Origin: a virus
Reading direction: 5' to 3' (one strand)
DNA: 64,000 nt
IMG/VR virus record: IMGVR_UViG_3300006903_000012
Shown here in pieces: positions 1-64,000 of this stretch. Positions within the stretch are counted from its first letter, which is position 1, and every line of letters begins with the position of its first letter. The translations under genes and the position numbers were made by a program. The notes under the pieces are model-generated. The model had not been told where the DNA came from, ran no database searches, and saw only the letters and a program-made list of their open reading frames with translations.

Positions 1-120
1 CAGCAGCATCAGCAGCAGCATAAGCAGCATAAGCAGCAGCATCAGCAGCATAAGCAGCAGCATCAGCAGCAGCATAAGCAGCATAAGCAGCAGCATCAGC
101 AGCAGCATAAGCAGCAGACT
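1..120 (-). repeat. Imperfect in-frame tandem repeat encoding Ala-rich AAYAA(A)DAA peptide repeats
   Basis: Plus strand 1-117 consists only of CAGCAGCAT(C/A)A-type units. The minus-strand frame reads SAAYAAADAAAYAAYAAADAAAYAADAAAYAAYAAADAA. Confidence 0.85.
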
Positions 121-391
121 TTGCTTCTTCCCAATTCTCTTTAGTCACATTCATTGAATATTTGCTAAGACTGGGATTGACCTTAGCTGCTTCACGAAAT
201 GCAACGCCAGCGCAATAAAAGCGATAAGATTCTGAAATTTTACAAGTCAACCAACAGATCCAATCATCACGATCACATTTGCTAAGATTTTCCTGTGTCA
301 ATTCGGCATTGCCCTGAAACTCAGACTCCAACCACAAACGCGCATCACTACAAGCACCAAATTTCTTGAGTAAAGCAGATGTGATAATCAT
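1..391 (-). CDS. Hypothetical protein, N-terminal part only (runs off the window start); head MIITSALLKKFGACSDARLWLESEF...DRDDWICWL followed by Ala/Tyr/Asp repeats
   Basis: Absent from the ORF track because there is no stop inside the window. ATG at 391-389 has an AAGGAG RBS (~398-403), and the frame stays open to position 1. Confidence 0.6.
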   Translation of the reverse strand, partial: MIITSALLKKFGACSDARLWLESEFQGNAELTQENLSKCDRDDWICWLTCKISESYRFYCAGVAFREAAKVNPSLSKYSMNVTKENWEEAKSAAYAAADAAAYAAYAAADAAAYAADAAAYAAYAAADAA

Positions 392-429
392 TTTCGTCTC
401 CTTTTTCTTCTAAAAGTTGTGCCAAAAAG

Positions 430-1083
430 TTATTTATTCTTGATCGCCCACATCTTCTCAGCGATGTTAATGGCTGATTGAATGCGATCTGATGAGTTGT
501 AAACCATTGGGCAGATGTTTAGCTCTTGCATATCTAAAATGGCATCAACTAGCCATTTTGGCGACGATGTTGCTTCACTCTCATTTACTGCATTTACAAG
601 ACGTTCGGCAGCTTGTTCTACATTCTTCTGATAATCAGGAGCAAGATCATCATCTACAAAAAAATCTGCTGAAAGCCCAATCCAATGACCTTCCGCATCA
701 TAAATCTCCAGACAGTCACCACTCTTAAATGTCCATGGTGTTGGATAAGGCAACTTACCATTTACAGTTTCCAACTCCAATCTAGGCTTAGATAAATCTG
801 CAAAATAATTAACCAGATTCACGAGACCGTTTGTGTTAATTATAGCTAGATTTTGCCAAGTCAATTCAAACGTATGTCTAGCATCCGTCGCAAAATAATT
901 GAATACATCATTTCGAATTGAAGTAGCTTTATCTCGAAGCCATTGCGAATGTTTTGCCTCTAAATACTTACTAGTAAATCGTTCTTTGCGGCCTTCTATG
1001 AGAGATCGTAAATAACTTAAATTTCCGACAATCTTCATAAGATTTGATTTTGACATCTTAGATAAACTGGATGTTGTGCTCAT
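430..1083 (-). CDS. Hypothetical protein (217 aa)
   Basis: Long minus ORF with an AAGGAG RBS just upstream of the ATG at 1083. No motif recognised. Confidence 0.6.
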   Translation of the reverse strand: MSTTSSLSKMSKSNLMKIVGNLSYLRSLIEGRKERFTSKYLEAKHSQWLRDKATSIRNDVFNYFATDARHTFELTWQNLAIINTNGLVNLVNYFADLSKPRLELETVNGKLPYPTPWTFKSGDCLEIYDAEGHWIGLSADFFVDDDLAPDYQKNVEQAAERLVNAVNESEATSSPKWLVDAILDMQELNICPMVYNSSDRIQSAINIAEKMWAIKNK

Positions 1084-1338
1084 TCTTCAATTCTCCTTTT
1101 ATTAGATACAAAACTCGTTATTTAGAATAGTAAAGTTTCTTAAGTACATTTCGTTGCCAAATGAGTGTCTTGTCATTACGCGCAAAGAGTTCAATTGTAA
1201 AATAAGCAAACTCAACTTTATAATCAATCGTAACTAATCGTAACACCTTTACCGTTACAATCATAGTATGCTATTCCCGACCGAGTAAGTTCGGTATTCA
1301 TTGTGTCTTCTCCTTTTGCTAGGTATAAAGTTGTAGAA

Positions 1339-1761
1339 TCAAGCGACATCTGATTGGATAACTGTTATTGTGAGCAGTTCATATTCTCGCTCCCATTTAT
1401 GGAGCAGTACTGAAGGGGAAATAACTTTGAAGGAGCGCCGTGACATACCCGGCGCATGAAACACGGGGCGTTTGATCGGCCATTTCAGACCGGGCATAAG
1501 ATAGCAACCAATCTGTTGAAGCCCAAGTCGCTTGGCTTCAGCCAGTTCAGCAGCCATCCGACGTTCCATATCACGGCGAACAGTTGAACTATAACCTTTG
1601 CTTTGAACAATTTTCTTGCCTTGCTTGATGAGCTTTGGGCGAAGTTCGATAACTGCCGGAATGAGTTTCTTTCGTTTTTGTGTGTAACCGTTTGGCTCAT
1701 ATCCAGCTAAAATTCTATCAGATTGCCCGCCGGGAAATTGAAGCAGCCCATTGCCAGCCAT
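1339..1761 (-). CDS. Hypothetical basic protein (140 aa)
   Basis: Minus ORF abutting the stop of 1763..2152, with a GGAG upstream. Confidence 0.55.
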   Translation of the reverse strand: MAGNGLLQFPGGQSDRILAGYEPNGYTQKRKKLIPAVIELRPKLIKQGKKIVQSKGYSSTVRRDMERRMAAELAEAKRLGLQQIGCYLMPGLKWPIKRPVFHAPGMSRRSFKVISPSVLLHKWEREYELLTITVIQSDVA

Positions 1762-1762
1762 T

Positions 1763-2152
1763 TTATTTATTCTCCTCTAACATGCCACGACCAGAATCGG
1801 GGAATACCAATTCAACCCAATACTTAGAATAAGTTAAGCTGTCAAAACCCGCCGGCAATAACTTACGTGCAGCCTTTATTCTTCGATTAACTAGATTGCC
1901 AATTCCAAAATTTTCTGATTCTAGGTCAACTTTCTTCGCAAATTTAAAGACATAAGCATCTGACCATTTAGATGGATCCGGCCCTTCATCCCAAACAATT
2001 GGCACAGGTACTTTTAAAAGTGCTGATCGAATCATTTCGCATTGTTTGCAAACACATTCATTTGAAAGTGGAATACCTTGATGTAATTCTAGGATGTTTC
2101 GAAGCGTGCCCGCGAGAAAAATTTCTAATTCAGACATGTTATTCTCAATCAT
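1763..2152 (-). CDS. Hypothetical protein (129 aa)
   Basis: Minus ORF with an AAAGGAG RBS upstream of the ATG at 2152. Confidence 0.55.
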   Translation of the reverse strand: MIENNMSELEIFLAGTLRNILELHQGIPLSNECVCKQCEMIRSALLKVPVPIVWDEGPDPSKWSDAYVFKFAKKVDLESENFGIGNLVNRRIKAARKLLPAGFDSLTYSKYWVELVFPDSGRGMLEENK

Positions 2153-2182
2153 CTTCTCTTCTCCTTTTTTTATTTTATGAAA

Positions 2183-2665
2183 CTAGATTGAACAACCATA
2201 TCTAGACTGAGCTGCTCGAACAACCTCAACCAATCGTTCCTTTCGTGCTGGAACAAATCGTTTCTTTGTAATATCACATCTGCATTTTTTAGCAATCTTT
2301 TTCAAATTCTCGAGACTTGCCCACTCACAAGTGCATCGTGATGGAAATAATTTATGACAATCGATGCACTGTGCTTCCGTACTAATCTCAACAATTTTAA
2401 TATGTGTTCCCAAACGAACTAGCTGATAAGTTTCCCTAACGTCTTTATATTTCTTAAATGCTAATTCAATAGCTGCATTTACTGTTTCTTCTGACCAACC
2501 AACAAATCTACAATCACCTTCAACTCTACCATTCACTACTTTTCCTAATTCTTTCCAGCAAGTTTTTCCTGAATCGGCACAATCACCCAAGAAATCGCAT
2601 AAGTGGTCATTATGATGATGCCCAGTAATAAAATATTTCTCAGGAGTAACATCATAGATTTTCAT
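2183..2665 (-). CDS. Cys/His-rich hypothetical protein (160 aa), possible Zn-binding
   Basis: Minus ORF with an AAAGGAG RBS. It has many Cys pairs (CDFLGDC, CIDC, CTC, CRC) and an HHHNDH run. Confidence 0.55.
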   Translation of the reverse strand: MKIYDVTPEKYFITGHHHNDHLCDFLGDCADSGKTCWKELGKVVNGRVEGDCRFVGWSEETVNAAIELAFKKYKDVRETYQLVRLGTHIKIVEISTEAQCIDCHKLFPSRCTCEWASLENLKKIAKKCRCDITKKRFVPARKERLVEVVRAAQSRYGCSI

Positions 2666-2694
2666 TGCTTACTCTCCTTTTATGAGATAACTGA

Positions 2695-2895
2695 TTAACC
2701 TAATCGAACCGGTTGACCACCCTGCCACACTTGCAATCCCCGCTCTTGTGCAAACTGCACCGCTAAATCTTGCTCAAGACCATTTGTCGTCCACGAACGA
2801 ATGATGGGCAATTGAATGATCTCCTTGCCCTGTTGCACAAATGACAAGATTTTATTTTTGACTTCAGCAGGGATTTCAATTCCATAAGTATTCAT
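2695..2895 (-). CDS. Hypothetical small protein (66 aa)
   Basis: Minus ORF with an AAAGGAAGG RBS. Confidence 0.5.
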   Translation of the reverse strand: MNTYGIEIPAEVKNKILSFVQQGKEIIQLPIIRSWTTNGLEQDLAVQFAQERGLQVWQGGQPVRLG

Positions 2896-2930
2896 TTTGA
2901 GCCTTCCTTTTTGTAGGCTATAAAATTATC

Positions 2931-3203
2931 TCAAATCTTTGACTTACTCTTCTGATATTCTTTTGAACTGCTAATGTCTGGTGGCTTAATCATTCCCCAA
3001 GATCGAACAACTTGCGAATGATCTGTGTGGTTATAAATCTTCTCTATTTGCCCTTTCTTAGTAAAGTAAGCACACTGCAAGAAAACAGTTCCAGGATTTC
3101 TTTGCGGTTGTTCTAAAAGAAGAACAACTTCATTTGGTGCATCGATAAACCACAATTCAATCCATTCACCGGCTTTCAACTTCAAAACGTCTGTCTTGTT
3201 CAT
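2931..3203 (-). CDS. Hypothetical small protein (90 aa)
   Basis: Minus ORF with an AAAGGAGAG RBS. Confidence 0.5.
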   Translation of the reverse strand: MNKTDVLKLKAGEWIELWFIDAPNEVVLLLEQPQRNPGTVFLQCAYFTKKGQIEKIYNHTDHSQVVRSWGMIKPPDISSSKEYQKSKSKI

Positions 3204-3256
3204 TTATGTTCTCTCCTTTTTCTGAACGTATTTCTGAACGTAAAAAACTTATTGAG

Positions 3257-3526
3257 TTATTTCTTCTTCTTTGTTTTCACAACTTCGATAGTATAAACAA
3301 CTTCATAGCCGGATTTCAACTTCATTGTCACAAGTCGACCACACACCGAAGGGCCAACATATTGCTCAACCTCCCGGCGTGACACTTCATCTTGTGGTGT
3401 ATATCTCTGAAGATCAATAACAGCACAAACAGCAGCATCTAAAATCTTTTCATTTTGTTTGCTCATGCCCTGACTTTCCTTTTTTTTTGTAGACAAAATA
3501 AATCTGGCCCTCTGGTTATCCCACAA
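3257..3526 (-). CDS. Hypothetical small protein; the real start is probably the internal ATG at 3466 (MSKQNEK...)
   Basis: Minus ORF. An AAGGA-like RBS lies ahead of the ATG at 3466, whereas the first Met at 3526 has none. Confidence 0.5.
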   Translation of the reverse strand: MWDNQRARFILSTKKKESQGMSKQNEKILDAAVCAVIDLQRYTPQDEVSRREVEQYVGPSVCGRLVTMKLKSGYEVVYTIEVVKTKKKK

Positions 3527-3540
3527 CCAATGTTATGAGA

Positions 3541-3571
3541 CAACAAAAGGGCCGATTGTTTAGATCGGCCC
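3541..3571 (-). terminator. Intrinsic terminator for minus-strand transcription
   Basis: Minus strand reads GGGCCGAU-cuaaaca-AUCGGCCC (8-bp GC-rich stem, 3571-3549) followed directly by UUUUGUUG (3548-3541). Confidence 0.75.
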
Positions 3572-3597
3572 ATCATATTCTTATATTCTGTTGTCTA

Positions 3598-4133
3598 TTG
3601 CCAAGTCACAGTGTATTGTGTACGATTATTTGTTTTCCGCCTGACACTAACCAAGCTGTGCTCCACAACCGGCTAATGTACCTTGTGTCCAATATGTCCG
3701 CACTCATATTGTAAGCCCATCAGTAATGTTATACTCGAGTTTCAGTTTCGGCCTCAGTTCGTCTTTAACACTCTGTTTGGGTCCTGATAAGCAGAAAACT
3801 TATGCGCTCATCGCGCGGCATTCTTCATGCCTTGCCCGCGTCTTTACCATCTGGCTTAACTCTATATTAGTTTTGCCACTGGCCTGTCAGAGTCTGCAAC
3901 TTTTCACGCTCTCCGGGTCTGGCTGTCTCTCACTGCCACTCTCGCCATTGTTCTCTGTAATGGCGATCACCTTTTGGGCTGTTCATCCCATTCTCGACCC
4001 ATCCTCGTCACGCTACTGATTTGCCGCTTGAACTATTGTTCAAGCCTGACATTCACCGCTGCGTCCAAACCGGCTGTCTCAAACGCTCCGACTAACCGTC
4101 CGCTGCGTCTTCACTGGGCACTGTGACTTGCAA
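3598..4133 (-). ncRNA. Large (about 536 nt) ORF-less structured RNA of unassigned family (element A)
   Basis: There is no minus ORF. The minus strand is G/A-rich (plus strand C/T-rich). A 15-bp closing helix pairs 4133-4119 (UUGCAAGUCACAGUG) with 3613-3598 (one bulge). There are many local hairpins: 4045-4026 (8 bp), 3965-3942 (7 bp), 3831-3817, 3816-3804 and 3803-3787. Internal direct repeats are GACGCAGCGG x2 and AGCCGGUU(U/G)UGGA x2. A terminator lies immediately 3'. Confidence 0.7.
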
Positions 4134-4231
4134 TATGAGCTTTATAAACTAAATCCCCAAATCCATCAGAAGCAGGATAAGGGGAAAACAGTTATAGGCT
4201 TTTTGGAAATGTGCAAACAACACCCAAATTA

Positions 4232-4317
4232 TATATGAAGGAGCAGAAAATCACAAGGGGGCAGTTTGGTAAGATTATGTCAATTTGCCCCTTTGAATAT
4301 CCGAGTTCCTTCATATA
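4232..4317 (-). promoter_or_regulatory. Nested inverted repeat between gene 4327..4776 and element A
   Basis: The outer arms are an 11-bp repeat, TATATGAAGGA (4232-4242) and TCCTTCATATA (4307-4317). The inner arms are AAGGGGGCA (4255-4263) and TGCCCCTT (4286-4293). Confidence 0.5.
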
Positions 4318-4326
4318 AATAACCCA

Positions 4327-4776
4327 TCATTCAACGCCAGGGAATTTCTTAGCTAAAATCTCTGACAGGTCAAACAAAAATTGAGCAAAGGGTAATGACA
4401 CGCGATCCACCCGAAAATCAGGACTACACAGCCGCTCCCAGATCAAACTTGCCTGGTCATCCAATAAAACAACATCGAGCGACTCATCAGTTAGATCACC
4501 AACAAGCATTGCTAGCTTCATCCAAGGAGCGAGAGCTGTGAGAGTTGTCAGCTTCTGTTGCCCAGTTTCAGTCACTGGAACAAAATCAATAATCTTTTTT
4601 AGCCATTGCCGGTCGTGTACTTTTTCAACAAATCCCGAAATAGGACTGAAGAAATTATATAAAGCTTCTTTAGTTTGGTTCAGAGTCGGCAAAGAATAAA
4701 ACTGCCGAACTGTAACTAAATCAGCCATGATAATACCATCTGATGGTCTCGACTTCAAATTTATCTTAACTGACAT
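4327..4776 (-). CDS. Hypothetical protein (149 aa)
   Basis: Minus ORF and last gene of the tail/fibre block. No motif recognised. Confidence 0.55.
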   Translation of the reverse strand: MSVKINLKSRPSDGIIMADLVTVRQFYSLPTLNQTKEALYNFFSPISGFVEKVHDRQWLKKIIDFVPVTETGQQKLTTLTALAPWMKLAMLVGDLTDESLDVVLLDDQASLIWERLCSPDFRVDRVSLPFAQFLFDLSEILAKKFPGVE

Positions 4777-4795
4777 TCTGTCTCCTGTAGAACTC

Positions 4796-5206
4796 CTAAG
4801 GTGTAAATAAATGAACTTCTCGCATGACGCACCACCAATTAATTACTGTTGCTAATTGACCAGTTAATTCTAGATATAAAACTGCACGACCATCAGAATC
4901 AGTACCGGCTTTCGCAGTTGCTAGCCAAGTTGTTGCTAGAGTATCTTTTTGTGCAGGAACAATATTCACAATTGATCCGACTAGAACAGGCAAGATCCCA
5001 TTACTCCAAGTTCCGATCATGTCATACCACCAAGCTCGAACAGCTCCATCTGCTCGAACAGCCATTACATTATACTTAACTCTCATCATTGTTCCAGATG
5101 GAATAACAATACTTAAAGAATTACTAATTACTGTTGGCGTTGCATTGGTCGTTTGGATAACTTTTTCTTTATTAAATTTAACTTCGGTCCGCATTCTAAC
5201 TCCCAA
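4796..5206 (-). CDS. Hypothetical beta-rich protein downstream of the fibre gene (possible fibre accessory or tip protein)
   Basis: Minus ORF overlapping the fibre stop by 11 nt. The call rests on position only. Confidence 0.5.
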   Translation of the reverse strand: MGVRMRTEVKFNKEKVIQTTNATPTVISNSLSIVIPSGTMMRVKYNVMAVRADGAVRAWWYDMIGTWSNGILPVLVGSIVNIVPAQKDTLATTWLATAKAGTDSDGRAVLYLELTGQLATVINWWCVMREVHLFTP

Positions 5207-7361
5207 CCGGTTGAATACTTAATTTAGCAAGGTGCCACGTTACGTTATTGTTCGTGGCACCGGTTACTCTGATTCTAGCCGTCGCCGCTGTAACATCAAT
5301 CGTTGCATCCCAGCCTGCTTGATCCTCGCCAGAATAGTCTACCAAAACAGCACCGATCAGCGTTGCGGTACCGGCAACATTTTTGACAGTAGCAATAATC
5401 TCATAACCAGCTCCGTCTTCGGCTGTGCCAGCTGAACCGCCTGTCCGACGAGCAACCACTTCAGCATGAATTTTAACGGATGTCGAAGCTGGAACAGTAT
5501 AAGTATGTAGATTCGTTTGTGTATTATTAGTAGTTGTTATCCGATTCTGATAGATGCGATCTGATGGATCATCATTGGTAGCTACACTATCGATTCGACA
5601 GACCTCATTACCTAAAGTTGTCTCAGTAACATGAAGACGCGCACTTGCAGTAACTTGATTAATTCCCACTGACGAATCTAAATAATGATTATGACCTGAT
5701 CCAGCATAGATTCCATAATTTCCTGTTGGAAAAGTATTTCCCAAGATAAGCTCACAGTTATTCGTTCCAGAAGCCTGTGGTTGAACCTGTAGACCTACTA
5801 AATTCGTTATGCTTCCACCGCCGGTATTCGTCCCAGCAAACACATAACCACCCCGCGCAGTCACAACAACACCACTGCCGGAGTTATTTACCTGCATATT
5901 AAATCCGTGCATCGTAGTAATCGTACCAGCGCCAGTTGCGGTAATGACAAAAACACCGGCACGAAGACCACCAGCAGTAGATGTTGCTGTTGCTCCTAAA
6001 CTAACACTCATTGCCACATTTGCATTAATACCATTATACGAATTTGCATTATCAGCGGTGATGGTCTGTGTGGAAGCAACGCGAATACCTTGCGCACCAG
6101 CGAGTCCACCAAAGTCGGTCAAATTTTCTTGAACGTTCAGAACAATAGTATTAACAATACTTCCATCAGCACCGAAGACCCCATGACCGCTAACATCTAA
6201 AGTCCCAGTAATGGAAGTATCACCGCCTGATGGCACAATTATTAAATCGCCACTCGCACTAGTAAACGATACAAAATCTGTCGCACTAGTTCCGAGTCTC
6301 AATTGCTCACTAGATGAAACAACATGCAGCTTAGCAGAAGCTAAGGTAACCCCAATACCAACTTGGTCAGTAATTACAGCCAGCTGAACTAACGAGCCGT
6401 GATCTTCCCAACCACTCGGTAAGGATCCAGTACTTGTTCGACTATATAACTCAAATAAAGCATCTTCAACATTCTGCGATGTCAACACACCGCTGGGGTC
6501 AGCAACGGAAACATTCCGTGCTGGCAATGATCCAGTATGTGAGCCATAAATCGGATCTAACGCATGTGGCAACGGCGCTGTTCCACCGGACAACAACATA
6601 ATCCGAATATCGAACAGATCTGCCCAACCAATTGTTGCTGTAGTGCTGGTTAAGTAGACCGCCACTAATGGGATCCCAACTGTTGTACTAATTGATGGGA
6701 TTTGACTAACTACATCAGTTGGTGGCAATGTTTCTGAAAAAGTGCTTCCGGCCGAAACTTTGATTGTTCCCGTCCCACCATCTAAATACACAGTTACAAA
6801 TCTACCAAATGAGTCAGCTGGTTTGTAACTGGTTAAATCTGGAGAACTGCCGCCGCTAAAATATTGATTCTGACCATTCCAGAAATAAAAATCCGGCTCA
6901 ACATAGACAGTCATGTCTGCTGTCGATTGTGGGTGTGCTAAAAGCGGCTGTGCCATTTGCCGTTTATAGATAAAAGCAATATCACGACCAGCGTCAGACG
7001 GCAGTGCAAACGAATGTTGACGACCGTGTTTCGGTTGTTGTGGTTCCGGCCACTCTTGATACTTTCCGGTATCTTTTCCGATTACCCGATAAAATCGGGA
7101 ATTATATGGGTCCTTCTTTAAAAGAATGGCCTGTCCCCACTGCAACCCCGCTGTCTCATTAAAAGCTTGAACCGGCTCCGATGTTTGACCACGAATTCTA
7201 ACATGCACTAATCCGGGACGATCCGCTACACTTATTTCTTTAACGCCAAGCTCATTATAGCGACCCAACATTCCAGAAATAACTTCTTCTTTATTTTCTT
7301 TATTGTCTAAAATTCGTCTGATAGTTGAGATCAGACGATCTTGACCAGCACGATTCGGCAT
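5196..7361 (-). CDS. Tail fibre/spike-like protein (721 aa) with a Gly/Thr/Ser/Ala-rich repetitive beta-type central region
   Basis: Position at the distal end of the tail module, and long G/T/S/A/V/N-rich stretches typical of fibre shafts. Confidence 0.55.
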   Translation of the reverse strand: MPNRAGQDRLISTIRRILDNKENKEEVISGMLGRYNELGVKEISVADRPGLVHVRIRGQTSEPVQAFNETAGLQWGQAILLKKDPYNSRFYRVIGKDTGKYQEWPEPQQPKHGRQHSFALPSDAGRDIAFIYKRQMAQPLLAHPQSTADMTVYVEPDFYFWNGQNQYFSGGSSPDLTSYKPADSFGRFVTVYLDGGTGTIKVSAGSTFSETLPPTDVVSQIPSISTTVGIPLVAVYLTSTTATIGWADLFDIRIMLLSGGTAPLPHALDPIYGSHTGSLPARNVSVADPSGVLTSQNVEDALFELYSRTSTGSLPSGWEDHGSLVQLAVITDQVGIGVTLASAKLHVVSSSEQLRLGTSATDFVSFTSASGDLIIVPSGGDTSITGTLDVSGHGVFGADGSIVNTIVLNVQENLTDFGGLAGAQGIRVASTQTITADNANSYNGINANVAMSVSLGATATSTAGGLRAGVFVITATGAGTITTMHGFNMQVNNSGSGVVVTARGGYVFAGTNTGGGSITNLVGLQVQPQASGTNNCELILGNTFPTGNYGIYAGSGHNHYLDSSVGINQVTASARLHVTETTLGNEVCRIDSVATNDDPSDRIYQNRITTTNNTQTNLHTYTVPASTSVKIHAEVVARRTGGSAGTAEDGAGYEIIATVKNVAGTATLIGAVLVDYSGEDQAGWDATIDVTAATARIRVTGATNNNVTWHLAKLSIQPVGS

Positions 7362-7366
7362 TTACA

Positions 7367-9463
7367 TTATCCTAACCAAACAGCTCCAATCACTATTGGA
7401 TCTGCAAATGCCGACACAACCGTCGCCCAATTCCCAATTTTATTTACTAACGTTACGCCACTATTAGTACTATAATAGATAGCTGATGAACTCAAAAACA
7501 ATAAACGGGCTGAACTAAATGCCCATAAAACCAAACTTCGAATACCAAGTAAACCAGTTGATTGAGTCGTCCAACTAACGCCCCCGTTTGTCGACTTCAT
7601 CAGACTCCAAGTATCCGAACCTAGATGCTTAAATGTATAAATCGTATTCTTATCTGTAATAAATGATCTCAGTCTTAAGTGCCGATTTTTTGCACTCTCT
7701 GTCAATGCCAAACTAACAACACCATTGATTGTTGTATATCGATACAATCCACCATCGTTTCCCCAAAAATAAATTGAACTATCATCTGAATTACCATCTA
7801 CAAAACATTCAATATCGTTTGCCCCATTCGTCGTTATTAAATTTGAAAAAGAGCTACTACCATTTGTAGATTTCACAACTGTCGATTTATTAGCAGTATA
7901 AACTATCTGGTTATTATGCTGACCAACACTCAAACATTTCTTTTTATCAACGTCTCCTGTCGAGCCTTGTACACCGACAAGTCTTCCAGCAAATCCAGTA
8001 GCACCAAGTTGAAACGTCCCACCAACAGCTAATCGGCCGCCTTCCGAAATTCCAATGGTTTGGGGATAATCAGCTGTATTGCCACCGAATAATGTTCGCC
8101 AGATTAACGCTCCACTTGTTGGGTTAAGTTTCAAAACCTGCCAACGACGAGTATTCGGCGAACCTCCCGTTTGTTCGACAACTGCTGCATATACTCCGGA
8201 GCTGTCGGCAGATAGACCTTGTATACAAAGTGTACAGAACGTAGATGCACTAGATGGAGTTGGACTGACAGAATAATCCGCCCAACTACCACTATAATCA
8301 AATCCTGTTGACGCTGTAAGTTTCTTTATAAGACAACCATTATTAGACTGTTTCGAACCAAGTACAAAAACAGCATCTCCTAATAACGCAACACCCACAG
8401 CCCAATAACTAGAAGATGTAGTCGGTTGTACATTTCTTGACCAGACTAACCCACCAGATAAAGCAGATCGACATTCAATGCGCCACATCAAAACAGAATT
8501 CACTGAATCATATTCTGATCCGACAACATAAACAAACGATTCATCACAAACCATGTGATAAGGTTTAAAGTCGGTAGACACAGATACAAGATTAGTAACT
8601 GCCCAACCAGACGAACCATTCGATTTATCATAGCGGGCTATTCGCCAACCTCTTTTAGCTGGTGACGAATTTCTGATAAATCCTGCCGCAAATACACTTG
8701 TTGAATTACAACAAACACTTCCTGGACCAATAGAAACATCAGCTGGGGTTGTTGAGTTACTCCAAACAACTACGCCATCTATGAGTCTGCGGCATTGGAC
8801 AACCCAATTTAAAGAATCTTTCCCAAAAAGATATAAATAAGTATCATCAGTTGCAAGATGTGTTCCGTCTTCCAAGTTGTTGTTTGCTGGTGATAGATTA
8901 GCATCTACAGCAAACCAAACAGATTCTCCAGAAGATGGATCTCGTTTATAAATGGCTAGAATACCTGTCGCAGTTCCATCACGCCCACAAGTATAAATAG
9001 CATCGTCCGTAATTGAGAGAGAATCAACTGTGTCAGTATGAGCTGGATCTAAGCTATTGTCAATCGATATACCGAAAATCGAACCACCAGAACTATATCC
9101 GACATCCGTTAGACCTGTCCAAGTCGGTCCTGACCAAGTTGAACCATTATCATCAGATCGAAGAACATATTGTCGACTCTCTATATCAGTCGAAACCACT
9201 TTAGCATACATCAAAATGTAATAGACGTATTTCTTTGCGGCTGTGTTCCGAACCCGGACAAATTCCGGATTCAAACTAGAATCAAAAAAATCAGTTGTTT
9301 GAGCTATTCTAGTCCAAGTTGGAATTGAATCATTTAGATTCAACGTTTTATAAATTGAATTACTAGTTATAACCCACGCCCGATATTTCGGATAGAATGG
9401 ATCCAGAATCATATCCACAATCGTACCTGAAATAGACCCAGTTATTTTTCGCCAAGTTGCCAT
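7367..9463 (-). CDS. Tail-associated beta-propeller protein with BNR/Asp-box motifs (698 aa)
   Basis: Asp-box-like SxDxGxTW strings (SDDNGSTW, STNGGVSW, STNGSSSF) and repeated W/Y-rich blades, within the tail module. Confidence 0.55.
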   Translation of the reverse strand: MATWRKITGSISGTIVDMILDPFYPKYRAWVITSNSIYKTLNLNDSIPTWTRIAQTTDFFDSSLNPEFVRVRNTAAKKYVYYILMYAKVVSTDIESRQYVLRSDDNGSTWSGPTWTGLTDVGYSSGGSIFGISIDNSLDPAHTDTVDSLSITDDAIYTCGRDGTATGILAIYKRDPSSGESVWFAVDANLSPANNNLEDGTHLATDDTYLYLFGKDSLNWVVQCRRLIDGVVVWSNSTTPADVSIGPGSVCCNSTSVFAAGFIRNSSPAKRGWRIARYDKSNGSSGWAVTNLVSVSTDFKPYHMVCDESFVYVVGSEYDSVNSVLMWRIECRSALSGGLVWSRNVQPTTSSSYWAVGVALLGDAVFVLGSKQSNNGCLIKKLTASTGFDYSGSWADYSVSPTPSSASTFCTLCIQGLSADSSGVYAAVVEQTGGSPNTRRWQVLKLNPTSGALIWRTLFGGNTADYPQTIGISEGGRLAVGGTFQLGATGFAGRLVGVQGSTGDVDKKKCLSVGQHNNQIVYTANKSTVVKSTNGSSSFSNLITTNGANDIECFVDGNSDDSSIYFWGNDGGLYRYTTINGVVSLALTESAKNRHLRLRSFITDKNTIYTFKHLGSDTWSLMKSTNGGVSWTTQSTGLLGIRSLVLWAFSSARLLFLSSSAIYYSTNSGVTLVNKIGNWATVVSAFADPIVIGAVWLG

Positions 9464-11451
9464 TATGAAGTAAAATTCCTTGATCTTCCGATATTGTCAT
9501 CAACAGCCACATATACTAAATCGACTGTCGACAAAGTTGAGATTGGGGGCAACGGAGGAGTATCTGGAAGAGGTGCTTCCAAAGGATCATCTGGTGGAAC
9601 TGGTAAATATGGCCCAGTAACACCGGCAGGACCATCCGTTTCCTCATCGCAACCAATGTCAACTAATAAGACTTGTGCTGCTCGATCATATTGAAAATTA
9701 ACCGATCTAGGAATTACATTTTTCAACAACCAGACTAATCCGAGATAATTATCATTTACTGTCAATGTTATCTTGACACGTTCCTGTGGAGCAATATCAA
9801 AAATTCGATAATCACCCGACAAAGGGATTCGAATATCGTAGTAAATTCGATTCTGATCGGCCAAGATGTTTCCCGCTAACTGATTACTCGCATCTTGACT
9901 TTGCTGTACCAAACCATTAATAATTCTTGTCGATCCTTGATATTTCGGCGCTGAACCGGGAGCCGACGAAATAACTGCAAAAAACTGACCAGAAGCAGGT
10001 CCTTCATATAAGATTCCGCCCACTTCAACATAAGCAACCACATCTTCTCGCCGTTGTTGAATATTTAGTCGATCCCGCCAGTCGGCTCGAGTCAAAGTTA
10101 GAGAACTACCAGGATTTCTATCTTCAATAGGAATGAGATCAATTTTCTTTTCAGTCCAACCCTGGCCTTGTCGATCAAAAACTAAATGAGCTAATAATGT
10201 TGATTGTAAAAACCCATCGACCGCCGAATACATCGGTTCACGTGAAAAATCAGCAAACTGAACCGGATCAGTATTTCCATTCTTATTTATATCAGCTATT
10301 AGATACACAGTGGTATGCCAGCGAAAAAAGTGCATAACGGCTTTATCAACTGTCATATTTTTCAACTGATACCAAGAAGTTGGCGTTGATACAGATTGAA
10401 GCGAGACCGAGAAAACTTCAGAGATTTCTAATCGATCTGCTAATCCCGCCGTTTCAAAACTAACCAGTGAGGTTGTTGGATCAATCGCAACTGATCCACT
10501 TTTCACATAACCAACATAAACAATTTTCTCTAAGTTGGGATAATTCCCGCCAATGCTTTGTTGTGTAGTCGAATACCAATCATCGGCAAAGATAACTACT
10601 AAAGCACCATCAACTACATTGTCGAAATCAGCCGATTGGCGCATCCAAATCTTAGCTTCCCAACCACCACGATTATAATCACCCATTAAATTCTCAATTC
10701 CCCAATTAAGAATTGGCGGGTTATTACCACCAGGAGCATCACGAATGATTACATGTCGATAAGCTGTAAAAGACTTTCCAGAATTATTGGTGACAGTCAG
10801 ACTGACTAAATAATCGCCCGCAGTTGTCCAATTGATATTTCCCGGTGTGGCTGCTGTTGAAGATGTAACTGTCGCACCTTCAAACGACCATAGATAACTA
10901 GTTATCGTTCCACTGGCATTCAAATCGTAGCTGTGTGATCCATCAAAATAACTAGATGCTACTCCACTTCGAATAATTACTGCTCGATTAGGACCCATCA
11001 TCGGAATCGGATCAAAAATTTCATTCTGATTAGTATAAGTTACATCATAATCTTTATAGAATGTTGGAATGTTGGCACTACTTAAAGTAATTCTAGGATA
11101 AATTCCCCACAACTCAAAAAAATTCAAAACTGAAAAATAAACACCACTTGACCAATCAATGTCTGTATTTTCAGCCACTGTAATCGTCGTTCCGTTAGCA
11201 GATCGTGTCCGTAGTCGCCCTAAATCACGACCGCCCGGTGTTGTTCCGACAATCATGGTCATTCCATTTTTTATTTTTGTATAATCGCCAGTCGCATTTT
11301 GATAATGAATGACTCGATAGCCTTTAGCTGCCGTCGAGTCATTCACTTGCGCTGAAAAGATAGTTGTTGGTCGATAAATAGCTAAATGCAGACTTGTTCG
11401 ATGCGGGCGCGAACGTAATAAACTTAATTCTGTTGAAGAAATTACCGTCAC
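9463..11451 (-). CDS. Tail tip/baseplate protein with a PKD-like Ig domain (662 aa)
   Basis: The segment SYLWSFEGATVTSSTAATPGNINWTTAGDYLVSLTVTNNSGKSFTAYRHVII matches the PKD pattern (WxFGDG...GxYxVxLTVTD). It lies downstream of the tape measure and has an ATGA overlap with the next gene. Confidence 0.55.
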   Translation of the reverse strand: MTVISSTELSLLRSRPHRTSLHLAIYRPTTIFSAQVNDSTAAKGYRVIHYQNATGDYTKIKNGMTMIVGTTPGGRDLGRLRTRSANGTTITVAENTDIDWSSGVYFSVLNFFELWGIYPRITLSSANIPTFYKDYDVTYTNQNEIFDPIPMMGPNRAVIIRSGVASSYFDGSHSYDLNASGTITSYLWSFEGATVTSSTAATPGNINWTTAGDYLVSLTVTNNSGKSFTAYRHVIIRDAPGGNNPPILNWGIENLMGDYNRGGWEAKIWMRQSADFDNVVDGALVVIFADDWYSTTQQSIGGNYPNLEKIVYVGYVKSGSVAIDPTTSLVSFETAGLADRLEISEVFSVSLQSVSTPTSWYQLKNMTVDKAVMHFFRWHTTVYLIADINKNGNTDPVQFADFSREPMYSAVDGFLQSTLLAHLVFDRQGQGWTEKKIDLIPIEDRNPGSSLTLTRADWRDRLNIQQRREDVVAYVEVGGILYEGPASGQFFAVISSAPGSAPKYQGSTRIINGLVQQSQDASNQLAGNILADQNRIYYDIRIPLSGDYRIFDIAPQERVKITLTVNDNYLGLVWLLKNVIPRSVNFQYDRAAQVLLVDIGCDEETDGPAGVTGPYLPVPPDDPLEAPLPDTPPLPPISTLSTVDLVYVAVDDNIGRSRNFTS

Positions 11452-11460
11452 ATAACACCT

Positions 11461-11814
11461 CTAGATAACTATATTTCTAATCATCAATTTGACATTTGTA
11501 TAATAACCATTAAAAAAATCACCAGAAGTCGGCTCATCAATGACACAGCCAGTATAAGTTACAAACGGAGTAAAAGACGCTGCGCTTCTTGGGGGCAAAG
11601 TTACTGAGACAGTTCCAGTTGCAGAAATTGCATTCCAATAATCATACAGCGTCTTGAACTCAGCATAAGTCAATAAATCCCACGATAAAACTAGTGAATA
11701 AGTTGGTTCATAAATTACTCGATTATTTCCATCTAAGCCTAAAGACCGCCGAGACCAAGTACCAGGAACAGATGGTTCAATTGGCAGCGCTTGTCCGTTT
11801 ATTTTATAGTTCAT
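11461..11814 (-). CDS. Small tail component directly after the tape measure (distal-tail-protein position, 117 aa)
   Basis: Gene order only. Confidence 0.45.
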   Translation of the reverse strand: MNYKINGQALPIEPSVPGTWSRRSLGLDGNNRVIYEPTYSLVLSWDLLTYAEFKTLYDYWNAISATGTVSVTLPPRSAASFTPFVTYTGCVIDEPTSGDFFNGYYTNVKLMIRNIVI

Positions 11815-11815
11815 A

Positions 11816-14626
11816 CTAACCTCGTCTAATTGATGCTTTAGGAATCAATGGCGCCAAAGTATCTGCCAACCGGTCGAATAATTTATCCTCAGCTTCTTCA
11901 CTGAAATGTGAATCAGCCGAAACTTTAACTTCAACTTCTAATTTATTCGAACTGCCACCACTAATCCCGGATGCCAACTGTGATAGACTAGTCACTGAGT
12001 TCATCGGCACCTGTAATGATGCTTCGGGACCACCTTCACCAATTAAGATATTAGTTGGCTTGTTTGCAACAATTAGCCCACCGGTTGCTTGTGGGATTGG
12101 AACACCCCCATACTGATTAGCATACATGTCTTCCAAAGATGAGCCCCACAAATCACCTGATTGCTCAGAATTAATACTGATAGTGATTTGACCATTCCGT
12201 TTCATTCGAGCAATAAATCCATCGATCAATTTAGAAATTTGTCCGCCAGCACCATAGATCCTATCAATTGAGTTTAAGACTTTCTTAGCACCAGCTTCAT
12301 TGACATCTTCTTGATCTGCCCAATGTGAAACTAGCGTTGCGATTCGTTCCTTATTAGCTGCTTGTAAAGCAGCCATTTCTTTTTCGTGACTTTTCAGTAA
12401 TTCCGCATGACGTTTCTCAGTAGCAACAATTAACGCCGCCATCTCTTGACGATAATTTGATTGTAACTCAGCAATTCTTTCTTTTTCAGATTGCCGAAGA
12501 TCAGCCAAGCGATCATTATAGTTCTTAATTGCTTCTTGTTTAGCTCGCTCAGCATTTTGTCTAATTCTTTCAATATCATGCTGTTCTGATTCTTGATCCT
12601 CAGTCTCTTTCCGGCGCCGATCTTCATTTGCCCGAGAAACTTCAATTGCATGCTGCCGCATTAATTGCAAAACTTGCTTGGCATCACGATTTTGAACAGC
12701 ATCTAAAAGATTTAGATTATAATCTTCTTCCATTCGCTTCATTCGAAGCAGAAAGTCTTCCTTACTCTTTACTCGACGTTCTTCATTATCCTTTTGCTTA
12801 GCTGCAATACTTTCATTAGTTCGCTCATCGATTTTTTGAAGATCTTCATCAAGAGATTTCTTTAATTTTATTTCTTCTTTAGCTGTTCGTTCTTTGACCT
12901 TAGAAATTTCTTTAGATAATTGCTCACTTAAATCAGACATTTTTGCAACAACTTGTTGATTGAATTCATCCATTGCTTCAACAAATTTTGATTGCGACTC
13001 TTGAACTCGCTTCTGACCTTCGTCAATCGCATCCGCCAAAGAAATCGCCAGACTAGCTAATTTTTTCTTTTGCTTCTGGTCATCTTCTTCACCTTCAGAT
13101 GGGAATGGTAACGGTCCTGCTGTAGTTGTTGCTGCGGGAGTCTGTTCCTTGATCCCCACAAACGCACGCAGAATCTCATCGCCAGTAGCAATTGCAGCAG
13201 CCTTAATTTCATCAAACGTCTGCATTGCCTCACCACGCATCAACTTCCCCAAATTACTAAATGATAGTTCGACAAACTTAAAAAACGCTCCGACGCCACT
13301 TGCTGATAAGGCCAACGCTTGACCAAATGCGACAACACCAGAATTAAGAAAATCAAAAATACCCTTTAGAGCAGCGGGTGGAACAAAAGCCCCCCAAAAC
13401 GCCTTGACTGATCCGGCATAAGCTGAAAAAGTTAAAATCAAACCAGAGATTGTATTAGCCAAAGTCTGAAGATTACTAGTCAACAAGATGACTAATGGAA
13501 TGCCTTGATCCCGAATACCAGCTGCAATATCAAAGATCATTTGACCAAATTTAGTTAATTTAGGATTACCCTCTGAATCCAAAACCGAAGCTCCATTTTC
13601 AATCTCGACAAATAACTTTCTAAATTCTTTCCAAAACTTCTCGGCAGCTGTTATACTCATATCCAAAACTGGCAATAATGCCTGACCAAATGCCGCTTTA
13701 CCTTCTTCAATATATCTAGGTAATGAACCAATGCGCTTGCCTAAAGATTCCAAACTGTGCTCATATAGACCGGTAAATCCAGATGCTTGCTGTAAAATTC
13801 CATTGATAATAGCTTGCCGTTTTTCAACTTGTGTTAATTGCTCAGCCGTCTTCCCAATTGTTGCAGCATATTTCTCCTGCATTTGGGAAGCTGTTTGCTG
13901 AATACCGACCGCTCGCAGAATTTCAGCATTTCCAGTCAAGATAGCATAAACAAAACGATTAAATGTTTCACTCGAATTTCTACCGTAAGCCACTGCCATG
14001 TCTTGTCCTGCGCGCGCAAGTTTTTCAATATTTTCAATCGGCAGCTTGTTTGACAAAAACTGCATAATACTTTCTATGGCTTCAGTCGTTGTAATACCAG
14101 TTCGCTGCAGATCAGCTACTTTCGACCGAACAAAATCGACATTCTGTCCAGCGTTCTTTGAAATAACTTCAAGACCGACTTTTAGACTATCTAATCGAGC
14201 AGCTGTTTGAAGTCCTTCTTCCCCGATTTGCTTTAGGAAATTAACTACCGACCCCAATCCACCAACCACTGAAGTAATAACACCTATCCAAACACTAAAG
14301 GTGCCAACAATATCAGCAAAGACACCGGCCATCTGACTGCCAGCACCAGCGGCGGCCACTAAACCCGTATTTAATGTTTTAGTACCTTCGTTGATTGCGC
14401 TAAAAATATTCCCCGATTTATTGAGTTCCGAAAATGCTGATCCCAAAGACGTCTTAATAATTGTACCGATTAATTTAAATTCTTCTTCGGTCGAAAGTCG
14501 AGTTTTCTTAAACCCAGTTGTCAAAATCTCTTCAGCTTTTTTAGATGCTTCTTCACAACGAGCCAATAACCCGTCGGTTCTCGCAACTAAATCAACATAT
14601 AATGTATCGATTGGTTCATTTGGCAT
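11816..14626 (-). CDS. Tape measure protein (936 aa)
   Basis: Size and position after the chaperone ORFs. It has N-terminal Gly/Ala-rich hydrophobic segments and a long Glu/Lys/Arg/Gln coiled-coil centre. Confidence 0.8.
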   Translation of the reverse strand: MPNEPIDTLYVDLVARTDGLLARCEEASKKAEEILTTGFKKTRLSTEEEFKLIGTIIKTSLGSAFSELNKSGNIFSAINEGTKTLNTGLVAAAGAGSQMAGVFADIVGTFSVWIGVITSVVGGLGSVVNFLKQIGEEGLQTAARLDSLKVGLEVISKNAGQNVDFVRSKVADLQRTGITTTEAIESIMQFLSNKLPIENIEKLARAGQDMAVAYGRNSSETFNRFVYAILTGNAEILRAVGIQQTASQMQEKYAATIGKTAEQLTQVEKRQAIINGILQQASGFTGLYEHSLESLGKRIGSLPRYIEEGKAAFGQALLPVLDMSITAAEKFWKEFRKLFVEIENGASVLDSEGNPKLTKFGQMIFDIAAGIRDQGIPLVILLTSNLQTLANTISGLILTFSAYAGSVKAFWGAFVPPAALKGIFDFLNSGVVAFGQALALSASGVGAFFKFVELSFSNLGKLMRGEAMQTFDEIKAAAIATGDEILRAFVGIKEQTPAATTTAGPLPFPSEGEEDDQKQKKKLASLAISLADAIDEGQKRVQESQSKFVEAMDEFNQQVVAKMSDLSEQLSKEISKVKERTAKEEIKLKKSLDEDLQKIDERTNESIAAKQKDNEERRVKSKEDFLLRMKRMEEDYNLNLLDAVQNRDAKQVLQLMRQHAIEVSRANEDRRRKETEDQESEQHDIERIRQNAERAKQEAIKNYNDRLADLRQSEKERIAELQSNYRQEMAALIVATEKRHAELLKSHEKEMAALQAANKERIATLVSHWADQEDVNEAGAKKVLNSIDRIYGAGGQISKLIDGFIARMKRNGQITISINSEQSGDLWGSSLEDMYANQYGGVPIPQATGGLIVANKPTNILIGEGGPEASLQVPMNSVTSLSQLASGISGGSSNKLEVEVKVSADSHFSEEAEDKLFDRLADTLAPLIPKASIRRG

Positions 14627-15005
14627 TCTTGTCCCAATTTGTTTTGATCCATATTAAATTCGCTACATCTTGCCGATCAAGAATACCTAGTTCCAATAAG
14701 ACTGCAAACGCAGTATCTAACCGATTAGTTTTCCAAGAAACTTGAATATCTTTTACTACTTTAGAATCTAATTCAGAAAGCGTTTTTCCTAACAGATTCT
14801 CGGCCACTTTTAGAATGTCTGCTCGAAAATCAGAATCATTCAAAAACTTATCACTCAACTCAGCTAGAATAAGTTGTTTCCCCTTTTTTGTTTGAGCACT
14901 TCCTATTGCTGCCACGAACGGTGCATACTCTCTAAGATGTTTCGCTAGAAGTGCTATCGTCTCTAATTTCTTTTCCAACGTCATTTGCGTTGGTTGGAAT
15001 CTCAT
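14616..15005 (-). CDS. Tail assembly chaperone-position protein (129 aa)
   Basis: It lies between the major tail and tape measure genes, has its own GAGGTG RBS 7 nt before the ATG at 15005, and overlaps both neighbours. Confidence 0.5.
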   Translation of the reverse strand: MRFQPTQMTLEKKLETIALLAKHLREYAPFVAAIGSAQTKKGKQLILAELSDKFLNDSDFRADILKVAENLLGKTLSELDSKVVKDIQVSWKTNRLDTAFAVLLELGILDRQDVANLIWIKTNWDKNAK

Positions 15006-15720
15006 ATCGTTTCACCTCACCCGTCTTAGCATATTGACTTAAATCAACTACCACACCATCTGGTTGGAATTTCTCTGAAACTTTAGAAATCTTTGAATCA
15101 ACAGGAACTCTTCTAGCCCCTGATATTTTGCTCATCCAAGGCGGATCTTGATATGGTACTTTCCGATAACTGTCACCGGATTTTTCAAATCCTACTTCTG
15201 AGAGATAATATGCATTTTTTCTTTCTTCATTTTCCAGAAGAAGTGCTTCTTGAAAATACGCCATCACTTCATAATAAGATAACTGGTTAAGTATATAATC
15301 CGCCGTCCATGAAAACTTTGAAGCTAAAGTTGCAACTATTTTTGCAATAGCTTGCCCATCATAATCGACAAGCGTAACTAATTCTATTTCATTCTTCTTA
15401 TTATTTTCAACTTTACTAGTTTGCCAAGCAAACACTGGCACTATTTTGTGTATCTGACTGATTGCACTTGAGACAATCAACAAATCAGAAGCATCGAACT
15501 CTTTCCAAGTATCTGAAAAAACAATAGAAAGAATCGAGATAAAAGTTTTTAATTTTAAACAAGGATCAGCATTGATATCTATAAATTCTCGATTCAACTG
15601 GAGGCTTTGTAAAAAAGATAACGGCCCAACTCTGACAACTCCTTTGGATACCCGAACATCCAAAAATGGTCGTTCGACTGCATCAAAGAAATTCGGAGTA
15701 TCCAAAGGTGTGTCAGACAT
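14932..15720 (-). CDS. Tail assembly chaperone-position protein (262 aa)
   Basis: Directly downstream of the major tail gene, with an AAGGAG RBS. Confidence 0.5.
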   Translation of the reverse strand: MSDTPLDTPNFFDAVERPFLDVRVSKGVVRVGPLSFLQSLQLNREFIDINADPCLKLKTFISILSIVFSDTWKEFDASDLLIVSSAISQIHKIVPVFAWQTSKVENNKKNEIELVTLVDYDGQAIAKIVATLASKFSWTADYILNQLSYYEVMAYFQEALLLENEERKNAYYLSEVGFEKSGDSYRKVPYQDPPWMSKISGARRVPVDSKISKVSEKFQPDGVVVDLSQYAKTGEVKRYEIPTNANDVGKEIRDDSTSSETS

Positions 15721-15732
15721 AACTAACTCTCC

Positions 15733-16359
15733 TTAGAGCTTACTGGGATCCAACCGAAGAACCGTCGCAAACCGCTGATCGGCGGGCTTCGTATCATCAG
15801 CCAACATTCGCAACTTCACACCCAATGTCCAGGGTGTGCCGTAACTCATACCAATTTCCCAAGCATCAACAAACTGTGCCCGATGCCCCGTGAACGAAAC
15901 AAAATCACCGGTATCTTCATCATAAACACGGGAGAAGAAGACCATGTGGTACTTATTATTATCAATCTCACCGAGTCCCATCTTCTCGGTGCCCTCACTT
16001 ACATTATGTGTCACCGTGCCACCTTTGAGCATATGGGTCAGTTGGGACAGCGGCAACAAACTCATCAAAGTAAAATCAACTTCAAGATAATTTCTCTTTT
16101 GAATAACGGACTTGACACCGATCGTGTCGCATCGAACATCGGAGACTTGAACGTTATCTCTAAGTTTGAAGTTGGTGTAACAACCGATTTTATACACTGG
16201 CGCTGCAGTTGTTCCCGTAATACCCCAATAGAAGCCATCTGAATCAGGTGCATATTTCGGGACACCACCAAACCAAAAATCGGGGCCACCTTCCAAAAAC
16301 AGATCATCGACTAACTGAATGCTCCCACTAGGAGAGCTGTTGATTGTTGCAAGGGTCAT
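15733..16359 (-). CDS. Major tail (tube) protein (208 aa)
   Basis: It sits in the canonical siphovirus order connector - tail terminator - major tail - chaperones - tape measure, and is beta-rich. Confidence 0.6.
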   Translation of the reverse strand: MTLATINSSPSGSIQLVDDLFLEGGPDFWFGGVPKYAPDSDGFYWGITGTTAAPVYKIGCYTNFKLRDNVQVSDVRCDTIGVKSVIQKRNYLEVDFTLMSLLPLSQLTHMLKGGTVTHNVSEGTEKMGLGEIDNNKYHMVFFSRVYDEDTGDFVSFTGHRAQFVDAWEIGMSYGTPWTLGVKLRMLADDTKPADQRFATVLRLDPSKL

Positions 16360-16368
16360 CGTTTCACC

Positions 16369-16590
16369 TTAGAGTCTCTCAAACAATTTCACTGAAACGA
16401 CTGACCCGTCGCCATTTTTCTTACAACCACAACCTTGCGTATAGGTTATATTCAAGAAATCTGATACGTCTGCGTCTTCAACTGATAATCTATCTTTACC
16501 GGATGCAGGATCATATCGATATTTTCTACCTGTTTTAGGACCATCAATAACTAACTTGCTACCCGAATGATTGACTCTTAACTGAACCAT
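16369..16590 (-). CDS. Small QGCGC-motif protein (73 aa), paralog of 34812..35078
   Basis: The shared block is VEDADVSDFLNITYTQGCGCKKNG here versus EERDVDAMLKIMTKQGCGCNG in the paralog. Confidence 0.55.
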   Translation of the reverse strand: MVQLRVNHSGSKLVIDGPKTGRKYRYDPASGKDRLSVEDADVSDFLNITYTQGCGCKKNGDGSVVSVKLFERL

Positions 16591-16592
16591 GT

Positions 16593-17066
16593 CTATCCAC
16601 TGGCATCCTTTACCTGTGCCACAAACTGATTCTCAGCACGCCACAGCCGTTCATTTTCAGGCACCGGCGGAATTACACCATTAGGAGGGACATTGATCCG
16701 TGTTACCGGAATAACTATTGGAATATCAGAAGGATACTTAATTCGTCGACCTATTAAATACTTCTCAACAATTCCAGCCAAATTTGCGGCTGCTTTAGAG
16801 CTACTACCTTCAGCATAGCATAAAACTGAAAAGGCAACTTCCCACATTAACGGTCGACACTCACCATCACCAATTGGTGATAAGGAATTGATTGCGACCC
16901 GACATCCGGGATAAACAAAGTCAGTTCCAGTCCAATTATCCTCCCGGATTTCCGGTTTGTTCTGAGGACTCGTCGCCACTGTCGACGTGATCTGCGGAAT
17001 CGACAACATCAACTGAATGATCCCCGCTTGGACCAATACTTGGAACGAAAACTCTGACATACTCAC
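16593..17066 (-). CDS. Tail completion/terminator-position protein (157 aa); start uncertain
   Basis: Gene order. The 5' 130 nt overlap ORF 16936..17280 in another frame. Confidence 0.5.
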   Translation of the reverse strand: MSMSEFSFQVLVQAGIIQLMLSIPQITSTVATSPQNKPEIREDNWTGTDFVYPGCRVAINSLSPIGDGECRPLMWEVAFSVLCYAEGSSSKAAANLAGIVEKYLIGRRIKYPSDIPIVIPVTRINVPPNGVIPPVPENERLWRAENQFVAQVKDASG

Positions 17067-17280
17067 TCACCGGCGGTGCCACATATAAACCCAAAGCCAT
17101 TTGGGCTAGGGTTCCCCAAGTAAACAAATGATAGACACCACGTTTTATTTGCCCGCCGTCACGAAGATCCCGACAATCTTTACACCGAACATAGATACCA
17201 CTGCTATCAAAAGAAAAAAGTGGGGTGTTATAAACATTCAGATTACACCGCACTACTGTCCGTGCTGATTTATCCACCAT
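16936..17280 (-). CDS. Hypothetical head-tail module protein (114 aa) with an acidic low-complexity tail; 3' end uncertain
   Basis: Minus ORF filling the 17067-17280 gap. Its C-terminal third overlaps the next ORF. Confidence 0.4.
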   Translation of the reverse strand: MVDKSARTVVRCNLNVYNTPLFSFDSSGIYVRCKDCRDLRDGGQIKRGVYHLFTWGTLAQMALGLYVAPPVSEYVRVFVPSIGPSGDHSVDVVDSADHVDSGDESSEQTGNPGG

Positions 17281-17298
17281 ACCAATATAAATATACCT

Positions 17299-17886
17299 TT
17301 ACCCTCTCAAAGAATTAATGATCGATTGTGTAATAATTTTTTGCATCTCAACCTTTGAAGCCACAAATGCTGTTGTTAGATAAGGAAATGGTAACGTACC
17401 ATCTCTACCAATTTTTCTAGCAATCATAAAAGCAAGTTGTCGCATTTCCCGATCAACGATTGCTTTTTTATGTCGCTTTCGAGCATATACTAACCCTGCT
17501 TTACCTTTGAGTCCACCAGAAATAGACCTAGGAACGATTCCTTTTTCTTTTATCCACTGTAAAATAGCATCAACCGGTGGTGGTCTTCTCGGCCCATGAC
17601 CAGCAGCAGGACCAGTACCTTGATGTAACCAATAACCAGAAATAACTGATGGTCCAACCCGACATCGCCAAGCTCCATCTTTAAAAATAATCGGTGAAAC
17701 ACCTATTGATCTGATTGTTCTACCTGATGCACGTCCACGTGGGGCTGCTAAAGCAAACACTGCATGGACACGATTTATTAGAAAATTTGCTGCCAACCCC
17801 AACCCTGTTCGAGCACCCGCGTTTAACACATTCAATCGGCTCTTATTGATTCCTGCTCGAGTCACATTAACTTCGTCGTCTGCCAC
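17299..17886 (-). CDS. HK97 gp10-like tail/neck component (195 aa)
   Basis: Position after the head-tail adaptor and an ATGA-type junction with 17886..18269. The family call is from remembered pattern only. Confidence 0.45.
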   Translation of the reverse strand: MADDEVNVTRAGINKSRLNVLNAGARTGLGLAANFLINRVHAVFALAAPRGRASGRTIRSIGVSPIIFKDGAWRCRVGPSVISGYWLHQGTGPAAGHGPRRPPPVDAILQWIKEKGIVPRSISGGLKGKAGLVYARKRHKKAIVDREMRQLAFMIARKIGRDGTLPFPYLTTAFVASKVEMQKIITQSIINSLRG

Positions 17887-18269
17887 TATTGAATTCTTCT
17901 AGCCTCCTCCCATCTCCGCAATGATAAATACTTGTGTCGGCGAAGATCACCAGGGCTATCGGCTATCGAATCATCCTGGATTGCCAAAACAACAAAATCC
18001 ATGCCTTGATATTGTCCGGATTCAGGAACAACAATATCATCAATTCGGATAATCAAATCGGTCAGGTCAGGTGATTGACAAACACAATCATATAGATTGC
18101 TAGCCTCGATACCCTGAACTCTCAAACCCATTGGTGACCTAGTTGCACCGATTCTGGCTGGAACTCCCGACCGTCGGACAGACCGTATCTGGACTGAGCC
18201 GCCGATATCGTCGTCGGATTGCTGTTGCCGTTCGTAAATCGCTATCGTTGTATTCAATCCCTGAAGCAT
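17886..18269 (-). CDS. Head-tail joining (head closure) protein-like (127 aa)
   Basis: The N-terminal pattern IAIYERQQQSDDDIGGSVQ resembles head-tail joining proteins, and the position fits. Confidence 0.5.
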   Translation of the reverse strand: MLQGLNTTIAIYERQQQSDDDIGGSVQIRSVRRSGVPARIGATRSPMGLRVQGIEASNLYDCVCQSPDLTDLIIRIDDIVVPESGQYQGMDFVVLAIQDDSIADSPGDLRRHKYLSLRRWEEARRIQ

Positions 18270-18363
18270 CTCGTAATCCTATCTGCACAAACGCCTCTAA
18301 CTCAACTTCGTCTCGTCGAACATTTAGCCAAGCGTCAACAATTCTTACAGATAATTCTATCAA

Positions 18364-19044
18364 CTATATCTTTCGTGATCGATAATCAAATGACCGCTTT
18401 ATGATTAGACTTCTCAACATCTCTTTAGCGAGTCCTATCATTGGATCAAGAAATCCAGATGCGCCACTGCTATCACTGCTTCCAAAATCACGGCTTTCAG
18501 AGTATCCCGCCGAAGACCAACTTGTTATTCTTTGATTTCCCTGAGATGACCAACCAATACCAGATCGCAAGTATCCTAAAGCCGCCATAAAAATAGCCGC
18601 TCGCAATGTCATTCCTTCCGGAGTTGTTGCGTCAGATTGTGCCACTGTAAATCCATAGGTGTAAGCGATTTGAACTCGTTGTGGACATACACCACACGGC
18701 CAACAGATATTACTAGGTCCACCGCAATGAACGACTTCGATAATCCCTTGCTCGGAATCTAAAACAACAGCACAATCACTTACTGTTTCCCAAGCACAGG
18801 TGCAACTTAAATTGTGCAAAGCTGTAACTGACTGAACAGAAATTAGTCGCTGTTTCTTCAGCATTATTTTTCCGTCAGTCACCGGCCAGGGAACTTCATC
18901 AGTTATAGTTGTCGGCTCAACCGCCGAATTCAGCCAAGTTGCAACCTGATTCTCCGCCAACAGAAGGGCATTAATTACATCTTGGGTTCGATAACTTCCT
19001 GTACCTCCTTGATAAGCAGAAAATTCAGATGCACTTGTTAGCAT
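18364..19044 (-). CDS. gp6-like head-tail connector protein with a Cys-rich insertion (226 aa)
   Basis: The N-terminus (SEFSAYQGG...DVINALLLAENQVATWL) resembles connector/DNA-packaging adaptor proteins. It is the first gene after the glycan island. Confidence 0.45.
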   Translation of the reverse strand: MLTSASEFSAYQGGTGSYRTQDVINALLLAENQVATWLNSAVEPTTITDEVPWPVTDGKIMLKKQRLISVQSVTALHNLSCTCAWETVSDCAVVLDSEQGIIEVVHCGGPSNICWPCGVCPQRVQIAYTYGFTVAQSDATTPEGMTLRAAIFMAALGYLRSGIGWSSQGNQRITSWSSAGYSESRDFGSSDSSGASGFLDPMIGLAKEMLRSLIIKRSFDYRSRKI

Positions 19045-19914
19045 TTACCAATATTTCCATTCATCATATTCTATAATATCCTTACATCGCATTCGGAATA
19101 TTTGCTCATTGAACCGAGCGGTTTCTGAATTATTTGATCCACCAGAGAAATGATACAACTTCACCAACGGTTGATAGATAACTTTGCCACCTAATTTTCT
19201 AACTTGAAGACAATACTGTACATCCTCAAAATTGCCTTTAGTATAAATTGGATCCAAACCGCCAATTGTTTGATAGATATTTCTGCGTGTCATCAAACAC
19301 GCACCAGTCACTGCATTCATCTCCAATCGTTGGATCACTCTAGGATGCTCAGCTCGCCAACCTTGATAAATATGATATGGCTGACCTAAAAGATTGAAGA
19401 CCACCCCAGCATGTTGAATTTTACCTGCTGGCCGATTGGGTACAACTGAATCTTCAGGATATAACAATCGAGCACCGACGACCCCAACTTCCAAATCGCT
19501 AAACTCATCGGTCATTCGCCGCAGCCAACCGTCTTCGCATATCTCAATATCTGAGTTTAACAAAAGAATAATTGGTGAATGCCCACGACTGACACCGTTG
19601 TTATTTGAAACAGCAAACCCTGAATTTTTGTGATTACGGATAATTTTGATTCTTGAATCTTTTTTATAATCAGCATACAACTGATCTAATTCATCACCAT
19701 CAGGTCCCAAGTCATCGACTAGAAACAATCGCCAATCTATGCCCGCATCAAATTTTCTCAATGAATCAACCATAATTGATAAAAATCTTGGCTGCCCATA
19801 AACTGCTGTAACTATGTCAACTGATGTGATCGGTGACTGTTTCAGACTCAGAAAGTCCGTCTTCGTTACTTGCTTCCGAAATTGTCTTCGTGACATTATT
19901 GTCCACCACCTCAT
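19045..19914 (-). CDS. Family 2 (GT-A) glycosyltransferase; start uncertain (overlaps the upstream gene by ~98 nt)
   Basis: Motifs VDIVTAVYGQPRFL, LVDDLGPDGD, NSGFAVSNNNGV and LLLNSDIEI. Confidence 0.75.
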   Translation of the reverse strand: MRWWTIMSRRQFRKQVTKTDFLSLKQSPITSVDIVTAVYGQPRFLSIMVDSLRKFDAGIDWRLFLVDDLGPDGDELDQLYADYKKDSRIKIIRNHKNSGFAVSNNNGVSRGHSPIILLLNSDIEICEDGWLRRMTDEFSDLEVGVVGARLLYPEDSVVPNRPAGKIQHAGVVFNLLGQPYHIYQGWRAEHPRVIQRLEMNAVTGACLMTRRNIYQTIGGLDPIYTKGNFEDVQYCLQVRKLGGKVIYQPLVKLYHFSGGSNNSETARFNEQIFRMRCKDIIEYDEWKYW

Positions 19915-21019
19915 ATAATTTCATCGATTTTAGAATAACATCTGCTGCGACCGACCAACTATCAATCTTTTGTTTAGGAATGCGTCCTTGAACTAAAACC
20001 TGATGTAATTTTTCGACTGCATCAAGAATATTCAAACTATAATAATTGATACCACCCAATGGGTAAGAAAATATTTTGTCAGATGTAACTAACCCACCGC
20101 TGCCATTAAGTGCTTCATAAATATTTGGATGATCAGTGGCAACGATTGGGCAACCTTGTGAGCGAGCTTCATAAAGCGGTAGACCAATTCCTTCAGCATA
20201 AGACGGCAAAAGAAAACATTCTGCATTCTGATAAAGATACTTCAACTGTTCTTGAGATACAGATTTGTTATGCTTCAAATCCAAACGATCGGCTGGAAAT
20301 CCATATCTCGAACATAAATCATCAAAATCACCCCAACCATCGGGACTATCAATATTAGTTACAAGAACATAATCCCAGTTCAGATCATTAGAATACATTT
20401 CTCGGTACTTAGCTAAAATTTCAATAGCTGCCGATAAATTTTTTCTAATTTGATTATCGGCCACTGTCAAAATAAATGGCCGATCATTGTTACGAACTAT
20501 CGGTTCTGAAACATCGTCAAGCCAAAATTCATCTAAGCCCACTGGTAACCTAATCGCATCAATCAATCGTTTCTTCAACTCTGAAACACCAAAATCTGTA
20601 AATGTAAACCGAAGTGACGATGATAGCATCAATGTCTGTGCCCATTTTCGATAGAATGGATCACTCTCAACTGGGAAGATTGATGCTACTTTTTTGCCTT
20701 TATAAAAAACGAGATCATGCCGTAAAACACTATCAATAATTCCAGTTTGTTTCTGAATATCCATTAAAAACAATATCCAGTCAGGATTTATCTCTTTGGA
20801 TAAAACTCTCAACTGCTCCGGAAGCCAGGGAAGATGAGTTGGAATCAATCTAAACGGATAATCATGCTCACGACCGTCATAATTAATTCCTAAAACTGTA
20901 ACGTCACAACCCATCTCGCTAAATTGCTTAGCAAACGCCGCTGCAATAGATTGATACCCCGACGGAACTAAAAAATCACACAACATCAGCAACTTTAATT
21001 GGCTATTCGTCTCTGCCAT
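19817..21019 (-). CDS. GT-B (GT4-like) glycosyltransferase (400 aa)
   Basis: C-terminal EGIGLPLYEARSQGCPIVATD matches the E-x7-E region of GT4 enzymes. Confidence 0.7.
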   Translation of the reverse strand: MAETNSQLKLLMLCDFLVPSGYQSIAAAFAKQFSEMGCDVTVLGINYDGREHDYPFRLIPTHLPWLPEQLRVLSKEINPDWILFLMDIQKQTGIIDSVLRHDLVFYKGKKVASIFPVESDPFYRKWAQTLMLSSSLRFTFTDFGVSELKKRLIDAIRLPVGLDEFWLDDVSEPIVRNNDRPFILTVADNQIRKNLSAAIEILAKYREMYSNDLNWDYVLVTNIDSPDGWGDFDDLCSRYGFPADRLDLKHNKSVSQEQLKYLYQNAECFLLPSYAEGIGLPLYEARSQGCPIVATDHPNIYEALNGSGGLVTSDKIFSYPLGGINYYSLNILDAVEKLHQVLVQGRIPKQKIDSWSVAADVILKSMKLYEVVDNNVTKTISEASNEDGLSESETVTDHIS

Positions 21020-22065
21020 TCACTTGTCCATTCTGTTACTAGATTATCGTAACTAAACTGCATCGCATACGTCTGACAATTTAAGCGCATACGTTTCTTA
21101 GTTTCTTCGTTGAGCAAAAGCGCGCGAACTGTCTGCTCAACAAACTTATCTTGATAACGCTGATTGCTAGACCCATAAGTCGGAACAACATAACCAGTTA
21201 CCTTATTCAAGACTTTCTCCAACAAAGCAGCGCGACCAGAAACAACTGGAATTGTTCCCCACAACATACTTTCTAGAATCGCCATTCCGCACGTTTCATA
21301 AAAATCTGATGGATACAAATATAAATCCGCTTGCCGTTGAGCATCTCTAGCTATCTCTGAATTAGCATGCTTAAAATTCACAACATCCAAATCTCGAAGC
21401 GATTCAACTTTTGTATAAATACCTCTCACCATCTCTTCATTCTCTTCAGCTGTATGTCCCCAACCCATAAACGAACTATACAAATGAAGTGATGCAAAAG
21501 GTACTTGAGACTTTATTTTCGGCCAAACAGTTAACAGGTTATCTAGCCCACGCTCAGGTGTTGCCATGAAAATACAGCGACCAGGCACCTTGGTAACTAA
21601 CGGTAGATCGATAACCTCGACACCATTGGATGACACTAACCAGTGGTCATCGTGAATTTCTTCTTCTTTAGCAATTTTTTCCTTCTGCCAATGACTAACA
21701 GAAATAACTAAATCAATTCTTCCAGCTCGGATATCTTCACCCAAACCAACACTTTCAGTATCAGCCAAAAATAAAACCTTCAATTTTGTATTCAGATCCT
21801 GCTGAAATGGTTCTCGGTGCCGTAACGAGTAGACAACATCAAAATATTCTTTAGGATCAAACTGAGCGATGTTACTCCAAAGAAGTCCGCCACCATAATC
21901 TATTCGAACTGTTTCTAGTCGATTGAAGACGTGAACTTGATGACCTTGCTTGACTAAATATCTAACTGTATTCAGAAATCCATTTTCAGAACCGCCCAAG
22001 CCTTTTTCTTTATGAGTATGAATATCAAATGCTGGAATATTCTGGTATATCATTGCAATTTTCAT
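20995..22065 (-). CDS. GT-B (GT4-like) glycosyltransferase (356 aa)
   Basis: Motif YETCGMAILESMLWGTIPVVS, with an N-terminal GGSENG. Confidence 0.7.
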   Translation of the reverse strand: MKIAMIYQNIPAFDIHTHKEKGLGGSENGFLNTVRYLVKQGHQVHVFNRLETVRIDYGGGLLWSNIAQFDPKEYFDVVYSLRHREPFQQDLNTKLKVLFLADTESVGLGEDIRAGRIDLVISVSHWQKEKIAKEEEIHDDHWLVSSNGVEVIDLPLVTKVPGRCIFMATPERGLDNLLTVWPKIKSQVPFASLHLYSSFMGWGHTAEENEEMVRGIYTKVESLRDLDVVNFKHANSEIARDAQRQADLYLYPSDFYETCGMAILESMLWGTIPVVSGRAALLEKVLNKVTGYVVPTYGSSNQRYQDKFVEQTVRALLLNEETKKRMRLNCQTYAMQFSYDNLVTEWTSEWQRRIAN

Positions 22066-22770
22066 TTAGTCATCAACCCTTTCCGGCATCCCATATTTTC
22101 GACATAGTTTTTTACGACTATCGTGCATAATATCTAAAATCGAAACTCCATCATGAGTCATCCATGATAACGTTCCATGCCGAAGATGAGTTACCATTCC
22201 ATTATCTTCAATTCCGGTTGGTAAAAGTCGATATCCAGCCGCTAGAAGCCGTTGGCAGAAATCAACGTCTTCACAAGTAAATACAAATTGCTCATCGAAT
22301 GGTTTTCCATCCTGAACAATTTTCAATGCCACTTCTTTTCTAAATGCTAAGAAGGCTCCCTCTAAAAATGAAAATCCATTCCAACTCATCAGTCGGGAAC
22401 CAGCCATTCCAACATCAGGAATTCTAGCTGCGTTCGCAAGAGATGACATCCAACCAACTCGATTAAAAATCACATCGTTATTAAGAAGCAAAATAACATC
22501 ACTATTACTAGAAAGCTCGATGATATTATTCCAACAAAAAGCAATTGACTCATTCGTTGGATATTGATATGGATGCCGATAAACTTCAGATGTTTCTGCT
22601 AATGGTATAAGATAATCAAACAAGATGTTTGTCTTGCTACCATTATCAATGAGAATGATCTCATATTCTTCATCGGCTGTTGCCTTCAAAGTCTCCAAAC
22701 AGACTTTTGTCATTTCTAAAATCTCTGGTCGGCCAGGAACATCGTGCACAATTATTCCAACTGTAATCAT
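22066..22770 (-). CDS. Family 2 glycosyltransferase (234 aa), paralog of 29825..30550 and 31492..32196
   Basis: Motifs GIIVHD..., ILIDNGS, LLLNNDVIFNRVGW and FTCEDVDFCQR. Confidence 0.75.
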   Translation of the reverse strand: MITVGIIVHDVPGRPEILEMTKVCLETLKATADEEYEIILIDNGSKTNILFDYLIPLAETSEVYRHPYQYPTNESIAFCWNNIIELSSNSDVILLLNNDVIFNRVGWMSSLANAARIPDVGMAGSRLMSWNGFSFLEGAFLAFRKEVALKIVQDGKPFDEQFVFTCEDVDFCQRLLAAGYRLLPTGIEDNGMVTHLRHGTLSWMTHDGVSILDIMHDSRKKLCRKYGMPERVDD

Positions 22771-23672
22771 TGGATAACCCCGCGATACTTCAGAGTATCT
22801 AAGGCATGTTCCATTCTAATTTTGTAAGTTGCAGACTCTAAAATATATTGACGAGCAAGATCACCTGACTTCTCATCAGCAGAAGTCAGAGCTTCATCAA
22901 CGATTCGATATAATTGATCTAACGATGTGTAATCCCAAATAAAGGGACTATTAGGACTAAATAGTCGATTGATTGATGGGACAAAGTTCGTCACTAAAGG
23001 AATGCCACATGACAACGTTTCAAAAACTCGCATATTCACATCATAGGCCACCGGCTCGCCATAGAAAGAACTAATATTGAAACCGACTTTTGATCCACGC
23101 AAAACTGTCGCCCCTGCATTCATTAGAGCTACTCCATGCCCCAAGAAGCCCAGTCGATAGCGTTTAGCTAATTGATCCAAAACTTGCTGCCGAGTTGCAT
23201 CCCAAACATTGCCAACAAAACCAATATCATAAATTTTTTCTTGTTTGGGTTCATTATTCCACACATCCGGATCCGCTGCCAAGGGTAGCCAACTGACTCG
23301 ATTGATTTTATTAGCAAAACAATCTTCAACATCTTCTAATTGTGATTGAAACACCCAGCCGCCCGCAGCATTGATAATTTTACAAGTCGACAAATCAGTC
23401 GGATTCTTAAGAGTTTTTCCGCGTCGATAATCAATCATCCAAAAGCAAACTTTCTTCATATTTGGATGGGTTGCAATCTCAATATCAGTTAGATTCAGCG
23501 GCCCGCCGCTATCGACACAAAAATACAAATCGTAACTATCAGCTTTCAGTTCTCGATAAAAATCCCATTGCGATAAAATATCAACCTGATGTCCAAGCTG
23601 CTGAAACGCTCGCTTACTATACTCACCAGTAGTTCCAATTTCATAAGCGGCAATTGGAATTGCAATTTTCAT
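22767..23672 (-). CDS. CgeB-like glycosyltransferase (301 aa), paralog of 28503..29444
   Basis: It shares an architecture with 28503..29444 (DLYFCVDSG/DLFWCQDSG, SWLPLAADP/SWLPIAGDP, FETLSCGIPLVTN/FEAPLCGIPVVTP). Confidence 0.6.
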   Translation of the reverse strand: MKIAIPIAAYEIGTTGEYSKRAFQQLGHQVDILSQWDFYRELKADSYDLYFCVDSGGPLNLTDIEIATHPNMKKVCFWMIDYRRGKTLKNPTDLSTCKIINAAGGWVFQSQLEDVEDCFANKINRVSWLPLAADPDVWNNEPKQEKIYDIGFVGNVWDATRQQVLDQLAKRYRLGFLGHGVALMNAGATVLRGSKVGFNISSFYGEPVAYDVNMRVFETLSCGIPLVTNFVPSINRLFSPNSPFIWDYTSLDQLYRIVDEALTSADEKSGDLARQYILESATYKIRMEHALDTLKYRGVIQ

Positions 23673-24679
23673 ACTTTGACCGCCTCCAGACGGCGTTGTT
23701 TTTCGTAATGTATAAGTTTCCTAAGTCCTTCGAGCAATTCAACCATCGGTGTCCAGCCCAAATAATTTCTAGTTTTACGTATATCTAAAACATTGTAATC
23801 TACTTCTTCTAGATTATTCTCTAAAAATCGATATCGCAATTCTTGTTTTGGATATTGAATTTGGTATACTGAATGAAGTAAGCCTAAAATTGTTGTCTCA
23901 ATACTTGTTCCAATATTAAAAACAAGTTTGGGTGATCCGATTCCTTCAAACTCTAAAGATCGGACATTAGCGGCAACTACATCATCAATATAAATAAAGT
24001 CACGAATCTTAGAACCATCACCGTAAATGGTAGATATGCGATTAGAAAGAACATCATCAACGAACTTAGAAACCGCACCAGCTTCTCCCGATACCGACTG
24101 TCTAGGCCCATAGACATTACTATACCTAAGAACCAACAGCTGCCCAGAAAAAGTCTTAGTAAGAAGTTCTTCACAGTATTTTTTTGTCATCCCATAAATA
24201 TCTTTGGGATCTGTTGCATAATACTCTTGAATCGGTCTTTTACTATATTCTTGAGAACCATAAATCGCACCGCCGCTAGATGCAAAAATAAGTTTCTTAA
24301 CTCCATACCTATTACTCAGTTCTGAAACATTAACTGTGCCTAAAACATTTGTAGCAACATAGTCAGCTACATTGTCTTTTGCTTCACGAATTCGACAAAG
24401 AGCAGCATGATGATTGACGACTTCTGGTTGGAATTCAGCAAAAGTTTTTTGCAATCTATCAAATTCTAAAATCGAACAATGTTTAAAACTACATCGATTA
24501 TTATAAAGCTGTCTATTTGTCCAAGCTGGAATTGCTCCATGAAAAGATAACAGGTTATCTACGATCAAAACTTCGTGCCCAAGTTCAAGATACCTATCAA
24601 CAATATGAGAACCGATAAATCCTGCACCACCAGTAACTAGGATTCTCATTTTTCCATTCCAAACATATGACCGATCCAA
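23669..24679 (-). CDS. NAD-dependent sugar-nucleotide epimerase/dehydratase (extended SDR, GalE-like)
   Basis: Motifs ILVTGGAGFIGSH, YGMTKKYCEEL (YxxxK) and LRYSNVYGPRQ. Confidence 0.8.
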   Translation of the reverse strand: MDRSYVWNGKMRILVTGGAGFIGSHIVDRYLELGHEVLIVDNLLSFHGAIPAWTNRQLYNNRCSFKHCSILEFDRLQKTFAEFQPEVVNHHAALCRIREAKDNVADYVATNVLGTVNVSELSNRYGVKKLIFASSGGAIYGSQEYSKRPIQEYYATDPKDIYGMTKKYCEELLTKTFSGQLLVLRYSNVYGPRQSVSGEAGAVSKFVDDVLSNRISTIYGDGSKIRDFIYIDDVVAANVRSLEFEGIGSPKLVFNIGTSIETTILGLLHSVYQIQYPKQELRYRFLENNLEEVDYNVLDIRKTRNYLGWTPMVELLEGLRKLIHYEKQRRLEAVKV

Positions 24680-25356
24680 CGAACGTCCACTTCAATTGTT
24701 CGGCCATGTGGAACCATATAAAGTTTCCAGCCAGTTTCGAGATCATCACCAAAAACTTCTTTAAACATATTGACCCACCAAGTTACTGACTTCAAGTTCA
24801 CATGACTCTGATCTTGATCGGACGGCACTTGTCCATCGGGCAAATCAATTCCATCCCCAATACTGATTAAATGCACAATTCTAGTTGTTGCGACTCGGCG
24901 ACAATGCTCTAAACAACTTCTAACCTGCACCGGCGTCAAATGTTCAAGTACATCATTTGAGAAAATCAAATCCTGCGTATTATCTCCAAGTGCATACAAA
25001 TCGGAAATATCTTGCTCAATTAAATACGGTTGGACATCCGGATGTGCCGTTGAGACTGCATAATGCGAGTGATCGATACCCAATGGAATAACCGCTAAAT
25101 CTGGCAAGTTCAAAAATCCCCAGATCGCCCATCCACGACCACAGCCTAATTCTAAATAACTCTTGAACGGCCCCCAACGATTCCAGGTGTCTCGTGCCCA
25201 AGATTGACAAGCAGCAAGATTATTTGAATAGTCATTTCCATTATAGCTCCCACGACCAGACTCGTCACCTCTCTCCCAATAATCATAATCATAAAAATTC
25301 GCGGGAACAGATCCGTCTGAGTTCAATACTGGTTTATTTGTATAAGGTGCCGACAT
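24646..25356 (-). CDS. Class I SAM-dependent methyltransferase (236 aa)
   Basis: Motifs LELGCGRGW (motif I) and IFSNDVLEHL. Confidence 0.7.
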   Translation of the reverse strand: MSAPYTNKPVLNSDGSVPANFYDYDYWERGDESGRGSYNGNDYSNNLAACQSWARDTWNRWGPFKSYLELGCGRGWAIWGFLNLPDLAVIPLGIDHSHYAVSTAHPDVQPYLIEQDISDLYALGDNTQDLIFSNDVLEHLTPVQVRSCLEHCRRVATTRIVHLISIGDGIDLPDGQVPSDQDQSHVNLKSVTWWVNMFKEVFGDDLETGWKLYMVPHGRTIEVDVRWIGHMFGMEK

Positions 25357-25373
25357 TTTACTTACTCCTTAAT

Positions 25374-26456
25374 CTAGGAATACTTCTCAATCATTTCTCG
25401 ATATAACTGATTGTATTCAACAGCTGAGCGGCGAGCATCATACAGTTGATTTGCTCGTTTCGAACCGTAAAACCCTAACTTCCGACGAAGCTCATCATCG
25501 GATTCTAATAGAAGAGATATCGCATTAGCGTAAGACTTTGATTTATCTAGTGGCATGGGATCTTCACGAGCTGACTCGATATAAAATGCTGAAGCATCGC
25601 AAATCTCTTTACACACTGCATAATCATTGGTCACGATTGGAACTTGAGCGGCCATTGCCTCGACCATTACGCGCCCGAAAGACTCTTGCCAAGTTGGAAA
25701 ACAAAAAACATCCATTGCCCCAAAGGCAGTTGCTTTATCTCGTGTAAATCCAGGAAACCTTATATCAACACTTTTAGTAGTCGCTAGATGAATCGCGCGG
25801 CCCCGATCAACTCCATCACCGAACATAATAAATTGACAGTCGGGAAACTCATCTTTCACGAATTTGGCAATATCCAAAAACGAGAATGGACACTTAAATT
25901 GATCGAAGCGCCCGAACCAGCCAACTACAAGACGATTAGGATCAAGTCCCCATTTTTGCTTACATTCTTGTTTCGTCAAGTTTGTCTTGCATCGATCTAA
26001 ATCAACGCCGCCGACAATGACCTTGAACTCATCTTTACCATTACTACCATGAACCCAGTGCTTGTGGCTCAAATATACTGGCTGGACTTTTCCATATCGT
26101 TCCCAACCACCACTATACGAAACACAAGCTACCTGCTCAACTATTGGAAGTTGCAAATCCATTGCTGCTTGATATCCGTACTGCACATCACCACAAGCTA
26201 GAACATGAACTAATTGGATTTGATTATCAACTAAAATCTGCCGAAAATCCGAAACCGAACCGTTGCCTCTCACTCGATGAATCGGAACACCTAGCTCCTG
26301 CAATTCATCTAAAGATGCCGACCAACCAGAAGCATCTTCAGTCATAAAAATATATTCAAATTCGTTTCGATCAGAATACCGAATCTGATCGATAACCATA
26401 TCTTCCGCGCCACCAACTCCGGCCCAGTGCACATAATAAGCAATCCGAATAGGCAT
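25374..26456 (-). CDS. GT-B (GT4-like) glycosyltransferase (360 aa)
   Basis: Motif ESFGRVMVEAMAAQVPIVTND. Confidence 0.7.
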   Translation of the reverse strand: MPIRIAYYVHWAGVGGAEDMVIDQIRYSDRNEFEYIFMTEDASGWSASLDELQELGVPIHRVRGNGSVSDFRQILVDNQIQLVHVLACGDVQYGYQAAMDLQLPIVEQVACVSYSGGWERYGKVQPVYLSHKHWVHGSNGKDEFKVIVGGVDLDRCKTNLTKQECKQKWGLDPNRLVVGWFGRFDQFKCPFSFLDIAKFVKDEFPDCQFIMFGDGVDRGRAIHLATTKSVDIRFPGFTRDKATAFGAMDVFCFPTWQESFGRVMVEAMAAQVPIVTNDYAVCKEICDASAFYIESAREDPMPLDKSKSYANAISLLLESDDELRRKLGFYGSKRANQLYDARRSAVEYNQLYREMIEKYS

Positions 26457-27421
26457 TATAAAAGAATTCCGATCTCTTCCAGCATTTCTTGGATCTGTGG
26501 AATAGTTAGGCGAATATCAGGAATGTCAGATTGCTTCACATTTGTTGCCTTAGATTTATCCGGATGTACAACCAAAAGTTTTCCGATCTCGGTCTCAACC
26601 ATCTGTAATCGCTCATATTCGTCTGGCTCTAACAATGGTTCAATTAATCGCTCACCTGGACGAAATCCAACAACATCTGACCGATGCTTAGGATCAATAG
26701 CAGCAGCTAAATCGCCAATAAATAGATAGGGCATAACCCTACTCCAAATTACCCCATGCGAAAATTCAAAAGCTCCACCAAACAAAGAAACTTCGGCGGC
26801 CTGCATAGGTGTTATAGCGAATCTCATCATTCCAGGATCTGTAACTGTTAATGGTTCAAATTTATTTCTTTGCTCAAGAAATTTCCACACAACACTACCA
26901 CGACTACCCAAAACATTTCCATATCTAGAAACTGTTATCTTAGTATTTCGTTCGGGATATGAAAGAAATAATTTCTCCTGAAGACGTTTTGTCATTCCCA
27001 TAACGCCAGCAGGCGATGCAGCCTTATCAGAACTAATGCCAATCAAAATGCGAACATTGTTACTAATACTTGATTCCAAAACATTGATCGCACCCAGCAA
27101 ATTAATTTCTAGCGCTTCCGTGACATTTAATTCGCACAGATCAACATGCTTTAGAGCAGCAGCATGGATGACAATATCTTTACCTTTACAAACCTGCTCA
27201 ACTGCGAACCGATCCCGAACGTCACCTAAAACACCTTTTGTCCCAGGATACATTCGAAATGTTTCAGCTTGCAGTGTTTCATCACGACTAAAAATTGTAA
27301 TCTCGTCCGCCACATCAGTCAGCATGTCAATCATAGCTCGACCGATGCTACCGGAACCACCAGTAATCAATATTCGCGCACCGCGATAAAATTCTAAAAA
27401 CTTATACACGTCGCCTCCCAA
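26456..27421 (-). CDS. CapD/PseB/FlaA1-type UDP-sugar 4,6-dehydratase-like SDR (321 aa)
   Basis: Motifs ILITGGSGSIGRAM, SRDETLQ, GDVRD, IHAAALKHVDLCELNVTEA, ISSDKAASPAGVMGMTKRL. Confidence 0.8.
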   Translation of the reverse strand: MGGDVYKFLEFYRGARILITGGSGSIGRAMIDMLTDVADEITIFSRDETLQAETFRMYPGTKGVLGDVRDRFAVEQVCKGKDIVIHAAALKHVDLCELNVTEALEINLLGAINVLESSISNNVRILIGISSDKAASPAGVMGMTKRLQEKLFLSYPERNTKITVSRYGNVLGSRGSVVWKFLEQRNKFEPLTVTDPGMMRFAITPMQAAEVSLFGGAFEFSHGVIWSRVMPYLFIGDLAAAIDPKHRSDVVGFRPGERLIEPLLEPDEYERLQMVETEIGKLLVVHPDKSKATNVKQSDIPDIRLTIPQIQEMLEEIGILL

Positions 27422-27926
27422 CGTAATAACTAGAAGATTTCATTTTGCCCCATGACCAATCTTTATCTTTCCACAACTCACTTTTCAATTCAACTTCATC
27501 ACCATAATACCCACTTTCAAGTCGTTCGAAATTTGGATCAAACAACATTTCTAATGCCTGATGTGAAAGTCTCCAATAATCACCACTTGGATCATGGTAA
27601 GGAAATGCCCAAGGTATGGCTACAACTACATGTCCTCCCGAGCGAACAATATTTCCGATATTATTAATCGCCGCATATAAAGAAGGAATATGTTCAAGAG
27701 TATCAACTGTAATTAGAGTACCCACGGACCCATAAACCGAGCCACATATCTCGGTAATATCTATTACTTTATCAACATCTGGTTTATCGCGTTTATCCCA
27801 CACTTGATAATCAAATAAATCTTTAAATTGTCGATCAGTTTCACAACCACCCAAATCGACTATTGGACCTTGAAAATTATACTTACGATGTAACTCTGCA
27901 ATAAAAGGTGTTGTTTCAGGTCTCAT
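27402..27926 (-). CDS. SAM-dependent methyltransferase-like protein (174 aa)
   Basis: Motifs IVDLGG, TVDTLEHI and GGHVVVAIP. Confidence 0.55.
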   Translation of the reverse strand: MRPETTPFIAELHRKYNFQGPIVDLGGCETDRQFKDLFDYQVWDKRDKPDVDKVIDITEICGSVYGSVGTLITVDTLEHIPSLYAAINNIGNIVRSGGHVVVAIPWAFPYHDPSGDYWRLSHQALEMLFDPNFERLESGYYGDEVELKSELWKDKDWSWGKMKSSSYYVGRRRV

Positions 27927-28510
27927 TCTTTTCTCGCAATCCAGAGCGACGTGCCGAAAACACCACAGTGTCCACCGAAATCTAAAGAATTCAAATCTTG
28001 AACAACCTTACTGTCTGAGGAATTTGGATCATAATCATGGCAGATAATAACACCACCAGGTTTGAGTTTTTCCCAAGCCGCCATAACATCCTCTGCAGCA
28101 GTCAAATGGCATCCATCGATAAAGAACATTGAATAATTGACAACGTCTTGTTTCTCGGCAAACCATTCCTGACTAGTTTGCACGCACAATTTAACAAAAT
28201 AAGGTCGCAGGTTCCATTCATCAACTAGCGATTCAATACCTCGTTCCCACTCTTGCATCTCGTCCCAACTACGCTTACCGTGTTCTTGACCAGTCCCACT
28301 AAAATCATCGATACAAGTCAGATGCTTTAGTTTTTTTGGAGATGAATCGGCACATGCCTGTAAAATTGCAATCGTTGAGCGTCCTCGATAAGTTCCGATT
28401 TCAACAATCATAGCCGGTTCGGGCAACTTATAAACTTCTTCATATAAAACCATTGCCTCAGCTACATTAAACCAGCCTGGAATTTTATCCCATCGTTTTA
28501 CATCAAGCAT
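27923..28510 (-). CDS. Class I SAM-dependent (O-)methyltransferase, Methyltransf_24-like (195 aa)
   Basis: Motifs VEIGTYRGRST, FFIDGCH and LKPGGVIICHDY. Confidence 0.65.
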   Translation of the reverse strand: MLDVKRWDKIPGWFNVAEAMVLYEEVYKLPEPAMIVEIGTYRGRSTIAILQACADSSPKKLKHLTCIDDFSGTGQEHGKRSWDEMQEWERGIESLVDEWNLRPYFVKLCVQTSQEWFAEKQDVVNYSMFFIDGCHLTAAEDVMAAWEKLKPGGVIICHDYDPNSSDSKVVQDLNSLDFGGHCGVFGTSLWIARKE

Positions 28511-29444
28511 TTAAAACTCCTACATCTCGTAAATGATTAAGTGCATATTGAAGTCGAATATCATAAGTATGATGCCCCAAAACCCACGATCTCAACTCAT
28601 GTGTAAGTAATCCATCTTGCATTGCCATATAAGCTCGGTTAACTTGCTGCGGAATTTCTTCTAATGAATTGTAGATAAAGATTTGAAACCCATCCTGAAA
28701 CCCAAGTTTCTCAAAATCGGGCATTGGTGGAGTCACAACTGGAATTCCACATAATGGAGCCTCGAAGTACCGCATGGTTACATCGTAATCTACTCGCTCA
28801 TGCGTTACATCGTGTGGCAAATTATAGAATGTTGGAGCATGAAAACAAACCCAACTATCTCGATAAACCTTCGCAGCTTCTTTATAGAATAAACTATTTG
28901 GACCGGGCCAGAATAATTGACAAGTATCACGAGCATAATTTAATGCTGAACCTCGACCACTATCATAACAATTTCCGACAAAAGAACATTTATGAATTGG
29001 TTGATAAGATTGTGGCTCATTTGACCATTCAAACGGATCACCGGCGATTGGTAACCAACTTATTCTAGGATCATTTATATTTCCTGGAACTGTATAATAT
29101 CCAAATCTATCTAAATCAGGGCTTTGAGCTTGGAACACCCAACCACCTTTTTCCATAACCCATCGAGCCATATCATCATCACCAGGATTTCGTTGAACAC
29201 GATTCCAGCGTGAATCCCAGTACCACATTGATGTCCTTTTCAAATGAGCATCAGACGCTCGCCGAAAGTCAATGCCTTCACCGGAGTCTTGGCACCAAAA
29301 TAAATCATACTCATTCGGATCAGCAGCAAAATATTCATCCGGTGTCATTCGTCTAGTTTCATGCCCCAAACGCTGCAAAGCCTTGATCGTATAATTAGGT
29401 GCCGCACCAATATTGTCGACTGCAAACACAACTGGGATTCTCAT
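28503..29444 (-). CDS. CgeB-like glycosyltransferase (313 aa), paralog of 22767..23672
   Basis: See 22767..23672; the motifs are shared. Confidence 0.6.
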   Translation of the reverse strand: MRIPVVFAVDNIGAAPNYTIKALQRLGHETRRMTPDEYFAADPNEYDLFWCQDSGEGIDFRRASDAHLKRTSMWYWDSRWNRVQRNPGDDDMARWVMEKGGWVFQAQSPDLDRFGYYTVPGNINDPRISWLPIAGDPFEWSNEPQSYQPIHKCSFVGNCYDSGRGSALNYARDTCQLFWPGPNSLFYKEAAKVYRDSWVCFHAPTFYNLPHDVTHERVDYDVTMRYFEAPLCGIPVVTPPMPDFEKLGFQDGFQIFIYNSLEEIPQQVNRAYMAMQDGLLTHELRSWVLGHHTYDIRLQYALNHLRDVGVLNA

Positions 29445-29818
29445 AGTTTCTTCAATCCTTTTACACCCGACCAGCCCATAATTCCTGTCTCAGCCCCGCT
29501 ATGCTGTATCCATTGCTTATCATCTGAAATACTTAACTGGTTAACTTTCTGTCCCAGACTCAACTGACCCAAAACTTTCGAACCAAGCATACTTGGCTTG
29601 TCTCGAATATTCCAAACAGGTACGATCACTTCCCACATAAATCCGCTATGTGGATTTTCAGCTTTCGGTTCGCCATATGGATAAATATCACCACGTTCTT
29701 TGAGATCATCTAGCATTAGGTGCAAGTGTTGACTTATCCGAATTTGCAAATCCAACCGATCAACTGGAATAGAAACAAACCACAAATAATTAGTTATTTC
29801 AGCAACAGAATCAGCCAT
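29441..29818 (-). CDS. Hypothetical protein with a C-terminal SH3b-like segment (125 aa)
   Basis: The C-terminus GSKVLGQLSLGQKVNQLSISDDKQWIQHSGAETGIMGWSG fits the bacterial SH3 pattern (G..V.........W......G..GW). Confidence 0.45.
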   Translation of the reverse strand: MADSVAEITNYLWFVSIPVDRLDLQIRISQHLHLMLDDLKERGDIYPYGEPKAENPHSGFMWEVIVPVWNIRDKPSMLGSKVLGQLSLGQKVNQLSISDDKQWIQHSGAETGIMGWSGVKGLKKL

Positions 29819-29824
29819 GTAACT

Positions 29825-30550
29825 TTACTCCTTTCGTCCGTGCTTCTGGATCAAATATTCAAACTCAGGCTTCCGCTTCTCAAGAACAGATTGTTCGCTC
29901 TCATTACTATAAACTGTTTGAGAAACTAAATGAGTCATCATCGGATCATCACCCAATTCGACGCCAGGAACATGAGTTACCACATAACCTGCTTTCGACA
30001 TCCGAATCGACAAATCAACATCTTGACAAGAATAATTGAATTTTTCATCTAAGATTTTGCCATCTTCAGCGATTGATAAAGCAGTTGCCAAGTTGAATCC
30101 CCAAATCCCACCAGTCGCAAATGGATGACCAAAGACTGACATTGCGCTAGAACCAACTAATCCAGTACCCGGAACATGCAATCGATTTGATAGAGCTTCT
30201 AACCAACCTTCTTTCTTAAAAATCACATCGTTATTAAGAAGCCAAACATCAATTTCTTCTCTGGGAGTACTCGGATAAGTCTTCATCAGCGCATTAATGC
30301 CACGATTCCAACCTTCTGAAATTCCACAACCCTTTGCAGAGAGATAACCGGCCGTTATAAAACTATGTGGAGCTACAAAATTCAAAAATGTAGTAGCACC
30401 AAATTCTTCCAGCATATCTCCAGCGTCTACAAGAATCAAATAAATGTAAGGAGTAAAATTTTCGTTACCAATAAGCGTTTCTTTTAGAGTCTCTAAACAT
30501 TGCCAAGTCAAATCCTTACGACCTTTGACTGTCATAATTACTGCATTCAT
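29825..30550 (-). CDS. Family 2 glycosyltransferase (241 aa)
   Basis: Motifs LILVDAGD, WLLNNDVIFKKEGW and YSCQDVDLSIR. Confidence 0.7.
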   Translation of the reverse strand: MNAVIMTVKGRKDLTWQCLETLKETLIGNENFTPYIYLILVDAGDMLEEFGATTFLNFVAPHSFITAGYLSAKGCGISEGWNRGINALMKTYPSTPREEIDVWLLNNDVIFKKEGWLEALSNRLHVPGTGLVGSSAMSVFGHPFATGGIWGFNLATALSIAEDGKILDEKFNYSCQDVDLSIRMSKAGYVVTHVPGVELGDDPMMTHLVSQTVYSNESEQSVLEKRKPEFEYLIQKHGRKE

Positions 30551-31479
30551 CGACTTTTCTCCGTCATTTTCATTCGCTTATACCACTCAATTGTTTTCTG
30601 CAAACCTTCTTCTAATTGAATCTTAGCCGTCCAGCCAAATTCTTTGCTAATCCGCTCAACACTTACCCGGCGACGCGGTTGACCATTTGGTTTTGACAAA
30701 TCATAAACAATCTCACCCGTATATCCACACAGTCGGGCAATAATCATTGCCAATTCTTTAATTCGAATCTCGACCCCAGAACCGACGTTGTAGACTGTTT
30801 CCTTATTTTCATTCTCAGCAATTAATTTGATCGCAGCTGCCGCATCATCTACATATAAAAATTCTCGCGTCGCCAAACCATCACCCCATACCACAACTTC
30901 TTTCTCGTTCCGTTCAGCAGCTCTAACAAATTTCTTAATCAATGCCGGGATCACATGCGAAACATCATCGCCAAATTTATCACCGGGACCATATAAATTC
31001 GTTGGAATAACGGTTACCCCATTGAACCCAAATTGCTCACGATACGCATCAAGCATAACCATCAAGGTTCGTTTAGCAATTCCATACGGTGCATTTGTTT
31101 CTTCAGGATAGCCATTCCAAATCTCTTCCTCTCGAAACGGCACTGAACAAAACTTAGGATACGAACAAACAGTACCAACCAAAACAAATTTTTCTACCTT
31201 ATTCAAAAAGCAAGAATGAATTGTATTTATTCCCATCTGCAAATTATCAACAAGAAATGCACTCGGAAAAGATTTATTAGCACCGATTCCACCGACACGG
31301 GCAGCTAGATGAATAACTGTATCAGGTTTCCAGCCAGTTATCAGTTTACCTAAACCGTCTGAATAAATCAAATCTGTTTCATCATTGTGCCCCATCGGCA
31401 AAGTCTTATATTCTTTTTCCAATAATTCACAAAGTTTTGTTCCTAAAAATCCAGTGGCTCCTGTTACTAAAGCACGCAT
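30547..31479 (-). CDS. fcl: GDP-L-fucose synthase-like SDR (GDP-4-keto-6-deoxymannose 3,5-epimerase/4-reductase)
   Basis: Motifs ALVTGATGFLG, YGIAKR, PTNLYGPGDKFGDDVSHVIPALIKKF, VVWGDGLATREFLYVDD. Confidence 0.75.
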   Translation of the reverse strand: MRALVTGATGFLGTKLCELLEKEYKTLPMGHNDETDLIYSDGLGKLITGWKPDTVIHLAARVGGIGANKSFPSAFLVDNLQMGINTIHSCFLNKVEKFVLVGTVCSYPKFCSVPFREEEIWNGYPEETNAPYGIAKRTLMVMLDAYREQFGFNGVTVIPTNLYGPGDKFGDDVSHVIPALIKKFVRAAERNEKEVVVWGDGLATREFLYVDDAAAAIKLIAENENKETVYNVGSGVEIRIKELAMIIARLCGYTGEIVYDLSKPNGQPRRRVSVERISKEFGWTAKIQLEEGLQKTIEWYKRMKMTEKSR

Positions 31480-31491
31480 ATACTGCTCCTT

Positions 31492-32196
31492 CTAATCATG
31501 GATATTGATGTCGTCTCGCCCCAAAGTTCCTAACCATTTATAGCAAAATTCCAGTCGTGAGATATGGGCTAACCGTTGATACTCAATCAAATCATCTTTA
31601 TAGTAATTCCTTGTTGCTCCTTCGAGATGTTCGATGTACTCGCCTTTGAGATAATCAAGCGGCCGAATTTTATAACCATCTAACTGAACTCGATGATTGA
31701 AGTCGACTTCTTCACAAGTAAAGAGGAATCTTTCATCAAATCCCAATTCACCATGAGCCAAGAATCGTTCTAGCCTAAAAGCAAAGATACTACCTTGAAT
31801 AAAGGCAACATTCTGCCACGACATGCCCGTCATCCCAACAATTCCGACTTCTTGATTTTGCAGCTCGTTTTCAAATGCTTCTAACCAACCAGACTTATGA
31901 AAGATAAGATCATTATTACAAATCAGTATCTTATATTGAGTACTCATCTGATACCCGAGATTCCAAGCTTTCGACAAATTAACTGAATCTTCAAGGAGTA
32001 CAGGCCTTGTAACTATTTTGTCCTTATTAGCTACTGACCAAATACAAAAGTTCAACCAAGACTCTCGATCAGGAGAGCCGTTATCAATATAAATCAATTC
32101 CAAAACTTTATTTGGTGTTGTTTCTATAAGTGTATTTAGAAACTGCTCCGTGACTGACCACATGCCTTTTGCCACAACAATCACTGACCAAGTCAT
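31492..32196 (-). CDS. Family 2 glycosyltransferase (234 aa)
   Basis: Motifs LIYIDNGSPD, LICNNDLIFHKSGW and FTCEEVDFNHR. Confidence 0.7.
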   Translation of the reverse strand: MTWSVIVVAKGMWSVTEQFLNTLIETTPNKVLELIYIDNGSPDRESWLNFCIWSVANKDKIVTRPVLLEDSVNLSKAWNLGYQMSTQYKILICNNDLIFHKSGWLEAFENELQNQEVGIVGMTGMSWQNVAFIQGSIFAFRLERFLAHGELGFDERFLFTCEEVDFNHRVQLDGYKIRPLDYLKGEYIEHLEGATRNYYKDDLIEYQRLAHISRLEFCYKWLGTLGRDDINIHD

Positions 32197-32205
32197 TTTT
32201 TTCTC

Positions 32206-32535
32206 TCACCTTATAACAGTAATATTCAGACGATTAGCTAATCTAACAAACAATAAAGAAACGGCCGCAACTGAAAAAATCGAAATAACAGAATCAAACA
32301 CTATCGAAGCAGTTAAAGCCAAAGGCAAAGGAAATACAAGATGATAAATCAAAAGTAGAAAGGTCGAGACCCAATACGACATACATAAATCACAATTAAA
32401 TGGTCTTCCGGCCAATTCAGGAAATGTATCTAACCACTTATTTTTAAATCTCTGCCAAAGCATTGGATGACTAGCATCATCTAAGAAGTAAACGATAAAT
32501 CCAGCTGCTAAACCTATCCATAATAGTTTATCCAC
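32206..32535 (-). CDS. Small integral membrane protein (109 aa, about 3 TM)
   Basis: Hydrophobic segments LLWIGLAAGFIVYFL, WVSTFLLLIYHLVFPLPLALTASIVF and SIFSVAAVSLLFV. Confidence 0.55.
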   Translation of the reverse strand: MDKLLWIGLAAGFIVYFLDDASHPMLWQRFKNKWLDTFPELAGRPFNCDLCMSYWVSTFLLLIYHLVFPLPLALTASIVFDSVISIFSVAAVSLLFVRLANRLNITVIR

Positions 32536-33949
32536 GATTTATTTCTCCTGTATAAATCTGATTCACGTCTGGTGTCTGCCCAACTTCAAAGAACTTCTTT
32601 AGATACCCATCCGCCACTACTGTTATTTGATCGGGTGTAAATTGCAACCAAATAATCCACTCAGGATGATTGATACCCATTCGATAATCATTCCGAACTG
32701 CAAAAACTGTTTCAGAATGTTCTTCACGGAGTAATATCGAACCAGCATTTGATTTCTTATAATAACTTGGATGTTTTGCTTTGTCATCAATTACGGGTAC
32801 ATCGCCCACCACTGGTTCCAATTTTACTTCGGGCTCACTAACGACCTGTTGAACAACGATCGGTCCCAATGGTTGCGTGTCGCCGCTATAAATCTTATCA
32901 GCAAAAAATTCTGGCTCCACTAACTCAACATCATCCCACTTAAAGCCTAATTCGATTAACCATTTAGGATCACTCAACTTGATGTAGTGATTTTCACGAT
33001 ACGCATAGACTTGTGGATCAAAACCAATTTTCAGTAAACTAGCCGATAGATGCTTGTGATAATGAATAGGGTCCGACCAGTCTTGTGAATCGGTCCACTT
33101 TTTTGCATTAGCATATTTACCGACACCATGCTTCGCATCAATAAAAGTAATATTCGCTTGAACCTCGCGACTGTTGGCTTTTTGATCGCGCGGATGCCAC
33201 ACATGAAAACCAAAAATCGACTTGTAAAATAACCAGTCTGTGCCAGCCTCATCCGCTGTCAATCCAAGATCAGCATCTTCACCACCATGACCGACGATTC
33301 GCTCATCAAAACCACCCAGTTGCCAAAATAGATTTTTAGGATAAGAAATATTACCAGATAAGGCACCCAACCCCGAACCTTTACGAATGGCAGTTAGATC
33401 ATCTGTAAAATCAGCAGACCGAATATCTGGCCCAAAGGGACTATCGTTTGGAATACTTAACAACAATTGTCGAGACATAACTGTCTGCATTAGACTATCA
33501 AAACTCGGTGCCTTCCATAATAGTTCAGGCTCAAACCAATCAACTGGTGGCAACCAATGATACTGACCAACGATAATACAATCCGGTTGAGCTTCAGATG
33601 CCTTTGCATATGCCGCTAAAGCGTTTTCATTTAGAACAACGTCACTATCGACAAAAATGTAACGGTCACCGTTGGCATTGAAGGCGCCGATATTTCTAGC
33701 ACGTCCACCACGGAATCCTTTATTCGGACCTCCAGATAGATACCCTAACCAATTCCAAGCAGTAGATTTTCCTCCAGACATCCCATCAAAATTTAAATCA
33801 GCGACCCAATCCCCAGTTAAACCATCTGTTGAACCATCATCAACTACAATTACTTCAAAATCTGGTGGATTAATCTGCTGTGCTAATGATGCTAAACACA
33901 ACTTCAAATTTTCTAATCGATTATACACCGGGATAATAACTGACAGCAT
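32528..33949 (-). CDS. Family 2 glycosyltransferase with a long C-terminal extension (473 aa)
   Basis: Motifs LSVIIPVYNRLENL, VVDDGSTDG and FVDSDV, with an AAGGAG RBS. Confidence 0.75.
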   Translation of the reverse strand: MLSVIIPVYNRLENLKLCLASLAQQINPPDFEVIVVDDGSTDGLTGDWVADLNFDGMSGGKSTAWNWLGYLSGGPNKGFRGGRARNIGAFNANGDRYIFVDSDVVLNENALAAYAKASEAQPDCIIVGQYHWLPPVDWFEPELLWKAPSFDSLMQTVMSRQLLLSIPNDSPFGPDIRSADFTDDLTAIRKGSGLGALSGNISYPKNLFWQLGGFDERIVGHGGEDADLGLTADEAGTDWLFYKSIFGFHVWHPRDQKANSREVQANITFIDAKHGVGKYANAKKWTDSQDWSDPIHYHKHLSASLLKIGFDPQVYAYRENHYIKLSDPKWLIELGFKWDDVELVEPEFFADKIYSGDTQPLGPIVVQQVVSEPEVKLEPVVGDVPVIDDKAKHPSYYKKSNAGSILLREEHSETVFAVRNDYRMGINHPEWIIWLQFTPDQITVVADGYLKKFFEVGQTPDVNQIYTGEINRG

Positions 33950-33972
33950 TTCCGCTTTCTCCTTATAACTAA

Positions 33973-34512
33973 TTATTTATTGCTAAATTGAGTTTTGAGA
34001 ACTTCTGCAATTACATCTGCCGCCGTCGCCTTCTGAAACTGCGGCGGAACCTTTTTCTTAGCTGGTACTTGCTGCTGTGTATCTTCAGGAGCTTGCTCTT
34101 TTTGCTGTGCAGGAACTGCTGATTGTTCTTTTGGAGCTGGTTTCTCGTTTGTTGGTGCTTCCTCAGGCGCTTGCTCTTCAGTTTCTTCAACTGGCTCTTC
34201 GTTTTGCAGCCCTTGGCGCGCTTGCATTGATGCCAATCCACCTTGACTAGAAACACTATTTGGATCATCAGTCGGTTCAGGCGCTTCTGCTTTAGCCGCA
34301 CCCGCTTTTGTATACTTCATCGGATTAGCCGTCGCACCCGGATCATCATAAGTACACTCAACCCCAAAACCACCATTCAACCCAGTCCAAAAAGGACAAG
34401 TCCAACAAACTTTTGAAACGTGAACACCATCGAAATTAACAACATCACCCTGATAATGGCAATAGACCTGCCCATTCGGGTCGGTTGCATTTACATGTAT
34501 AACGTCTTCCAT
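33973..34512 (-). CDS. Hypothetical protein: Cys-containing N-domain plus an E/P/A/Q-rich low-complexity tail (179 aa)
   Basis: Minus ORF with an ATGA-type junction to the upstream gene. Confidence 0.55.
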   Translation of the reverse strand: MEDVIHVNATDPNGQVYCHYQGDVVNFDGVHVSKVCWTCPFWTGLNGGFGVECTYDDPGATANPMKYTKAGAAKAEAPEPTDDPNSVSSQGGLASMQARQGLQNEEPVEETEEQAPEEAPTNEKPAPKEQSAVPAQQKEQAPEDTQQQVPAKKKVPPQFQKATAADVIAEVLKTQFSNK

Positions 34513-34808
34513 TAATTATTTCCTTCGGGAGTTTCAAAAATAACACACACTGTGCCAGATGCACCTACTACATAAAGATCCGACGGATCATCCATCCACA
34601 ACGGCAAGTAGCTAGTTGTCGGAATCTCAGCACCAGATGAAGTTGTCACATTTTTATTACCCCCAACATAAATTCCAGCAGTACTGGCTTTCAATAAAAT
34701 TCTATTTGTTGGGCCGACATTACCATCGGCATCGATTGGTTGCGGTGTTGAACCAGCCGAAATTTGTGCTGTCTCAACTCCTGCGGCAGCTTGGTTAAAT
34801 CTTGCCAT
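34512..34808 (-). CDS. Hypothetical beta-rich small protein (98 aa), possible head accessory/decoration protein
   Basis: Position in the head-proximal cluster; no motif recognised. Confidence 0.45.
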   Translation of the reverse strand: MARFNQAAAGVETAQISAGSTPQPIDADGNVGPTNRILLKASTAGIYVGGNKNVTTSSGAEIPTTSYLPLWMDDPSDLYVVGASGTVCVIFETPEGNN

Positions 34809-34811
34809 AAA

Positions 34812-35078
34812 TTATCCTGATTTCTTTACCGGTGAGCCAAATTGACCAGCCCACACGGGAACTATTTTACCCGACAAGATGTCTTCTTCTTTCGCAAATA
34901 ATGGAATCTCTACTTGGGTTCCGTTACAGCCACAACCCTGCTTAGTCATAATTTTCAACATCGCATCGACATCCCGTTCTTCAACTAAACACCACGGATT
35001 AAAATTATAAATTGTAAACGATGGTCCTTGTACCGATCGTTGCTGAACCGGAACAACTCCTAATTTGACCACACTCAA
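34812..35078 (-). CDS. Small QGCGC-motif protein (88 aa), paralog of 16369..16590
   Basis: Contains the shared ...D(V/A)D....L.I.T(K/-)QGCGC..NG block. Confidence 0.55.
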   Translation of the reverse strand: MSVVKLGVVPVQQRSVQGPSFTIYNFNPWCLVEERDVDAMLKIMTKQGCGCNGTQVEIPLFAKEEDILSGKIVPVWAGQFGSPVKKSG

Positions 35079-35081
35079 CTC

Positions 35082-35426
35082 CTACTCACCTAATTTCTCT
35101 TTTGTTTCTTCCACCAGTTCACGGACTGTCATCCAACGATTATTTCTGCCAGCAATTGCAAGTTCGATATTCTCAACACGACAAATTGCATCCATCAATA
35201 CCGGAGATATAGAATCAATTGGACCTGAAACAAAGGCTCCAGTACAAGTAATTTTTTTATCATGCAATCGCTTACAGATACAACTTGGACACAGTAATCC
35301 GCTATCATCACCATTTGTAGAAATTTGTTTCCAAGCCCAATATGGAATTATAAGATCAGGAAATCCATGTTCGGCTCCATATTGCCGATTACAATCTTCA
35401 CAACTCGCAGTTTTAATTTCGTCCAT
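35082..35426 (-). CDS. Hypothetical Cys-rich protein (114 aa)
   Basis: Minus ORF with CEDC...CPSCIC pairs. Confidence 0.5.
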   Translation of the reverse strand: MDEIKTASCEDCNRQYGAEHGFPDLIIPYWAWKQISTNGDDSGLLCPSCICKRLHDKKITCTGAFVSGPIDSISPVLMDAICRVENIELAIAGRNNRWMTVRELVEETKEKLGE

Positions 35427-35642
35427 ATACTTTCTCCAGAAGTTTTGTCTTGGTGATTTTGGCTGGTTAAACGAACACCCATTCTCCTGAGGTCTACCAC
35501 ATCACGGGATATTTTATATCTAAAACTGGATGTATCCGATCACCATCCATCGGACATTTCTCAAAGTGAAAGGATAAAAGTCTTTGAGCGTCTTTTCGAC
35601 TTATTAGTCACATTTAGCAGAACAATAAGTAAAGATAGTTAA

Positions 35643-35909
35643 CTAGTTACCGCTACTAACTTCACCTGCTGGCTTTGGATACATATGATAATCCGCCACC
35701 GTCTTACCCTGTTCATTCATTACATACACATGCCCAGAATCAATGATTCTAAAATGGTGTTCTTTACCTTCATAGAAGAAATAATGAACAGCACCAGGCA
35801 TTTTACTATCACTAATTGAAACATTATCTGAAGCATAAGTCTCAACCAATGTCACATCAGGAATAACATATTCTGAATTATCGTGCCGAATAACTTTTAC
35901 TGAAAACAT
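35643..35909 (-). CDS. Hypothetical small protein (88 aa)
   Basis: Minus ORF with an AAAGGAG RBS 8 nt upstream of the ATG at 35909. Confidence 0.55.
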   Translation of the reverse strand: MFSVKVIRHDNSEYVIPDVTLVETYASDNVSISDSKMPGAVHYFFYEGKEHHFRIIDSGHVYVMNEQGKTVADYHMYPKPAGEVSSGN

Positions 35910-35929
35910 ATTTTCTGCTCCTTTATCTG

Positions 35930-36680
35930 AATAAAAATATTTCTGTTAAATGCTTCTAATATCACCGGCGGTCCGCAATAGAAAGAAACCCCAATCTCGT
36001 AAGGTTAAGAAGAACTATCGCGTAGCCTTACCCTTCCAGTTTATTTTCGTAACCCATAGTTCCTAGCATCCTACCCGGATAGATCACAGTTACCTGTGCC
36101 CCTATCAATGGCAGTTATAGGATCGAGTTTTTCAACCAGAACAGATTGGCAGCTGACCAGACTGATCTAGCTCATGCTATTGGGTCCTGTCCATGAGCTA
36201 CGGCTGAATTGTTTATCTAAATACTATCTGGGTGTCTTACACCTTGCGGAATATTTATTCGGTATATTGTTCCCTCGATCTTAATCGAGTTTTGCTAGAG
36301 AACCATCGTCCCAGTTACATTCACAATGTTTATCGGCTCTCACCAGGAAGGCTTGTCTTATTGGCTTGCTGTCCAGATGCTTCTTGCATCGCCATCGCAG
36401 GCGACATCTGGGACTTGTCAATTCAAGTTCTGACTCTGGGCCGGCCATTATTCCGCTCACCTTGCTAGTCTGTCTTCGTTATTAATCTCGTTTCAAGATT
36501 TCATAACTTACTCGGTTGCGCGCCGAGACCAGACCGCAGATAGTAATGTTATTTAGTTGTTATTACTTAATTCCCAATTATCGAACATCCCGTTCCCAGG
36601 CGACCAGTGAAGCGGGAGGTATATGCGGCTTGCGCACACATATGCTTCACAACCAACGCAGTTCATTTCTTGTTATCACA
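35930..36680 (-). other. ORF-less ~750-nt structured region (element B) containing at least two degenerate group-I-like ribozyme cores
   Basis: There is no minus ORF of 60 aa or more. Module 1 (about 36600-36400) has CUCGG-cgcgcaa-CCGAGUAAG (36527-36511), a P6-like GUUAU...AUAAC, CAGACUAG (36472-36465), AGAGUCAGAACUUG (about 36440-36427) and a P9-like hairpin. Module 2 has an 8-bp hairpin AGCUCAUG/CAUGAGCU (36199-36169) followed by AGAUCAGUCUGG (about 36168-36157). Confidence 0.5.
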
Positions 36681-37633
36681 AAGGCTCTTTATCCTTTGTT
36701 TCTATATGTCACCATATAGTTCAGACTATATCTTCACCCAAAAACAAGGATGGCCCGCTCTCGTGGAAGAATTATTGTCCAAAATAAGGACTCACTTCTA
36801 GTCGTTACACCTTCAAGCAGTTTTCACTGCGAGCTTGGCTCGGTATTGCCTTATAAAGGTTTTCACCGACTTCACGGGCTTTATACGCGGCAGCTGCGAT
36901 GATCTTTTAAACCCTCTGTATCTCGGATCAAATTTTGCATGAATTTTTGAATGACAGCTCATGCAGACAGTAACAAGATTTTCTTTTGAATGATTATCTT
37001 TACCAAAATCAATATGATGAACCCTAAGAAGCTTCTTGGATGAACAAAGAACGCACTTATAACCATCTCGTTCTTTAATTCGTTTCTGAACCTTACCATT
37101 CCAACCAGGAGCATAGCCAACCAAAGAACCGTGCCCGTGTCGAAACCAGTGGTGTTTCTTTCCTCGATGAACATTCGGACTAGCTCGTAAAAGTTCCGAA
37201 TGTGCCTCCCTTTCTTTTGGATCATCAAACCTATTTGGTCTATACTTACAGACACACGACTTACAAAATTTAGCAGTTCTAGATTTTATCTGTTTTCCGC
37301 AATCTTTACAGAACCTTGGTTTTACAAGTTTCTTTTGCCTGCCAAATGATCTAGCATATTTAGCAAATTCAGAACCGTGAGGGAGTTGGTCTCCTGCTAA
37401 ATATTTTCTATAACAAGGCCGGCAATAACCAGTTTTTGATTTTCCGTAAGGCGGATTACTTTTATTCAGCTTAGTTTTACAAACCTTACACCTAGGACGA
37501 ATCTTTTCTTTACAGACAGGACAAAGATAAGCCCGTGGGTTTATCTTTCGATGCTTGCATCTAGGACATACTTTTTTGTAATTGTGCGCCATTCCGGCAT
37601 CCTTTGTTACTATCAAAACAGAGATAAAAACAT
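36681..37633 (-). mobile_element. Group I intron-like element carrying an HNH endonuclease ORF, immediately 3' of the capsid stop codon (I8); boundaries unresolved
   Basis: Minus-strand core has UCGGUGAAAACC...AAUACCGAG (about 36880-36840), GUGUAACGACUAGAAG (about 36813-36798), GAAGAUAUAGUCUGAAC (about 36735-36719) and the P9 hairpin CUAUAUGGUGACAUAUAG. This is the same consensus as the capsid introns. Confidence 0.65.
36813..37616 (-). CDS. HNH homing endonuclease with N-terminal CxxC zinc-ribbon repeats (probable start at the ATG giving MAHNYKK...)
   Basis: Contains CVLCSSKKLLRVHHIDFGKDNHSKENLVTVCMSCHSKIH (HNH motif) and several CPRC/CPVC/CKVC pairs. The 3' end overlaps the ribozyme P4-P7 region. 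Confidence 0.8.
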   Translation of the reverse strand: MIVTKDAGMAHNYKKVCPRCKHRKINPRAYLCPVCKEKIRPRCKVCKTKLNKSNPPYGKSKTGYCRPCYRKYLAGDQLPHGSEFAKYARSFGRQKKLVKPRFCKDCGKQIKSRTAKFCKSCVCKYRPNRFDDPKEREAHSELLRASPNVHRGKKHHWFRHGHGSLVGYAPGWNGKVQKRIKERDGYKCVLCSSKKLLRVHHIDFGKDNHSKENLVTVCMSCHSKIHAKFDPRYRGFKRSSQLPRIKPVKSVKTFIRQYRAKLAVKTA

Positions 37634-37855
37634 CTACTGTATTATATCATATTCTACCGCGTAAACTTCAAAAGATATTGCCGTACACCCGGGCATCAAG
37701 TCCTTGAAACTGAGCGGGGTCTGTGTTGATTTGTAAACCAGCGGTTCACCGTTGTGGAACACACGCAACGGATAAACCGTCGAACTAAACGTCTTATCAC
37801 CCACCGCCGTCGCCGGGTACCGGAAGTCAGGCACCAGGATCAAGCGACCGATAGA
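37634..37855 (-). CDS. Major capsid protein, predicted exon 8 of 8 (SIGRLILVPDFRYPATAV...YAVEYDIIQ*)
   Basis: The track ORF 37634..37843 starts at an internal TTG. The frame is open upstream to a G (37856; alternative 37865) that can serve as the terminal G of intron I7. Confidence 0.6.
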   Translation of the reverse strand, partial: SIGRLILVPDFRYPATAVGDKTFSSTVYPLRVFHNGEPLVYKSTQTPLSFKDLMPGCTAISFEVYAVEYDIIQ

Positions 37856-38287
37856 CGTGTCTATCGCATCCTTTATTTGTTATCACTCAAAAAATAATGA
37901 GTGAGCGCAAGCATTTCTGTTGCACTCTGCAACTTATCATTTGTTGCAGAACAGACTATATCATATTCCGGAACAACCCGGAACTCGCCCTCTTAGTCGT
38001 TACACATTTAGGATAGTCGAGATTTATTTAGGACCGAACCACAAAATGGACAATAAGTTACTGGAACTCCATAGCAGAATTCTTTATCTGATAAAGTTAA
38101 GAACCAAACATCAGATAATTTTTCAATAGCCGCATCTGGAACCTTATCTTTACAAACATGTGTCTCAGTAATCTCATCTTCCCACATTCTCTAACTATCT
38201 CCTTTAGCTCGGTGTTATCATTTCAGACTTCCACCGAATTCGAGCGATTTGCACACAACCATTACTGATTGTGGGGCCTAAAAATTA
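37856..38287 (-). mobile_element. Group I intron I7 in the capsid gene (with a 59-aa ORF in the P6 region)
   Basis: The minus strand begins UAAUUUUUAGGCC (P1 with exon GGCU, U-G at 38288). P2 is CACAAUCAGUAAUGGUUGUG. The core has UUCGGUGGAAG...AACACCGAG, GUGUAACGACUAAGAGGG, P8 GUUCCGGGUUGUUCCGGAAU, and AUGAUAUAGUCUG, with P9 CUGCAAC...GUUGCAG. Confidence 0.8.
38008..38187 (-). CDS. Intron-borne small ORF (59 aa) MWEDEITETHVCKDKVP...YCPFCGSVLNKSRLS, Zn-ribbon-like
   Basis: Hand-translated (below the track cut-off). ATG at 38187 has an AAAGGAG RBS about 10 nt upstream; there are C-x-n-CxxC cysteines. Confidence 0.4.
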   Translation of the reverse strand: MWEDEITETHVCKDKVPDAAIEKLSDVWFLTLSDKEFCYGVPVTYCPFCGSVLNKSRLS

Positions 38288-38372
38288 AGCCAAAACAAAG
38301 CCGGGAACAATCTGCCCGTCTTTCTGTTGGATGATTTGCATGATGGGATGAGTTGAGCCGAGCTGAGTTGCG
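38288..38372 (-). CDS. Major capsid protein, predicted exon 7 ((I)ATQLGSTHPIMQIIQQKDGQIVPGFVLA)
   Basis: 85 nt between the terminal G of I6 (38373) and the U-G splice site of I7 (38288). Its first nt completes the AT left by exon 6, and an in-frame UAA follows directly in the intron. Confidence 0.55.
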
Positions 38373-39447
38373 CCCAAACTTAAATATCCCTTCTTTCAAT
38401 CGCTCTAGCATCACTGCTAGGATTAGACTATACCTTCATCCACAAACATTATGGATGTCTGCGTGTTGCAGGTATTTTATATTTGGCTTCGAATTTTTTA
38501 ATTTTTTCAATAAGTTTAGATTCATTTTTCAAATCATCTGTTCGAAGAATAAGAAGTTTGTATCCTCTAAGTCGATAATCCTTGTTTCTTTTCTTGTCAC
38601 GTTCAAAACTTTCTTCTCGACTATGCCAATAGTTACCATCATATTCAATAATCAGGTTATGCGTTCGGTGAACAAAATCAGGTACATGTCCCGCTACCCA
38701 GACCTTGCCCGAACCAACGAAACGATAATTGAATTTATGTTCTTTAAGGATACCTAACAACTTCTTTTCGTGTGAGTTCGCATGCCGTCGACTGCTACCC
38801 ACAATCTTCTTAGCAAACTCGATAATCTCCTCAGGCGATTTCCGAGACCAAGTTTTACTAAAACTGGCCGCTCGTTTTCTGGAAATGTCATCGTTACCCC
38901 AATTAGCTGCGTACATTTTTACCCAATTTTCAGGATCCGATAACCATTCAGTAGTTTGTATTGATTTTAGTTGACTGAAAGCTTCCAACTCACTAGGAGA
39001 TTTTGAATACCAAGATTTTAGAAAAGCTGCAACCCTTCTTTCTCTCACATCTGGATTATCATAGTTATTTTTCCTAAGTTTTTCTTGAAACTCAGGATCG
39101 GTATGATTTTCCGACATGATTTTGGATCGCAACTTCCTAAATTTTGGAGTTTGCTTAGATTCTCGCATCTTCTTTCTATAAACAGGGTCTTTAAACTTTT
39201 CTGACATTACCTTTCGCATTTTCTTCCGAAATGCTTCTTTCTCGGCTTCAGTCATTCGATCCCATTTAGACAGCTTTTCGCCATTCTTATTTTTCTTAGC
39301 CATAAAAATACCTGCCTCGGATTTCTCCTCAGTCGTTACGGGGCTAAATGTTTGATTACATCAGCTTCCCTCGGTGTTGTCTACTTGAGATTTCACCGAT
39401 ATAGCAGAATTTTACATACCCATTACTGGATAAGGCGACAAAAATTT
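38373..39447 (-). mobile_element. Group I intron I6 in the capsid gene, carrying a Vsr-like endonuclease in P8
   Basis: P1 pairs exon GCGAU (39452-39448) with GUCGC. P2 is UAUCCAGUAAUGGGUA. The core has AUCGGUGAAAUC...AACACCGAGGGAAG, CCCCGUAACGACUGAGGAGAAAUCCGAG, and 3' GAUGAAGGUAUAGUCUAAUC, with P9 CUAGCAGUGAUGCUAG. Confidence 0.8.
38449..39303 (-). CDS. Intron-encoded Vsr-like (PD-(D/E)XK superfamily) homing endonuclease with NUMOD3-like basic repeats (284 aa)
   Basis: The C-terminus GHVPDFVHRTHNLIIEYDGNYWHS resembles the Vsr pattern (PD..........DG.FWH). The N-terminus has repeats of the form ..E.R.K....K. The stop lies inside the P8/J8-7 region. Confidence 0.65.
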   Translation of the reverse strand: MAKKNKNGEKLSKWDRMTEAEKEAFRKKMRKVMSEKFKDPVYRKKMRESKQTPKFRKLRSKIMSENHTDPEFQEKLRKNNYDNPDVRERRVAAFLKSWYSKSPSELEAFSQLKSIQTTEWLSDPENWVKMYAANWGNDDISRKRAASFSKTWSRKSPEEIIEFAKKIVGSSRRHANSHEKKLLGILKEHKFNYRFVGSGKVWVAGHVPDFVHRTHNLIIEYDGNYWHSREESFERDKKRNKDYRLRGYKLLILRTDDLKNESKLIEKIKKFEAKYKIPATRRHP

Positions 39448-39686
39448 ATCGCTTCTAGCGCTTTCGGATGACCAAAGATGTGCGTTGGTTTCGCACACCC
39501 CGCCACCAAAAAGTTGTCGAACTCTTCAATGTCAAAGCTGCCAGTCGGATTTGCATTCACACGCGCGCCGTTAGCGGCCGTGACTTGGGTCGTAATACCA
39601 TCAAAGGCTTTCGAGTTAGTATTGCGATTACCCTTAACGATAGCCCTGTCCCAATATTGAAGCGTTAAAATTTCTTGCAGCTTGAT
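39448..39686 (-). CDS. Major capsid protein, predicted exon 6 (IKLQEILTLQYWDRAIVKGNRNTNSKAFDGITTQVTAANGARVNANPTGSFDIEEFDNFLVAGCAKPTHIFGHPKALEA-)
   Basis: A 239-nt open frame, hand-translated and checked codon by codon. It matches the HK97-family capsid signature as I remember it (....a.i.G......F.G.......p..i..hP....). The start could also be 39680 or 39677. Confidence 0.7.
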
Positions 39687-40023
39687 CTCTTTTCATGGTT
39701 ATCCACTATTACTAGTGGCATGGACTATTCCTTCATCCGCGATTTGCGGAGCCTGCGTATTGCAAGTTACTTATTACTTGCCTCGCCTTTCGGCTCAGTC
39801 TCTACGGGGTCACGAAGACTTCCCTCGGAATTATCCATCTTATGATAATGGATTTTATCTTTCTCAATAGTAAGATAATCAAAAACAATCTCATTCTCAG
39901 AAAGATATTTTTCAATGTCTAAAAGTTGATTAGTTGTTAGCATAAGTTTGGACTTATCCGATATGAGCAGGTTATTATTGCAAGCAATTACTCGCTTGCC
40001 AGGCTATCATTGAGATTTCCTTA
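39687..40023 (-). mobile_element. Group I intron I5 in the capsid gene (with a 58-aa ORF through P5-P8)
   Basis: It begins UAAGGAAAUC...AUAGCC (P1 with exon GGGGU, U-G at 40024). P2 is GCAAGCGAGUAAUUGCUUGC. The core has CUCAUAUCGG...UUCCGAGGGAAGUCUUCGUGACCCCGUAGAGACUGAGCCGAAAGGCGAG and GAUGAAGGAAUAGUCCA, with P9 CCACUAGUAAUAGUGG. Confidence 0.75.
39767..39943 (-). CDS. Intron-borne small ORF (58 aa) MLTTNQLLDIEKYLSENEIVFDYLTIEKDKIHYHKMDNSEGSLRDPVETEPKGEASNK
   Basis: Hand-translated, ATG at 39943. It overlaps conserved ribozyme core sequence, so coding is doubtful. Confidence 0.3.
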   Translation of the reverse strand: MLTTNQLLDIEKYLSENEIVFDYLTIEKDKIHYHKMDNSEGSLRDPVETEPKGEASNK

Positions 40024-40047
40024 ACCCCCATTACTTGAACGCAAGTT
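40024..40047 (-). CDS. Major capsid protein, predicted micro-exon 5 (NLRSSNGG)
   Basis: 24 nt between the G at 40048 (1 nt after the I4 P9 hairpin) and the U-G splice site at 40024, in frame, followed by an intron-initial UAA. Confidence 0.4.
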
Positions 40048-40954
40048 CCCATCTATTACTAGATGGCTTAGACTATACCTTCAAAGGCCGCGTATTATCA
40101 AGACAAAATAAAAGTCTCGATCTCGGATTTCTCCTCAGTCGTTACGGGGTCAAACTTTTACAAGTCGACTTCCCTCGGTATTACCCTCGTCTTCAGCGGT
40201 CGGGTTTCACCGATATGAGCGGCGTGCCGGGCCATTTCTTATTTTCCGATAAAGGCCGGAAAGCTAATTTTCTGCTTCCTGCTTCCGATCAATTTCTGCA
40301 TCACTTTCTCATCGAAGCTTTTTATCTTATCAGCTACCTGCCCAATATTTTTTAACTCTTCAGCCCAAAGAATCAGAACCGAAAATCCTTGCTTTTTGAT
40401 ATACTCAATACGCTTCACATCATAGCACCGCATTTTTCCATCTTTCCTATGATGGGTATACCCAAAAACATCGATAACAGCTTTAGCGTCCACTCGACAA
40501 AAATCAGGGCAGAATCTGCCAATCATTAGTCGACCATTCCCAACATACTCATACGGCAGATCCATCAATTTTAGAATATCCCGCACTTGCTGTTCGGGTA
40601 ATGATAACGGACGATTCCACAACGAGCTAGAAAGTCTTTCAGCACCATAAGTCGGATCTGTCTTATACAAAATTCTAGACTTCTTCCTTGCCTTCTTGGC
40701 GGCCTTACTTCTAACATCAGTTGTTAAGTGAGCTAGCCCGGTTTTCTCAAAAAGACCCTGCTTCATTCTTATTGAGTGTTCCTTACCCTGTTTAGCTGTT
40801 TTCTTTTTTCCTTCGGGTGTAGCATGATACAACTTCTTTGACTTTGAAATCTTCTTTGCGACTGCTTCACGTTCCTTTGCTGAACGGTTCTTCCAAAGTC
40901 TTTTTGCAGCTATTGAACATTTAATGCCTTTACTGGTCTTTTGCATATAGAATT
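40048..40954 (-). mobile_element. Group I intron I4 in the capsid gene, carrying a Vsr-like endonuclease upstream of P3
   Basis: Proposed P1 pairs exon GGUU (U-G at 40955) with GACC. After the ORF comes a full core with CUCAUAUCGGUGAAACCC...AAUACCGAGGGAAGUCGAC, CCCCGUAACGACUGAGGAGAAAUCCGAG, P8 AUCGAGAC...GUCUUGAU, and GAAGGUAUAGUCUAAG, with P9 CCAUCUAGUAAUAGAUGG. Confidence 0.8.
40239..40946 (-). CDS. Intron-encoded Vsr-like homing endonuclease (235 aa)
   Basis: YEYVGNGRLMIGRFCPDFCRVDAKAVIDVFGYTHH is paralogous to HE 41290..42126 (YEFVGNGKLMIGRYCPDFKRDDYRALIELGGFRH). The N-terminus has basic repeats. Confidence 0.65.
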   Translation of the reverse strand: MQKTSKGIKCSIAAKRLWKNRSAKEREAVAKKISKSKKLYHATPEGKKKTAKQGKEHSIRMKQGLFEKTGLAHLTTDVRSKAAKKARKKSRILYKTDPTYGAERLSSSLWNRPLSLPEQQVRDILKLMDLPYEYVGNGRLMIGRFCPDFCRVDAKAVIDVFGYTHHRKDGKMRCYDVKRIEYIKKQGFSVLILWAEELKNIGQVADKIKSFDEKVMQKLIGSRKQKISFPAFIGK

Positions 40955-41249
40955 AACCCCATCAAGTTGCGTACTGAGCTGCGAAATACCAAGCCCTTGA
41001 ATCCGGGCCACCGCAATCGAATGGCGGATTTCTTCGTTCGTCAAACTTTTCTTCCCGCCAATATACCGGCGGGTCTGACTCTTATTCGACCCATCGTGAG
41101 TATATTCCTCAGGACAAGAACCAGGGTCGAAGAAACCTTGATAAGTTGCGCCGTCACCACTGAAGTCTAGCGTAGTCATTTCACGCCAAAGATCAGCTTG
41201 GTAATCAGTCACAACTTCTGGAAGAACTCTCCAGTTCGTGATTTCTTCG
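40955..41249 (-). CDS. Major capsid protein, predicted exon 4 ((I)EEITNWRVLPEVVTDYQADLWREMTTLDFSGDGATYQGFFDPGS...GISQLSTQLDGV); the 5' end may be 41261 or 41264
   Basis: This is most of track ORF 40910..41254 (whose TTG start is an artefact). It ends at the phase-0 GTT (40957-40955). The three possible acceptor Gs are 41250, 41262 and 41265. Confidence 0.55.
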
Positions 41250-42270
41250 CACAACGTTAAGCATCATTTTCAGTTACCTGAAAGATAGACTATACCTTCA
41301 TCCTCTTTCGAGGAGCTCTGCGTATTACCGTATTGGTTTCTTTTAGTCGTTCCGACTTTTGTATCCTCTTATCAAAAATCAATAATTTAACCGCTAAGGA
41401 TTCCAAATCTTGTAATTCATCTTCATCGATAACTAAAGTCTGATATCCTTGAGATTTTATGTACTCAGTTCTTTTCTCAACTCGATCTCTCAGCTTTTTG
41501 GTCTTCTGATATGCCTTATGCCGAAAGCCACCTAGCTCAATCAAGGCGCGATAATCGTCTCTCTTAAAATCAGGACAATACCGTCCAATCATCAGTTTAC
41601 CATTACCAACAAATTCATAAGGTAATCCCAGTAGCTGTAAAAACGATTCAAGTTGGATCTCAATTCTGGACATCGAGCGCTTATTTAGAATTTTAGAAAC
41701 AGTATCAGCATGAACATCGCAAGATTTGTAATGCTCGTTTATTGATTTCTTAAACTTCTTCCTTCGAACAAGTCCGCCAATTTTCCAAATTTTCTTCTGT
41801 ATCTCAGATAGATACTTCCGATGAGATGCTGTTCTGACAGTTTTTCGTAGCGCTGTAGTTCTTCGTTTTCGTATTTTGGGGTCTGTCCATTCCAATTTTC
41901 TCATCTCACTGCGTCGTTTCTGCTTATCTGGATCAGAGTAATAGATATCTTGTTGTCGCTTTGCTCTTTCTTTTATTTTGCTAGGAGTCAGAATCCGCTT
42001 CTGAGCGACACTCTTCGCTTTATTTACCCTCTTAAGTTCTGACTTAGATATCTTATACTTGTATGCTCGTACTGGCTTTCCTGTTCTTGGACTTGTTCTA
42101 ATTTTATTTTTCCGGCTCAAGGCCAATCCTCCTACTTTACAATACGGTCTCGCCTTTCGGCTCAGTCGTTACGGGGTCACGAAGACTTCCCTCGGTGTTG
42201 TCCCTGTGGGAGTTCACCGATATGAGCAGAGTTGTTTCATGTGTATTACTACACAAGGAGACCTTAGTTG
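41250..42270 (-). mobile_element. Group I intron I3 in the capsid gene, carrying a Vsr-like endonuclease in P8
   Basis: P1 pairs exon GAGAU (42275-42271) with GUCUC. P2 is UGUGUAGUAAUACACA. The core has GCUCAUAUCGGUGAACUCCC...AACACCGAGGGAAGUCUUCGUGACCCCGUAACGACUGAGCCGAAAGGCGAG and 3' GAUGAAGGUAUAGUCUAUC, with P9 UUUCAGGUAACUGAAA. Confidence 0.8.
41290..42126 (-). CDS. Intron-encoded Vsr-like homing endonuclease (278 aa, TTG start with AGGAGG RBS)
   Basis: See 40239..40946. The N-terminal half is Lys/Arg-rich and repeated, and the stop lies inside J8/7-P7'. Confidence 0.65.
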   Translation of the reverse strand: MALSRKNKIRTSPRTGKPVRAYKYKISKSELKRVNKAKSVAQKRILTPSKIKERAKRQQDIYYSDPDKQKRRSEMRKLEWTDPKIRKRRTTALRKTVRTASHRKYLSEIQKKIWKIGGLVRRKKFKKSINEHYKSCDVHADTVSKILNKRSMSRIEIQLESFLQLLGLPYEFVGNGKLMIGRYCPDFKRDDYRALIELGGFRHKAYQKTKKLRDRVEKRTEYIKSQGYQTLVIDEDELQDLESLAVKLLIFDKRIQKSERLKETNTVIRRAPRKRMKV

Positions 42271-42293
42271 ATCTCAGTTGGATCAATCGGTTG
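42271..42293 (-). CDS. Major capsid protein, predicted micro-exon 3 (QPIDPTE + 2 nt); alternative acceptor gives 42271..42287
   Basis: 23 nt between the G at 42294 (after the I2 P9 hairpin CUAUAUC...GAUAUAG) and the U-G splice site at 42271. It leaves phase 2, which exon 4 completes. Confidence 0.4.
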
Positions 42294-42486
42294 CTTTGTT
42301 ATCTATATCTTCACATTCGATATAGGTCAGACTATCTCATCACCCACGTTTGTGGGGCTTCCCTCTTAGTCGTTACACATTGCCCGACTGCAGTTAGCAA
42401 TCTGCTTAGCTCGGTGTTGGCATCACAGCGTTCACCGAATTCGAGAAGTTTTATATCAGTTAATTACTTAACTGTACCCCCAACCG
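42294..42486 (-). mobile_element. Minimal (about 193 nt) ORF-less group I intron I2 in the capsid gene
   Basis: P1 pairs exon ACCCU (42491-42487) with GGGGU. P2 is AGUUAAGUAAUUAACU. The core has CUUCUCGAAUUCGGUGAACGC...AACACCGAGCUAAGC, GUGUAACGACUAAGAGGGAAG, P8 CCCCACAAACGUGGG, and UGAUGAGAUAGUCUGACC. Confidence 0.8.
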
Positions 42487-42522
42487 AGGGTATTGGGCCG
42501 TAAAATCGGTTGGCGTCACATA
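42487..42522 (-). CDS. Major capsid protein, predicted micro-exon 2 (YVTPTDFTAQYP)
   Basis: 36 nt, phase 0 to phase 0, between the G at 42523 and the U-G splice site at 42487. An alternative frame exists, so confidence is low. Confidence 0.4.
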
Positions 42523-43020
42523 CGGTTGTGGACATTTTGTTACTTAGGAAGTGATTCTATAAATTCATCTATTGTTGCGAACTCTGTGTAGCGTCCATTG
42601 ATTATATCTTCGTCTACTTTGGCTTCTTTCTGTTGCCATTCCTTTGTCCAAAACCATTGCTGATCTAACAAAGAACTTGCTAACAACAGACTAGTCCAGA
42701 TACTGACAAGTCGTCCGTTTGATTTCCTCAAAGCTATATAATCAAACAAGAAGACCCTTGGAACCTGAAGCAATCGACCAAACCAAGAACGTCGCTTCAA
42801 TGGATAAACCATAACTTATCTCCTAAGGATCAATCATTTCTGTTGATCTCTTACACTTCTAATTTGTGCAAGTTCAGACTATCTCTTCGTCTTGAAAGAC
42901 GCTATCCGTATAGTCGTTACACATTTAGTTAATTGATTAACTTTTAGCTCGGGATTAGCGTCGCAGCCTTCCCCGAATTAGGATAGATCGCATAAATAAA
43001 TCTTATGCCCCTCACTATTG
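42523..43020 (-). mobile_element. Group I intron I1 in the capsid gene (with a 90-aa ORF 3' of P9)
   Basis: P1 pairs exon UCCUU (U-G at 43021) with GAGGG. P2 is GCAUAAGAUUUAUUUAUGC. P3 is UAUCC/GGAUA. P4 is UUCGGGG...UCCCGAG. The rest of the core is GUGUAACGACUAUACGGAUAG, P8 CGUCUUUCAAGACG and AAGAGAUAGUCUGAAC. Confidence 0.8.
42540..42812 (-). CDS. Intron-borne ORF of unknown function (90 aa)
   Basis: AGGAG RBS 7 nt upstream of the ATG at 42812. No nuclease motif recognised. Confidence 0.45.
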   Translation of the reverse strand: MVYPLKRRSWFGRLLQVPRVFLFDYIALRKSNGRLVSIWTSLLLASSLLDQQWFWTKEWQQKEAKVDEDIINGRYTEFATIDEFIESLPK

Positions 43021-43296
43021 AAGGATCACCGGATCCGTCGCCTTTGTCACCAACCCGCCATCCAACCCTTTGGATTTCAAAATATGCTCTGTCATAGACT
43101 TCACGAGCAACGGATCAGCTTCGAAACCCTGGGCATTCAAATTCTTCAAAACTTGTTTCGTAATTTCGTCAGCGCCGTATGGATCATTCAGATTCACACC
43201 AGCGCTTTTTGCAAACAGACGAGCCGCATCATTGGCCGACATACCAGCCACCGGCAACACTTGCGGCACCGTCAACATATTATCAAAAGCATCCAT
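43021..43296 (-). CDS. Major capsid protein, predicted exon 1 (MDAFDNMLTVPQVLPVAG...KATDPVIL)
   Basis: ATG at 43296 lies 20 nt after the scaffold stop. 92 codons run up to the U-G splice site, and the track ORF stop (43015) lies 2 codons into the intron. Confidence 0.6.
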
Positions 43297-43316
43297 GTTA
43301 CAAAAATTCCCTAAAC

Positions 43317-44888
43317 TTAATATCTGGGACCCGACACTGTCGATTGCGCTAATTCAGAAGCGCGAAATTTCTTGATCGGCACCTGATCGCCACTTAACGC
43401 TGGAAATGATAAATCACCAGCTTGTGGAGCTGATTGAGTCGGAGTATCTGGCCGAAGCATTCCCAACGACTTACGCTGGGGACCTTTTCGACTAGATACT
43501 GACTCAACTTCTTTTTCGGTCAAGGCTTTGATTAGCGTTTCTACTTTTGCTTCCAAACCAGCTGTCTGCGACTTGTATCGAGCTTCTACCTGCTCAACCG
43601 CATGTGTTACCGCGGCCTGCACCGTCGCAGTTAAATCTACCTGACTCGGTTCTGTCGTTTGGTTAATAAAATCAACTACTGCTGGCACGAACTCATTCAG
43701 AGACTTCTGCATAAGTTCGCGTTTTTCCAGCCGACTGTAATTACCACTATCTAATGTCTGCAAAAATGAGTCGGACCATTTTTGCAGAAATGCCTCAGCC
43801 GGAGATATGGTTGCGGACTTAACATCGGCATTTGCTTGCGTCCGAACCTTGACATCTGTATCGACTGGCGTTGTTGATTTCTTTTTTGCAGCCTTGACTG
43901 GAGTCGGTGGCTGCATCGCTTGCTTTTTCGCATCATCGGTCGGTTGTTTAGAAAACATTAGCCGACCTTCTTCTGCTTCATCTTCGGGTGTTTCAGCGGC
44001 GTCCACTTCCGGATCTTCCATTGCCTCTTCTTGCTGTTGGTCAATTTGCGGATGTTGATTGATCTGTTCTTCCGGAATAGGGGCTGGATTGCCACCTACT
44101 TTTTGCATCGGTTGGGGCGCTGGATTCATATCAGTTGCCGCTGCTTGACCTTCAGCGGTAATTCCACCGTCTGGAGTTGCAGCTAATGAATGAGCATAAT
44201 CCCGCACAGCACTAACCAAATTAGCAGCATGTGCCAAAAGTTCACCTTTATTTCCCATTCCCGGCGACGCTAGTGCTTTCTGCACTGATTCCAAGGCAAC
44301 TATCGCATCGGCCACTAATTCATCTTCAACATCTGATTTTCTATAAGAAACTTCAGGCGAGGCTTCAACTGACATATCATCCGAATTAGTTTCATCTTCA
44401 GACATCTCAACGTCTTCAGTCCCATCAACTTCAGAATGAGTATGTTGTTTCTTAGCCTTATGTTTCTCAACTTCATCATCTGGTGCTGACTCATGTCCTT
44501 CATCTACATCTTGCTCAGTTTCATCAGTCAACTCATCCGTCGGCTCGTCTTCAGCATCAATGACATCCGGATTCGGCTGCAATTCATCTAAATCTTCACC
44601 ACTATAGTTCTGAGTATCGGCCTGCATCTCTTCTGGCAACACACTCATTGTACCATTAGCTGTTGCTTTACCAACCATCTTGCCACATTCCGGACAATCA
44701 ACATCTTCACTGGAAAACGAAGTCTTGCAGTTCGGGCATTCTCGCATGTGCGACTTTATAACTAATTCTGTTTCCGTATTCGATTTTCCAACTCTCTTTG
44801 ATAAATCTTTCTGAACTAATTTCTGTGCCAGCACCGGATTATTCAAAACGGCCCTAGCGTCGTCTTGCTTTGTTTTAATTTGTCCCAT
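43317..44888 (-). CDS. Scaffolding-like protein (523 aa, acidic, N-terminal CxxC...CxxC ribbon, C-terminal coiled coil)
   Basis: It sits between the protease-containing ORF and the capsid gene. It has strongly Asp/Glu-rich low complexity and CPNCKT...CPECG. Confidence 0.55.
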   Translation of the reverse strand: MGQIKTKQDDARAVLNNPVLAQKLVQKDLSKRVGKSNTETELVIKSHMRECPNCKTSFSSEDVDCPECGKMVGKATANGTMSVLPEEMQADTQNYSGEDLDELQPNPDVIDAEDEPTDELTDETEQDVDEGHESAPDDEVEKHKAKKQHTHSEVDGTEDVEMSEDETNSDDMSVEASPEVSYRKSDVEDELVADAIVALESVQKALASPGMGNKGELLAHAANLVSAVRDYAHSLAATPDGGITAEGQAAATDMNPAPQPMQKVGGNPAPIPEEQINQHPQIDQQQEEAMEDPEVDAAETPEDEAEEGRLMFSKQPTDDAKKQAMQPPTPVKAAKKKSTTPVDTDVKVRTQANADVKSATISPAEAFLQKWSDSFLQTLDSGNYSRLEKRELMQKSLNEFVPAVVDFINQTTEPSQVDLTATVQAAVTHAVEQVEARYKSQTAGLEAKVETLIKALTEKEVESVSSRKGPQRKSLGMLRPDTPTQSAPQAGDLSFPALSGDQVPIKKFRASELAQSTVSGPRY

Positions 44889-44895
44889 CTAACAC

Positions 44896-47800
44896 CTAAG
44901 AAACTGACACTAGTGTTTCGGCCACAACCGGCACTCTGGTAAACGCAAAATGTTCGATCCAGCCCCTCAGAAAATCACGCTGATTACTGGACTTCTTAAT
45001 TACACCATCTGAATCGGGATAAAATCCCATTGAAATTCTAATACAATCTTCATGCGGAATTTTATTTTGAATGTCTGATTTGACTTCTTGATACAACTGC
45101 CGACCTAATGCTGTCGGAAAAAAGATACCCCGTGCTTTTGGTTGCCGACCGTCTATCCAAATGTCAGTTGCGATCCCAGCGCTCAATCGTTCAGTTCCAC
45201 ATTTAGGACATAGATAATCAGTTAACGATTTGAACTCATAACCGCAGTCACAATCATAGAGAGAATAATGCGCGACACTGGCAAACGGCGGCGGAACTGT
45301 TTTTGATTTGAACCGTCGAATGGCTTCTTCATAAAATGCTTTAGTAACTTTATCGCCTTCAATATCTCTATCGAATTTGGTGGTAGTGGCTTCCCACTCC
45401 ATCATCCCATCATCTTTTATGCGAGCTTTTGTAATTCGCCACTCAGTTCGGAAAACATCAGAACTAAAAGAGATGGGAACTAAAGTTTGTGACTTTTTAA
45501 CTTGTGCGTCTGAAAAATCATCTAAGATTTTATCTGCCAGTTTAGAGTTAAGGGCATAATAATTTTTCAAATGTTTTTTAGCTTCCGAAATACTATCTTT
45601 ATCTGAGCTATCTCGAGATAGATGTGACCAAACATCACCAACAATTGCAGTCCCATAACGATCAACAAGTTTCGAAAGCATCTTATTAGAAGCTACATCT
45701 GAGTTATATCTACGTCTGGCATTATTATTTGTTGATCCTGAAAGAGTTGGCGCAACCTTTTGAAAAGCATTCTGATTTCCGGTGCCCTCTCCAACTCCAA
45801 TAACATGCTCACCAGGCAAAGAATTACTATGACCATGTGTACTTTGGTCATGCTTGCCTGGGAGATGTTTCTGTTCACCACCACTCTTCTCTTCTGCATC
45901 TGCTCGCCAAGCATCTAAACATTCATACTCTTTTGGATTCTTATTCGGTTGGAATCCATCTCGTGCCTTCTCAAACGCATCGGCCGCTTGTGAATATTTA
46001 CCAGCGTGATAAGCATTCCACCCTTGCGCAATCCATTTACCTGAATAGTATTTGTAATATTCTGACCAGATAGCTTTCAAGCAGCTTTGATCGGCCTTGG
46101 AAATAAGCGACTTACCTACCTTATCCAAAAGAACATCTTGATAATCGGCAATTTGTTCGCCCAAATTCTCAATGCCTTGCGACAACCTAGTTCTGGCTGT
46201 GGGATCTTTTGTTGAAGACAGATCTTCTTTTGCTCGAGCACGCTGTTGTTGAGCTAAATCGATTCTAGAATGTAACTCGGAAGTAGATAACTTGTTAAGT
46301 ATCTTTTGGTCTCGCTGTCTTTCATCGGCAGTACGGTTTGATAGAACTTTTCTTGTTGTCGGAACCTTCGCCCCGCCTCCTACCTTCTTCTTCGCCGCTG
46401 CAATGCTAGTATCATTATCTTTGGCATATTGTCGAGCCGCCGCATCGCGCAGTTGAGCAGATGTATGCGCAACTTTCCCACTGGCGCCTTTGATGCCAGC
46501 ATGACTCGACTGGTCGTGTTGTCCAGGGAGATGTTTTTCTTCCAATATATGTCGACTTGCCGCTAAATATGCTTTTAGCGACTTAAAATCTGAACCTTTG
46601 CCACGACCATAAATATCAAGTCCTTTTGAACTATGATGCTCCCACTTGCCAGAATCAGCAATATATATAGAATGTTCCAACTGATTACGTCCGTTACCCG
46701 TAGTGGACTCATATAGATCTACACCTCGTATAGGCAACGGATTATATTTAAATCCGTGTTCACTTAGCATCTTAGTAAATTCAGGTGACCGCGGAGTTCT
46801 GGTTCGACCATGACTGCTTTGGTCATGTTTACCCGGCAAATGCTTCTGCTTACTCTCATGTATCTCATTATACTTCTTGTGAACCTCAGGAATTTTATGA
46901 TCTTCTGAACCATCGTCTGCCAGTTGACCGATCTCCCGCAACTCATCTTGATAAAGAAATCGGTGGTAACCTTTTGGAAGTAGTGACTTTGTTTCTTCAT
47001 CAGTCTCGAATTCAATATCATCCAATGCAGAAGTAGCTAATTCGATTACATTCCGCCAAGCATCCCGTTCAGCTGACGTATAGTTATAAATCTTCCTAGG
47101 TTTATCAAGCTCTCTCGACAAGGCAGAAACCGCGGAATTAATGTCATGCTGTGTCTCTGGAGTAAGGTCTTCGATCTCACTGGACTGTCGTAACTGTCTC
47201 AACAAGTCTCGACCAGCACCTCGTCCGGCCCTGGTTCCCGGTCCGAACTTTTTCAGATCAGACAGATGTGACTGACCATAACCAGCATGACTTTGTTGGT
47301 CATGTTTACCCGGCAAGTGTTTCTCAACTGCCGCCACAAACAAACTCTTCTGTAACAAATAATTCTGTCGCGCTTTTTCGACTTCATTATGCGGTTGATA
47401 CTCATGCCCGCATTTTGAGCATTTATGAGTTCCGCGTCCAATATGTGGATCTTCAACTGTACTACCGCATTTAGGACAAGCGGCAGTTGGGAAATGTTTC
47501 TCAGTCATTGATTTCTTGTATTGCTGATTCGAGAAGATATTATCACTTATAAATCGATCCACTTGTAAATTAGCATCATCAAAATCACCACGATCATAAT
47601 CTACACTTTTCCAATCGAAATTATCTCTGTCTCCATTAGAAACAAAAAACTCTGCTAATACAGTTCTGCCAGAATCGGGCAAAGCCGGTATAGTATCAGC
47701 AACATAATTCAACTTAACATCATTTGACATCTGATTTATCCAAACATCAGCTGCTTGTTTTTTTGATTTCGCACGTCCACTGCGTACTAAGTCTGATGTT

Positions 47801-48216
47801 ATTTGTGACTCAAAACTTTTAACAAGTTCCTTTGCTGCACTTGTCACATCGGCATCAGATGCTTTATATGGATCAGGTCTCTTTTGTCTCATCTTCCCGG
47901 CATGTGTTCCTTGATCGTGCTTGCCGGGAAAGTGCTTTTCCGATAACGATTTCTGATTCTGCTTAGCAACAAATGCTAACAATTCATCAGGATCAATTTC
48001 TATTTCTCCGCCACCGAAATTATGTGCGCCAAGATGCGCTTCTGGAATCGATTTCTCGTGCTTGAAATACTCGACTTCAGCCAGACGCTTTGTGGCCCAG
48101 TCTTTACTAGGTCCGCAACCTAGATTTCTTTTTCCGTCTTCACTAACCACACACCACTGATTGCCTTTTTTCTTAATCCGCTTTTCAACCAACTCGCTGA
48201 TTACAAAGTCGGCCAT
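44896..48216 (-). CDS. Modular 1106-aa polyprotein ending in an HK97-type (S78-like) prohead protease domain; five HDQ motifs
   Basis: The C-terminal ~200 aa match my recollection of prohead proteases (FDRDIEGDKVTKAFYEEAI...FASVAHYSL...IRISMGFYPDSDG...HFAFTRVPVVAE). The upstream modules are separated by five KH(F/L)PG(K/Q)HDQxxH(A/G) motifs. Confidence 0.6.
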   Translation of the reverse strand: MADFVISELVEKRIKKKGNQWCVVSEDGKRNLGCGPSKDWATKRLAEVEYFKHEKSIPEAHLGAHNFGGGEIEIDPDELLAFVAKQNQKSLSEKHFPGKHDQGTHAGKMRQKRPDPYKASDADVTSAAKELVKSFESQITSDLVRSGRAKSKKQAADVWINQMSNDVKLNYVADTIPALPDSGRTVLAEFFVSNGDRDNFDWKSVDYDRGDFDDANLQVDRFISDNIFSNQQYKKSMTEKHFPTAACPKCGSTVEDPHIGRGTHKCSKCGHEYQPHNEVEKARQNYLLQKSLFVAAVEKHLPGKHDQQSHAGYGQSHLSDLKKFGPGTRAGRGAGRDLLRQLRQSSEIEDLTPETQHDINSAVSALSRELDKPRKIYNYTSAERDAWRNVIELATSALDDIEFETDEETKSLLPKGYHRFLYQDELREIGQLADDGSEDHKIPEVHKKYNEIHESKQKHLPGKHDQSSHGRTRTPRSPEFTKMLSEHGFKYNPLPIRGVDLYESTTGNGRNQLEHSIYIADSGKWEHHSSKGLDIYGRGKGSDFKSLKAYLAASRHILEEKHLPGQHDQSSHAGIKGASGKVAHTSAQLRDAAARQYAKDNDTSIAAAKKKVGGGAKVPTTRKVLSNRTADERQRDQKILNKLSTSELHSRIDLAQQQRARAKEDLSSTKDPTARTRLSQGIENLGEQIADYQDVLLDKVGKSLISKADQSCLKAIWSEYYKYYSGKWIAQGWNAYHAGKYSQAADAFEKARDGFQPNKNPKEYECLDAWRADAEEKSGGEQKHLPGKHDQSTHGHSNSLPGEHVIGVGEGTGNQNAFQKVAPTLSGSTNNNARRRYNSDVASNKMLSKLVDRYGTAIVGDVWSHLSRDSSDKDSISEAKKHLKNYYALNSKLADKILDDFSDAQVKKSQTLVPISFSSDVFRTEWRITKARIKDDGMMEWEATTTKFDRDIEGDKVTKAFYEEAIRRFKSKTVPPPFASVAHYSLYDCDCGYEFKSLTDYLCPKCGTERLSAGIATDIWIDGRQPKARGIFFPTALGRQLYQEVKSDIQNKIPHEDCIRISMGFYPDSDGVIKKSSNQRDFLRGWIEHFAFTRVPVVAETLVSVS

Positions 48217-51200
48217 GTTTTGTCATCCTCAATTCGTCCTAAAATTTCATAATGTTGCCGACCTACTGGCCGAGCTTGAATTTTTTGCAGCCAATTTTCT
48301 AAGGCTTGATTTGAATTGAACGCCATCACATCTGTTATTTTTGTAACCGGATCGCCAGCGTTATCAACTTCTTCTTTGACACGCACCGTTCGTCCGTCTA
48401 TTTGTAAATTCTTCAGTCGCTTTAATTTCTCAAAATTTCCACGATTGAAGAAATTCAAATCCGGCGGGCGTCCATCATCTGGATCATGTACACCAGAATA
48501 ACCAGTGCCAGTATAGAACGCTTTCTGCTCTAGCTCAGAATATTTAGAATCATATTCATCCATCCACATTCTCAAAGACAGATGATTAATACTATTAACA
48601 TGAACACTTTGATCTGGTAAATCTACATCATCAAAATAAAAATAACCTTTGCCTTTAACAAGTTCTGTTTTCGTCCTGCCCGTAACCTTCAGTGCTCGAT
48701 TAACTTGAGCAACTGTTTTAGGAGTTTTACTGAAATCCATTCCTGATTCTTTTTCCAAATTTCCTGCATGAGTCTTCTGATCGTGTTTGCCAGCTTGGTG
48801 TTTAACTAAAATCTCATACCCATCTTTTTGTAACTGTCGCGCCGCTTGTTTCAACTCACCTTCAACAATAAGACTCTTAACAACTATTGGCAACTCATCA
48901 TCGAAATCATATTTCCCATTATTACTCTTTACGACTGATCGAACTAATGCCGGCATCTCAGGTTTGTAATATTCAAACCCATAATGCAGCACCATGTCTA
49001 AAAAGTCTTCATAGTAACGCTTCAAGTTCTCGTCATTGACCGATTGTAGATCTTCTGTCTTAGCCCGGTCTTTGATAAACTGCTCAAATTCTTTTCGATA
49101 TTGTCCGGGGATTTTTTCAGCATAGCTATCAAATCCCAAAAGTGATTTTTCAGTCTTGGAATTACCAAAAAGATAAAACTCTTTTTCATTTCCCAGATAC
49201 AACCACACCCCAAACACATCCCATGTTACTGCTAATTCTTTCTCAGCCCCCATTGAAGTTAACTGGTTATCTGAAACTGTTACATGGGGTTTATATCCGC
49301 CCGCTTCCCACGTTCGATCTGGTGCCTGCCCATTCGACAACAAACCCGCCACCAAATCATCATGTAGATGTTTTAGGGCGGGTGTGATTTTGACTTCTGC
49401 CACAGACACTTCTTGCAGGGTTATTATAGTGCCGGTCAGGTTGAGTGTCAAGGATTTTTGATCGTATTCAGAACACACTTTTTCGATAGTTTTTCTTATC
49501 GCCAGTGAGTCAAAATACCGATCCATTTTTCCTAAGTAAACTAGTGTGATATGTGGCTCAGACTTTTTGAAATCTAACAGGTTAACTATCTCATTCGGGA
49601 CCGATAGAGCAATCATACAGGTATCATCATGCTCAGCTTTTTCTTCAACTATCTTCGACCCTTTGATTCCCTTAGCTCCAAAAATCTTGGCTCGGCCCGC
49701 TCGGATATCATCTATCGGCAAATCACCTACATCCACCAAAGCCGCTTCAACATACTCATCGGCATCGGTGCCCCATACAATTCCTGCATAAGCATAATTG
49801 CCGCCGAGCACATCTATCTCACTGTCACTAATTACCGGCACCAGACTATATTGTTGTAGATAATGCTGCGCATCGGCTACACTATCAAACCGAGACCGCT
49901 TACCAATTTGATCGGGCTGACCCCATGAATTCATGGGAAGAGATTTTTCTTTAATGGTTGTGCGATATGTTTTGTCGCCTTCTGGATCCTTCCAATCTGA
50001 AACAACCTTAACCTTTGTATTGCCTGGAACACCGAAATACTCAAGTCCACTCAAAGCTGATTTTAGATTCTGATAGGCCCGATCTTCATTATTTCCAGCT
50101 CCCATCTGACCAAAGGCTGAACCGATCCACGGATCACCTCCCTCGGTATCTACTAGAACAAGCCGAACTGCTCGATTAAATGCCGCCTGTGATAACTCGG
50201 CACTATATGCAAGCTCATGGTGACTTGTATCATTCTCAATCTGGCGACCCGCATACCACTTTCCATCTACTTTAATTAATAAAAGATTGAGATGTTTCTT
50301 AATTTCAGACTTTGTCGGGTGCCAGAACTTGTCTCGTTGATAGCTCCCGGGACCAAGCTCTGAGTAATATGACACACTGGGTTTACTAAATTTGTGCTCA
50401 ACCGCAGGTTTACCAATATCTTCTGGCACAGGAGTAGAAGAAAGAGCGCCGGCATGCTTTTTCTGATTATGCTTTCCCGGTTGGTGTTTCTCAACTGCTT
50501 TCTTATTTTCAGCAATAATTCGTTGCGTCTCTTGTTCCAGAATTTCTTTCAGCTTCGCATTCGACTCATCACCGTTCCAATAATGTCCGCCATCTTTCAA
50601 AAAGTCTTCGAATTCTTTTGGGTTCGACTGCAAGTTGCAATGGCAAGTCATGGGATGCGCCGGTGGATGTTGTGTTGTCTCACCGTCGAACACCGTTTCA
50701 TACTCAAAGTCTAAAGGCACAAATCCTTGCTCTTCATTTTGAGTACAAATATCACACACATCGTACCCACGCGTGATCCAACCTTTAGTCTTCAATCCCA
50801 CTGCTGTCATTTGATCTAGAGTCGCCCGAGAATCAGCCCAATTCAATTCCGTATTTACAATTGAACGAATGCGCGACTCACTTAACTTACCAGCATCTTT
50901 CTTAAATTTCAAACCAAAAAGATTCGCCTGGATATAATCGACAATTTCTTCGCTGCTCAAACCATTATCATAACCAGTCAAAATATTTTGCCGAAGGAAA
51001 TATTTTGTTCCACTATCGACATGCTGAACTAATGTGGCTGCTCGTGCATCTAACAGATCAATCACCGACGGATTAGTCAGAATGAACTGAAATTCTTTTG
51101 GTAACGTCAGTCGATCAGCCAAACCCGCTTCAAACATTTGCTGCTGAATATCTTGAACAGCCGTCAGAGAGCCTTCAGAATATGCTTGCCGCAAAATATC

Positions 51201-53270
51201 TAACAACTGATCTTGAATATCAGGCAGACAATACCAATCTTGCTCATTTAGAATATCGTCGAGTTTTTCAGATGCGGTAATTTCCGCTTTTTCTATTAAA
51301 TCAATTTTAGATTTTTCTTCATGGTTAATATTCCATTCCCAGATCTTTCCAGTTTTTGTTTCAGATATGATCTTACCCCCAAGAGCTTCGTTCATTGAAT
51401 TTGGCCGAATATTACCATGCTCAACATAAGCTCTAACAGAGTTAATACCCGACGATGCAAGTAACTTAAATATAGCATTTGCTGTTTCTTTTCCAAATCC
51501 AGAACCAGAACGTGACGAATCTATTCGATTGAAGTAGGCATAATCACGATCATTATTGGGTAACTCTACTGTTGCAGTTACTACTATATCATCTTTAGGA
51601 AGTGCATTTTCTAACCAATTTTCTTTTCTTAACCTATCGTTTATTTTAGCATCAAAGAAGAGCCTGTCGCCGGATTGAGTAACAGTTATGTCTAACCTAT
51701 CTGTGTGAATTTTACTGGGAATATTATCTTTTTTACCATACTCACCAGCATGTGATTCTTGATCGTGCTTGCCGGGGAGGTGTTTTTGTATTTCGTTATC
51801 TAACTCAACCAAACTTTTATACTCTTCAAGCGGCGCAACTAATTCTTCCAAATGCTCAATAGTTAACTGATTACCGACTTGCTTAAAAGACTCTTGCAGT
51901 AATTTGCTAAACTTCTTAACTGTCTCACTTGAGTTTCTTAATTGCTTGCCGTCCGCTAACAAATCTTCCGCCAGCGATTTAGCATATTGTTGCATCTCGC
52001 TGTAAGCACTGTCTATTTGATCGAGAGCTTCAGGTTTGTTAGCATCTTCTTGCAGGCCACCGATCGCTTCAGTATCTTGATCGATAGAATCCAGACTATC
52101 ACTAGGGAAACTATCCATACCTTCAAGCCCCGGAGCCGCTGGTAACCCGCTTGTTTTCACGTCAATAATTTTCCACGCCTCAGCTTGTTTCTGAGCATCA
52201 ATCGGTTTCAAGATCGGTTGATTACCAGTCAAAGTCATTAGCATCGTTGCACGTTTACCAGCCAGATCTGCTTGCACACTCGTCTCGCCGGTCATATCAA
52301 TTTTGAACTTGAACTTGAACCCAGATGCAGTCGACATCAGAATCTTTGTATTAATGAGATCCTCGACTAATTGAGCATAGAAACCAGTGCCCGCTCGCGA
52401 CGATACTTTTGAAGACGCTTCCACACCCGCCAATGTACGATCATGCTCAAAGATTCGCAAATCGCCAATTGACAATCCAAACGCAGCACACACCATTTCA
52501 GCAAAACGTTTGAAATTCTCAATCATATTCACATCAGCCGGCGAAAGAGTTAATGGAATAAATCTCGCCGGCTTTGTGTGATCGTACAACAGTGGCATTT
52601 TCATGGGATCAATGTCATTCCACATTTCGCGGAAACCTGTTGCCCATGCGATTGCTTCTGCTTCAGACATATCCATAACATCCAAAATCCCAGCCATCGG
52701 TGTGTTACCCAATTGCTTGAGATAATAAAGATAGATGCGCGAGAGAGCTTCAATCGATAAAAATGCACTTTCAACTGGCGCTTCTTGAAATACTTTGCGA
52801 GTCAAATCAGTTCGTGGTTGAGTAATCAAACGAATCACATCGCCACGACCAAAATAAACTCGATCTAATCCATTATAGGGATTGATCTGTACAAACGGAA
52901 TGTCGCGATCATAGGTGGGGTATAATGTTTCACCATCAATATGATAGAGACCACCAATGATTCCGTCCATTTCAGGATTCGCCACAACTTCAGCATTTCC
53001 CGCAATGGGGAGAATTAGAGCATCTTGCAGCATGCGCGACAACCATACGTCCCAACCATCACCATCATCTGCATCCGCCAGAACTTTCTCGAGATACATT
53101 TTCATCTCGCCTTGTTCTTCTGGCTTATCACTAACTATTTCCCATTCCAAAGATACAAGTTCGCGCAAGATATGCCGAATACAAAGCTTTGTAATCGGCT
53201 CCGTCGCAACTTGATACTTCCACTGAGCTACCGACAAGCGAGTTGGGTTAGCTAAATAAAGCGGTTGCAA
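48201..53270 (-). CDS. 1689-aa fusion: portal protein + GNAT-like + MuF/SPP1-gp7-like head morphogenesis + repeat module + 2H phosphoesterase (LigT-like) + C-terminal module; the real 5' end is probably not the TTG at 53270
   Basis: The portal-like N-terminal ~470 aa is called from position and size. The GNAT-like string is RSGSGFGKETANAIFKLLASSGINSVRAYV. The MuF-like string is NTELNWADSRATLDQM...GWITRGYDVCDIC...HPMTCHCN. Two HxT motifs are HITLVYLG (about 49553-49525) and HVTV (about 49296-49266). There are three HDQ motifs. Confidence 0.65.
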   Translation of the reverse strand: MQPLYLANPTRLSVAQWKYQVATEPITKLCIRHILRELVSLEWEIVSDKPEEQGEMKMYLEKVLADADDGDGWDVWLSRMLQDALILPIAGNAEVVANPEMDGIIGGLYHIDGETLYPTYDRDIPFVQINPYNGLDRVYFGRGDVIRLITQPRTDLTRKVFQEAPVESAFLSIEALSRIYLYYLKQLGNTPMAGILDVMDMSEAEAIAWATGFREMWNDIDPMKMPLLYDHTKPARFIPLTLSPADVNMIENFKRFAEMVCAAFGLSIGDLRIFEHDRTLAGVEASSKVSSRAGTGFYAQLVEDLINTKILMSTASGFKFKFKIDMTGETSVQADLAGKRATMLMTLTGNQPILKPIDAQKQAEAWKIIDVKTSGLPAAPGLEGMDSFPSDSLDSIDQDTEAIGGLQEDANKPEALDQIDSAYSEMQQYAKSLAEDLLADGKQLRNSSETVKKFSKLLQESFKQVGNQLTIEHLEELVAPLEEYKSLVELDNEIQKHLPGKHDQESHAGEYGKKDNIPSKIHTDRLDITVTQSGDRLFFDAKINDRLRKENWLENALPKDDIVVTATVELPNNDRDYAYFNRIDSSRSGSGFGKETANAIFKLLASSGINSVRAYVEHGNIRPNSMNEALGGKIISETKTGKIWEWNINHEEKSKIDLIEKAEITASEKLDDILNEQDWYCLPDIQDQLLDILRQAYSEGSLTAVQDIQQQMFEAGLADRLTLPKEFQFILTNPSVIDLLDARAATLVQHVDSGTKYFLRQNILTGYDNGLSSEEIVDYIQANLFGLKFKKDAGKLSESRIRSIVNTELNWADSRATLDQMTAVGLKTKGWITRGYDVCDICTQNEEQGFVPLDFEYETVFDGETTQHPPAHPMTCHCNLQSNPKEFEDFLKDGGHYWNGDESNAKLKEILEQETQRIIAENKKAVEKHQPGKHNQKKHAGALSSTPVPEDIGKPAVEHKFSKPSVSYYSELGPGSYQRDKFWHPTKSEIKKHLNLLLIKVDGKWYAGRQIENDTSHHELAYSAELSQAAFNRAVRLVLVDTEGGDPWIGSAFGQMGAGNNEDRAYQNLKSALSGLEYFGVPGNTKVKVVSDWKDPEGDKTYRTTIKEKSLPMNSWGQPDQIGKRSRFDSVADAQHYLQQYSLVPVISDSEIDVLGGNYAYAGIVWGTDADEYVEAALVDVGDLPIDDIRAGRAKIFGAKGIKGSKIVEEKAEHDDTCMIALSVPNEIVNLLDFKKSEPHITLVYLGKMDRYFDSLAIRKTIEKVCSEYDQKSLTLNLTGTIITLQEVSVAEVKITPALKHLHDDLVAGLLSNGQAPDRTWEAGGYKPHVTVSDNQLTSMGAEKELAVTWDVFGVWLYLGNEKEFYLFGNSKTEKSLLGFDSYAEKIPGQYRKEFEQFIKDRAKTEDLQSVNDENLKRYYEDFLDMVLHYGFEYYKPEMPALVRSVVKSNNGKYDFDDELPIVVKSLIVEGELKQAARQLQKDGYEILVKHQAGKHDQKTHAGNLEKESGMDFSKTPKTVAQVNRALKVTGRTKTELVKGKGYFYFDDVDLPDQSVHVNSINHLSLRMWMDEYDSKYSELEQKAFYTGTGYSGVHDPDDGRPPDLNFFNRGNFEKLKRLKNLQIDGRTVRVKEEVDNAGDPVTKITDVMAFNSNQALENWLQKIQARPVGRQHYEILGRIEDDKTWPTL

Positions 53271-53559
53271 TTTGTTACAAAGTCTTACAGACCTTTGAGT
53301 AAGTCATTTCTGCTCACTTCTTGCAATTCCTATTTCTTGCAAGTTCAGACTATATCATTATCTTTCTTCAAGATAGTTCCCACATAGTCGTTACACACTT
53401 CCGCAGATGCGGGTTGGCTCGGTATTTGGACTCTCACCATTCACCGAATTCGAGAACTGTTACAACATCCATTACTGGATGAAGCCGCCAAGTTGACGGG
53501 TTAAGTAGGGGGGCGGTTGCTGTATACTCGTCGGCGCAACCGACTTCTGTACAATAAGT
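53268..53559 (-). mobile_element. Group I intron core (I0) abutting the first codons of the portal ORF; 5' splice site unresolved (the element may include HE 53560..54432)
   Basis: P2 is CAUCCAGUAAUGGAUG (about 53484-53463). The core has UUCUCGAAUUCGGUGAAUGG...AAUACCGAGCCAACC, GUGUAACGACUAUGUGGGAA, P8 UAUCUUGAAGAAAGAUA, and AUGAUAUAGUCUGAAC. P9 is UUGCAAG...AUUGCAAG, followed by two more hairpins. A candidate terminal G is at 53268. Confidence 0.7.
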
Positions 53560-54432
53560 TCATCTGCCATCAATATTTCTCCTGAGAAATAATTTCTCAA
53601 CCCGAGCAACTTGCTCTTTTGTGTTCTTCAAAAGTTTTGTATCCCAAATCACAATAACCTTATACCCTGCATCTTTATATGCTTGAATTCTTTTCTTATC
53701 TCTTGGATTATCTTTCGCATGCCAGTAGACACCAAAAAGCTCAACAATTATTTTCTTATTGGTATTTACAAAATCTGGGTTAAACCTATTTACCCAAAAT
53801 GCACCGTTACCCACATATCTAAAACCAAATCGCTTTAGATATCTCATCAGAAGTTTTTCTGGTTTATTTGGACTTCTAGGTTCTAATCGTTTCTCAATAA
53901 CTGCATCTTTCTCACTATCTGACAAACCATCCCAATATTTTCTGAGTGATTTAGAAAGTTTATCTGACCTGAGTTGCTTAGCTTTCCTTGGTGTACGCAA
54001 CCAAGTTTCGGTAACAGATTGCGAAATCTTTTTAGCTATTTCTTGTTCTTCCTCGGCAGTTCGTCTTTTGTGTACTCGCTTAATCGCTTTCGACAAACTT
54101 TTACGAAATTCAGCATCACGCTCAGGAGTAAAGTTTCTTCTGGCTTCCGCTGATTTCCTACCAATTCGTTGTCTTTCTTCTATCGGTACCTTAGCATGTC
54201 TTTTCTTTTGAATCCTTGAAATTCGAGCACAAACTTCGGCAGAGTATTTATTGCCCTTGTTGGGCGATGGTCGACCCAAATTCTGGACAGACAGCAGAAA
54301 CTTAGTCTCATCACTCATCACTCGACCGTTGTGATGATTGATAAATCGTCTTCCAAAATTCGCTCGTTCACCACATCCACATAGACACAACGGTCCTTTT
54401 TTAGATTTAGACTTTTGTTTTCGGCCTGCCAT
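53560..54432 (-). CDS. Vsr-like homing endonuclease with NUMOD3-like repeats (290 aa), adjacent to or within intron I0
   Basis: The C-terminus RYVGNGAFWVNRFNPDFVNTNKKIIVELFGVYWHAKDN matches the family. The N-terminus has CLCGCG plus repeats of S/T.E.......I....K type (SDETKFLLSVQ, SAEVCARISRIQKK, TPERDAEFRKSLSKAIK, TAEEEQEIAKKISQS). Confidence 0.65.
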   Translation of the reverse strand: MAGRKQKSKSKKGPLCLCGCGERANFGRRFINHHNGRVMSDETKFLLSVQNLGRPSPNKGNKYSAEVCARISRIQKKRHAKVPIEERQRIGRKSAEARRNFTPERDAEFRKSLSKAIKRVHKRRTAEEEQEIAKKISQSVTETWLRTPRKAKQLRSDKLSKSLRKYWDGLSDSEKDAVIEKRLEPRSPNKPEKLLMRYLKRFGFRYVGNGAFWVNRFNPDFVNTNKKIIVELFGVYWHAKDNPRDKKRIQAYKDAGYKVIVIWDTKLLKNTKEQVARVEKLFLRRNIDGR

Positions 54433-54461
54433 AATAGACTAATCTCTTTTCACCAATAAAT

Positions 54462-54914
54462 TTATACCGGCAGAATCGCCACAATTTTTACTCTAAATGT
54501 ATCTTCACTAATTGTCTGAGTCACGGTAAATCTAGTCCGTCGACTAGCACCCCGAAGTGTCAAGGTCGCTGAAGAAGCAAACATCGCAACCCCAGCCACA
54601 TCCCATCGCAATAAAAATTCATCATCAACCTGTGATCGGTGCACTAATTCTTTCGACCAATCTGTATAACTATATGTAATTTCTTCAGGTTCAGAGTCTT
54701 CGACAGAAACACTATGTGATCGAAATAATTTTGTAGTTGAATCGACTAACGCAGAATTTGCAGATCCAGATAAAGCTGCAAATAAGTTAGGATAATTCTT
54801 TCTAACCTGGGCCGCATGTTGACCTAAATCCATCAGCGCTTCATCATAAGCCACTTCACCCGAAAAGACTTTCTCTAAAGCTGCTAACACCGCATCTAAT
54901 TCTTTATTTGCCAT
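54462..54914 (-). CDS. Hypothetical protein (150 aa)
   Basis: Minus ORF in the head module; no motif recognised. Confidence 0.55.
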   Translation of the reverse strand: MANKELDAVLAALEKVFSGEVAYDEALMDLGQHAAQVRKNYPNLFAALSGSANSALVDSTTKLFRSHSVSVEDSEPEEITYSYTDWSKELVHRSQVDDEFLLRWDVAGVAMFASSATLTLRGASRRTRFTVTQTISEDTFRVKIVAILPV

Positions 54915-54943
54915 ATAATATTTTCTCGATTCAATCTATCGTC

Positions 54944-55927
54944 TTATAAATTAGATTTCTCTTTAATAAAAAATGCCGATGCAGGAGGTGTCGGTTCGTC
55001 CGAATATCCTTCCCAATCATCGGGAGTTTTATCACTTAAAAAATTAGTTAGGAATTCTGCACGTTTTGGATATCGTTCAGAAAAATAATCAGGAAGAGTG
55101 TAAAACAATTCAACTGACGTTGCAAAATCTTCTGACAAATTAGTCTTACTTAGATGTGCAGAATGGATTTGTCTAGCGTTTTTCTTCTCACTATTGATTA
55201 CATTTTTCCAAAGCTTAGATCTGCTAAAACTTAAAGAACCCTTACTGGCACCCATTGCAGCGTCCAAATTATGTGCCAACTCGTGAATCGCTGACCGTTC
55301 ATCGGTATAATTCAAAACTGGTGGATGAGAGTCTTGTTCTTCAAGTGGACGACTCACTACGGAAAATGTCCCAGCAATTCCAGTAACAAACCCTTTCTTT
55401 CTAGAAAAAACTCTCTTCCTATATTTAGAAATTTCATTCTTTGCCCAAGACGGAAATCTTCCTAAAGCCTGCTCATAAACCGCTGCATCGTTCTCGTAAG
55501 TCGCAAAATTTCTAACCATCGAACCAGCATGCGTTTTCTGGTCATGCTGGCCGGGCAAATGCTTTCCAATACTTCCACTTGTCTCTTTCCGGCCCACTAA
55601 CATCTTCAATCGCCCCTTCGGCGTCAATAGCAACGTCCGAGTTGTACCACCTGCACTACCATTACTTGTTTCTAACTGCTCAACTAAACCTTGTCGCACT
55701 AATTCGTGAATCTCATTTTTGTGCTGCATCCAATAAACATCTGAAAGTGCGTGACCTTCAGTTTCTATTTTGTAGAGAATTTCAGATTCGAAATTAGATT
55801 GGCCGAGTTGAGATTCGTCGATATTAGACTTTTCAACAGATGCTCGTCTCTTCGGATCATGCAAAGAATGTATCTCAGTAACTAAATCAAGAACATAGTT
55901 CCCATCGCTATCAGTATAAATTTTCAT
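54944..55927 (-). CDS. HExxH (zincin-like) metallopeptidase-motif protein with one HDQ motif (327 aa)
   Basis: Contains GKHLPGQHDQKTHAG (about 55567-55523), then AIHELAHNLD (55291-55262). Confidence 0.5.
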   Translation of the reverse strand: MKIYTDSDGNYVLDLVTEIHSLHDPKRRASVEKSNIDESQLGQSNFESEILYKIETEGHALSDVYWMQHKNEIHELVRQGLVEQLETSNGSAGGTTRTLLLTPKGRLKMLVGRKETSGSIGKHLPGQHDQKTHAGSMVRNFATYENDAAVYEQALGRFPSWAKNEISKYRKRVFSRKKGFVTGIAGTFSVVSRPLEEQDSHPPVLNYTDERSAIHELAHNLDAAMGASKGSLSFSRSKLWKNVINSEKKNARQIHSAHLSKTNLSEDFATSVELFYTLPDYFSERYPKRAEFLTNFLSDKTPDDWEGYSDEPTPPASAFFIKEKSNL

Positions 55928-58737
55928 TGATTAATAACCAAGTCAGCTACAAGTAACGGAGCCTTAAAACTATCTGTCCGAATAGTTGTACTTCTAACTT
56001 CTACTTTACCATTAATAATCGGTACAATCTCATGCTCATCATTGTATCCAAAATTATTAATTTTATAAGAATATAAAATAGATTCTCTAGGGACATTAAC
56101 TATAAACATTAACTTTCCTTCAGAAAAATCATGTGCTACCTCATAAGTATCTGACCAATGACCGACAGTATCTACATCAGCTAATTTTATACTTCCATTA
56201 GCAATTCTTGTAATTAATTCATCAGGAACATCTAAACCTCTATGAAGCACAACAGAGTTCTCTGGTAATGTCAGTTGTGCTGCAGCCCACATCATATCGA
56301 GACCTGGATCATTTTTTCCGGCTGTCCAAGATTTTACTCTAGATGCTAGCTCGTCGGCACTCCCCTTTTTACCATCATAAAATCTTTCTATACTGACAAA
56401 TGCAGATAGTACTGATCTATTATAGGGAGTGTTTAAAATACGATCTTTATCTGAAAAAGTAATTCCCAAATCCTCAAACCTTTTTCTGTCATCATATACA
56501 TAGTTACCCACTTTATATCCCTGCCCCACAGTATTTCTTACTGCTTTAACTCCGCCAGCCTTTTTCACAATACCAATCATTTTTCTGGCACGTTCCAACG
56601 ATTTGTTTTTAGCAATTCCACTTGGTCGCCCATGTGTTAACTGATTGTGTCTACCGGGTAAATGCTTCTTAATCTCTTCTCGCAACTTCTCTTTAGCAAG
56701 ATAATGCTTAACGACTTCATCAAGTCTAGAATCTTGCTCCAATATCTGATCTGTAGTAAAAGATTCTAACTTGCCATATCCATCATCTAATAATAGCTTT
56801 CCCTTATAACCAGCAGACTGTAAACTGGTAGCTAAACTTAAGACATCGCCTTTAGGCGGCAAATCAGATCGAATATCAAAAAGAGACATTCCGGGCTTAA
56901 ATTTCTCAGTTGAATAAATATAAATACCAGCAGATGATAATGCTATCCGCATGGCTATCATTCGACTACTGTCAGTCTGCCGCAACAAGTTTTTAGCCAG
57001 AACAATATGCTCAACTGAAGACCTGCCGGACGGAGCAAAGACCAACCGATCTTCAGTTGGCAAGTATAAACCGACGACACTGGACGAGTCGTCTTCTTCA
57101 GAATTCTCAACCTCTGACAGAACTTTATATGCCTTTGCTAATTCGTTTTTATTGGACGCTACAATATCATCCCCAGCATGAGATTGTTGATCGTGTAACC
57201 CTGCTAAATGTTTTATTTCCTGCACTTCACGGTACACTCGATCACCCGCATCAATTTGATTACGCAGTTTCGCAATTGTGAAAGCATCACGCGATTGGAG
57301 AGCCATCTTTAGTTTATCTTCCAATGAGCGTCGGCGAGATATCCAAGCCTTATGAGCACCAGAAGATGTGCCATATTTTTCAATTAGAGATTTTTCTCCA
57401 ATTGTCGTAGAATAATCGTCTTCTTCATTATTAATATCTTGAATATATACCTTCATTGATTTTGGTAAACCAAAATACTCAAGACCAGATAAAGCCGATT
57501 TTAAATTACGATACGCATCATCACTTCTAGTACTACCTAAATGATCTGAGAGCGAACTGACTACCAACTTTTCATCTGAACCTTTTACAAGCCTAAGACG
57601 AACAGATTTATCGAACTCATCAGAAGAGAGACCAATATCTGCAGCAAGATCGGCATGCATTGAAATTTTATTTTTAGTTCCTTGTATTGCTGGTTTTGCA
57701 TACCATTTCTTACCAACTTTCAGTAACAATAAGTTTGATCTCCAGAAACTATCATTTTGATAACTATCTTTCAACAAATTAGAGTAATAAATTGTCCCAT
57801 CTTTAGATTTATGTTTCTCAGCCAATGATGTAGCAATACTACTACCATCATTACCACCATGAGTTTTCTGATTATGTTTCCCCGGTTGATGCTTCTCAAA
57901 CACTATCGGATTCTCATTCTCATCAAATCCCAGCGCGATTCTAATTTGCTCAGCTAATTCGGCGGCAGCATCTTTCTTTTTCTTATCTTGGTCGGCACTG
58001 ATTATTTCGACAGGGCTAATAGGTTGGGGATATTCAGCAGCAAAATCGGGCAGATACTTGATACTCAATATCGCATCTTGTAATCTTTTGACTGCCAAAG
58101 ATTTGACCGTCGTCGTAACGACTCGGCCTGAATGCAAATCAATTTTAACAGGAGTCTCGGCAGGTATTCCAATTTGATAAAGTTTATCTAGCGCCCAATA
58201 AACTTTCTTAACTCTCGGCTCATCATCAGCTGGACCAACTATTCCTGTGCCTGAGCGATCTATAGTTATTTGACCTTTCTGATATCTAAACCGAATGCTT
58301 GTATCAAACAAATGCCTAATATCCGCATTAGCAGTTATATCAGCGTGAACAGCATCAGAATCCAGTGTTGCATAAACATTGCCGTTAGGAGTAACAATAG
58401 CTGTTACCTTTTCGTTGTCTATTTCATCATCTTGAAGATCTTTTGTAAAATCTGACCAATCATCTACTCGATAGATATTAAATCGTTTAGATCTACCATA
58501 TTTAGTTGCATCATAAATAAGTTCATTAGAACTCGAAATAATATCTTTGCTACTTCCACCCACTTCACCCTTACGACCACTATGTCCAAAGTTTCCAGAA
58601 CCGACGCCACCTTTAACAACAAGATGCCCAACATCTTGGATAATCATTTGTAATCTTTGTCTAGTGTCAAGCATCTTGAAACTCCTAATCGTGCACTGCA
58701 CTTTCCAAAAGAATATCCGAACCGGACTCAGTAACAT
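55924..58737 (-). CDS. Modular 937-aa polyprotein with a C-terminal ADP-ribosyltransferase-like domain; three HDQ motifs and one GSGNFGHSGRKGEVGGS motif
   Basis: The C-terminal ~170 aa carry an R-S-ExE-like triad (VLHRGLD, GHWSDTY, NDEHEIVP). Internal modules repeat. Confidence 0.55.
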   Translation of the reverse strand: MLLSPVRIFFWKVQCTIRSFKMLDTRQRLQMIIQDVGHLVVKGGVGSGNFGHSGRKGEVGGSSKDIISSSNELIYDATKYGRSKRFNIYRVDDWSDFTKDLQDDEIDNEKVTAIVTPNGNVYATLDSDAVHADITANADIRHLFDTSIRFRYQKGQITIDRSGTGIVGPADDEPRVKKVYWALDKLYQIGIPAETPVKIDLHSGRVVTTTVKSLAVKRLQDAILSIKYLPDFAAEYPQPISPVEIISADQDKKKKDAAAELAEQIRIALGFDENENPIVFEKHQPGKHNQKTHGGNDGSSIATSLAEKHKSKDGTIYYSNLLKDSYQNDSFWRSNLLLLKVGKKWYAKPAIQGTKNKISMHADLAADIGLSSDEFDKSVRLRLVKGSDEKLVVSSLSDHLGSTRSDDAYRNLKSALSGLEYFGLPKSMKVYIQDINNEEDDYSTTIGEKSLIEKYGTSSGAHKAWISRRRSLEDKLKMALQSRDAFTIAKLRNQIDAGDRVYREVQEIKHLAGLHDQQSHAGDDIVASNKNELAKAYKVLSEVENSEEDDSSSVVGLYLPTEDRLVFAPSGRSSVEHIVLAKNLLRQTDSSRMIAMRIALSSAGIYIYSTEKFKPGMSLFDIRSDLPPKGDVLSLATSLQSAGYKGKLLLDDGYGKLESFTTDQILEQDSRLDEVVKHYLAKEKLREEIKKHLPGRHNQLTHGRPSGIAKNKSLERARKMIGIVKKAGGVKAVRNTVGQGYKVGNYVYDDRKRFEDLGITFSDKDRILNTPYNRSVLSAFVSIERFYDGKKGSADELASRVKSWTAGKNDPGLDMMWAAAQLTLPENSVVLHRGLDVPDELITRIANGSIKLADVDTVGHWSDTYEVAHDFSEGKLMFIVNVPRESILYSYKINNFGYNDEHEIVPIINGKVEVRSTTIRTDSFKAPLLVADLVINQ

Positions 58738-58894
58738 TAAGTGACGAAAAAGACTTGACCGGATTAGTTAACCCATTACCATCACCAATCCACACTACAA
58801 ATGGCTCGCCCGTTTCAGAATTAACTTCAGGCAGATCTTTTACTAACTCTTTCAGTCTTGCAACTGTTAATGGACTATCAAAATTTAAGATCAT
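58685..58894 (-). CDS. Hypothetical small protein (69 aa)
   Basis: Minus ORF with overlapping junctions to both neighbours. Confidence 0.45.
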   Translation of the reverse strand: MILNFDSPLTVARLKELVKDLPEVNSETGEPFVVWIGDGNGLTNPVKSFSSLNVTESGSDILLESAVHD

Positions 58895-59352
58895 TCTGTA
58901 TGTGCCCGCTTTCTAAAATAAAAGACTGTTCCAGTTGTAGTCTCTTCTTGTACCAACTCGCATTCATCCGGCTGCAAATCGGTTTTCTTCATAAATGCCG
59001 CTGCCATCATTTCAAGATGCGCATACTTTAAAAACATCAGACTATCCCAATGTTTTTGTAAGGGGCTGAGTCCCAAAGTTTGCCGATCAAGATTATCTAT
59101 AAGTCCTTCACCAACTTCATCTAGTACGCTTGGAAGATTATTTGACACAATATCAAATGGAATATCCAAAACTATTCTCTCAGGTATTTTAGCTGTTTGA
59201 ATTAGCTCCGAAAGATCACCAGCTTTACCCGGGTCGGCCTTCAAACCAAAATAACAATTTATTAGATCTTCATTAAGCTTAGTTGTTCGCTCAATAAGAT
59301 CATCTACAACTCTATTGGCTTCTAAACGAATATCATCATTTGATTTCGACAC
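58891..59352 (-). CDS. Hypothetical protein (153 aa)
   Basis: Minus ORF with a 4-nt overlap to the downstream gene. Confidence 0.55.
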   Translation of the reverse strand: MSKSNDDIRLEANRVVDDLIERTTKLNEDLINCYFGLKADPGKAGDLSELIQTAKIPERIVLDIPFDIVSNNLPSVLDEVGEGLIDNLDRQTLGLSPLQKHWDSLMFLKYAHLEMMAAAFMKKTDLQPDECELVQEETTTGTVFYFRKRAHTE

Positions 59353-59725
59353 TGTCTATCACTCCCAATAGCAAAAGAATATTACTAATGCTAGATCGAA
59401 GACGCGACGCTTGAGTCGCAAACGCTTGATATTCTAATTCCATTTGCTGATCCGAGACTTGCGGAACTTTCTCGGCCGCTACTTTCAAAATATAATTCAG
59501 CATCTTCAAAAGCATTACATCTTCACTGTTCGTTCGACCGTACAACAAATTGACTAATGTTTGTCGAATTCTAAAATCGAAATGTGGCGAAGCAAATGTT
59601 GCTACAAAAGTCTTCCAATTTTCTGTCTCAATTATATGCGATTGAAATGTAATTAAATCATCATTATTCCAACTAACAATAATATTTTCAGAGTCTTGAG
59701 CTTTAACGATTTGGAAGTCTTTCAT
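59336..59725 (-). CDS. Hypothetical protein (129 aa)
   Basis: Minus ORF. Confidence 0.55.
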   Translation of the reverse strand: MKDFQIVKAQDSENIIVSWNNDDLITFQSHIIETENWKTFVATFASPHFDFRIRQTLVNLLYGRTNSEDVMLLKMLNYILKVAAEKVPQVSDQQMELEYQAFATQASRLRSSISNILLLLGVIDSVEIK

Positions 59726-59976
59726 TCACTACCACCTTCTTGCTCAATAACTGCATCGGCATTCCCATAAGAATTAAACCATACTTCACGACTATCAGAA
59801 AGTTGTGATTGATACCAGCCGTTCCATCCGGGCCATCTAATTTTCTCATAATCTTTAATGATTGAAACCATAGTTTGCAACTGATAAGACTGTATCGTTT
59901 CCAACGGCGGATCAAGATCAATAATCTTCTCAACCAGATCTAAAACCATCCCATAATCAGCATCAGTTTTAATCAT
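59722..59976 (-). CDS. Hypothetical small protein (84 aa)
   Basis: Minus ORF with a 4-nt overlap to the downstream gene. Confidence 0.5.
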   Translation of the reverse strand: MIKTDADYGMVLDLVEKIIDLDPPLETIQSYQLQTMVSIIKDYEKIRWPGWNGWYQSQLSDSREVWFNSYGNADAVIEQEGGSE

Positions 59977-59977
59977 A

Positions 59978-60358
59978 TTATTTATTGTCTTTCTTTTCTT
60001 CTTCTACTTGTGCAGCATACAGCGTCGGATTCCATTCATGATCGCTCATCTGGTGCATGAGCCGATCCTGGGCAGCCTCTGTTTCAACACGAGCAATAGC
60101 CAAGATCTCAGCACAGACAGCCACCATCAATTTACCATTCGGTGTGGACGGATCAAATGTTTTAGTTTCAGCACGAGTTTCGTAACCAAAAGATGGTGCG
60201 AGCCGTTCATAGGTTTCGTGAAAAAGAATAGCGAGTTTCAAAGCCGCATCATCTACCAACTCAGAGAATGGGTTAGTCATAAGTGTTATCTTTCTTCTTA
60301 TTCGTCTCATCAAGTAATTCACTTGCGTCCGAAAGTTTTGCTTTAATAAAACTTTCAT
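59978..60358 (-). CDS. Hypothetical protein; the likely start is the internal ATG at 60280 (MTNPFSELVDD...)
   Basis: The first 26 codons overlap 60273..60884 out of frame. A start at 60280 would reduce the overlap to 8 nt. Confidence 0.5.
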   Translation of the reverse strand: MKVLLKQNFRTQVNYLMRRIRRKITLMTNPFSELVDDAALKLAILFHETYERLAPSFGYETRAETKTFDPSTPNGKLMVAVCAEILAIARVETEAAQDRLMHQMSDHEWNPTLYAAQVEEEKKDNK

Positions 60359-60884
60359 ACCTAACTGCAGATTCTTTATCTAATCTAAGAAATTCTATAT
60401 CCTTCTCACTTAACCTTAATGGCTCAAAAACCGTTTTATCTTGACTCTTGTCTTCTTTAGCCCAATCCACACCAAAAACAAGTGGTGATGGATTACTCAA
60501 AGTTTTCTCGAAAGCAACTTTGCACATATCTTGAAAAGCAATGTCTAATACCTTTATACACTGAAACATCGTTTCTTCAAATGACCAATGCCCAGACAAA
60601 AATATTCTATAACAATTGCGAATAACTGAGTTACTCTGAGATAGAACTCTTAAATAAAGATGATACTGTTGATAATCTTTTCGAAGACCTTTGTAAAGAT
60701 TTGTCTTTTCGAACTCTCTTCGCTGACGATCTAAGGTTCTCCATTCTTTAATCAGTTCTGCGATTCGATTATCGTCCGGCACGTTATCGTAAAAGAACAA
60801 AACTTGTCTGATCTTATCAATCCTATGCTCAATGGCAGTTAACTGATAAGCAATATCTAAAGTAGTTACAGGTTCATTATTCAT
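60273..60884 (-). CDS. Hypothetical protein (203 aa)
   Basis: Minus ORF. Confidence 0.55.
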   Translation of the reverse strand: MNNEPVTTLDIAYQLTAIEHRIDKIRQVLFFYDNVPDDNRIAELIKEWRTLDRQRREFEKTNLYKGLRKDYQQYHLYLRVLSQSNSVIRNCYRIFLSGHWSFEETMFQCIKVLDIAFQDMCKVAFEKTLSNPSPLVFGVDWAKEDKSQDKTVFEPLRLSEKDIEFLRLDKESAVRYESFIKAKLSDASELLDETNKKKDNTYD

Positions 60885-60983
60885 TTCTTTTCCTCACAAA
60901 CCACTCAACCATCAAGTCACTTATATATCTGATTGCAGCAGATACGATTCCAGACAACGTCACGAATTGAATAGTAATCAGAT

Positions 60984-61220
60984 TTACTCGCCATATTTCT
61001 CAAATAAACATTGTCGAATATAAACTACAGCATCTAGTAGTTCTTGGTAAAGATCAATTAGCGGATCGCGACCGTTATTTGCGTAATGCTCAGTCCCATA
61101 CTTCTTTGCACCAAACTGCTTCCGCTTCGACATATCTTCTAAAACTAACGACCAAAGTTCAACTTTGTGCGCCTGTGATGGATCAACTGGATCTGGTTGT
61201 GGTAAAACAAATCTAGACAT
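60984..61220 (-). CDS. Hypothetical small helical protein (78 aa)
   Basis: Minus ORF. I noted a weak resemblance to small phage nucleotide-pyrophosphohydrolase-like helical proteins (KKYGTEHY...DLYQELLDAVVY), which is not enough for a call. Confidence 0.5.
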   Translation of the reverse strand: MSRFVLPQPDPVDPSQAHKVELWSLVLEDMSKRKQFGAKKYGTEHYANNGRDPLIDLYQELLDAVVYIRQCLFEKYGE

Positions 61221-61222
61221 GA

Positions 61223-61831
61223 TTATTTTCTTTCATTAGACTGACGCAATTTCTCAATTTCTTTTTCTAATTCAGAATTGCGACTAACCATCACCTTCAA
61301 TTGCTGATCGGTCTGCGCATTCTTCTCAGTTAATTGCTGAATCAATCGTTCATTCTGATCGTTCTTTATACTCAAATCTGCGATCACTAACGCGTTGCGG
61401 TGATTACCATCTTCACGTGCCACTTGTTCTTGTTGCAATTTGAGTTCTAGATTAGCGACTTTCTCTTCATACTCAGCTCGTAACCCTTCAATCTTCTTAC
61501 TGTGATCCATTTTGATTGAAGTTACGTCTTTAGCATGTTGGGAAATTAGCATATCCATTTGAGCCATGCAACCAATTGTTTGCTCGCGATATCGACTCAC
61601 TTCGATGCGAAGATTTGCTACTAACTCATTTGATGCCTCAACATTCTTATTCGCTGCGTCAACGTTCTTAGCAGCTGCAGTTAATTCAGCACTAACAGGA
61701 ATTTGATCGATTTGTTTCTGTAGTTTTCGGGCTCGTAAATAAGCTGCCCATAAACCAATAGTAACAGTTGCCAGTGTAATCACATCCCCTAAGCTAAAGC
61801 TAAGAGTCATCTCGTTCGCCTCCGCCACCAT
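61223..61831 (-). CDS. Membrane-anchored coiled-coil protein (202 aa)
   Basis: N-terminal TM segment LGDVITLATVTIGLWAAYL, followed by Glu/Lys/Gln heptad-like sequence. Confidence 0.55.
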   Translation of the reverse strand: MVAEANEMTLSFSLGDVITLATVTIGLWAAYLRARKLQKQIDQIPVSAELTAAAKNVDAANKNVEASNELVANLRIEVSRYREQTIGCMAQMDMLISQHAKDVTSIKMDHSKKIEGLRAEYEEKVANLELKLQQEQVAREDGNHRNALVIADLSIKNDQNERLIQQLTEKNAQTDQQLKVMVSRNSELEKEIEKLRQSNERK

Positions 61832-62079
61832 AACTGAAACAGAATTGAGATGACTTCGATCACTAGAATAGAGACAATCGCTGACCTGACTAAATCCGTT
61901 CGATCAATTAGTGGTGGATTGAAGAGAAAGATCCACGTATATACAGCACATAAGAATAGACGCACGAGTGCCGATAAGACATCAAACAGATCACGCCCTA
62001 GATATTGGAACTTTAGAAACCACAACACGCAAGAAACTGCTGCTAAGACCATAGGAGTCCATGAAGGAATAACGCCCAT
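61807..62079 (-). CDS. Small membrane protein with about 3 TM segments (90 aa), holin-like topology (function not established)
   Basis: Three hydrophobic segments and a basic C-terminus WWRRRTR. Confidence 0.5.
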   Translation of the reverse strand: MGVIPSWTPMVLAAVSCVLWFLKFQYLGRDLFDVLSALVRLFLCAVYTWIFLFNPPLIDRTDLVRSAIVSILVIEVISILFQLWWRRRTR

Positions 62080-62080
62080 C

Positions 62081-62650
62081 TTAATCGGGCATCAATTCTG
62101 AAAGTGGATAAGTTTGAATCTTGCCATCACTCATCTGCACAAAAGCTAGCTCTTCATCACTTTGTAAAGTCGATTTAGCTACTATCGGATCAACATCACT
62201 AAGAAATACACATGACTTTTTCTCACCTGGAATTGAAACTTTATCGCCGCCCTTTAGTTTCTTCTTAGGAATAGTCGGCTCTTCCTCACCTGTCTCAGCT
62301 TTGGGATCCGTCAGCTCATCAATACCTTCGCGCATCTCAGTATCATTGACTTCAGAAGCATCAGTTTCTTTAAGTTCATCGTGCGAATGACCGGTCAATA
62401 GCTCATGCTTCTCTTGAATAGCTTTTTGAATAGCTTCAGCTGTCGCCACCATTGTCTTTTGATCCATTTGCACAACTTGTCGAGCCATTCCAGATGTCTG
62501 AGTTTGGTTCTGCTTATCATCAGGCAGTTGAGATGCTTTTTCAGCTAGCGTTCGCTTATCACTCTTCACTTCAGTCTTTTCAATGGGATCCTGAATCGTC
62601 ACCGTCCCCAACCCAGGCACAAAACTTGTTTTACTCATTACCGTCTCCAA
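62081..62650 (-). CDS. Hypothetical acidic protein (189 aa)
   Basis: Minus ORF. Confidence 0.55.
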   Translation of the reverse strand: METVMSKTSFVPGLGTVTIQDPIEKTEVKSDKRTLAEKASQLPDDKQNQTQTSGMARQVVQMDQKTMVATAEAIQKAIQEKHELLTGHSHDELKETDASEVNDTEMREGIDELTDPKAETGEEEPTIPKKKLKGGDKVSIPGEKKSCVFLSDVDPIVAKSTLQSDEELAFVQMSDGKIQTYPLSELMPD

Positions 62651-62921
62651 CTAAAATTTGTTCCTGCATTCCGCTCTGCAATTCAAATTTAGCTTTTTCT
62701 AAAGCATCAATTACAACCTGCACAGATTCTGGATTTGAAAATTCAAAACACACATTCGGCTCGATCTCATTCAAATCTTTACCGACTACACTCGAATCTT
62801 GCTCACCAACATCATGCGATTCCTTTACAATCTGAAAAGCTATTCCAGTTTTCTTACTCGAAGCACCAAACATTTTGTAGTTCATAACACCAATCTTACC
62901 ATTACCAAATTCTAGAATCAT
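62631..62921 (-). CDS. Hypothetical small protein (96 aa)
   Basis: AAAAGGAG RBS 8 nt upstream of the ATG at 62921. Confidence 0.55.
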   Translation of the reverse strand: MILEFGNGKIGVMNYKMFGASSKKTGIAFQIVKESHDVGEQDSSVVGKDLNEIEPNVCFEFSNPESVQVVIDALEKAKFELQSGMQEQILVGDGNE

Positions 62922-63210
62922 TCTAAGTCTCCTTTTACCTGCTTACACGTACAGGTCGCCGCTTGCTCATTTGAAATAAAGGAGTTCCACCTCCGGCGAT
63001 GCGACTAGTTAGTAATTTAAATATGCAGACAGGCCTTGAGTACCTGCTACGAACGCCAAGCGGCATCTGTTATTGCCGCAGTTAAATCCGCATTATCTGG
63101 GCTGCGTGTCCTTCCACGCCGCTGCATATCTAATTAGATAATATTTACAATTTCCAGTAGACCAAAAATAATTACAACTCCAACAAGTGAAACAACTGCA
63201 TAAGTTATAA

Positions 63211-63402
63211 TCATTTCAAAGCATCCAACATTTTCTGCTGAATCTCTGATTTAGCTTGCTCAAGAGCTGCATCATATTCTTTATCTTGCGGAATAGTAAT
63301 GACTGAACTAACACCTTTGAGCATCGAGATAGCGTCATAAATTCTTTGTGTAGTTTCTGGATCGGCAATAGCCTCTTCAGATAAAGTTACAAGAATTTTC
63401 AT
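63211..63402 (-). CDS. Hypothetical small protein (63 aa)
   Basis: Minus ORF with an ATGA overlap to the upstream mini-ORF. Confidence 0.5.
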   Translation of the reverse strand: MKILVTLSEEAIADPETTQRIYDAISMLKGVSSVITIPQDKEYDAALEQAKSEIQQKMLDALK

Positions 63403-63515
63403 CTATTCTTTCTCCGATGTCGTTCTTCATAAACTGCAACGCCAATAACAATTACACCAAATAGAATCACACCCAAGATACCAACAATCAAAGCAATTTG
63501 CACGATTTGTTCCAT
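63399..63515 (-). CDS. Single-pass membrane mini-protein (38 aa) MEQIVQIALIVGILGVILFGVIVIGVAVYEERHRRKNR
   Basis: Hand-translated (below the track cut-off). It has a hydrophobic core with a basic tail, and an ATGA coupling to 63211..63402. Confidence 0.4.
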   Translation of the reverse strand: MEQIVQIALIVGILGVILFGVIVIGVAVYEERHRRKNR

Positions 63516-63596
63516 AGCTATTCTTTCGAATCTTCTGATTTTCCAGAGTCAACTGCTGATTCTGTCTCTTGCACCTTTTGCAGCTCTTTAATGAGT

Positions 63597-63815
63597 TTAC
63601 TTATTTCCATATTTATATTTCTCAAGTCCTAAACGTTCTACAATATTATTTGCCCACTTTAATTGAGATGCAGTCGGCGGTGAATTATCCCAATGAATCA
63701 AATTATTAGCTAAAAGAATAAATGAAAAATCACTCATTTGTCCAGATTGGACTTTGTCTAATGCTGAGTCTAACATACTAATAATTTGACTATCACTGAA
63801 CTTTCTTTTAGACAC
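63597..63815 (-). CDS. Hypothetical small protein (72 aa); start uncertain
   Basis: The GTG start at 63815 directly abuts a GAGGAG with no spacer, so the true start may differ. Confidence 0.45.
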   Translation of the reverse strand: MSKRKFSDSQIISMLDSALDKVQSGQMSDFSFILLANNLIHWDNSPPTASQLKWANNIVERLGLEKYKYGNK

Positions 63816-63818
63816 TCC

Positions 63819-64000
63819 TCAAGAGCGAACACCTTCAATTGCCTTTTGAATCTCGCGGCTCATATCTGAGATACCCCAACCCGCAATATAGGCCATCGCC
63901 CATGACTCTGTACCAACTAAATTCTGAGCAACGAAAGGCATAATAAATAGATTGATAATGACAGACGCTACAGGACCGACAATATAATACCAATTCCAAG
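63819..64000 (-). CDS. Membrane protein, C-terminal part only (...WNWYYIVGPVASVIINLFIMPFVAQNLVGTESWAMAYIAGWGISDMSREIQKAIEGVRS*), runs off the window end
   Basis: Hand-translated open frame from 64000 down to the TGA at 63821-63819, with hydrophobic segments. Confidence 0.5.
   Translation of the reverse strand, partial: WNWYYIVGPVASVIINLFIMPFVAQNLVGTESWAMAYIAGWGISDMSREIQKAIEGVRS

What the first reader, a model, noticed from the sequence alone, without database searches (positions are those of the whole stretch)
38373..42270. Intron subfamilies with near-identical core blocks suggest intragenomic spread within one gene
Plus-strand 42150-42198 (I3) and 39782-39829 (I5) share CTCGCCTTTCGGCTCAGTC(GT/TC)TACGGGGTCACGAAGACTTCCCTCGG with only 2 substitutions. 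Plus-strand 40121-40150 (I4) and 39316-39345 (I6) share CTCGGATTTCTCCTCAGTCGTTACGGGG exactly. I1, I2, I7, I0 and I8 share GTGTAACGACTA and GATATAGTCTGA(A/C)C variants. Their endonuclease ORFs sit in different ribozyme positions: in P8 for I3 and I6, but upstream of P3 for I4, I8 and probably I0. This looks like repeated transposition or ectopic homing of one intron lineage, with independent endonuclease gain or loss, inside a single phage.
Basis: seen in the sequence. Interest (0 to 1): 0.6.

Follow-up and report, generated by a model that had tools for sequence, protein, structure and literature searches.

The report
Old intron families crowding a capsid gene
The near-identical blocks are real, but they are the conserved catalytic core of self-splicing intron families that are common in uncultured phages. 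The copies in this phage are old, not recent duplicates, and four related phages show that such introns have come and gone at about twenty sites of this one capsid gene.

Summary
The sequence observation holds. I3 and I5 share a 47-nt block with 2 mismatches, and I4 and I6 share an exact 28-mer. These blocks are ribozyme core: P4'-P6-J6/7-P7 plus a small GAAA-capped helix, P7.1. I3's version of the 26-nt P7+P7.1 part recurs exactly in 36 of 98 metagenomic matches, a few from relative relR. One unrelated contig matches I3's whole block with 3 mismatches.

The copies are not recent duplicates. Outside the block they are 60-75% identical, and their endonucleases are 22-42% identical. A clade of only this phage's four copies is rejected (p-AU 0.008-0.034), and I3+I5 were never sisters.

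The wider idea survives at lineage level. Four closer relatives (62-88% capsid identity) carry 2 to at least 13 introns at about 20 different sites, none universal. Ten distant relatives have none. Same-site introns and their endonucleases are orthologous (I4: 99/98 support, 62% aa). Some sister introns sit at different sites (I5 and relR-R6).

The I4/I6 identity is best read as a short gene conversion.

The endonuclease ORFs of I3 and I6 lie in P7.2, not P8. The ORF near I0 is free-standing.

Earlier notes of this scan, on other DNA, also describe intron families invading capsid genes.

The parts
36567..43296 (-). Major capsid protein gene. It has nine exons: 43296-43022, 42532-42487, 42293-42271, 41261-40956, 40026-40024, 39693-39448, 38396-38288, 37870-37656 and 36663-36567. 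Spliced, it is 1320 nt (439 codons plus stop).
   Evidence: tblastn of uninterrupted relatives. Junctions obey the U|...G| rule and keep the frame. The alignment to relL is gap-free across the I1, I2, I3, I6, I7 and I8 junctions. A relative matches PHROG 'major head protein' at E 7e-5.
42533..43021 (-). I1: subfamily A1 group I intron, 489 nt. A 90-aa ORF (42812-42540) with no known family lies in the 3' tail after P9.
   Evidence: Rfam 55.4 bits; junctions; no Pfam or PHROG hit for the ORF. The site is empty in relE, relN and relL.
42294..42486 (-). I2: subfamily A1 intron, 193 nt, no ORF.
   Evidence: Rfam 52.4 bits. The site is also occupied in relE.
41262..42270 (-). I3: subfamily B intron (IA-like, with P7.1 and P7.2), 1009 nt. 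The DUF559 endonuclease ORF (42126-41290) sits in the P7.2 loop, and its stop codon lies in J8/7.
   Evidence: The site is empty in relE, relN and relL.
40027..40955 (-). I4: subfamily B intron, 929 nt in the preferred model (alternative 40964-40049). The DUF559 ORF (40946-40239) lies between the 5' splice site and the guide sequence in front of P3. The core has no P8 hairpin.
   Evidence: The relE orthologue groups with it at 99/98 support, has a HEG 62% identical over 235 aa, and also lacks P8.
39694..40023 (-). I5: subfamily B intron, 330 nt in the preferred model (alternative 40042-39694). It has a short P7.2 and a 58-aa ORF (39943-39767) inside a P5 insertion. It is separated from I4 by a putative 3-nt micro-exon (40026-40024).
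38397..39447 (-). I6: subfamily B intron, 1051 nt. The DUF559 ORF (39303-38449) sits in the P7.2 loop. Its P7.1 is identical to that of I4.
   Evidence: Same-site orthologues exist in relR (R5) and relE, whose HEG is 53% identical.
37871..38287 (-). I7: subfamily A1 intron, 417 nt, with a 59-aa Cys-rich ORF (38187-38008) in P6.
   Evidence: The site is occupied in relE and empty in relR, relN and relL.
36664..37655 (-). I8: A-like intron, 992 nt, with an extra insert after P7. The HNH endonuclease ORF (37616-36813) starts before P3 and reads into P3-P6.
   Evidence: Rfam 58.9 bits; Pfam HNH; PHROG HNH at 1.3e-17. The same-site intron in relR has a core 74% identical and no ORF.
53271..53496 (-). 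I0: subfamily A1 intron, 226 nt, no ORF. It lies in the portal gene after a 74-nt first exon.
   Evidence: Rfam 54.7 bits
53560..54432 (-). Free-standing DUF559/Vsr + NUMOD3 endonuclease gene directly upstream of the portal start, about 70 nt from the I0 insertion site.
   Evidence: Pfam; sequence; portal N-termini of relatives

Best explanation
The blocks are the most constrained part of the ribozyme: P4', P6, the J6/7-P7 'R' element and, in I3-I6, a 3-bp GAAA-capped helix P7.1. They belong to at least two group I intron families (A: I0, I1, I2, I7, with I8 a variant; B: I3-I6) that are widespread in environmental phage DNA.

These families colonised the major capsid gene of one phage lineage. 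That colonisation happened around or before the split of the five relatives compared here. Since then introns have turned over site by site.

Shown: same-site introns are inherited or home together with their own endonuclease; occupancy is patchy across about 20 sites; endonucleases sit in different loops or are absent at the same site.

Inferred: occasional movement to new sites of the same gene (I5 and relR-R6 are sisters at different sites); spread between co-infecting relatives driven by the DUF559 and HNH endonucleases; and short gene conversion between copies in one genome, which gave I6 the P7.1 of I4.

The insertion mechanism at new sites is unknown. It could be relaxed endonuclease specificity or reverse splicing.
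For: The core blocks are family consensus. The P4'-P6-R pattern occurs in 53 other viral contigs, and L020 carries I5's 32-nt part exactly. The R+P7.1 pattern occurs in 96 metagenomic stretches. I3's exact 26-mer is found in 36 of the 98 matches, a few of them from relative relR, and the P7.1 pair covaries across nine variants. L068 matches I3's 47-mer with 3 mismatches, against 2 for I5. The subfamily A signature occurs in 83 viral contigs.

The copies are old. Similarity between introns is confined to the core at 59-91%. Core identity among the 10 lineage copies is 58-78%, against a best external match of 66-75%. HEG paralogues are 22-42% identical.

Orthology by site. I4+relE-I4 has 99/98 support with a HEG 62% identical. 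The I6 HEG is 53% identical to that of relE. I6+R5 has 95/96 or 72/92 support. The I8 core is 74% identical to the same-site intron in relR.

Turnover. relR has at least 13 cores in the last ~280 codons, relE about 9, relN 5, relL 2, and 10 distant relatives 0.

Lineage radiation is allowed: AU p 0.42-0.49 for B and 0.54 for A1.

Gene conversion. Only the window's I6 has I4's GGA/UCC P7.1. Its orthologues have GCC/GGC (relE) and GUC/GAC (relR), and none of 98 external matches has the GGA/UCC form.
Against: The trees rest on about 180 alignable columns and are unstable. The lineage clade appears in one careful tree (83/85) and nearly in another (13 rows), but not in the quick trees or the G-INS-i tree. 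By plain identity, external introns are as close as the paralogues.

The shared I4/I6 P7.1 differs from a common external variant by one base pair only, so convergence is possible.

No splicing, cleavage or mobility was observed. No RNA data exist.

Splice sites in the relatives were mapped only at amino-acid resolution, so some neighbouring 'sites' may be one site.
Confidence: 0.68

Rival explanations
1. One reading: one intron lineage transposed recently within this single phage genome, so I3/I5 and I4/I6 are recent duplicate pairs.
For: A 47-nt block with 2 mismatches and an exact 28-mer. The I4/I6 form of P7.1 is absent from 98 external matches. I4+I6 were sisters in some trees made before relE was added.
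Against: Outside the blocks the pairs are 60-75% identical, and P2, P5, P8 and P9 differ. The HEGs are 22-42% identical. I3+I5 were never sisters in any tree. A window-only clade is rejected at p-AU 0.034, 0.008 and 0.025. I4 and I6 have same-site orthologues in relE and relR. I4+I6 dissolves once relE-I4 is added.
Confidence: 0.07
2. Each intron was imported independently from unrelated phages or bacteria that carry the same widespread families. There was no radiation within this lineage or gene. The resemblance is only family membership plus structural constraint.
For: External family members are as similar as the paralogues. The lineage clade is not robust to alignment. Both families are abundant elsewhere.
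Against: In the careful trees the lineage's 10 B introns form a clade (83/85). After relE is added, the 12 form a group with one intruder. Monophyly is never rejected (p 0.42-0.54). In the window genome eight of the nine introns sit in one 1.3-kb coding sequence, and relatives concentrate theirs in the same gene. Random import does not predict this. Sisters are found at different sites of the same gene (I5+R6 at 92/90 and 86/94).
Confidence: 0.2

Closest known systems
Mobile group I introns of phage genes (T4 td/nrdB/nrdD; Staphylococcus phage Twort orf142 with three introns; review PMC3984707; the Twort orf142 count is from my own knowledge)
   Same: Compact self-splicing cores with R and S elements. 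Endonuclease ORFs lie in peripheral loops and often read into the core. Spread is by endonuclease-driven homing into intron-less alleles during co-infection.
   Different: There are eight introns in one 1.3-kb coding sequence, and at least 13 in the last two thirds of a relative's gene. Exons are as short as 3-23 nt. About 20 alternative sites are used among five relatives.
Intron-rich capsid gene of a Zeta crAss-like phage (cMAG OLRF01000054; Yutin et al. 2021, PMC7886860) and intron-rich Jug phages (PMC12880540)
   Same: In uncultured phages, core genes including the capsid gene are fragmented by several group I introns.
   Different: That capsid gene is in five fragments, and that study reports at most 14 introns per genome. 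Here one gene is in nine fragments and a relative has more. This is a different phage group, and the relationships among copies and sites were analysed here.
Related group I introns at different rDNA sites in fungi, attributed to reverse splicing (Bhattacharya et al. 2005, PMC1299323)
   Same: One intron lineage is found at several sites of one gene, with phylogeny cutting across sites.
   Different: The host is a protein-coding phage gene rich in endonuclease ORFs. Sister introns at different sites (I5 and relR-R6) do not share the 5' exon or guide sequence, so the data give no positive support for guide-directed reverse splicing.
I-Bth0305I, the EDxHD/Vsr-like intron endonuclease in recA of Bacillus phage 0305phi8-36 (PMC3239194; PDB 3R3P)
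   Same: An intron-encoded protein with a C-terminal Vsr/DUF559-type nuclease domain behind a basic N-terminal region.
   Different: The direct sequence match is only weak (E 0.59 to 3r3p_A). Catalytic residues and cleavage were not examined.
Collaborative homing: a free-standing endonuclease next to an ORF-less intron (reviewed in PMC3984707)
   Same: I0 has no ORF, and a free-standing DUF559+NUMOD3 gene ends about 70 nt upstream of its insertion site.
   Different: The endonuclease's target is unknown, and the arrangement was seen in this one genome only.

Membership tests
Group I intron (Rfam RF00028) | Core helices P3-P9 with the conserved R (J6/7-P7) and S (J8/7-P7') elements, recognised by the covariance model | tested here: met
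   I0, I1, I2 and I8 score above the gathering score at 52-59 bits. I3-I7 score 18-36 bits, with E from 2e-6 to 0.3, lowered by ORF and P7.1/P7.2 inserts. All align with family members. I4 lacks P8.
Group I intron (Rfam RF00028) | The 5' exon ends in U, wobble-paired in P1; the intron ends in G; removal restores the reading frame | tested here: met
   Junctions chosen under these rules give a 1320-nt open frame. The product aligns gap-free with relL across six junctions. The I4/I5 junction has several in-frame solutions.
Group I intron (Rfam RF00028) | Self-splicing of the RNA | not testable with these tools
   No run on record as RNA holds this DNA. The only holder is the source DNA run.
Subgroup IA-like architecture (extra helices P7.1/P7.2 between P7 and the 3' strand of P3) | Two helices inserted after P7 and before the strand that closes P3 | tested here: met
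   I3-I6 have a GAAA-capped P7.1 whose base pairs covary across 98 external matches (nine variants). They also have a P7.2 hairpin that carries the ORF in I3 and I6. Subgroup-specific models were not run.
EDxHD / Vsr-like (DUF559) homing endonucleases | Vsr/DUF559 nuclease domain | tested here: met
   Pfam PF04480: I6 at 7.6e-9, I4 at 5.1e-9, I3 at 5.1e-5; the free-standing ORF at 4e-8, plus Vsr and NUMOD3.
EDxHD / Vsr-like (DUF559) homing endonucleases | Site-specific cleavage of the intron-less allele next to the insertion site | not testable with these tools
   Indirect only: each HEG is orthologous by site between the window and relE (62% and 53% aa), while paralogues are 22-42% identical.
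HNH homing endonucleases (I8 ORF) | HNH motif domain | tested here: met
   Pfam PF01844 at 1.4e-4; PHROG 1271 HNH endonuclease at 1.3e-17.
   A window-only clade is rejected (p-AU 0.034, 0.008, 0.025). I3+I5 are never sisters. Peripheral helices and HEGs are diverged.

The most novel reading that the evidence does not exclude
The capsid gene of this phage lineage may be a natural arena of group I intron transposition. On this reading one or two intron lineages have moved among about twenty sites of a single 440-codon gene. They have built tandem arrays separated by micro-exons of 3-19 nt, exchanged core segments by gene conversion, and swapped endonucleases. This would include a conserved ribozyme type without a P8 helix (I4 and its relE orthologue). 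That would be the densest and most dynamic set of group I introns known in any protein-coding gene, and a system in which ectopic intron insertion could be studied directly.
Probability: 0.4. Interest if true: 0.8.

Novelty: new variant of a known kind. Interest (0 to 1): 0.6.

Why it matters
How group I introns reach new sites is an old open question. Homing explains spread to the same site only. Ectopic insertion by reverse splicing, or by sloppy endonuclease cutting, has only circumstantial support (PMC3984707, PMC1299323).

This lineage offers five related capsid genes. They share intron families but occupy largely different sites. Orthologous and paralogous copies can be told apart, and one nearly empty allele (relL) provides natural target sites.

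On a practical level, the case shows that near-identical core blocks are poor evidence of recent duplication, because the same blocks recur in unrelated contigs. It also shows that gene callers will shred such capsid genes into unannotated fragments.

Tried and rejected
- Exact search for the R+P7.1 signature in viral contigs found nothing. This only reflected that collection, because the metagenome scan found 96 stretches.
- The INPHARED phage collection gave only short intron-core matches to Clostridium and Streptococcus phages and no relative of this phage.
- RNA evidence: no RNA holder is listed. Laying the single source DNA run gave no joints and no intron-less alleles.
- I first read I4 and I5 as sharing a 5' exon (AACTT) and guide sequence, which would have pointed to guide-directed insertion or tandem duplication with a 6-nt micro-exon. 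I dropped this. The frame continues to be conserved 9 nt further in all four relatives. A P1 with a covarying pair exists in the window and relE. relE shows that the 'micro-exon' region is the 3' tail of the I4-type intron.
- I first read the missing P8 of I4 as ribozyme decay, with I5 rescuing splicing. I rejected decay because the relE orthologue, which has no I5-type neighbour, has the same P8-less core.
- I4+I6 sisterhood (97/70) did not survive re-alignment or the addition of relE-I4.
- The I1 90-aa ORF has no match to Pfam, PHROGs or any HEG of this set.
- 'Element B modules' of the finding could not be located.
Full report
CONTEXT

The window is the reverse strand of a complete 111,877-bp uncultured phage record with terminal repeats. 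The only sequencing run that holds it is a rhizosphere metagenome. Rfam's group I intron model matches nine places on the minus strand. Four score above the gathering score and five below it. There are no further matches in the genome.

Ten relatives at 46-54% amino-acid identity encode an uninterrupted protein of about 400 residues. One of them matches PHROG 'major head protein' at E 7e-5. Laying these proteins on the window gives nine exon pieces between 43296 and 36567. Choosing junctions so that the 5' exon ends in U and the intron ends in G gives an open frame of 1320 nt. The product aligns without gaps to a nearly intron-less close relative across the I1, I2, I3, I6, I7 and I8 junctions.

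The finding therefore concerns eight group I introns in the major capsid gene (I1-I8) plus one in the portal gene (I0).

THE OBSERVATION

The quoted blocks are present as described:
- I3 and I5 share 47 nt with two mismatches.
- I4 and I6 share an exact 28-mer.
- I0, I1, I2, I7 and I8 share the two quoted motifs.

Mapped on the ribozyme, the I3/I5 block covers the 3' strand of P4, the P6 hairpin, the J6/7-P7 'R' element and a 3-bp helix capped by GAAA. This helix follows P7 directly, so I call it P7.1. The I4/I6 block is the R element plus P7.1. The motifs of the other five introns are the R and S elements that appear in Rfam's own consensus.

I3-I6 (subfamily B) have P7.1 and a second helix, P7.2, in front of the strand that closes P3, which is an IA-like layout. 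I0, I1, I2 and I7 (A1) lack these helices. I8 is A-like with a different insert after P7.

THE BLOCKS ARE NOT PRIVATE TO THIS GENOME

- The P4'-P6-R pattern occurs in 53 other viral contigs. L020 carries the 32-nt part of I5's block exactly.
- The R+P7.1 pattern occurs in 96 metagenomic stretches. Among the 98 matches read, 36 carry I3's 26-mer exactly; a few of the 98 come from relR. The two variable pairs of P7.1 covary across nine variants, so the helix is real.
- One unrelated contig (L068) matches I3's whole 47-mer with 3 mismatches, against 2 for I5.
- The I4/I6 form of P7.1 (GGA/UCC) is absent from all 98 matches. It differs from a common external form by a single base pair.
- The A1 signature occurs in 83 other viral contigs.

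The similarity exceeds the universal group I consensus, but it is largely the consensus of widespread families.

THE COPIES ARE OLD

- Between introns, blastn finds only core segments at 59-91% identity.
- Over the alignable core, identity among the 10 subfamily-B copies of this lineage is 58-78%. The best external match for each copy is 66-75%.
- A1 copies are 59-72% identical to each other and 58-66% to externals.
- The three DUF559 endonucleases of I3, I4 and I6 share 22-42% identity over partial lengths.

CLOSER RELATIVES

The intron pattern search and two exon searches brought in four phages whose capsid protein is 62-88% identical to the window's:
- relR: four overlapping contigs, L071, L153, L103 and L120, that tile at 99.8-100%
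- relN: L243
- relE: L244
- relL: L247

Their intron content, by approximate window codon:

| Codon (window intron) | Occupied in |
|---|---|
| ~48 | relN |
| 92 (I1) | window |
| 107 (I2) | window, relE |
| 115 (I3) | window |
| 155 | relE |
| 214 (I4) | window, relE, relN, relR |
| 216 (I5) | window, relR |
| ~219 | relR |
| 228 | relL, relR |
| 298 (I6) | window, relE, relR |
| 301 | relR |
| 334 (I7) | window, relE |
| 371 | relE, relN, relR |
| ~373 | relL, relR |
| 386 | relN |
| 396-398 | relN, relR |
| 402 | relE |
| 406 (I8) | window, relR |
| 416-419 | relE, relR |
| 424 | relR |
| near the C-terminus | relR |

relR is covered only from codon 155 onwards and still has 13 cores. Some of them stand in tandem, separated by exons such as a 19-nt piece that encodes VKEKEI. 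relL has two introns, and the ten distant relatives have none. No site is universal. This rules out 'all sites anciently and uniformly occupied'.

ORTHOLOGY AND PARALOGY

Same-site introns are related along their whole length:
- I4 is 68% identical to the relE intron over 907 nt. The two HEGs are 62% identical over all 235 residues.
- The HEG of I6 is 53% identical to that of relE.
- I7 is 76-79% identical to the same-site intron in relE.
- The I8 core is 74% identical to the same-site intron in relR, which has no HNH ORF.

Endonuclease content varies at a given site. At the I4 site the window and relE carry a HEG in front of P3. relR carries a different HEG (34-38% identity) in P7.2. relN carries none.

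TREES

The trees use about 180 core columns, subfamily B and 55 externals.
- A clade of the window's four copies is rejected (p-AU 0.034, 0.008, 0.025).
- I3+I5 are never sisters.
- I4 joins its relE orthologue at 99/98.
- I6 joins relR-R5, at the same site, at 95/96 or 72/92.
- I5 joins relR-R6, which lies at another site, at 92/90 and 86/94.
- All lineage copies form a clade in one careful tree (83/85), and a 13-row group with one intruder in another. Quick trees and the G-INS-i tree do not recover this grouping.
- Monophyly is never rejected: p 0.42-0.49 for B, and 0.54 for A1.

I read this as moderate support for a radiation within the lineage's capsid gene, and as clear evidence against spread confined to this genome.

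MOSAIC CHARACTERS

In the aligned cores the forms of P5, P6 and P7.1 are distributed across copies in conflicting ways. I6 alternates between R5 and I4 depending on the alignment. Its orthologues have other P7.1 forms: relE has GCC/GGC and relR-R5 has GUC/GAC. I4 and its relE orthologue share the GA-GAAA-UC core.

A short conversion tract from I4 into I6 within the window's ancestor is the simplest account of the exact 28-mer. Convergence by one compensatory pair cannot be excluded.

ORF POSITIONS

- In I3 and I6 the ORF lies in the P7.2 loop, with an intact P8 after it. I3's stop codon lies in J8/7.
- I4's ORF lies between the 5' splice site and a guide sequence just before P3.
- I8's HNH ORF starts before P3 and reads into P6.
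- I1 carries an unassignable 90-aa ORF in its 3' tail. This is the same structural place where relL's codon-228 intron carries a DUF559 gene.
- I0 has no ORF. The DUF559+NUMOD3 gene upstream ends before the start codon of the first portal exon. That exon reads MADEL...PPPYLTR and matches the YL(T/A)R of relatives' portal N-termini.

THE I4/I5 JUNCTION

My first model had a 6-nt micro-exon. I replaced it for four reasons:
- The frame QLDG(V/I) is conserved 9 nt further in all four relatives, and in intron-less relL it reads QLNG.
- The window and relE share a possible P1 between that exon end and a conserved GGCCCG in front of P3, with one covarying pair.
- relE, which has no I5-type core, carries a 3' tail homologous to the window's sequence after I4's P9.
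- I5 has a canonical P1 (GGT|TA with TAGCC) 19 nt further on.

The preferred model is I4 at 40955-40027, a 3-nt exon, and I5 at 40023-39694. This gives QLDGVVKEIKLQE, against QLDGVVKEKEIKLQE in relE. Other in-frame models remain possible, and only RNA data can decide.

I4 and its relE orthologue both lack a P8 hairpin. This is conserved, so it is probably not decay.

COMPARISON WITH THE LITERATURE

- Phage group I introns with endonucleases and homing are textbook (PMC3984707).
- Intron-dense phages are known. The capsid gene of a Zeta crAss-like phage is in five fragments, with up to 14 introns per genome (PMC7886860). Jug phages average 18.5 introns per 360-400-kb genome (PMC12880540).
- Related introns at different sites of one gene have been taken as evidence of reverse splicing in fungal rDNA (PMC1299323).
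- The DUF559 ORFs resemble the EDxHD/Vsr-like family of I-Bth0305I (PMC3239194; weak match to 3r3p).
- An intron endonuclease can serve phage-phage competition (PMC11620839), which may help explain why such elements persist.

In the ten searches made I found no report of this density in one gene, of such site turnover, or of such short exons. Earlier notes of this scan on other genomes describe intron families that repeatedly invade capsid genes, and short core-less inserts beside them. I did not test those notes.

LIMITS

There is no RNA or biochemical evidence. The trees are short and sensitive to alignment. The relatives' splice sites were mapped at amino-acid resolution only. relR is a tiling of four contigs from related samples.

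Noticed in passing
L071, L153, L103(-), L120(-) (tile into ~5.7 kb): A closer relative's capsid gene (72-88% aa identity) carries at least 13 group I cores in its last ~280 codons. They include tandem arrays with coding pieces of about 8-24 codons and a 19-nt micro-exon encoding VKEKEI.
   Followed up: partly
window 53560-54432 (-) and 53271-53496 (-): A free-standing DUF559/Vsr+NUMOD3 endonuclease gene ends just before the portal start codon. This is about 70 nt upstream of the ORF-less intron I0, an arrangement like collaborative homing.
   Followed up: partly
window 40049-40232 (-); L244 2680-2870: The I4-type ribozyme has no P8 hairpin: only about 4 nt lie between the 3' strand of P3 and J8/7. 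Its orthologue in relE is the same, although the two introns are only 68% identical overall. This may be a conserved P8-less group I core.
   Followed up: partly
window 40015-40048 (-); L244 2866-2895: The motif ATGGGGTTAA stands at the 5' boundary of both I4 and I5. The stretch between the two cores is homologous to the 3' tail of the single relE intron. The exon between I4 and I5 may be only 3 nt.
   Followed up: partly
window 42540-42812 (-), 38008-38187 (-), 39767-39943 (-): Three small intron ORFs have no family match: 90 aa in the 3' tail of I1, 59 aa (Cys-rich) in P6 of I7, and 58 aa in a P5 insertion of I5. They could be endonuclease remnants or something else.
   Followed up: partly
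L068, L106, L130, L067: Subfamily-B introns with the same P7.1 signature lie on very long metagenomic contigs (998 kb, 700 kb, 576 kb, 242 kb). The family is therefore probably not confined to phages of this size, and may occur in bacterial chromosomes or prophages.
   Followed up: no
L244 9394-9486: An Rfam RT-17 RNA match (47.1 bits, gathering score 40.4) lies downstream of the head genes in relative relE.
   Followed up: no
L244 5629-6432: In relE another DUF559 gene stands free just after the capsid gene. It is 33% identical to the window's free-standing portal-side endonuclease.
   Followed up: no
window 40956-41010 and 39660-39693 (-): The window's capsid protein and those of its close relatives lack about 15-25 residues of a loop (…GEG.PGG.D…) that the ten distant, intron-less relatives have. 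This is exactly where the I4/I5 intron cluster sits.
   Followed up: no

Follow-up and report, generated by a model that had tools for sequence, protein, structure and literature searches.

Micro-exons flanked by separate group I introns in the major capsid gene of an uncultured phage

The region examined here is probably, as judged from its sequence, the 5' half of the HK97-type major capsid gene of a phage, into which eight mobile group I introns have been inserted, with three micro-exons of 46, 23 and, most likely, 18 nt that are each flanked by separate ribozymes and that would be joined by ordinary splicing. It lies within a stretch of 64,000 nucleotides (the window) from the IMG/VR virus record IMGVR_UViG_3300006903_000012. 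A first-pass annotation of the window had placed three tiny exons between neighboring ribozymes near these positions; that arrangement was borne out, with the exact coordinates being correct for one exon of the three and in need of revision for the other two. Positions in the following list are those of the window.

43296 to 36567, minus strand: major capsid gene, nine exons and eight group I introns
43022..43296, minus strand: exon 1, 275 nt, ending in CCU in phase 2, colinear with P0001 and other homologs
42533..43021, minus strand: intron 1, group I, class A core at 42850-43031, ORF of 90 amino acids at 42540-42812, terminal G at 42533, RF00028 score of 55.4 bits
42487..42532, minus strand: micro-exon 2, 46 nt, finishing a Leu codon and continuing with 15 codons, PQPYV to AQYP
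42294..42486, minus strand: intron 2, group I, class A, 193 nt, without an ORF, Rfam score of 52.2-52.4 bits
42271..42293, minus strand: micro-exon 3, 23 nt, QPIDPTE plus two bases of an Ile codon
41262..42270, minus strand: intron 3, group I, class B, 1009 nt, with an ORF for a DUF559-type endonuclease (Pfam DUF559) at 41290-42126
40956..41261, minus strand: exon 4, 306 nt, ending in GGGGU, 82-88% identity to the homologs P0001 and P0003
40042..40955, minus strand: intron 4, group I, class B, 914 nt, terminal G at 40042, Rfam score of 35.7 bits
40024..40041, minus strand: micro-exon 5, 18 nt in its canonical form, or 24 nt, with 40018 as its last base, in the case of a non-canonical splice site
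39694..40023, minus strand: intron 5, group I, class B, 330 nt, without an endonuclease, AT-rich L5 insert of ~130 nt, terminal G at 39694, Rfam score of 27.1 bits
39448..39693, minus strand: exon 6, 246 nt, starting with A AAA GAG, PHROG 212 (major head protein)
38397-39447, minus strand: intron 6, placed by colinearity and the U/G rule
38288-38396, minus strand: exon 7, placed by colinearity and the U/G rule
37871-38287, minus strand: intron 7, placed by colinearity and the U/G rule
37656-37870, minus strand: exon 8, placed by colinearity and the U/G rule
36664-37655, minus strand: intron 8, placed by colinearity and the U/G rule
36567-36663, minus strand: exon 9 including the stop codon, placed by colinearity and the U/G rule

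Joining of exons 1 to 9 gave a single ORF of 444-446 residues with ~80% identity over its full length to P0001 and other intron-less capsid proteins from related uncultured phages. Exon 6 showed an identity of >80% to the close homologs and of 52-55% to the capsid proteins of L001 and L002. The splice rule applied (U at position -1 and G at the intron end, at a colinear junction) was observed in 22 other introns of the window and of the relatives L102, L101 and L006, and a terminal G at a colinear junction was present in 8/8 introns of the window as well as in 15 introns of relatives. Given that the exons are ordered and in frame, restore one ORF and keep the U/G rule at every junction but one, the series is far above chance expectation. 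At the 3' junction of exon 1, the top-scoring position was the sole U/G option, and Rfam placed the U.G pair of P1 at the same place; the 3' junction of exon 4 was fixed by L102 and the homologs. The 3' tail of intron 1 is a conserved family ending found also in introns of L101 and L102. The part of the gene from 36567 to 39447 contained Rfam hits as well as ORFs for DUF559 and HNH endonucleases. Relatives carry introns at other, partly common sites, and in L101 three ribozymes are separated by micro-exons of 47 and 35 nt.

All eight introns matched RF00028, four of them (including introns 1 and 2) above the gathering score of 50 bits and the others split or enlarged by ORFs. Introns 3 (18.5 and 29.6 bits, for half-matches flanking its ORF), 4 and 5 scored below this threshold, with E-values of 3e-6 to 0.5, introns 3 and 4 being interrupted by ORFs and intron 5 by its L5 insert. 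The Rfam alignments contained P3-P9 and the conserved J8/7 in every intron. The class B cores shared 72-83% identity with each other; the core of intron 3 was 83% identical to that of L101_224, an intron without an ORF, and that of intron 5 was 75-78% identical to those of introns 3, 4 and 6 and of L101_224, with the 3' ends of intron 5 and L101_224 also being homologous. Intron 5 has substitutions in its P7/J8-7 core and the lowest model score, and its activity is therefore not assured. In introns 1-7, a script recovered P1 helices of 4-6 bp, each having U.G at the splice site, for intron 5 at the canonical site 40024 only. The P1 helices of introns 2, 3 and 4 were 6, 5 and 4 bp long, and the P10 helices found by script were 6, 4 and 4 bp, respectively. 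The DUF559 endonuclease ORF of intron 4 (40239-40946) lies inside the P1 loop, with the guide located 3' of the ORF.

Micro-exon 2 is identical to P0001 at 12/15 residues, and in L102 the same stretch is uninterrupted with exon 1 and is followed by an intron at the same codon boundary as intron 2. The last 6 nt of the exon form P1 of intron 2. This exon had first been drawn as 36 nt (42487-42522), with the correct 3' end but with a 5' end that was 10 nt off, the real exon being 42487-42532: the shorter version drops the conserved PQP, and the added bases encode L-PQP, which is present in all close homologs. The junction score against a homolog was 162 for the 46-nt model versus 127 for the 36-nt model. 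Micro-exon 3, by comparison, had been placed exactly at 42271-42293 (23 nt), preceded by the terminal G at 42294 and with U at 42271 as its last base. Its peptide, QPIDPTEI, was found in every homolog with 7/8 residues matching, and the junction of exons 3 and 4 is uninterrupted in L102. The first 6 nt of micro-exon 3 form P10 of intron 2, and its last 5 nt form P1 of intron 3.

Micro-exon 5 comprises the last base of a Val codon, the codons for VQVMG and the first two bases of another Val codon, and it matches TQVMGV of the homologs in frame. Its first 4 nt form P10 of intron 4 and its last 4 nt form P1 of intron 5. The 5' end at 40041 is set by the orthologous intron of L102, in which an orthologue of intron 4 and its endonuclease (62% identity) are found at the same codon, with exact colinearity being obtained only with such a 3' splice site. 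The first-pass annotation had recognized an exon at this locus but gave it as 40024-40047 (24 nt), with the wrong frame and 5' end. Reading of the same interval, 40047-40024, in the correct frame was ruled out by P10, by the conserved tail of the intron and by the L102 orthologue, which all indicate 40042 as the terminal G. The original model as a whole, in which YVTPTDFTAQYP, QPIDPTEI and NLRSSNGG are the products of exons of 36, 23 and 24 nt, respectively, has all of its junctions in frame and in agreement with the U/G rule, and a small local hairpin could act as P1 at its end of exon 4. However, the codons for the PQP that precedes YV in homologs lie in frame immediately 5' of its first small exon, the other frame encodes both the TQVMGV of the homologs and their DGV, which closes exon 4, and NLRSSNGG has no counterpart in the homologs (score of 72 versus 136-159 in the other frame), an outcome that the first-pass annotation had itself named as refuting. 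Its junctions are also contradicted by the orthologous L102 intron, and we consider this model scarcely tenable.

At intron 5, the canonical rule and homolog colinearity disagree, a small but concrete puzzle. Splicing at the canonical site (after GGGU, 40024) yields a protein that lacks one of two KE dipeptides; KE-KE is free of gaps in 15/15 aligned homologs, with K228 and E229 being invariant. The six bases 3' of 40024 spell exactly the missing codons, for which we estimated a chance of ~1 in 500. Given that these codons directly follow 40024, exon 5 may end at 40018. In such a 24-nt exon (40041-40018), intron 5 would be removed between GGA and AAAAGAG, resulting in VKEKEI and full colinearity with homologs. 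This version achieved the best junction score against the homologs (159, versus 136 for the canonical one), and 22/22 other junctions are exactly colinear. It would require, however, either a 5' splice site preceded by A where U is otherwise universal, or an unknown mechanism of site choice. No P1 can be drawn for it: the sole guide before P2 (GCCU) pairs with the GGGU that ends at 40024, leaving A opposite G, and U occupies position -1 in 22/22 other introns of the family. The loop upstream differs by 14 residues between clades, so that a loss of two residues would be tolerable. A at -1 is not known among natural group I introns. We regard the 24-nt exon as unlikely and infer use of the canonical site, which leaves micro-exon 5 with 18 nt. 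Were splicing after a non-U (between GGA and A, 40018) to take place and restore KE-KE, a prospect that we consider improbable, intron 5 would be a natural group I intron without a U.G wobble for its 5' site; the choice of such a site might use a ruler, or aid from the neighboring, similar intron 4.

When the RNA at exon 5 and at the other micro-exons was folded locally, neither P1 nor P2 emerged cleanly, and the folds did not discriminate between the two intron 5 sites. Two scans of viral contigs with degenerate patterns detected no orthologues at the intron 5 site, and a scan of genome contigs with exon 6 found no relative. Among public runs, the sequence was matched in one rhizosphere DNA sample only, which is probably its source, with no RNA run listed; among the contigs of that sample the stretch was represented by the source contig alone, and an intron-less variant was absent. 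An AlphaFold model of P0001 had a mean pLDDT of 42.5, too poor for placement of the micro-exon residues in the fold or for an assessment of a two-residue deletion. A hidden exon in the L5 insert of intron 5 was also considered, with ~16 residues suspected to be missing and a 58-aa ORF weakly similar to distant homologs; it was dropped because a whole clade of close homologs is without the 14-residue loop.

The first-pass annotation had expected P1 and P10 to draw on a few exon nucleotides, and indeed P1, and mostly P10 too, uses only 2-6 nt at the micro-exon ends. Its suggestion of trans- or nested splicing is not needed, with each intron having its own core, guide, P1 and, mostly, P10, and its alternative of twintron-like or composite units does not fit the finding that every core is complete and that the sequence between cores is coding sequence matched by homologs. 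The question of exon skipping was reasonable: such skipping is possible because guide and target sequences are common to neighboring introns, namely introns 1 and 2 as well as introns 4 and 5. Guides are thus interchangeable in two neighboring pairs; skipping would preserve the frame in one pair and shift it in the other. For introns 4 and 5, production of two in-frame capsid isoforms from the common guide and target is a possibility.

A stronger form of this idea holds that neighboring cores make up one composite or twintron-like unit, or that exon 5, as a pseudo-exon, is skipped in every case, with exon 4 being joined directly to exon 6. The ends of exons 4 and 5 are matched equally well by the guides of introns 4 and 5, the seven bases across the splice sites at these two exon ends are identical, loss of 18 or 24 nt leaves the frame intact, and similar tandem introns of phage Twort show exon skipping, as described in PMC10136302. 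Exon 5 nevertheless keeps the conserved VQVMG in frame together with P10 for intron 4 and P1 for intron 5, and each of these introns has a complete core and a terminal G. Each type also occurs by itself in a relative, intron 4 in L102 and an intron 5-like element in L101, which argues that each works singly, and the skipped product would lack six to eight conserved residues. We therefore consider a composite unit or obligatory skipping to be very improbable.

In the preferred reading of separate introns, each flanking intron would be a full ribozyme that sets its own splice sites in the usual manner. A P1 of 4-6 bp would pair the 3' end of the preceding exon, with its final U opposite G, with the guide just before P2, and in introns 2, 3 and 4 a P10 of 4-6 bp would involve the 5' end of the following exon. 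Given that these elements are confined to the ends of the micro-exons and do not overlap, we infer that the RNA could self-splice with the introns acting independently, presumably in the order of transcription. The micro-exons probably arose because homing introns accumulated in the most conserved stretches of the gene.

The closest known arrangement is that of orf142 of Staphylococcus phage Twort, which, according to PMC10136302, contains three group I introns, with introns 2 and 3 resembling each other and enclosing an exon of 23 nt, and for which exon skipping has been seen. Both are phage protein genes in which tandem group I introns surround an exon of ~23 nt. In both, resemblance between the flanking introns makes exon skipping mechanistically possible. 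All three micro-exons described here share the features of the Twort type, being shorter than ~50 nt, with a complete ribozyme on each side, and encoding residues present in uninterrupted homologs. The present case differs from Twort in its eight introns of two classes, its three micro-exons (46, 23 and 18-24 nt), its DUF559 and HNH endonucleases and its location in the capsid gene of an uncultured phage, and it is known from sequence alone. PMC10136302 also describes a 34-nt exon between group I introns of different subgroups in the 23S rRNA gene of Coxiella burnetii, resembling exon 3 between its class A and class B introns, although that case concerns a bacterial rRNA gene with one micro-exon. 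Micro-exons between organellar introns, such as those of fungal and placozoan cox1, similarly reflect the amassing of self-splicing introns in conserved stretches, which leaves very short exons, but they occur in organelle genomes with mixed group I and II introns and often protein-assisted splicing, as far as the available parts of PMC12308204 and PMC5436844 describe them. In crAss-like and Jug jumbo phages, terL, nrdD and a polymerase gene are split into two to three pieces, so that essential genes of uncultured phages are again broken by many group I introns with homing endonucleases; in the available part of that source (PMC12880540), no description of micro-exons or of a capsid gene with eight introns was found.

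The capsid gene is thus a richer example of the arrangement known from phage Twort and not a new mechanism. It indicates that group I introns can crowd an essential structural gene of a phage until its exons are reduced to ~18-46 nt, and that such shrunken exons still carry the P1 and P10 recognition elements for both neighboring introns. The gene also provides a caution for annotation, in that an intron model that is in frame and consistent with the U/G rule can, when derived solely from sequence, have the wrong frame, an error revealed here only by the homologs. With its three micro-exons and two intron pairs with interchangeable guides, it offers a natural system for study of how tandem ribozymes avoid or exploit exon skipping, for which the previous basis was Twort, Coxiella and engineered Tetrahymena constructs.

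The virus record containing the window is complete, with a length of 111,877 bp and terminal repeats. Its head-gene block lies on the minus strand and consists of genes for a 1106-aa head protein and a 523-aa acidic scaffold-like protein, followed by an interrupted gene that starts at 43296 and whose longest exon piece matches a PHROG family of major head proteins. Rfam detected group I intron matches at eight places from 43031 to 36702, and endonuclease ORFs were found in four introns (three of the DUF559 type and one of the HNH type). Four Rfam matches exceeded the gathering score, three in the capsid gene and one outside it, with the remainder below; the outside match (53326–53505, minus strand, 54.7 bits) belongs to another gene of the head module, which lies upstream of the capsid gene.

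As a close yardstick for the exon structure, we obtained the full-length homologs P0001 and P0003–P0009 (440–450 aa, 72–88% identity on exon 4) by protein search, and the DNA of close homologs at loci L008 and L010 was also compared. Uninterrupted capsid genes of IMG/VR contigs L001, L002, and L004, with 39–57% identity and no Rfam intron match, provided a distant yardstick. P0001 was aligned to the region and all in-frame pairs of donor and acceptor were enumerated; the best colinear solution for each junction was also that with a U before the intron and a G at its end. When joined, the exons form one ORF whose only stop is terminal, with approximately 80% identity to P0001 across the whole length.

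Exons of the major capsid gene
43296–43022, minus strand, exon 1, 275 nt
42532–42487, minus strand, exon 2, 46 nt
42293–42271, minus strand, exon 3, 23 nt
41261–40956, minus strand, exon 4, 306 nt
40041–40024, minus strand, exon 5, 18 nt with the canonical (probable) 3' end
39693–39448, minus strand, exon 6, 246 nt
38396–38288, minus strand, exon 7, 109 nt
37870–37656, minus strand, exon 8, 215 nt
36663–36567, minus strand, exon 9, 97 nt

The first-pass annotation, made from the sequence alone, had placed three micro-exons in this gene. Its 23-nt exon (42271–42293) had exact coordinates, and all but one residue of the encoded peptide, QPIDPTEI, agree with the homologs. The proposed 36-nt exon (42487–42522) is also real, but ten upstream bases had been missed and its true length is 46 nt. 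These bases finish a Leu codon and encode PQP, which is present in all close homologs; in L102, an intron-bearing relative, the exon 2 stretch is contiguous with exon 1. The exon 1/exon 2 junction scored 162 against the homolog with the 46-nt exon versus 127 with the shorter one, and intron 1 then ends in a tail motif common to the class A introns of the window, L101 (another such relative), and L102.

For the third micro-exon, proposed at 40024–40047 (24 nt), an exon does exist at this position, but its frame was wrong: the peptide NLRSSNGG matched no homolog and scored 72, versus 136–159 for the other frame. Homologs read LDGV-TQVMGV-KEKE-IKLQ across the exon 4/5/6 region, and in the window DGV closes exon 4 and VQVMGV lies in exon 5. 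The earlier model was self-consistent, being in frame with U and G at all four sites, and its error was revealed by homolog comparison only. L102 carries an orthologue of intron 4 at the same codon, with an endonuclease 62% identical, and no intron 5; exact colinearity with intron-less homologs is obtained there only if the 3' splice site follows a conserved tail, ...ACUUG. Because the window has this tail too, the terminal G of intron 4 is placed at 40042 and the start of exon 5 at 40041. This start allows a 4-bp P10 with bases immediately 5' of the intron 4 guide, versus no P10 at the earlier site (script check). Five bases at the 3' end of intron 4, its terminal G among them, can also pair with CAAGU of exon 5 (40028–40047, minus strand), giving a potential hairpin of 5 bp with a 4-nt loop over the 3' splice site; the orthologous intron (L102:2862–2885) has the same stem with another loop. 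Such a hairpin might sequester or present the site.

The 3' end of exon 5 probably lies at the canonical position, 40024. Intron 5 has a single guide before P2, GCCU; its position matches exactly that in the paralogs, and it pairs with the GGGU whose last base is 40024, placing U.G at the splice site (script check). The 3' end of the intron, at 39694, corresponds by homology to the 3' end of a related L101 intron. Against this site, the resulting protein has one KE, and the six bases following 40024 are exactly the missing codons; KE-KE is gapless in all 15 aligned homologs, with K228 and E229 invariant. A 24-nt exon joined at 40018/39693 would retain KE-KE, be fully colinear with the homologs, and score higher (159 versus 136), but it would place an A before the splice site, opposite G, an arrangement seen in none of 22 other introns, and we consider it unlikely. 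With the canonical end, the insertion point of intron 5 DNA would be six bases past a GGGU that the ribozyme could use, and these bases would be excised along with the intron. Their loss would be tolerable because clades already differ by 14 residues in the upstream loop. Pattern scans of viral contigs and a scan of genome contigs with exon 6 found no orthologue of intron 5 at its site. The P5 loop of this intron contains an AT-rich insert of approximately 130 nt (39830–39960, minus strand) with a 58-aa ORF (39943–39767). Its paralogs lack this insert, which may be what is left of an endonuclease gene.

Guide pairings of introns flanking the micro-exons (all script-checked)
Intron 1: P1 4 bp (exon 1); P10 2 bp (exon 2)
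Intron 2: P1 6 bp (exon 2 end); P10 6 bp (exon 3 start)
Intron 3: P1 5 bp (exon 3 end); P10 4 bp (exon 4)
Intron 4: P1 4 bp (exon 4 end); P10 4 bp (exon 5 start)
Intron 5: P1 4 bp (exon 5 end); P10 none

In every micro-exon the P10 and P1 segments occupy opposite ends and do not overlap. Introns 1, 2, 7, and 8 constitute class A and introns 3–6 class B, the cores of the latter being 75–83% identical; twintron-like units, raised earlier as an alternative, and shared cores were neither needed nor seen among the window introns. Guides lie 7–20 nt into the intron, except in intron 4, whose entire endonuclease ORF is within the P1 loop. The guide follows the ORF, 723 nt downstream, so that P1 has to span a loop of approximately 720 nt. 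The layout in L102 is identical, and in both introns the ORF begins approximately 10 nt past the 5' splice site (window 40946–40955 and 40225–40240, minus strand). The 3' end of almost every class A intron in the window, L101, and L102 consists of a GUAAC-closed hairpin, an A-rich run, and G, a motif that helped us to place 3' splice sites 30–330 nt past the end of the Rfam match. Intron 1 contains a 90-aa ORF between P9 and the 3' splice site (42540–42812, minus strand), with its stop codon within the conserved tail; neither Pfam nor PHROG gave a match for it, and it cannot be recognised as a homing endonuclease. The 59-aa ORF in the P6 region of intron 7 (38008–38187, minus strand) has a CxxC pair and weakly matches a PHROG whose function is unknown; its size is below that of typical homing endonucleases.

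The guide of intron 1 and that of intron 2 are each compatible with the end of both exon 1 and exon 2. The same holds for introns 4 and 5 with exons 4 and 5, where seven bases spanning both splice sites are identical. Exon skipping has been observed in Twort and with engineered Tetrahymena introns in tandem, where the upstream junction serves the downstream intron as a distal 5' site (PMC10136302); the guides and targets shared here, as read from sequence, present the same situation. Skipping of exon 5 would keep the frame; loss of the 46-nt exon 2 or the 23-nt exon 3 on its own would shift it.

Group I introns flank a 23-nt exon in Twort orf142 and a 34-nt exon in Coxiella 23S rRNA according to the same source (PMC10136302), and other reports describe genes with multiple introns in crAss-like and Jug phages (PMC12880540) and micro-exons in mitochondria (PMC12308204, PMC5436844). 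Given that short exons and multi-intron phage genes have been published, the present gene is therefore an unusually dense example of a known arrangement.

Among 100 surveyed loci with relatives, the capsid gene was interrupted only at L006/L007; further intron-laden relatives, L101 and L102/L103, were found via gene fragments. Their introns (L101:7500–10800, L102:600–5520, and L006:1270–3790) number two to eight of group I each. Intron sites are polymorphic: the L102 gene, with seven Rfam hits, has the window sites of introns 2, 4, 6, and 7 plus four others, and L101 and L006 have five and two sites, respectively. Overall, approximately 17 distinct sites, of which only some are shared, fall in one protein of approximately 445 residues. 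The capsid gene is an intron hotspot across this phage group, with approximately 95 other relatives having no introns. L101 has three ribozymes separated by two successive micro-exons, of 47 and 35 nt; micro-exons are thus a recurrent by-product of intron crowding in the capsid gene of this phage group.

Follow-up and report, generated by a model that had tools for sequence, protein, structure and literature searches.

A short His-rich peptide motif was found to head the modules of multi-domain proteins coded in the head-gene region of the viral DNA analysed here, a stretch of 64,000 nucleotides (the window). The motif is real, is under selection at the peptide level, is widespread, and always precedes a domain. 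It is confined to genes that lie between portal and protease and code for effector-type domains, and it behaves as an N-terminal header of the module, exchangeable between fused and standalone forms. Comparative sequence data favour a role as a cargo tag or in processing. By analogy with the capsid-targeting sequence of T4 and gp21, on which we modelled the mechanism proposed below, the motif may well be a capsid-loading and processing signal that frees cargo from portal, MuF or protease anchors.

The first-pass annotation had listed twelve copies of the motif, and all twelve were recovered within a few bases of the positions it gave. They match KH.[PA]G.H[DN]Q..H, are distributed over four adjacent head-module genes, and all lie on the minus strand, in frame with the ORFs. 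Coordinates below are those of the core, from K through the last H.

57859..57894, minus strand: copy 1, A937 aa 282-293, KHQPGKHNQKTH
57178..57213, minus strand: copy 2, A937 aa 509-520, KHLAGLHDQQSH
56632..56667, minus strand: copy 3, A937 aa 691-702, KHLPGRHNQLTH
55529..55564, minus strand: copy 4, B327 aa 122-133, KHLPGQHDQKTH, with a 121-aa N-domain before it and the zincin domain after it
51750..51785, minus strand: copy 5, E1689 aa 496-507, directly C-terminal to the portal domain
50454..50489, minus strand: copy 6, E1689 aa 928-939, directly C-terminal to the MuF domain
48768..48803, minus strand: copy 7, E1689 aa 1490-1501, between the 2H phosphoesterase and phrog_9154 modules
47902..47937, minus strand: copy 8, F1106 aa 94-105
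47287..47322, minus strand: copy 9, F1106 aa 299-310
46810..46845, minus strand: copy 10, F1106 aa 458-469
46501..46536, minus strand: copy 11, F1106 aa 561-572
45835..45870, minus strand: copy 12, F1106 aa 783-794, header of the last module, with the protease-like domain

As a degenerate DNA pattern, the motif had 12 matches in the window, against 0.00 expected from 100 dinucleotide-preserving shuffles. A six-frame profile scan of the window also gave 12 matches, at 27 to 37 bits, the next best scoring 2.8 bits; with scores so clearly bimodal, no degenerate extra copy was detected there. The same scan found no motif in the scaffold-like protein G523 nor in the rest of the window, including the exons of the major capsid protein (MCP). 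The 12 copies use the synonymous codons of K, H, G, D and Q in free mixture, which indicates that the motif is kept at the amino-acid level and does not stem from recent DNA duplication. Constraint at the nucleotide level was considered, the last His being always coded by CAT, and was rejected since CAT usage is 77% in this genome and other loci are unbiased. Likeness between the copies is limited to the motif itself, about 13 to 16 residues, except in the sole truly homologous module pair of the window, formed by module 2 of A937 (aa 282-508) and the E1689 module that follows copy 6 (aa 928-1110).

The genes and domains concerned are the following.

55924..58737, minus strand: A937, a cargo polyprotein of four modules, without Pfam or PHROG match
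54944..55927, minus strand: B327, an N-domain, the motif, then a zincin metallopeptidase
55040-55291, minus strand: zincin of B327 (aa 213-296), Peptidase_M90 with HELAH
53326..53505, minus strand: group I intron core, within the 5' end of the portal gene
48201..53303, minus strand: E1689, probably exon 2 of the portal polyprotein
52266-53228, minus strand: portal domain of E1689 (aa 15-335)
50622-51269, minus strand: MuF domain of E1689 (aa 668-883)
49266-49571, minus strand: 2H phosphoesterase of E1689 (aa 1234-1335)
48534-48716, minus strand: phrog_9154 domain of E1689 (aa 1519-1579)
44896..48216, minus strand: F1106, five short motif-headed modules, then a C-terminal protease-like domain
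44899-45630, minus strand: protease-like domain of F1106 (about aa 863-1106), which carries a Zn-ribbon insert
43317..44888, minus strand: G523, an acidic, Zn-ribbon and coiled-coil protein without the motif

Gene order in the window is cargo, portal, protease-like domain, scaffold-like protein and MCP. Four modules were counted in A937 and six in F1106, while E1689 carries the portal, MuF, 2H and phrog_9154 domains. The description of these products as head-module polyproteins held, with portal, MuF and 2H phosphoesterase domains found in E1689 and a zincin in B327; that of four giant proteins did not, as B327 has only 327 aa. The TTG at which the 1689-aa ORF starts is probably not a real start, and the ORF is probably exon 2 of an intron-split portal gene, whose putative exon 1 starts at an ATG near 53571. 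The major capsid gene is also split, by several group I introns.

Other domain calls were less secure. For the prohead protease that had been placed at the end of F1106, neither Pfam nor PHROGs gave a match, and the call stands on gene order and on one homologue, the protease-scaffold fusion P0002, which is located between portal and MCP. The motifs SVxHY and R[IV]S[MI]xF are common to P0002 and the protease-like domain of F1106, and G523 matches the scaffold-like tail of P0002. Alignment of the F1106 C-terminus with the HK97 gp4 set by hhalign was collinear and non-significant (E=0.035), a relationship to XkdF was rejected because no similarity was found, and AlphaFold2 modelled the last F1106 module with a pLDDT of 41, too low to be of use. 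The GNAT domain proposed in E1689 came down to one weak Pfam match (FR47, E=0.16), profiles giving nothing else. Neither Pfam nor PHROGs nor a local ART profile of 93 members supported the ART module assigned to the A937 C-terminus; an R/S/ExE-like pattern is visible there by eye only.

A logo of 632 non-redundant instances placed all the information content of the motif between positions -3 and +17. The consensus, of about 20 residues, reads hydrophobic-x-K-H-L-[PA]-G-[QKR]-H-[DN]-Q-x-[TS]-H-[GA]; after it comes a stretch that is Gly/Arg/Ser-rich or reads [NS]-W-A. Eight residues are near-invariant across hundreds of divergent proteins; H, H, D/N, Q and H are invariant, with G at a fixed spacing. 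Positions -3 to -1 correspond to hydrophobic-x-K, with K in 91% of instances; Ser or Thr occupies position +9 in 67%, and S position +8 in about 25%. No Pfam or NCBIfam model was found to cover the motif; when Pfam, NCBIfam and PHROG were compared, the only family including it was PHROG 2859, of unknown function. A full-text literature search for motif strings and notation gave nothing relevant, the study of polyvalent proteins does not mention a conserved inter-domain punctuation motif (PMC5512222), and the MuF-toxin paper reports no junction motif (Jamet et al. 2017). The motif is most likely a previously undescribed tag for loading proteins into the capsid and releasing them from their carrier.

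Beyond the window, a DNA-pattern scan detected the motif in at least 118 viral-contig stretches, and a profile search against 1.84 billion representative proteins gave 629 motif proteins (E<=1e-3), in which the motif occurs up to 10 times per protein. Genomes with the motif usually have several copies. Among 185,579 species genomes, 48 matches were obtained, of which only about 4 contigs were true, all of them MAGs; nearly all of the 48 were chance out-of-frame hits in GC-rich genomes, about 17 chance matches being expected by our own estimate from 36 bits over 596 Gb. GenBank phages gave no nucleotide or protein match to the region, F1106, E1689 or a 28-aa consensus peptide, and no cultured carrier was found among them. 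Matches of a protein from locus L021 to unrelated cultured phages were discarded, as they concerned a different domain and those phages lack the motif. Word-indexed homology searches returned one match for the motif profile, one for the F1106 C-terminus, and for B327 only itself. No relatives of F1106 were found in viral contigs, and metagenome contigs gave only a 29-residue N-terminal match (aa 10-38). L172, whose genes are the nearest relatives of the window's protease, portal and capsid genes, is devoid of any motif.

Position along the protein was examined in 137 motif proteins. The motif had been said to fall always between domains; this holds in the window, where it lies at module boundaries, and fails elsewhere, where it is very often at the extreme N-terminus. 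In 60 of the 137 proteins the motif is N-terminal, with its first copy within 30 aa of the start; in the others it is internal, as are all 12 copies of the window. Only 4 proteins had a last copy closer than 100 aa to the C-terminus, and the median spacing was 252 aa. Of 94 clusters of homologous modules, 44 contain the module in both forms, headed at the N-terminus and internal. Loci L019 and L021 have the same leader and motif before different bodies.

Domains headed by the motif include ADP-ribosyltransferases, zeta toxins, zincins, 2H phosphoesterases and nucleases. A Pfam census of 119 motif proteins yielded ADPrib_exo_Tox (18), MuF (15), DUF3626 (10) and Zeta_toxin (5), together with DRAT, ART-PolyVal, ddrB-ParB, SprT, NUDIX, HNH and portal. 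The first-pass remark on HDQ strings in MuF-like proteins proved correct: the motif is just C-terminal to MuF in 24 of 26 motif-bearing MuF ORFs. It also follows the portal in E1689, the architecture being anchor, motif, cargo; in L066, MuF-HNH is followed by the motif and then by an ART. Gene neighbourhoods were consistent: where an XkdF-type protease is present (42 loci), 69 of 75 motif genes are upstream of it and share its strand, and the opposite strand has no motif gene. L021 contains eight consecutive motif-headed genes, then the XkdF protease, then the major capsid protein.

If the motif is a loading and processing signal, it would be a short linear header placed before each effector domain to be loaded into the capsid and delivered to the host. 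Strings of cargo would have three kinds of carrier in the window: the portal in E1689, the prohead protease in F1106, and free polyproteins in the case of A937 and B327. The header would be recognised inside the procapsid during prohead assembly, most likely by the prohead protease; the chain would be cut at or beside it, a candidate site being after the conserved K; and modules freed from portal, MuF or protease anchors would exit through the tail with the DNA. Encapsidation, cleavage and the recognising partner are what we infer here. The portal being fixed in the capsid, cargo fused to it could be ejected only if released. The hydrophobic-x-K before the motif matches the F-N-K|S context of the known HK97 gp5 maturation site, where cleavage occurs at K103|S104. 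Finally, the domains of the census are the repertoire of virion-delivered polyvalent proteins (PMC5512222).

Several points count against such a role. With 15 residues and three invariant His, the motif is far longer than known prohead-protease sites, and if cleavage occurs after K, its conserved part lies on the prime side. The T4 prohead-protease site is L/I-x-E. Absence from G523 and the MCP exons indicates that the motif is not a general maturation site. It accompanies at least three head-assembly lineages (XkdF type, HK97 gp4/gp5 type and that of the window), which makes a single lineage-specific receptor unlikely. Two further points against it are that L172 lacks the motif and that AlphaFold2 yielded neither a docked nor a folded conformation.

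It is possible, though on the unlikely side, that the header is an autonomous cassette tag independent of capsid lineage, whose metal-dependent self-association and/or self-processing alone would bring whichever domain follows into a procapsid and free it for injection. If true, this would explain both the spread across unrelated head-assembly systems and the use of the header up to 10 times per chain.

More doubtful is a metal-bridged tether, in which the three His and the Asp/Asn of the header would bind Zn2+ or another metal, headers would join each other or a partner of the capsid interior, and anchored polyproteins would recruit headed cargo uncleaved. The fixed spacing of the invariant H, H, D/N, Q, H and G is in its favour, as are portability over at least three unrelated head-assembly lineages, which suits a self-sufficient element, the usual presence of several copies per genome, and the occurrence of the motif in both anchored and free proteins of the window. 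However, AlphaFold2 predicted a coil (pLDDT 57), with no ligand cluster and no folded or docked conformation. The ligand-type pattern, H-x4-H-D-x3-H without Cys or HExxH, matches no metal site that we can name, and the motif has neither the ligand pattern nor the compact predicted fold of the zincin HExxH or zinc ribbon/knuckle motifs. Moreover, effectors fused to the portal would remain tethered and could not be ejected.

We think it unlikely that a cargo-borne zincin (MPTase), rather than the prohead protease, recognises the motif. The motif-headed B327 would then cleave the polyproteins, either within the capsid or once injected. It is a Peptidase_M90 zincin with HELAH, zincins of the SprT-like, ATLF and M90 types are found repeatedly in motif-headed modules, and Iyer et al. 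proposed a role for MPTase domains in the processing of polyvalent proteins (PMC5512222). Nevertheless, a recognisable zincin was present in only about 5 of the 119 motif proteins.

We also give little credit to a signal acting after assembly, for ejection threading via the portal/tail channel or for a host-side factor or protease. The motif is always N-terminal to a domain, with a flexible Gly-rich linker after it, and is independent of capsid lineage; yet no partner is identifiable, we know of no precedent for a header signal of this kind, and release of portal-fused modules would be left unexplained. Self-cleavage at the motif, autocatalytic or metal-assisted, on the model of Ni-assisted (S/T)-x-H hydrolysis or N-to-O acyl-shift sites, appears improbable. 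His, Asp and the frequent Ser/Thr at +9 do cluster within 12 residues, and the motif works with any capsid lineage; but the (S/T)-x-H register fits only the quarter or so of copies with S at +8, there is no folded domain around the motif, and no self-cleaving element as small is known to us. That the motif is a linker conserved merely as a recombination point, without biochemical role, is very improbable: modules do shuffle at it, as the common leader of L019 and L021 before differing bodies illustrates, but 8 residues stay near-invariant across hundreds of divergent proteins, and codons are not conserved, so that it is not a DNA recombination site. Ribosome skipping of the 2A type was judged unlikely, as the motif also heads standalone proteins and we know of no bacterial precedent.

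To our knowledge, the way in which phages load toxins, anti-defence enzymes and other effectors into capsids and release them from MuF or portal anchors is understood mainly in T4 and P1. A conserved 20-residue header would make cargo packaging directly testable, provide a sequence handle for packaged effectors in metagenomes, including modules without known fold, give prohead-protease or zincin processing assays a defined substrate, and offer a candidate tag with which foreign proteins might be loaded into phage capsids, if it proves portable. It would also mean that portal, MuF and protease genes can carry strings of exchangeable cargo cassettes.

In T4, gp21 removes the N-terminal capsid-targeting sequences (CTS) that the internal proteins and the ADP-ribosyltransferase Alt carry, and the CTS is portable to foreign cargo and tied to prohead-protease processing (PMC9026906). 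The CTS of IPI-III and Alt, like the motif, is a short peptide before otherwise unrelated proteins, including an ADP-ribosyltransferase. It has about 10 residues ending in L/I-x-E, whereas the motif has about 20, is His-rich, is preceded by hydrophobic-x-K and shows no sequence similarity to it; the logo contains neither the gp21 site L/I-x-E nor any Glu site. Unlike the CTS, the motif is also internal, up to 10 times per chain, and occurs in several capsid lineages.

The VENN peptide of CdiA and the DPxGL peptide of Rhs proteins resemble the motif in standing between a constant carrier and exchangeable toxin modules. DPxGL is also a cleavage site. Both are unrelated to the motif in sequence and delivery route, and the motif is found instead before every module and before standalone proteins. 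In phiKZ and SPN3US, whose head proteins have propeptides and S/A/G-x-E sites, many packaged ejection proteins are reported to be processed by one prohead protease (PMC10052503, PMC7411985); these sites are three residues ending in Glu, without a long His-rich element.

MuF polymorphic toxins (Jamet et al. 2017) and SPP1 gp7 have a MuF trafficking domain followed by a variable toxin, and this layout was found in E1689, with MuF at aa 668-883, the motif at 928 and then the 2H-bearing module. MuF toxins are mostly in temperate phages, whereas true copies of the motif were found in only about 4 contigs of the 185,579 species genomes, all of them MAGs. Phage polyvalent proteins, like those of the window, are multi-domain effectors coded in virion gene neighbourhoods, and their domains include MuF, portal, ART, zincin/MPTase, 2H, ddrB-ParB and zeta-toxin (PMC5512222). 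Polyvalent proteins have 2 to 15 effector-type domains per chain, a range into which E1689, A937 and F1106 fall, and the proteins of the window and other motif proteins share with them a late-gene location and the domain repertoire. They differ from the polyvalent proteins described there in that a single peptide heads every module.

The pattern KH.[PA]G.H[DN]Q..H occurs 12 times in the window (GC 40.6%), always in frame in four genes of a minus-strand row that reads A937, B327, C150, D290, E1689, F1106, G523 (letter plus length in aa):

58737-55924, minus strand: A937, motif at aa 282, 509 and 691
55927-54944, minus strand: B327, motif at aa 122
between C150 and E1689, minus strand: D290, a homing-endonuclease gene
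53270-48201, minus strand: E1689 as annotated (TTG start), motif at aa 496, 928 and 1490
48216-44896, minus strand: F1106, motif at aa 94, 299, 458, 561 and 783
44888-43317, minus strand: G523

All 12 copies listed by the first-pass annotation in four head-module proteins were recovered, while 0.00 were expected for the back-translated DNA pattern (100 shuffles of the window). With a motif profile run on the six frames, the copies scored 27-37 bits and everything else at most 2.8 bits. Codons of invariant residues are mixed among copies (AAA/AAG 7/5, CAA/CAG 6/6), so the repeat is maintained as a peptide. Beyond the motif the copies are not similar to one another, except that the A937 module at aa 282-508 and the E1689 module starting at aa 928 are homologous. 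A domain of about 180 aa is repeated in this pair (window 56668-58737 and 48804-50489, minus strand; 43% identity between A937 aa 282-508 and E1689 aa 928-1110), with the pattern ...W...LLL[LI]KV.GKWYA...AY.NLKSALSGLEYFG.P... and neither a Pfam nor a PHROG match; modules 1 and 3 of A937 resemble remoter copies of it.

The domains of E1689 were placed as follows.

aa 15-335: portal domain
aa 668-883: MuF/head-morphogenesis domain
aa 1234-1335: 2H phosphoesterase
aa 1519-1579: phrog_9154 module

Its three motifs lie C-terminal to the portal, MuF and 2H modules, one after each, which agrees with the boundaries, and with the portal, MuF and 2H domains, first proposed. The ART domain announced at the A937 C-terminus was found neither by Pfam or PHROGs nor by a local 93-member ART profile, and A937 gave zero profile matches. 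B327 consists of an N-domain, the motif and a Peptidase_M90 zincin with HELAH, and F1106 of five short modules followed by a C-terminal region.

A logo built on 632 non-redundant instances carries information from positions -3 to +17 only, the flanks being empty: a hydrophobic residue at -3, K (91%), then H-L-[PA]-G-[QKR]-H-[D82%/N15%]-Q-x-[TS]-H-[GA], then a G/R/S-rich or [NS]WA stretch. For a 42-residue segment, with the 12 paralogues supplied as the alignment, AlphaFold2 predicted coil (pLDDT 57), a result compatible with a linear motif though not decisive. Of 137 proteins, 60 have their first motif no more than 30 residues from the N-terminus, and only 4 have their last one less than 100 residues from the C-terminus, which assigns the motif to the domain downstream of it. 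Median spacing between motifs is 252 aa, and the closest are 48 aa apart. Of 94 clusters of homologous modules, 44 show the same module both with an N-terminal header and inside a longer chain. Two related IMG/VR contigs, L019 and L021, have an identical N-terminal leader and header (RFGYDSDKGLSLVLEKHLAG.HDQ...) with different modules behind, which suggests module swapping right after the header.

At least 118 stretches of IMG/VR matched in an exact-pattern scan, many of them multi-copy (among the matches listed, 10 copies in L021 and 6 each in L001, L019 and L045). When 1.84 billion representative proteins were searched with a profile built from the 12 window copies, 629 matched at E<=1e-3, of which 153 also passed E<=1e-10, with up to 10 copies per chain (e.g. 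P0004, 3023 aa); as single-copy proteins mostly fall below threshold, 629 is a lower bound. In a collection of 185,579 genomes of bacterial and archaeal species the pattern matched 48 times, but only about 4 of these matches were real, all on MAG contigs; the others were out-of-frame chance matches. No match was found in GenBank phages. The motif is thus mainly one of phages that are uncultured and apparently non-integrated, a possible reason why it had escaped description: full-text literature searches for it found nothing. The possibility, raised at first pass, that it belongs to a characterised domain was not borne out, since no Pfam or NCBIfam model spans it and only PHROG 2859, of unknown function, includes it.

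The database scan proposed earlier did find the motif with portal, MuF, protease and toxin domains. A census of motif-bearing proteins gave ADPrib_exo_Tox 18, Phage_Mu_F 15, DUF3626 10, Zeta_toxin 5 and DRAT 3, together with ART-PolyVal, ddrB-ParB, SprT-like, NUDIX, DUF7178, HNH, GNAT, topoisomerase I, portal and XkdF protease. In L021, eight genes in a row each open with the header, and their products include two ARTs, a zeta toxin, a SprT-like zincin and DUF3626; after them come an XkdF protease and then the major capsid protein (MCP). An XkdF-type protease is encoded at 42 loci, with 75 motif genes in all: 69 are upstream of the protease on the same strand, 4 within the protease ORF, 2 downstream and 0 on the opposite strand. 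MuF is present in 56 of 118 loci among the matches listed, and the motif is C-terminal to it in 24 of 26 motif-carrying MuF ORFs (median distance 109 aa); one ORF, in L066, reads MuF-HNH, motif, ART. Within loci L001-L118, phrog_14859 ('RNA ligase') and phrog_1530 ('DNA methyltransferase') outscore protease PHROGs on the L021 XkdF protease domain; these labels were probably inherited from polyvalent fusion proteins and are wrong for the protease.

The claim that F1106 ends in a prohead protease was not confirmed by profiles. Its C-terminal region matches nothing in Pfam or PHROG, and AlphaFold2 gave no usable model of the last module (pLDDT 41). The only database homologue, P0002 (501 aa), has SVxHY and R[IV]S[MI]xF in common with it and is encoded between portal and MCP on contig L172. 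A profile of both aligned collinearly with HK97 gp4 relatives across the expected His and Ser blocks, not significantly (E=0.035). From gene position and these shared blocks, a prohead protease is likely. An XkdF-like protease was rejected, there being no similarity to XkdF. P0002 (L172 4855-6360) runs on past its protease-like domain into a scaffold-like Zn-ribbon and coiled-coil tail resembling G523; in the window (43317-45630) the two parts are split between the F1106 C-terminus and the separate gene G523. The portal, protease-scaffold and capsid genes of L172, the nearest relative, are homologous to the window's, yet L172 has neither motif nor cargo polyproteins, so that the window's headed modules are additions on the portal C-terminus and the putative protease N-terminus.

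Head genes of the window are also interrupted. Four group I introns reached Rfam's gathering score, and capsid exons were located with the intact 398-aa MCP of L172 as tblastn query.

53560-54432, minus strand: endonuclease ORF
53326-53505, minus strand: group I intron core, 5' part of portal gene (Rfam, 54.7 bits)
near 43015-43296, minus strand: probable N-terminal MCP exon
42850-43031, minus strand: group I intron, MCP region
42305-42496, minus strand: group I intron, MCP region
41290-42126, minus strand: endonuclease ORF
41260-40976, minus strand: MCP exon
40239-40946, minus strand: endonuclease ORF
39692-39447, minus strand: MCP exon
38449-39303, minus strand: endonuclease ORF
37864-37637, minus strand: MCP exon
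36813-37616, minus strand: endonuclease ORF
36702-36940, minus strand: group I intron, MCP region
36662-36573, minus strand: MCP exon

The MCP gene appears to be split into at least five exons, from about 43.3 to 36.6 kb (36570-43300, minus strand), interleaved with endonuclease ORFs. Of the five such ORFs in or beside head genes, four are paralogous and of NUMOD3/Vsr-DUF559 type (common ...Y.FVGNG...GR..PDF...) and one is of HNH type; this mobile-element load is unusually dense. In the portal gene (window 53303-53575, minus strand), a stop at 53306-53304 closes the 1689-aa frame, homology to the portal of an intact relative sets in at 53297, and further upstream a short exon (MADELIVQKSVAPTSIQQPPPY...) opens at an ATG near 53571, overlapping the D290 stop. 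Together with the intron core, this makes the TTG start annotated at 53270 probably wrong.

We are rather confident that, in many uncultured phages, the motif is a conserved header of cargo or effector modules within the head-morphogenesis module. What the header does is a more tentative matter. Effectors fused to MuF, or to the portal, which stays at the vertex, would reach the host only once released, and the header alone is conserved at every junction, which points to processing. Where a headed protein stands alone and the header lies 5-60 residues from its start, no cutting is needed, which points to recognition or loading. One signal may serve both loading and removal, as in the T4 capsid-targeting sequence (CTS). 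HK97 gp5 is cleaved during maturation at F-N-K|S, and the hydrophobic-x-K before the invariant His has the form of that site. Since the CTS unites targeting and removal, and given this match, we favour, with less than even confidence, a signal for both loading and processing that the prohead protease would read. Against it, the motif is to our knowledge far longer than all known prohead-protease sites, neither the scaffold-like protein nor the capsid exons have it, and it is carried by several assembly lineages (XkdF protease with phrog_1005-type capsid, 18 loci; HK97 gp4/gp5-type, 5 loci; the window's own). These three points leave room for four alternatives. The header might be a metal-bridged tether, which we consider unlikely, or, with still lower probability, the cleavage site of a B327-type zincin; an ejection or host-side signal is more doubtful again. 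That it is a self-cleavage element seems the least probable of the four.

Compared with known systems, the loading-plus-processing header would resemble in role the T4 CTS, which brings Alt and the internal proteins to the prohead core and which the prohead protease gp21 cuts off (PMC9026906), although it is not a CTS by sequence or by site. A similar likeness in role may be drawn with the pre-toxin junction. The domain repertoire of motif-bearing proteins is that of phage polyvalent proteins (PMC5512222), among which the window proteins qualify, as they do in part among MuF toxins. What is new here is a previously unreported, widespread and repeated header motif.
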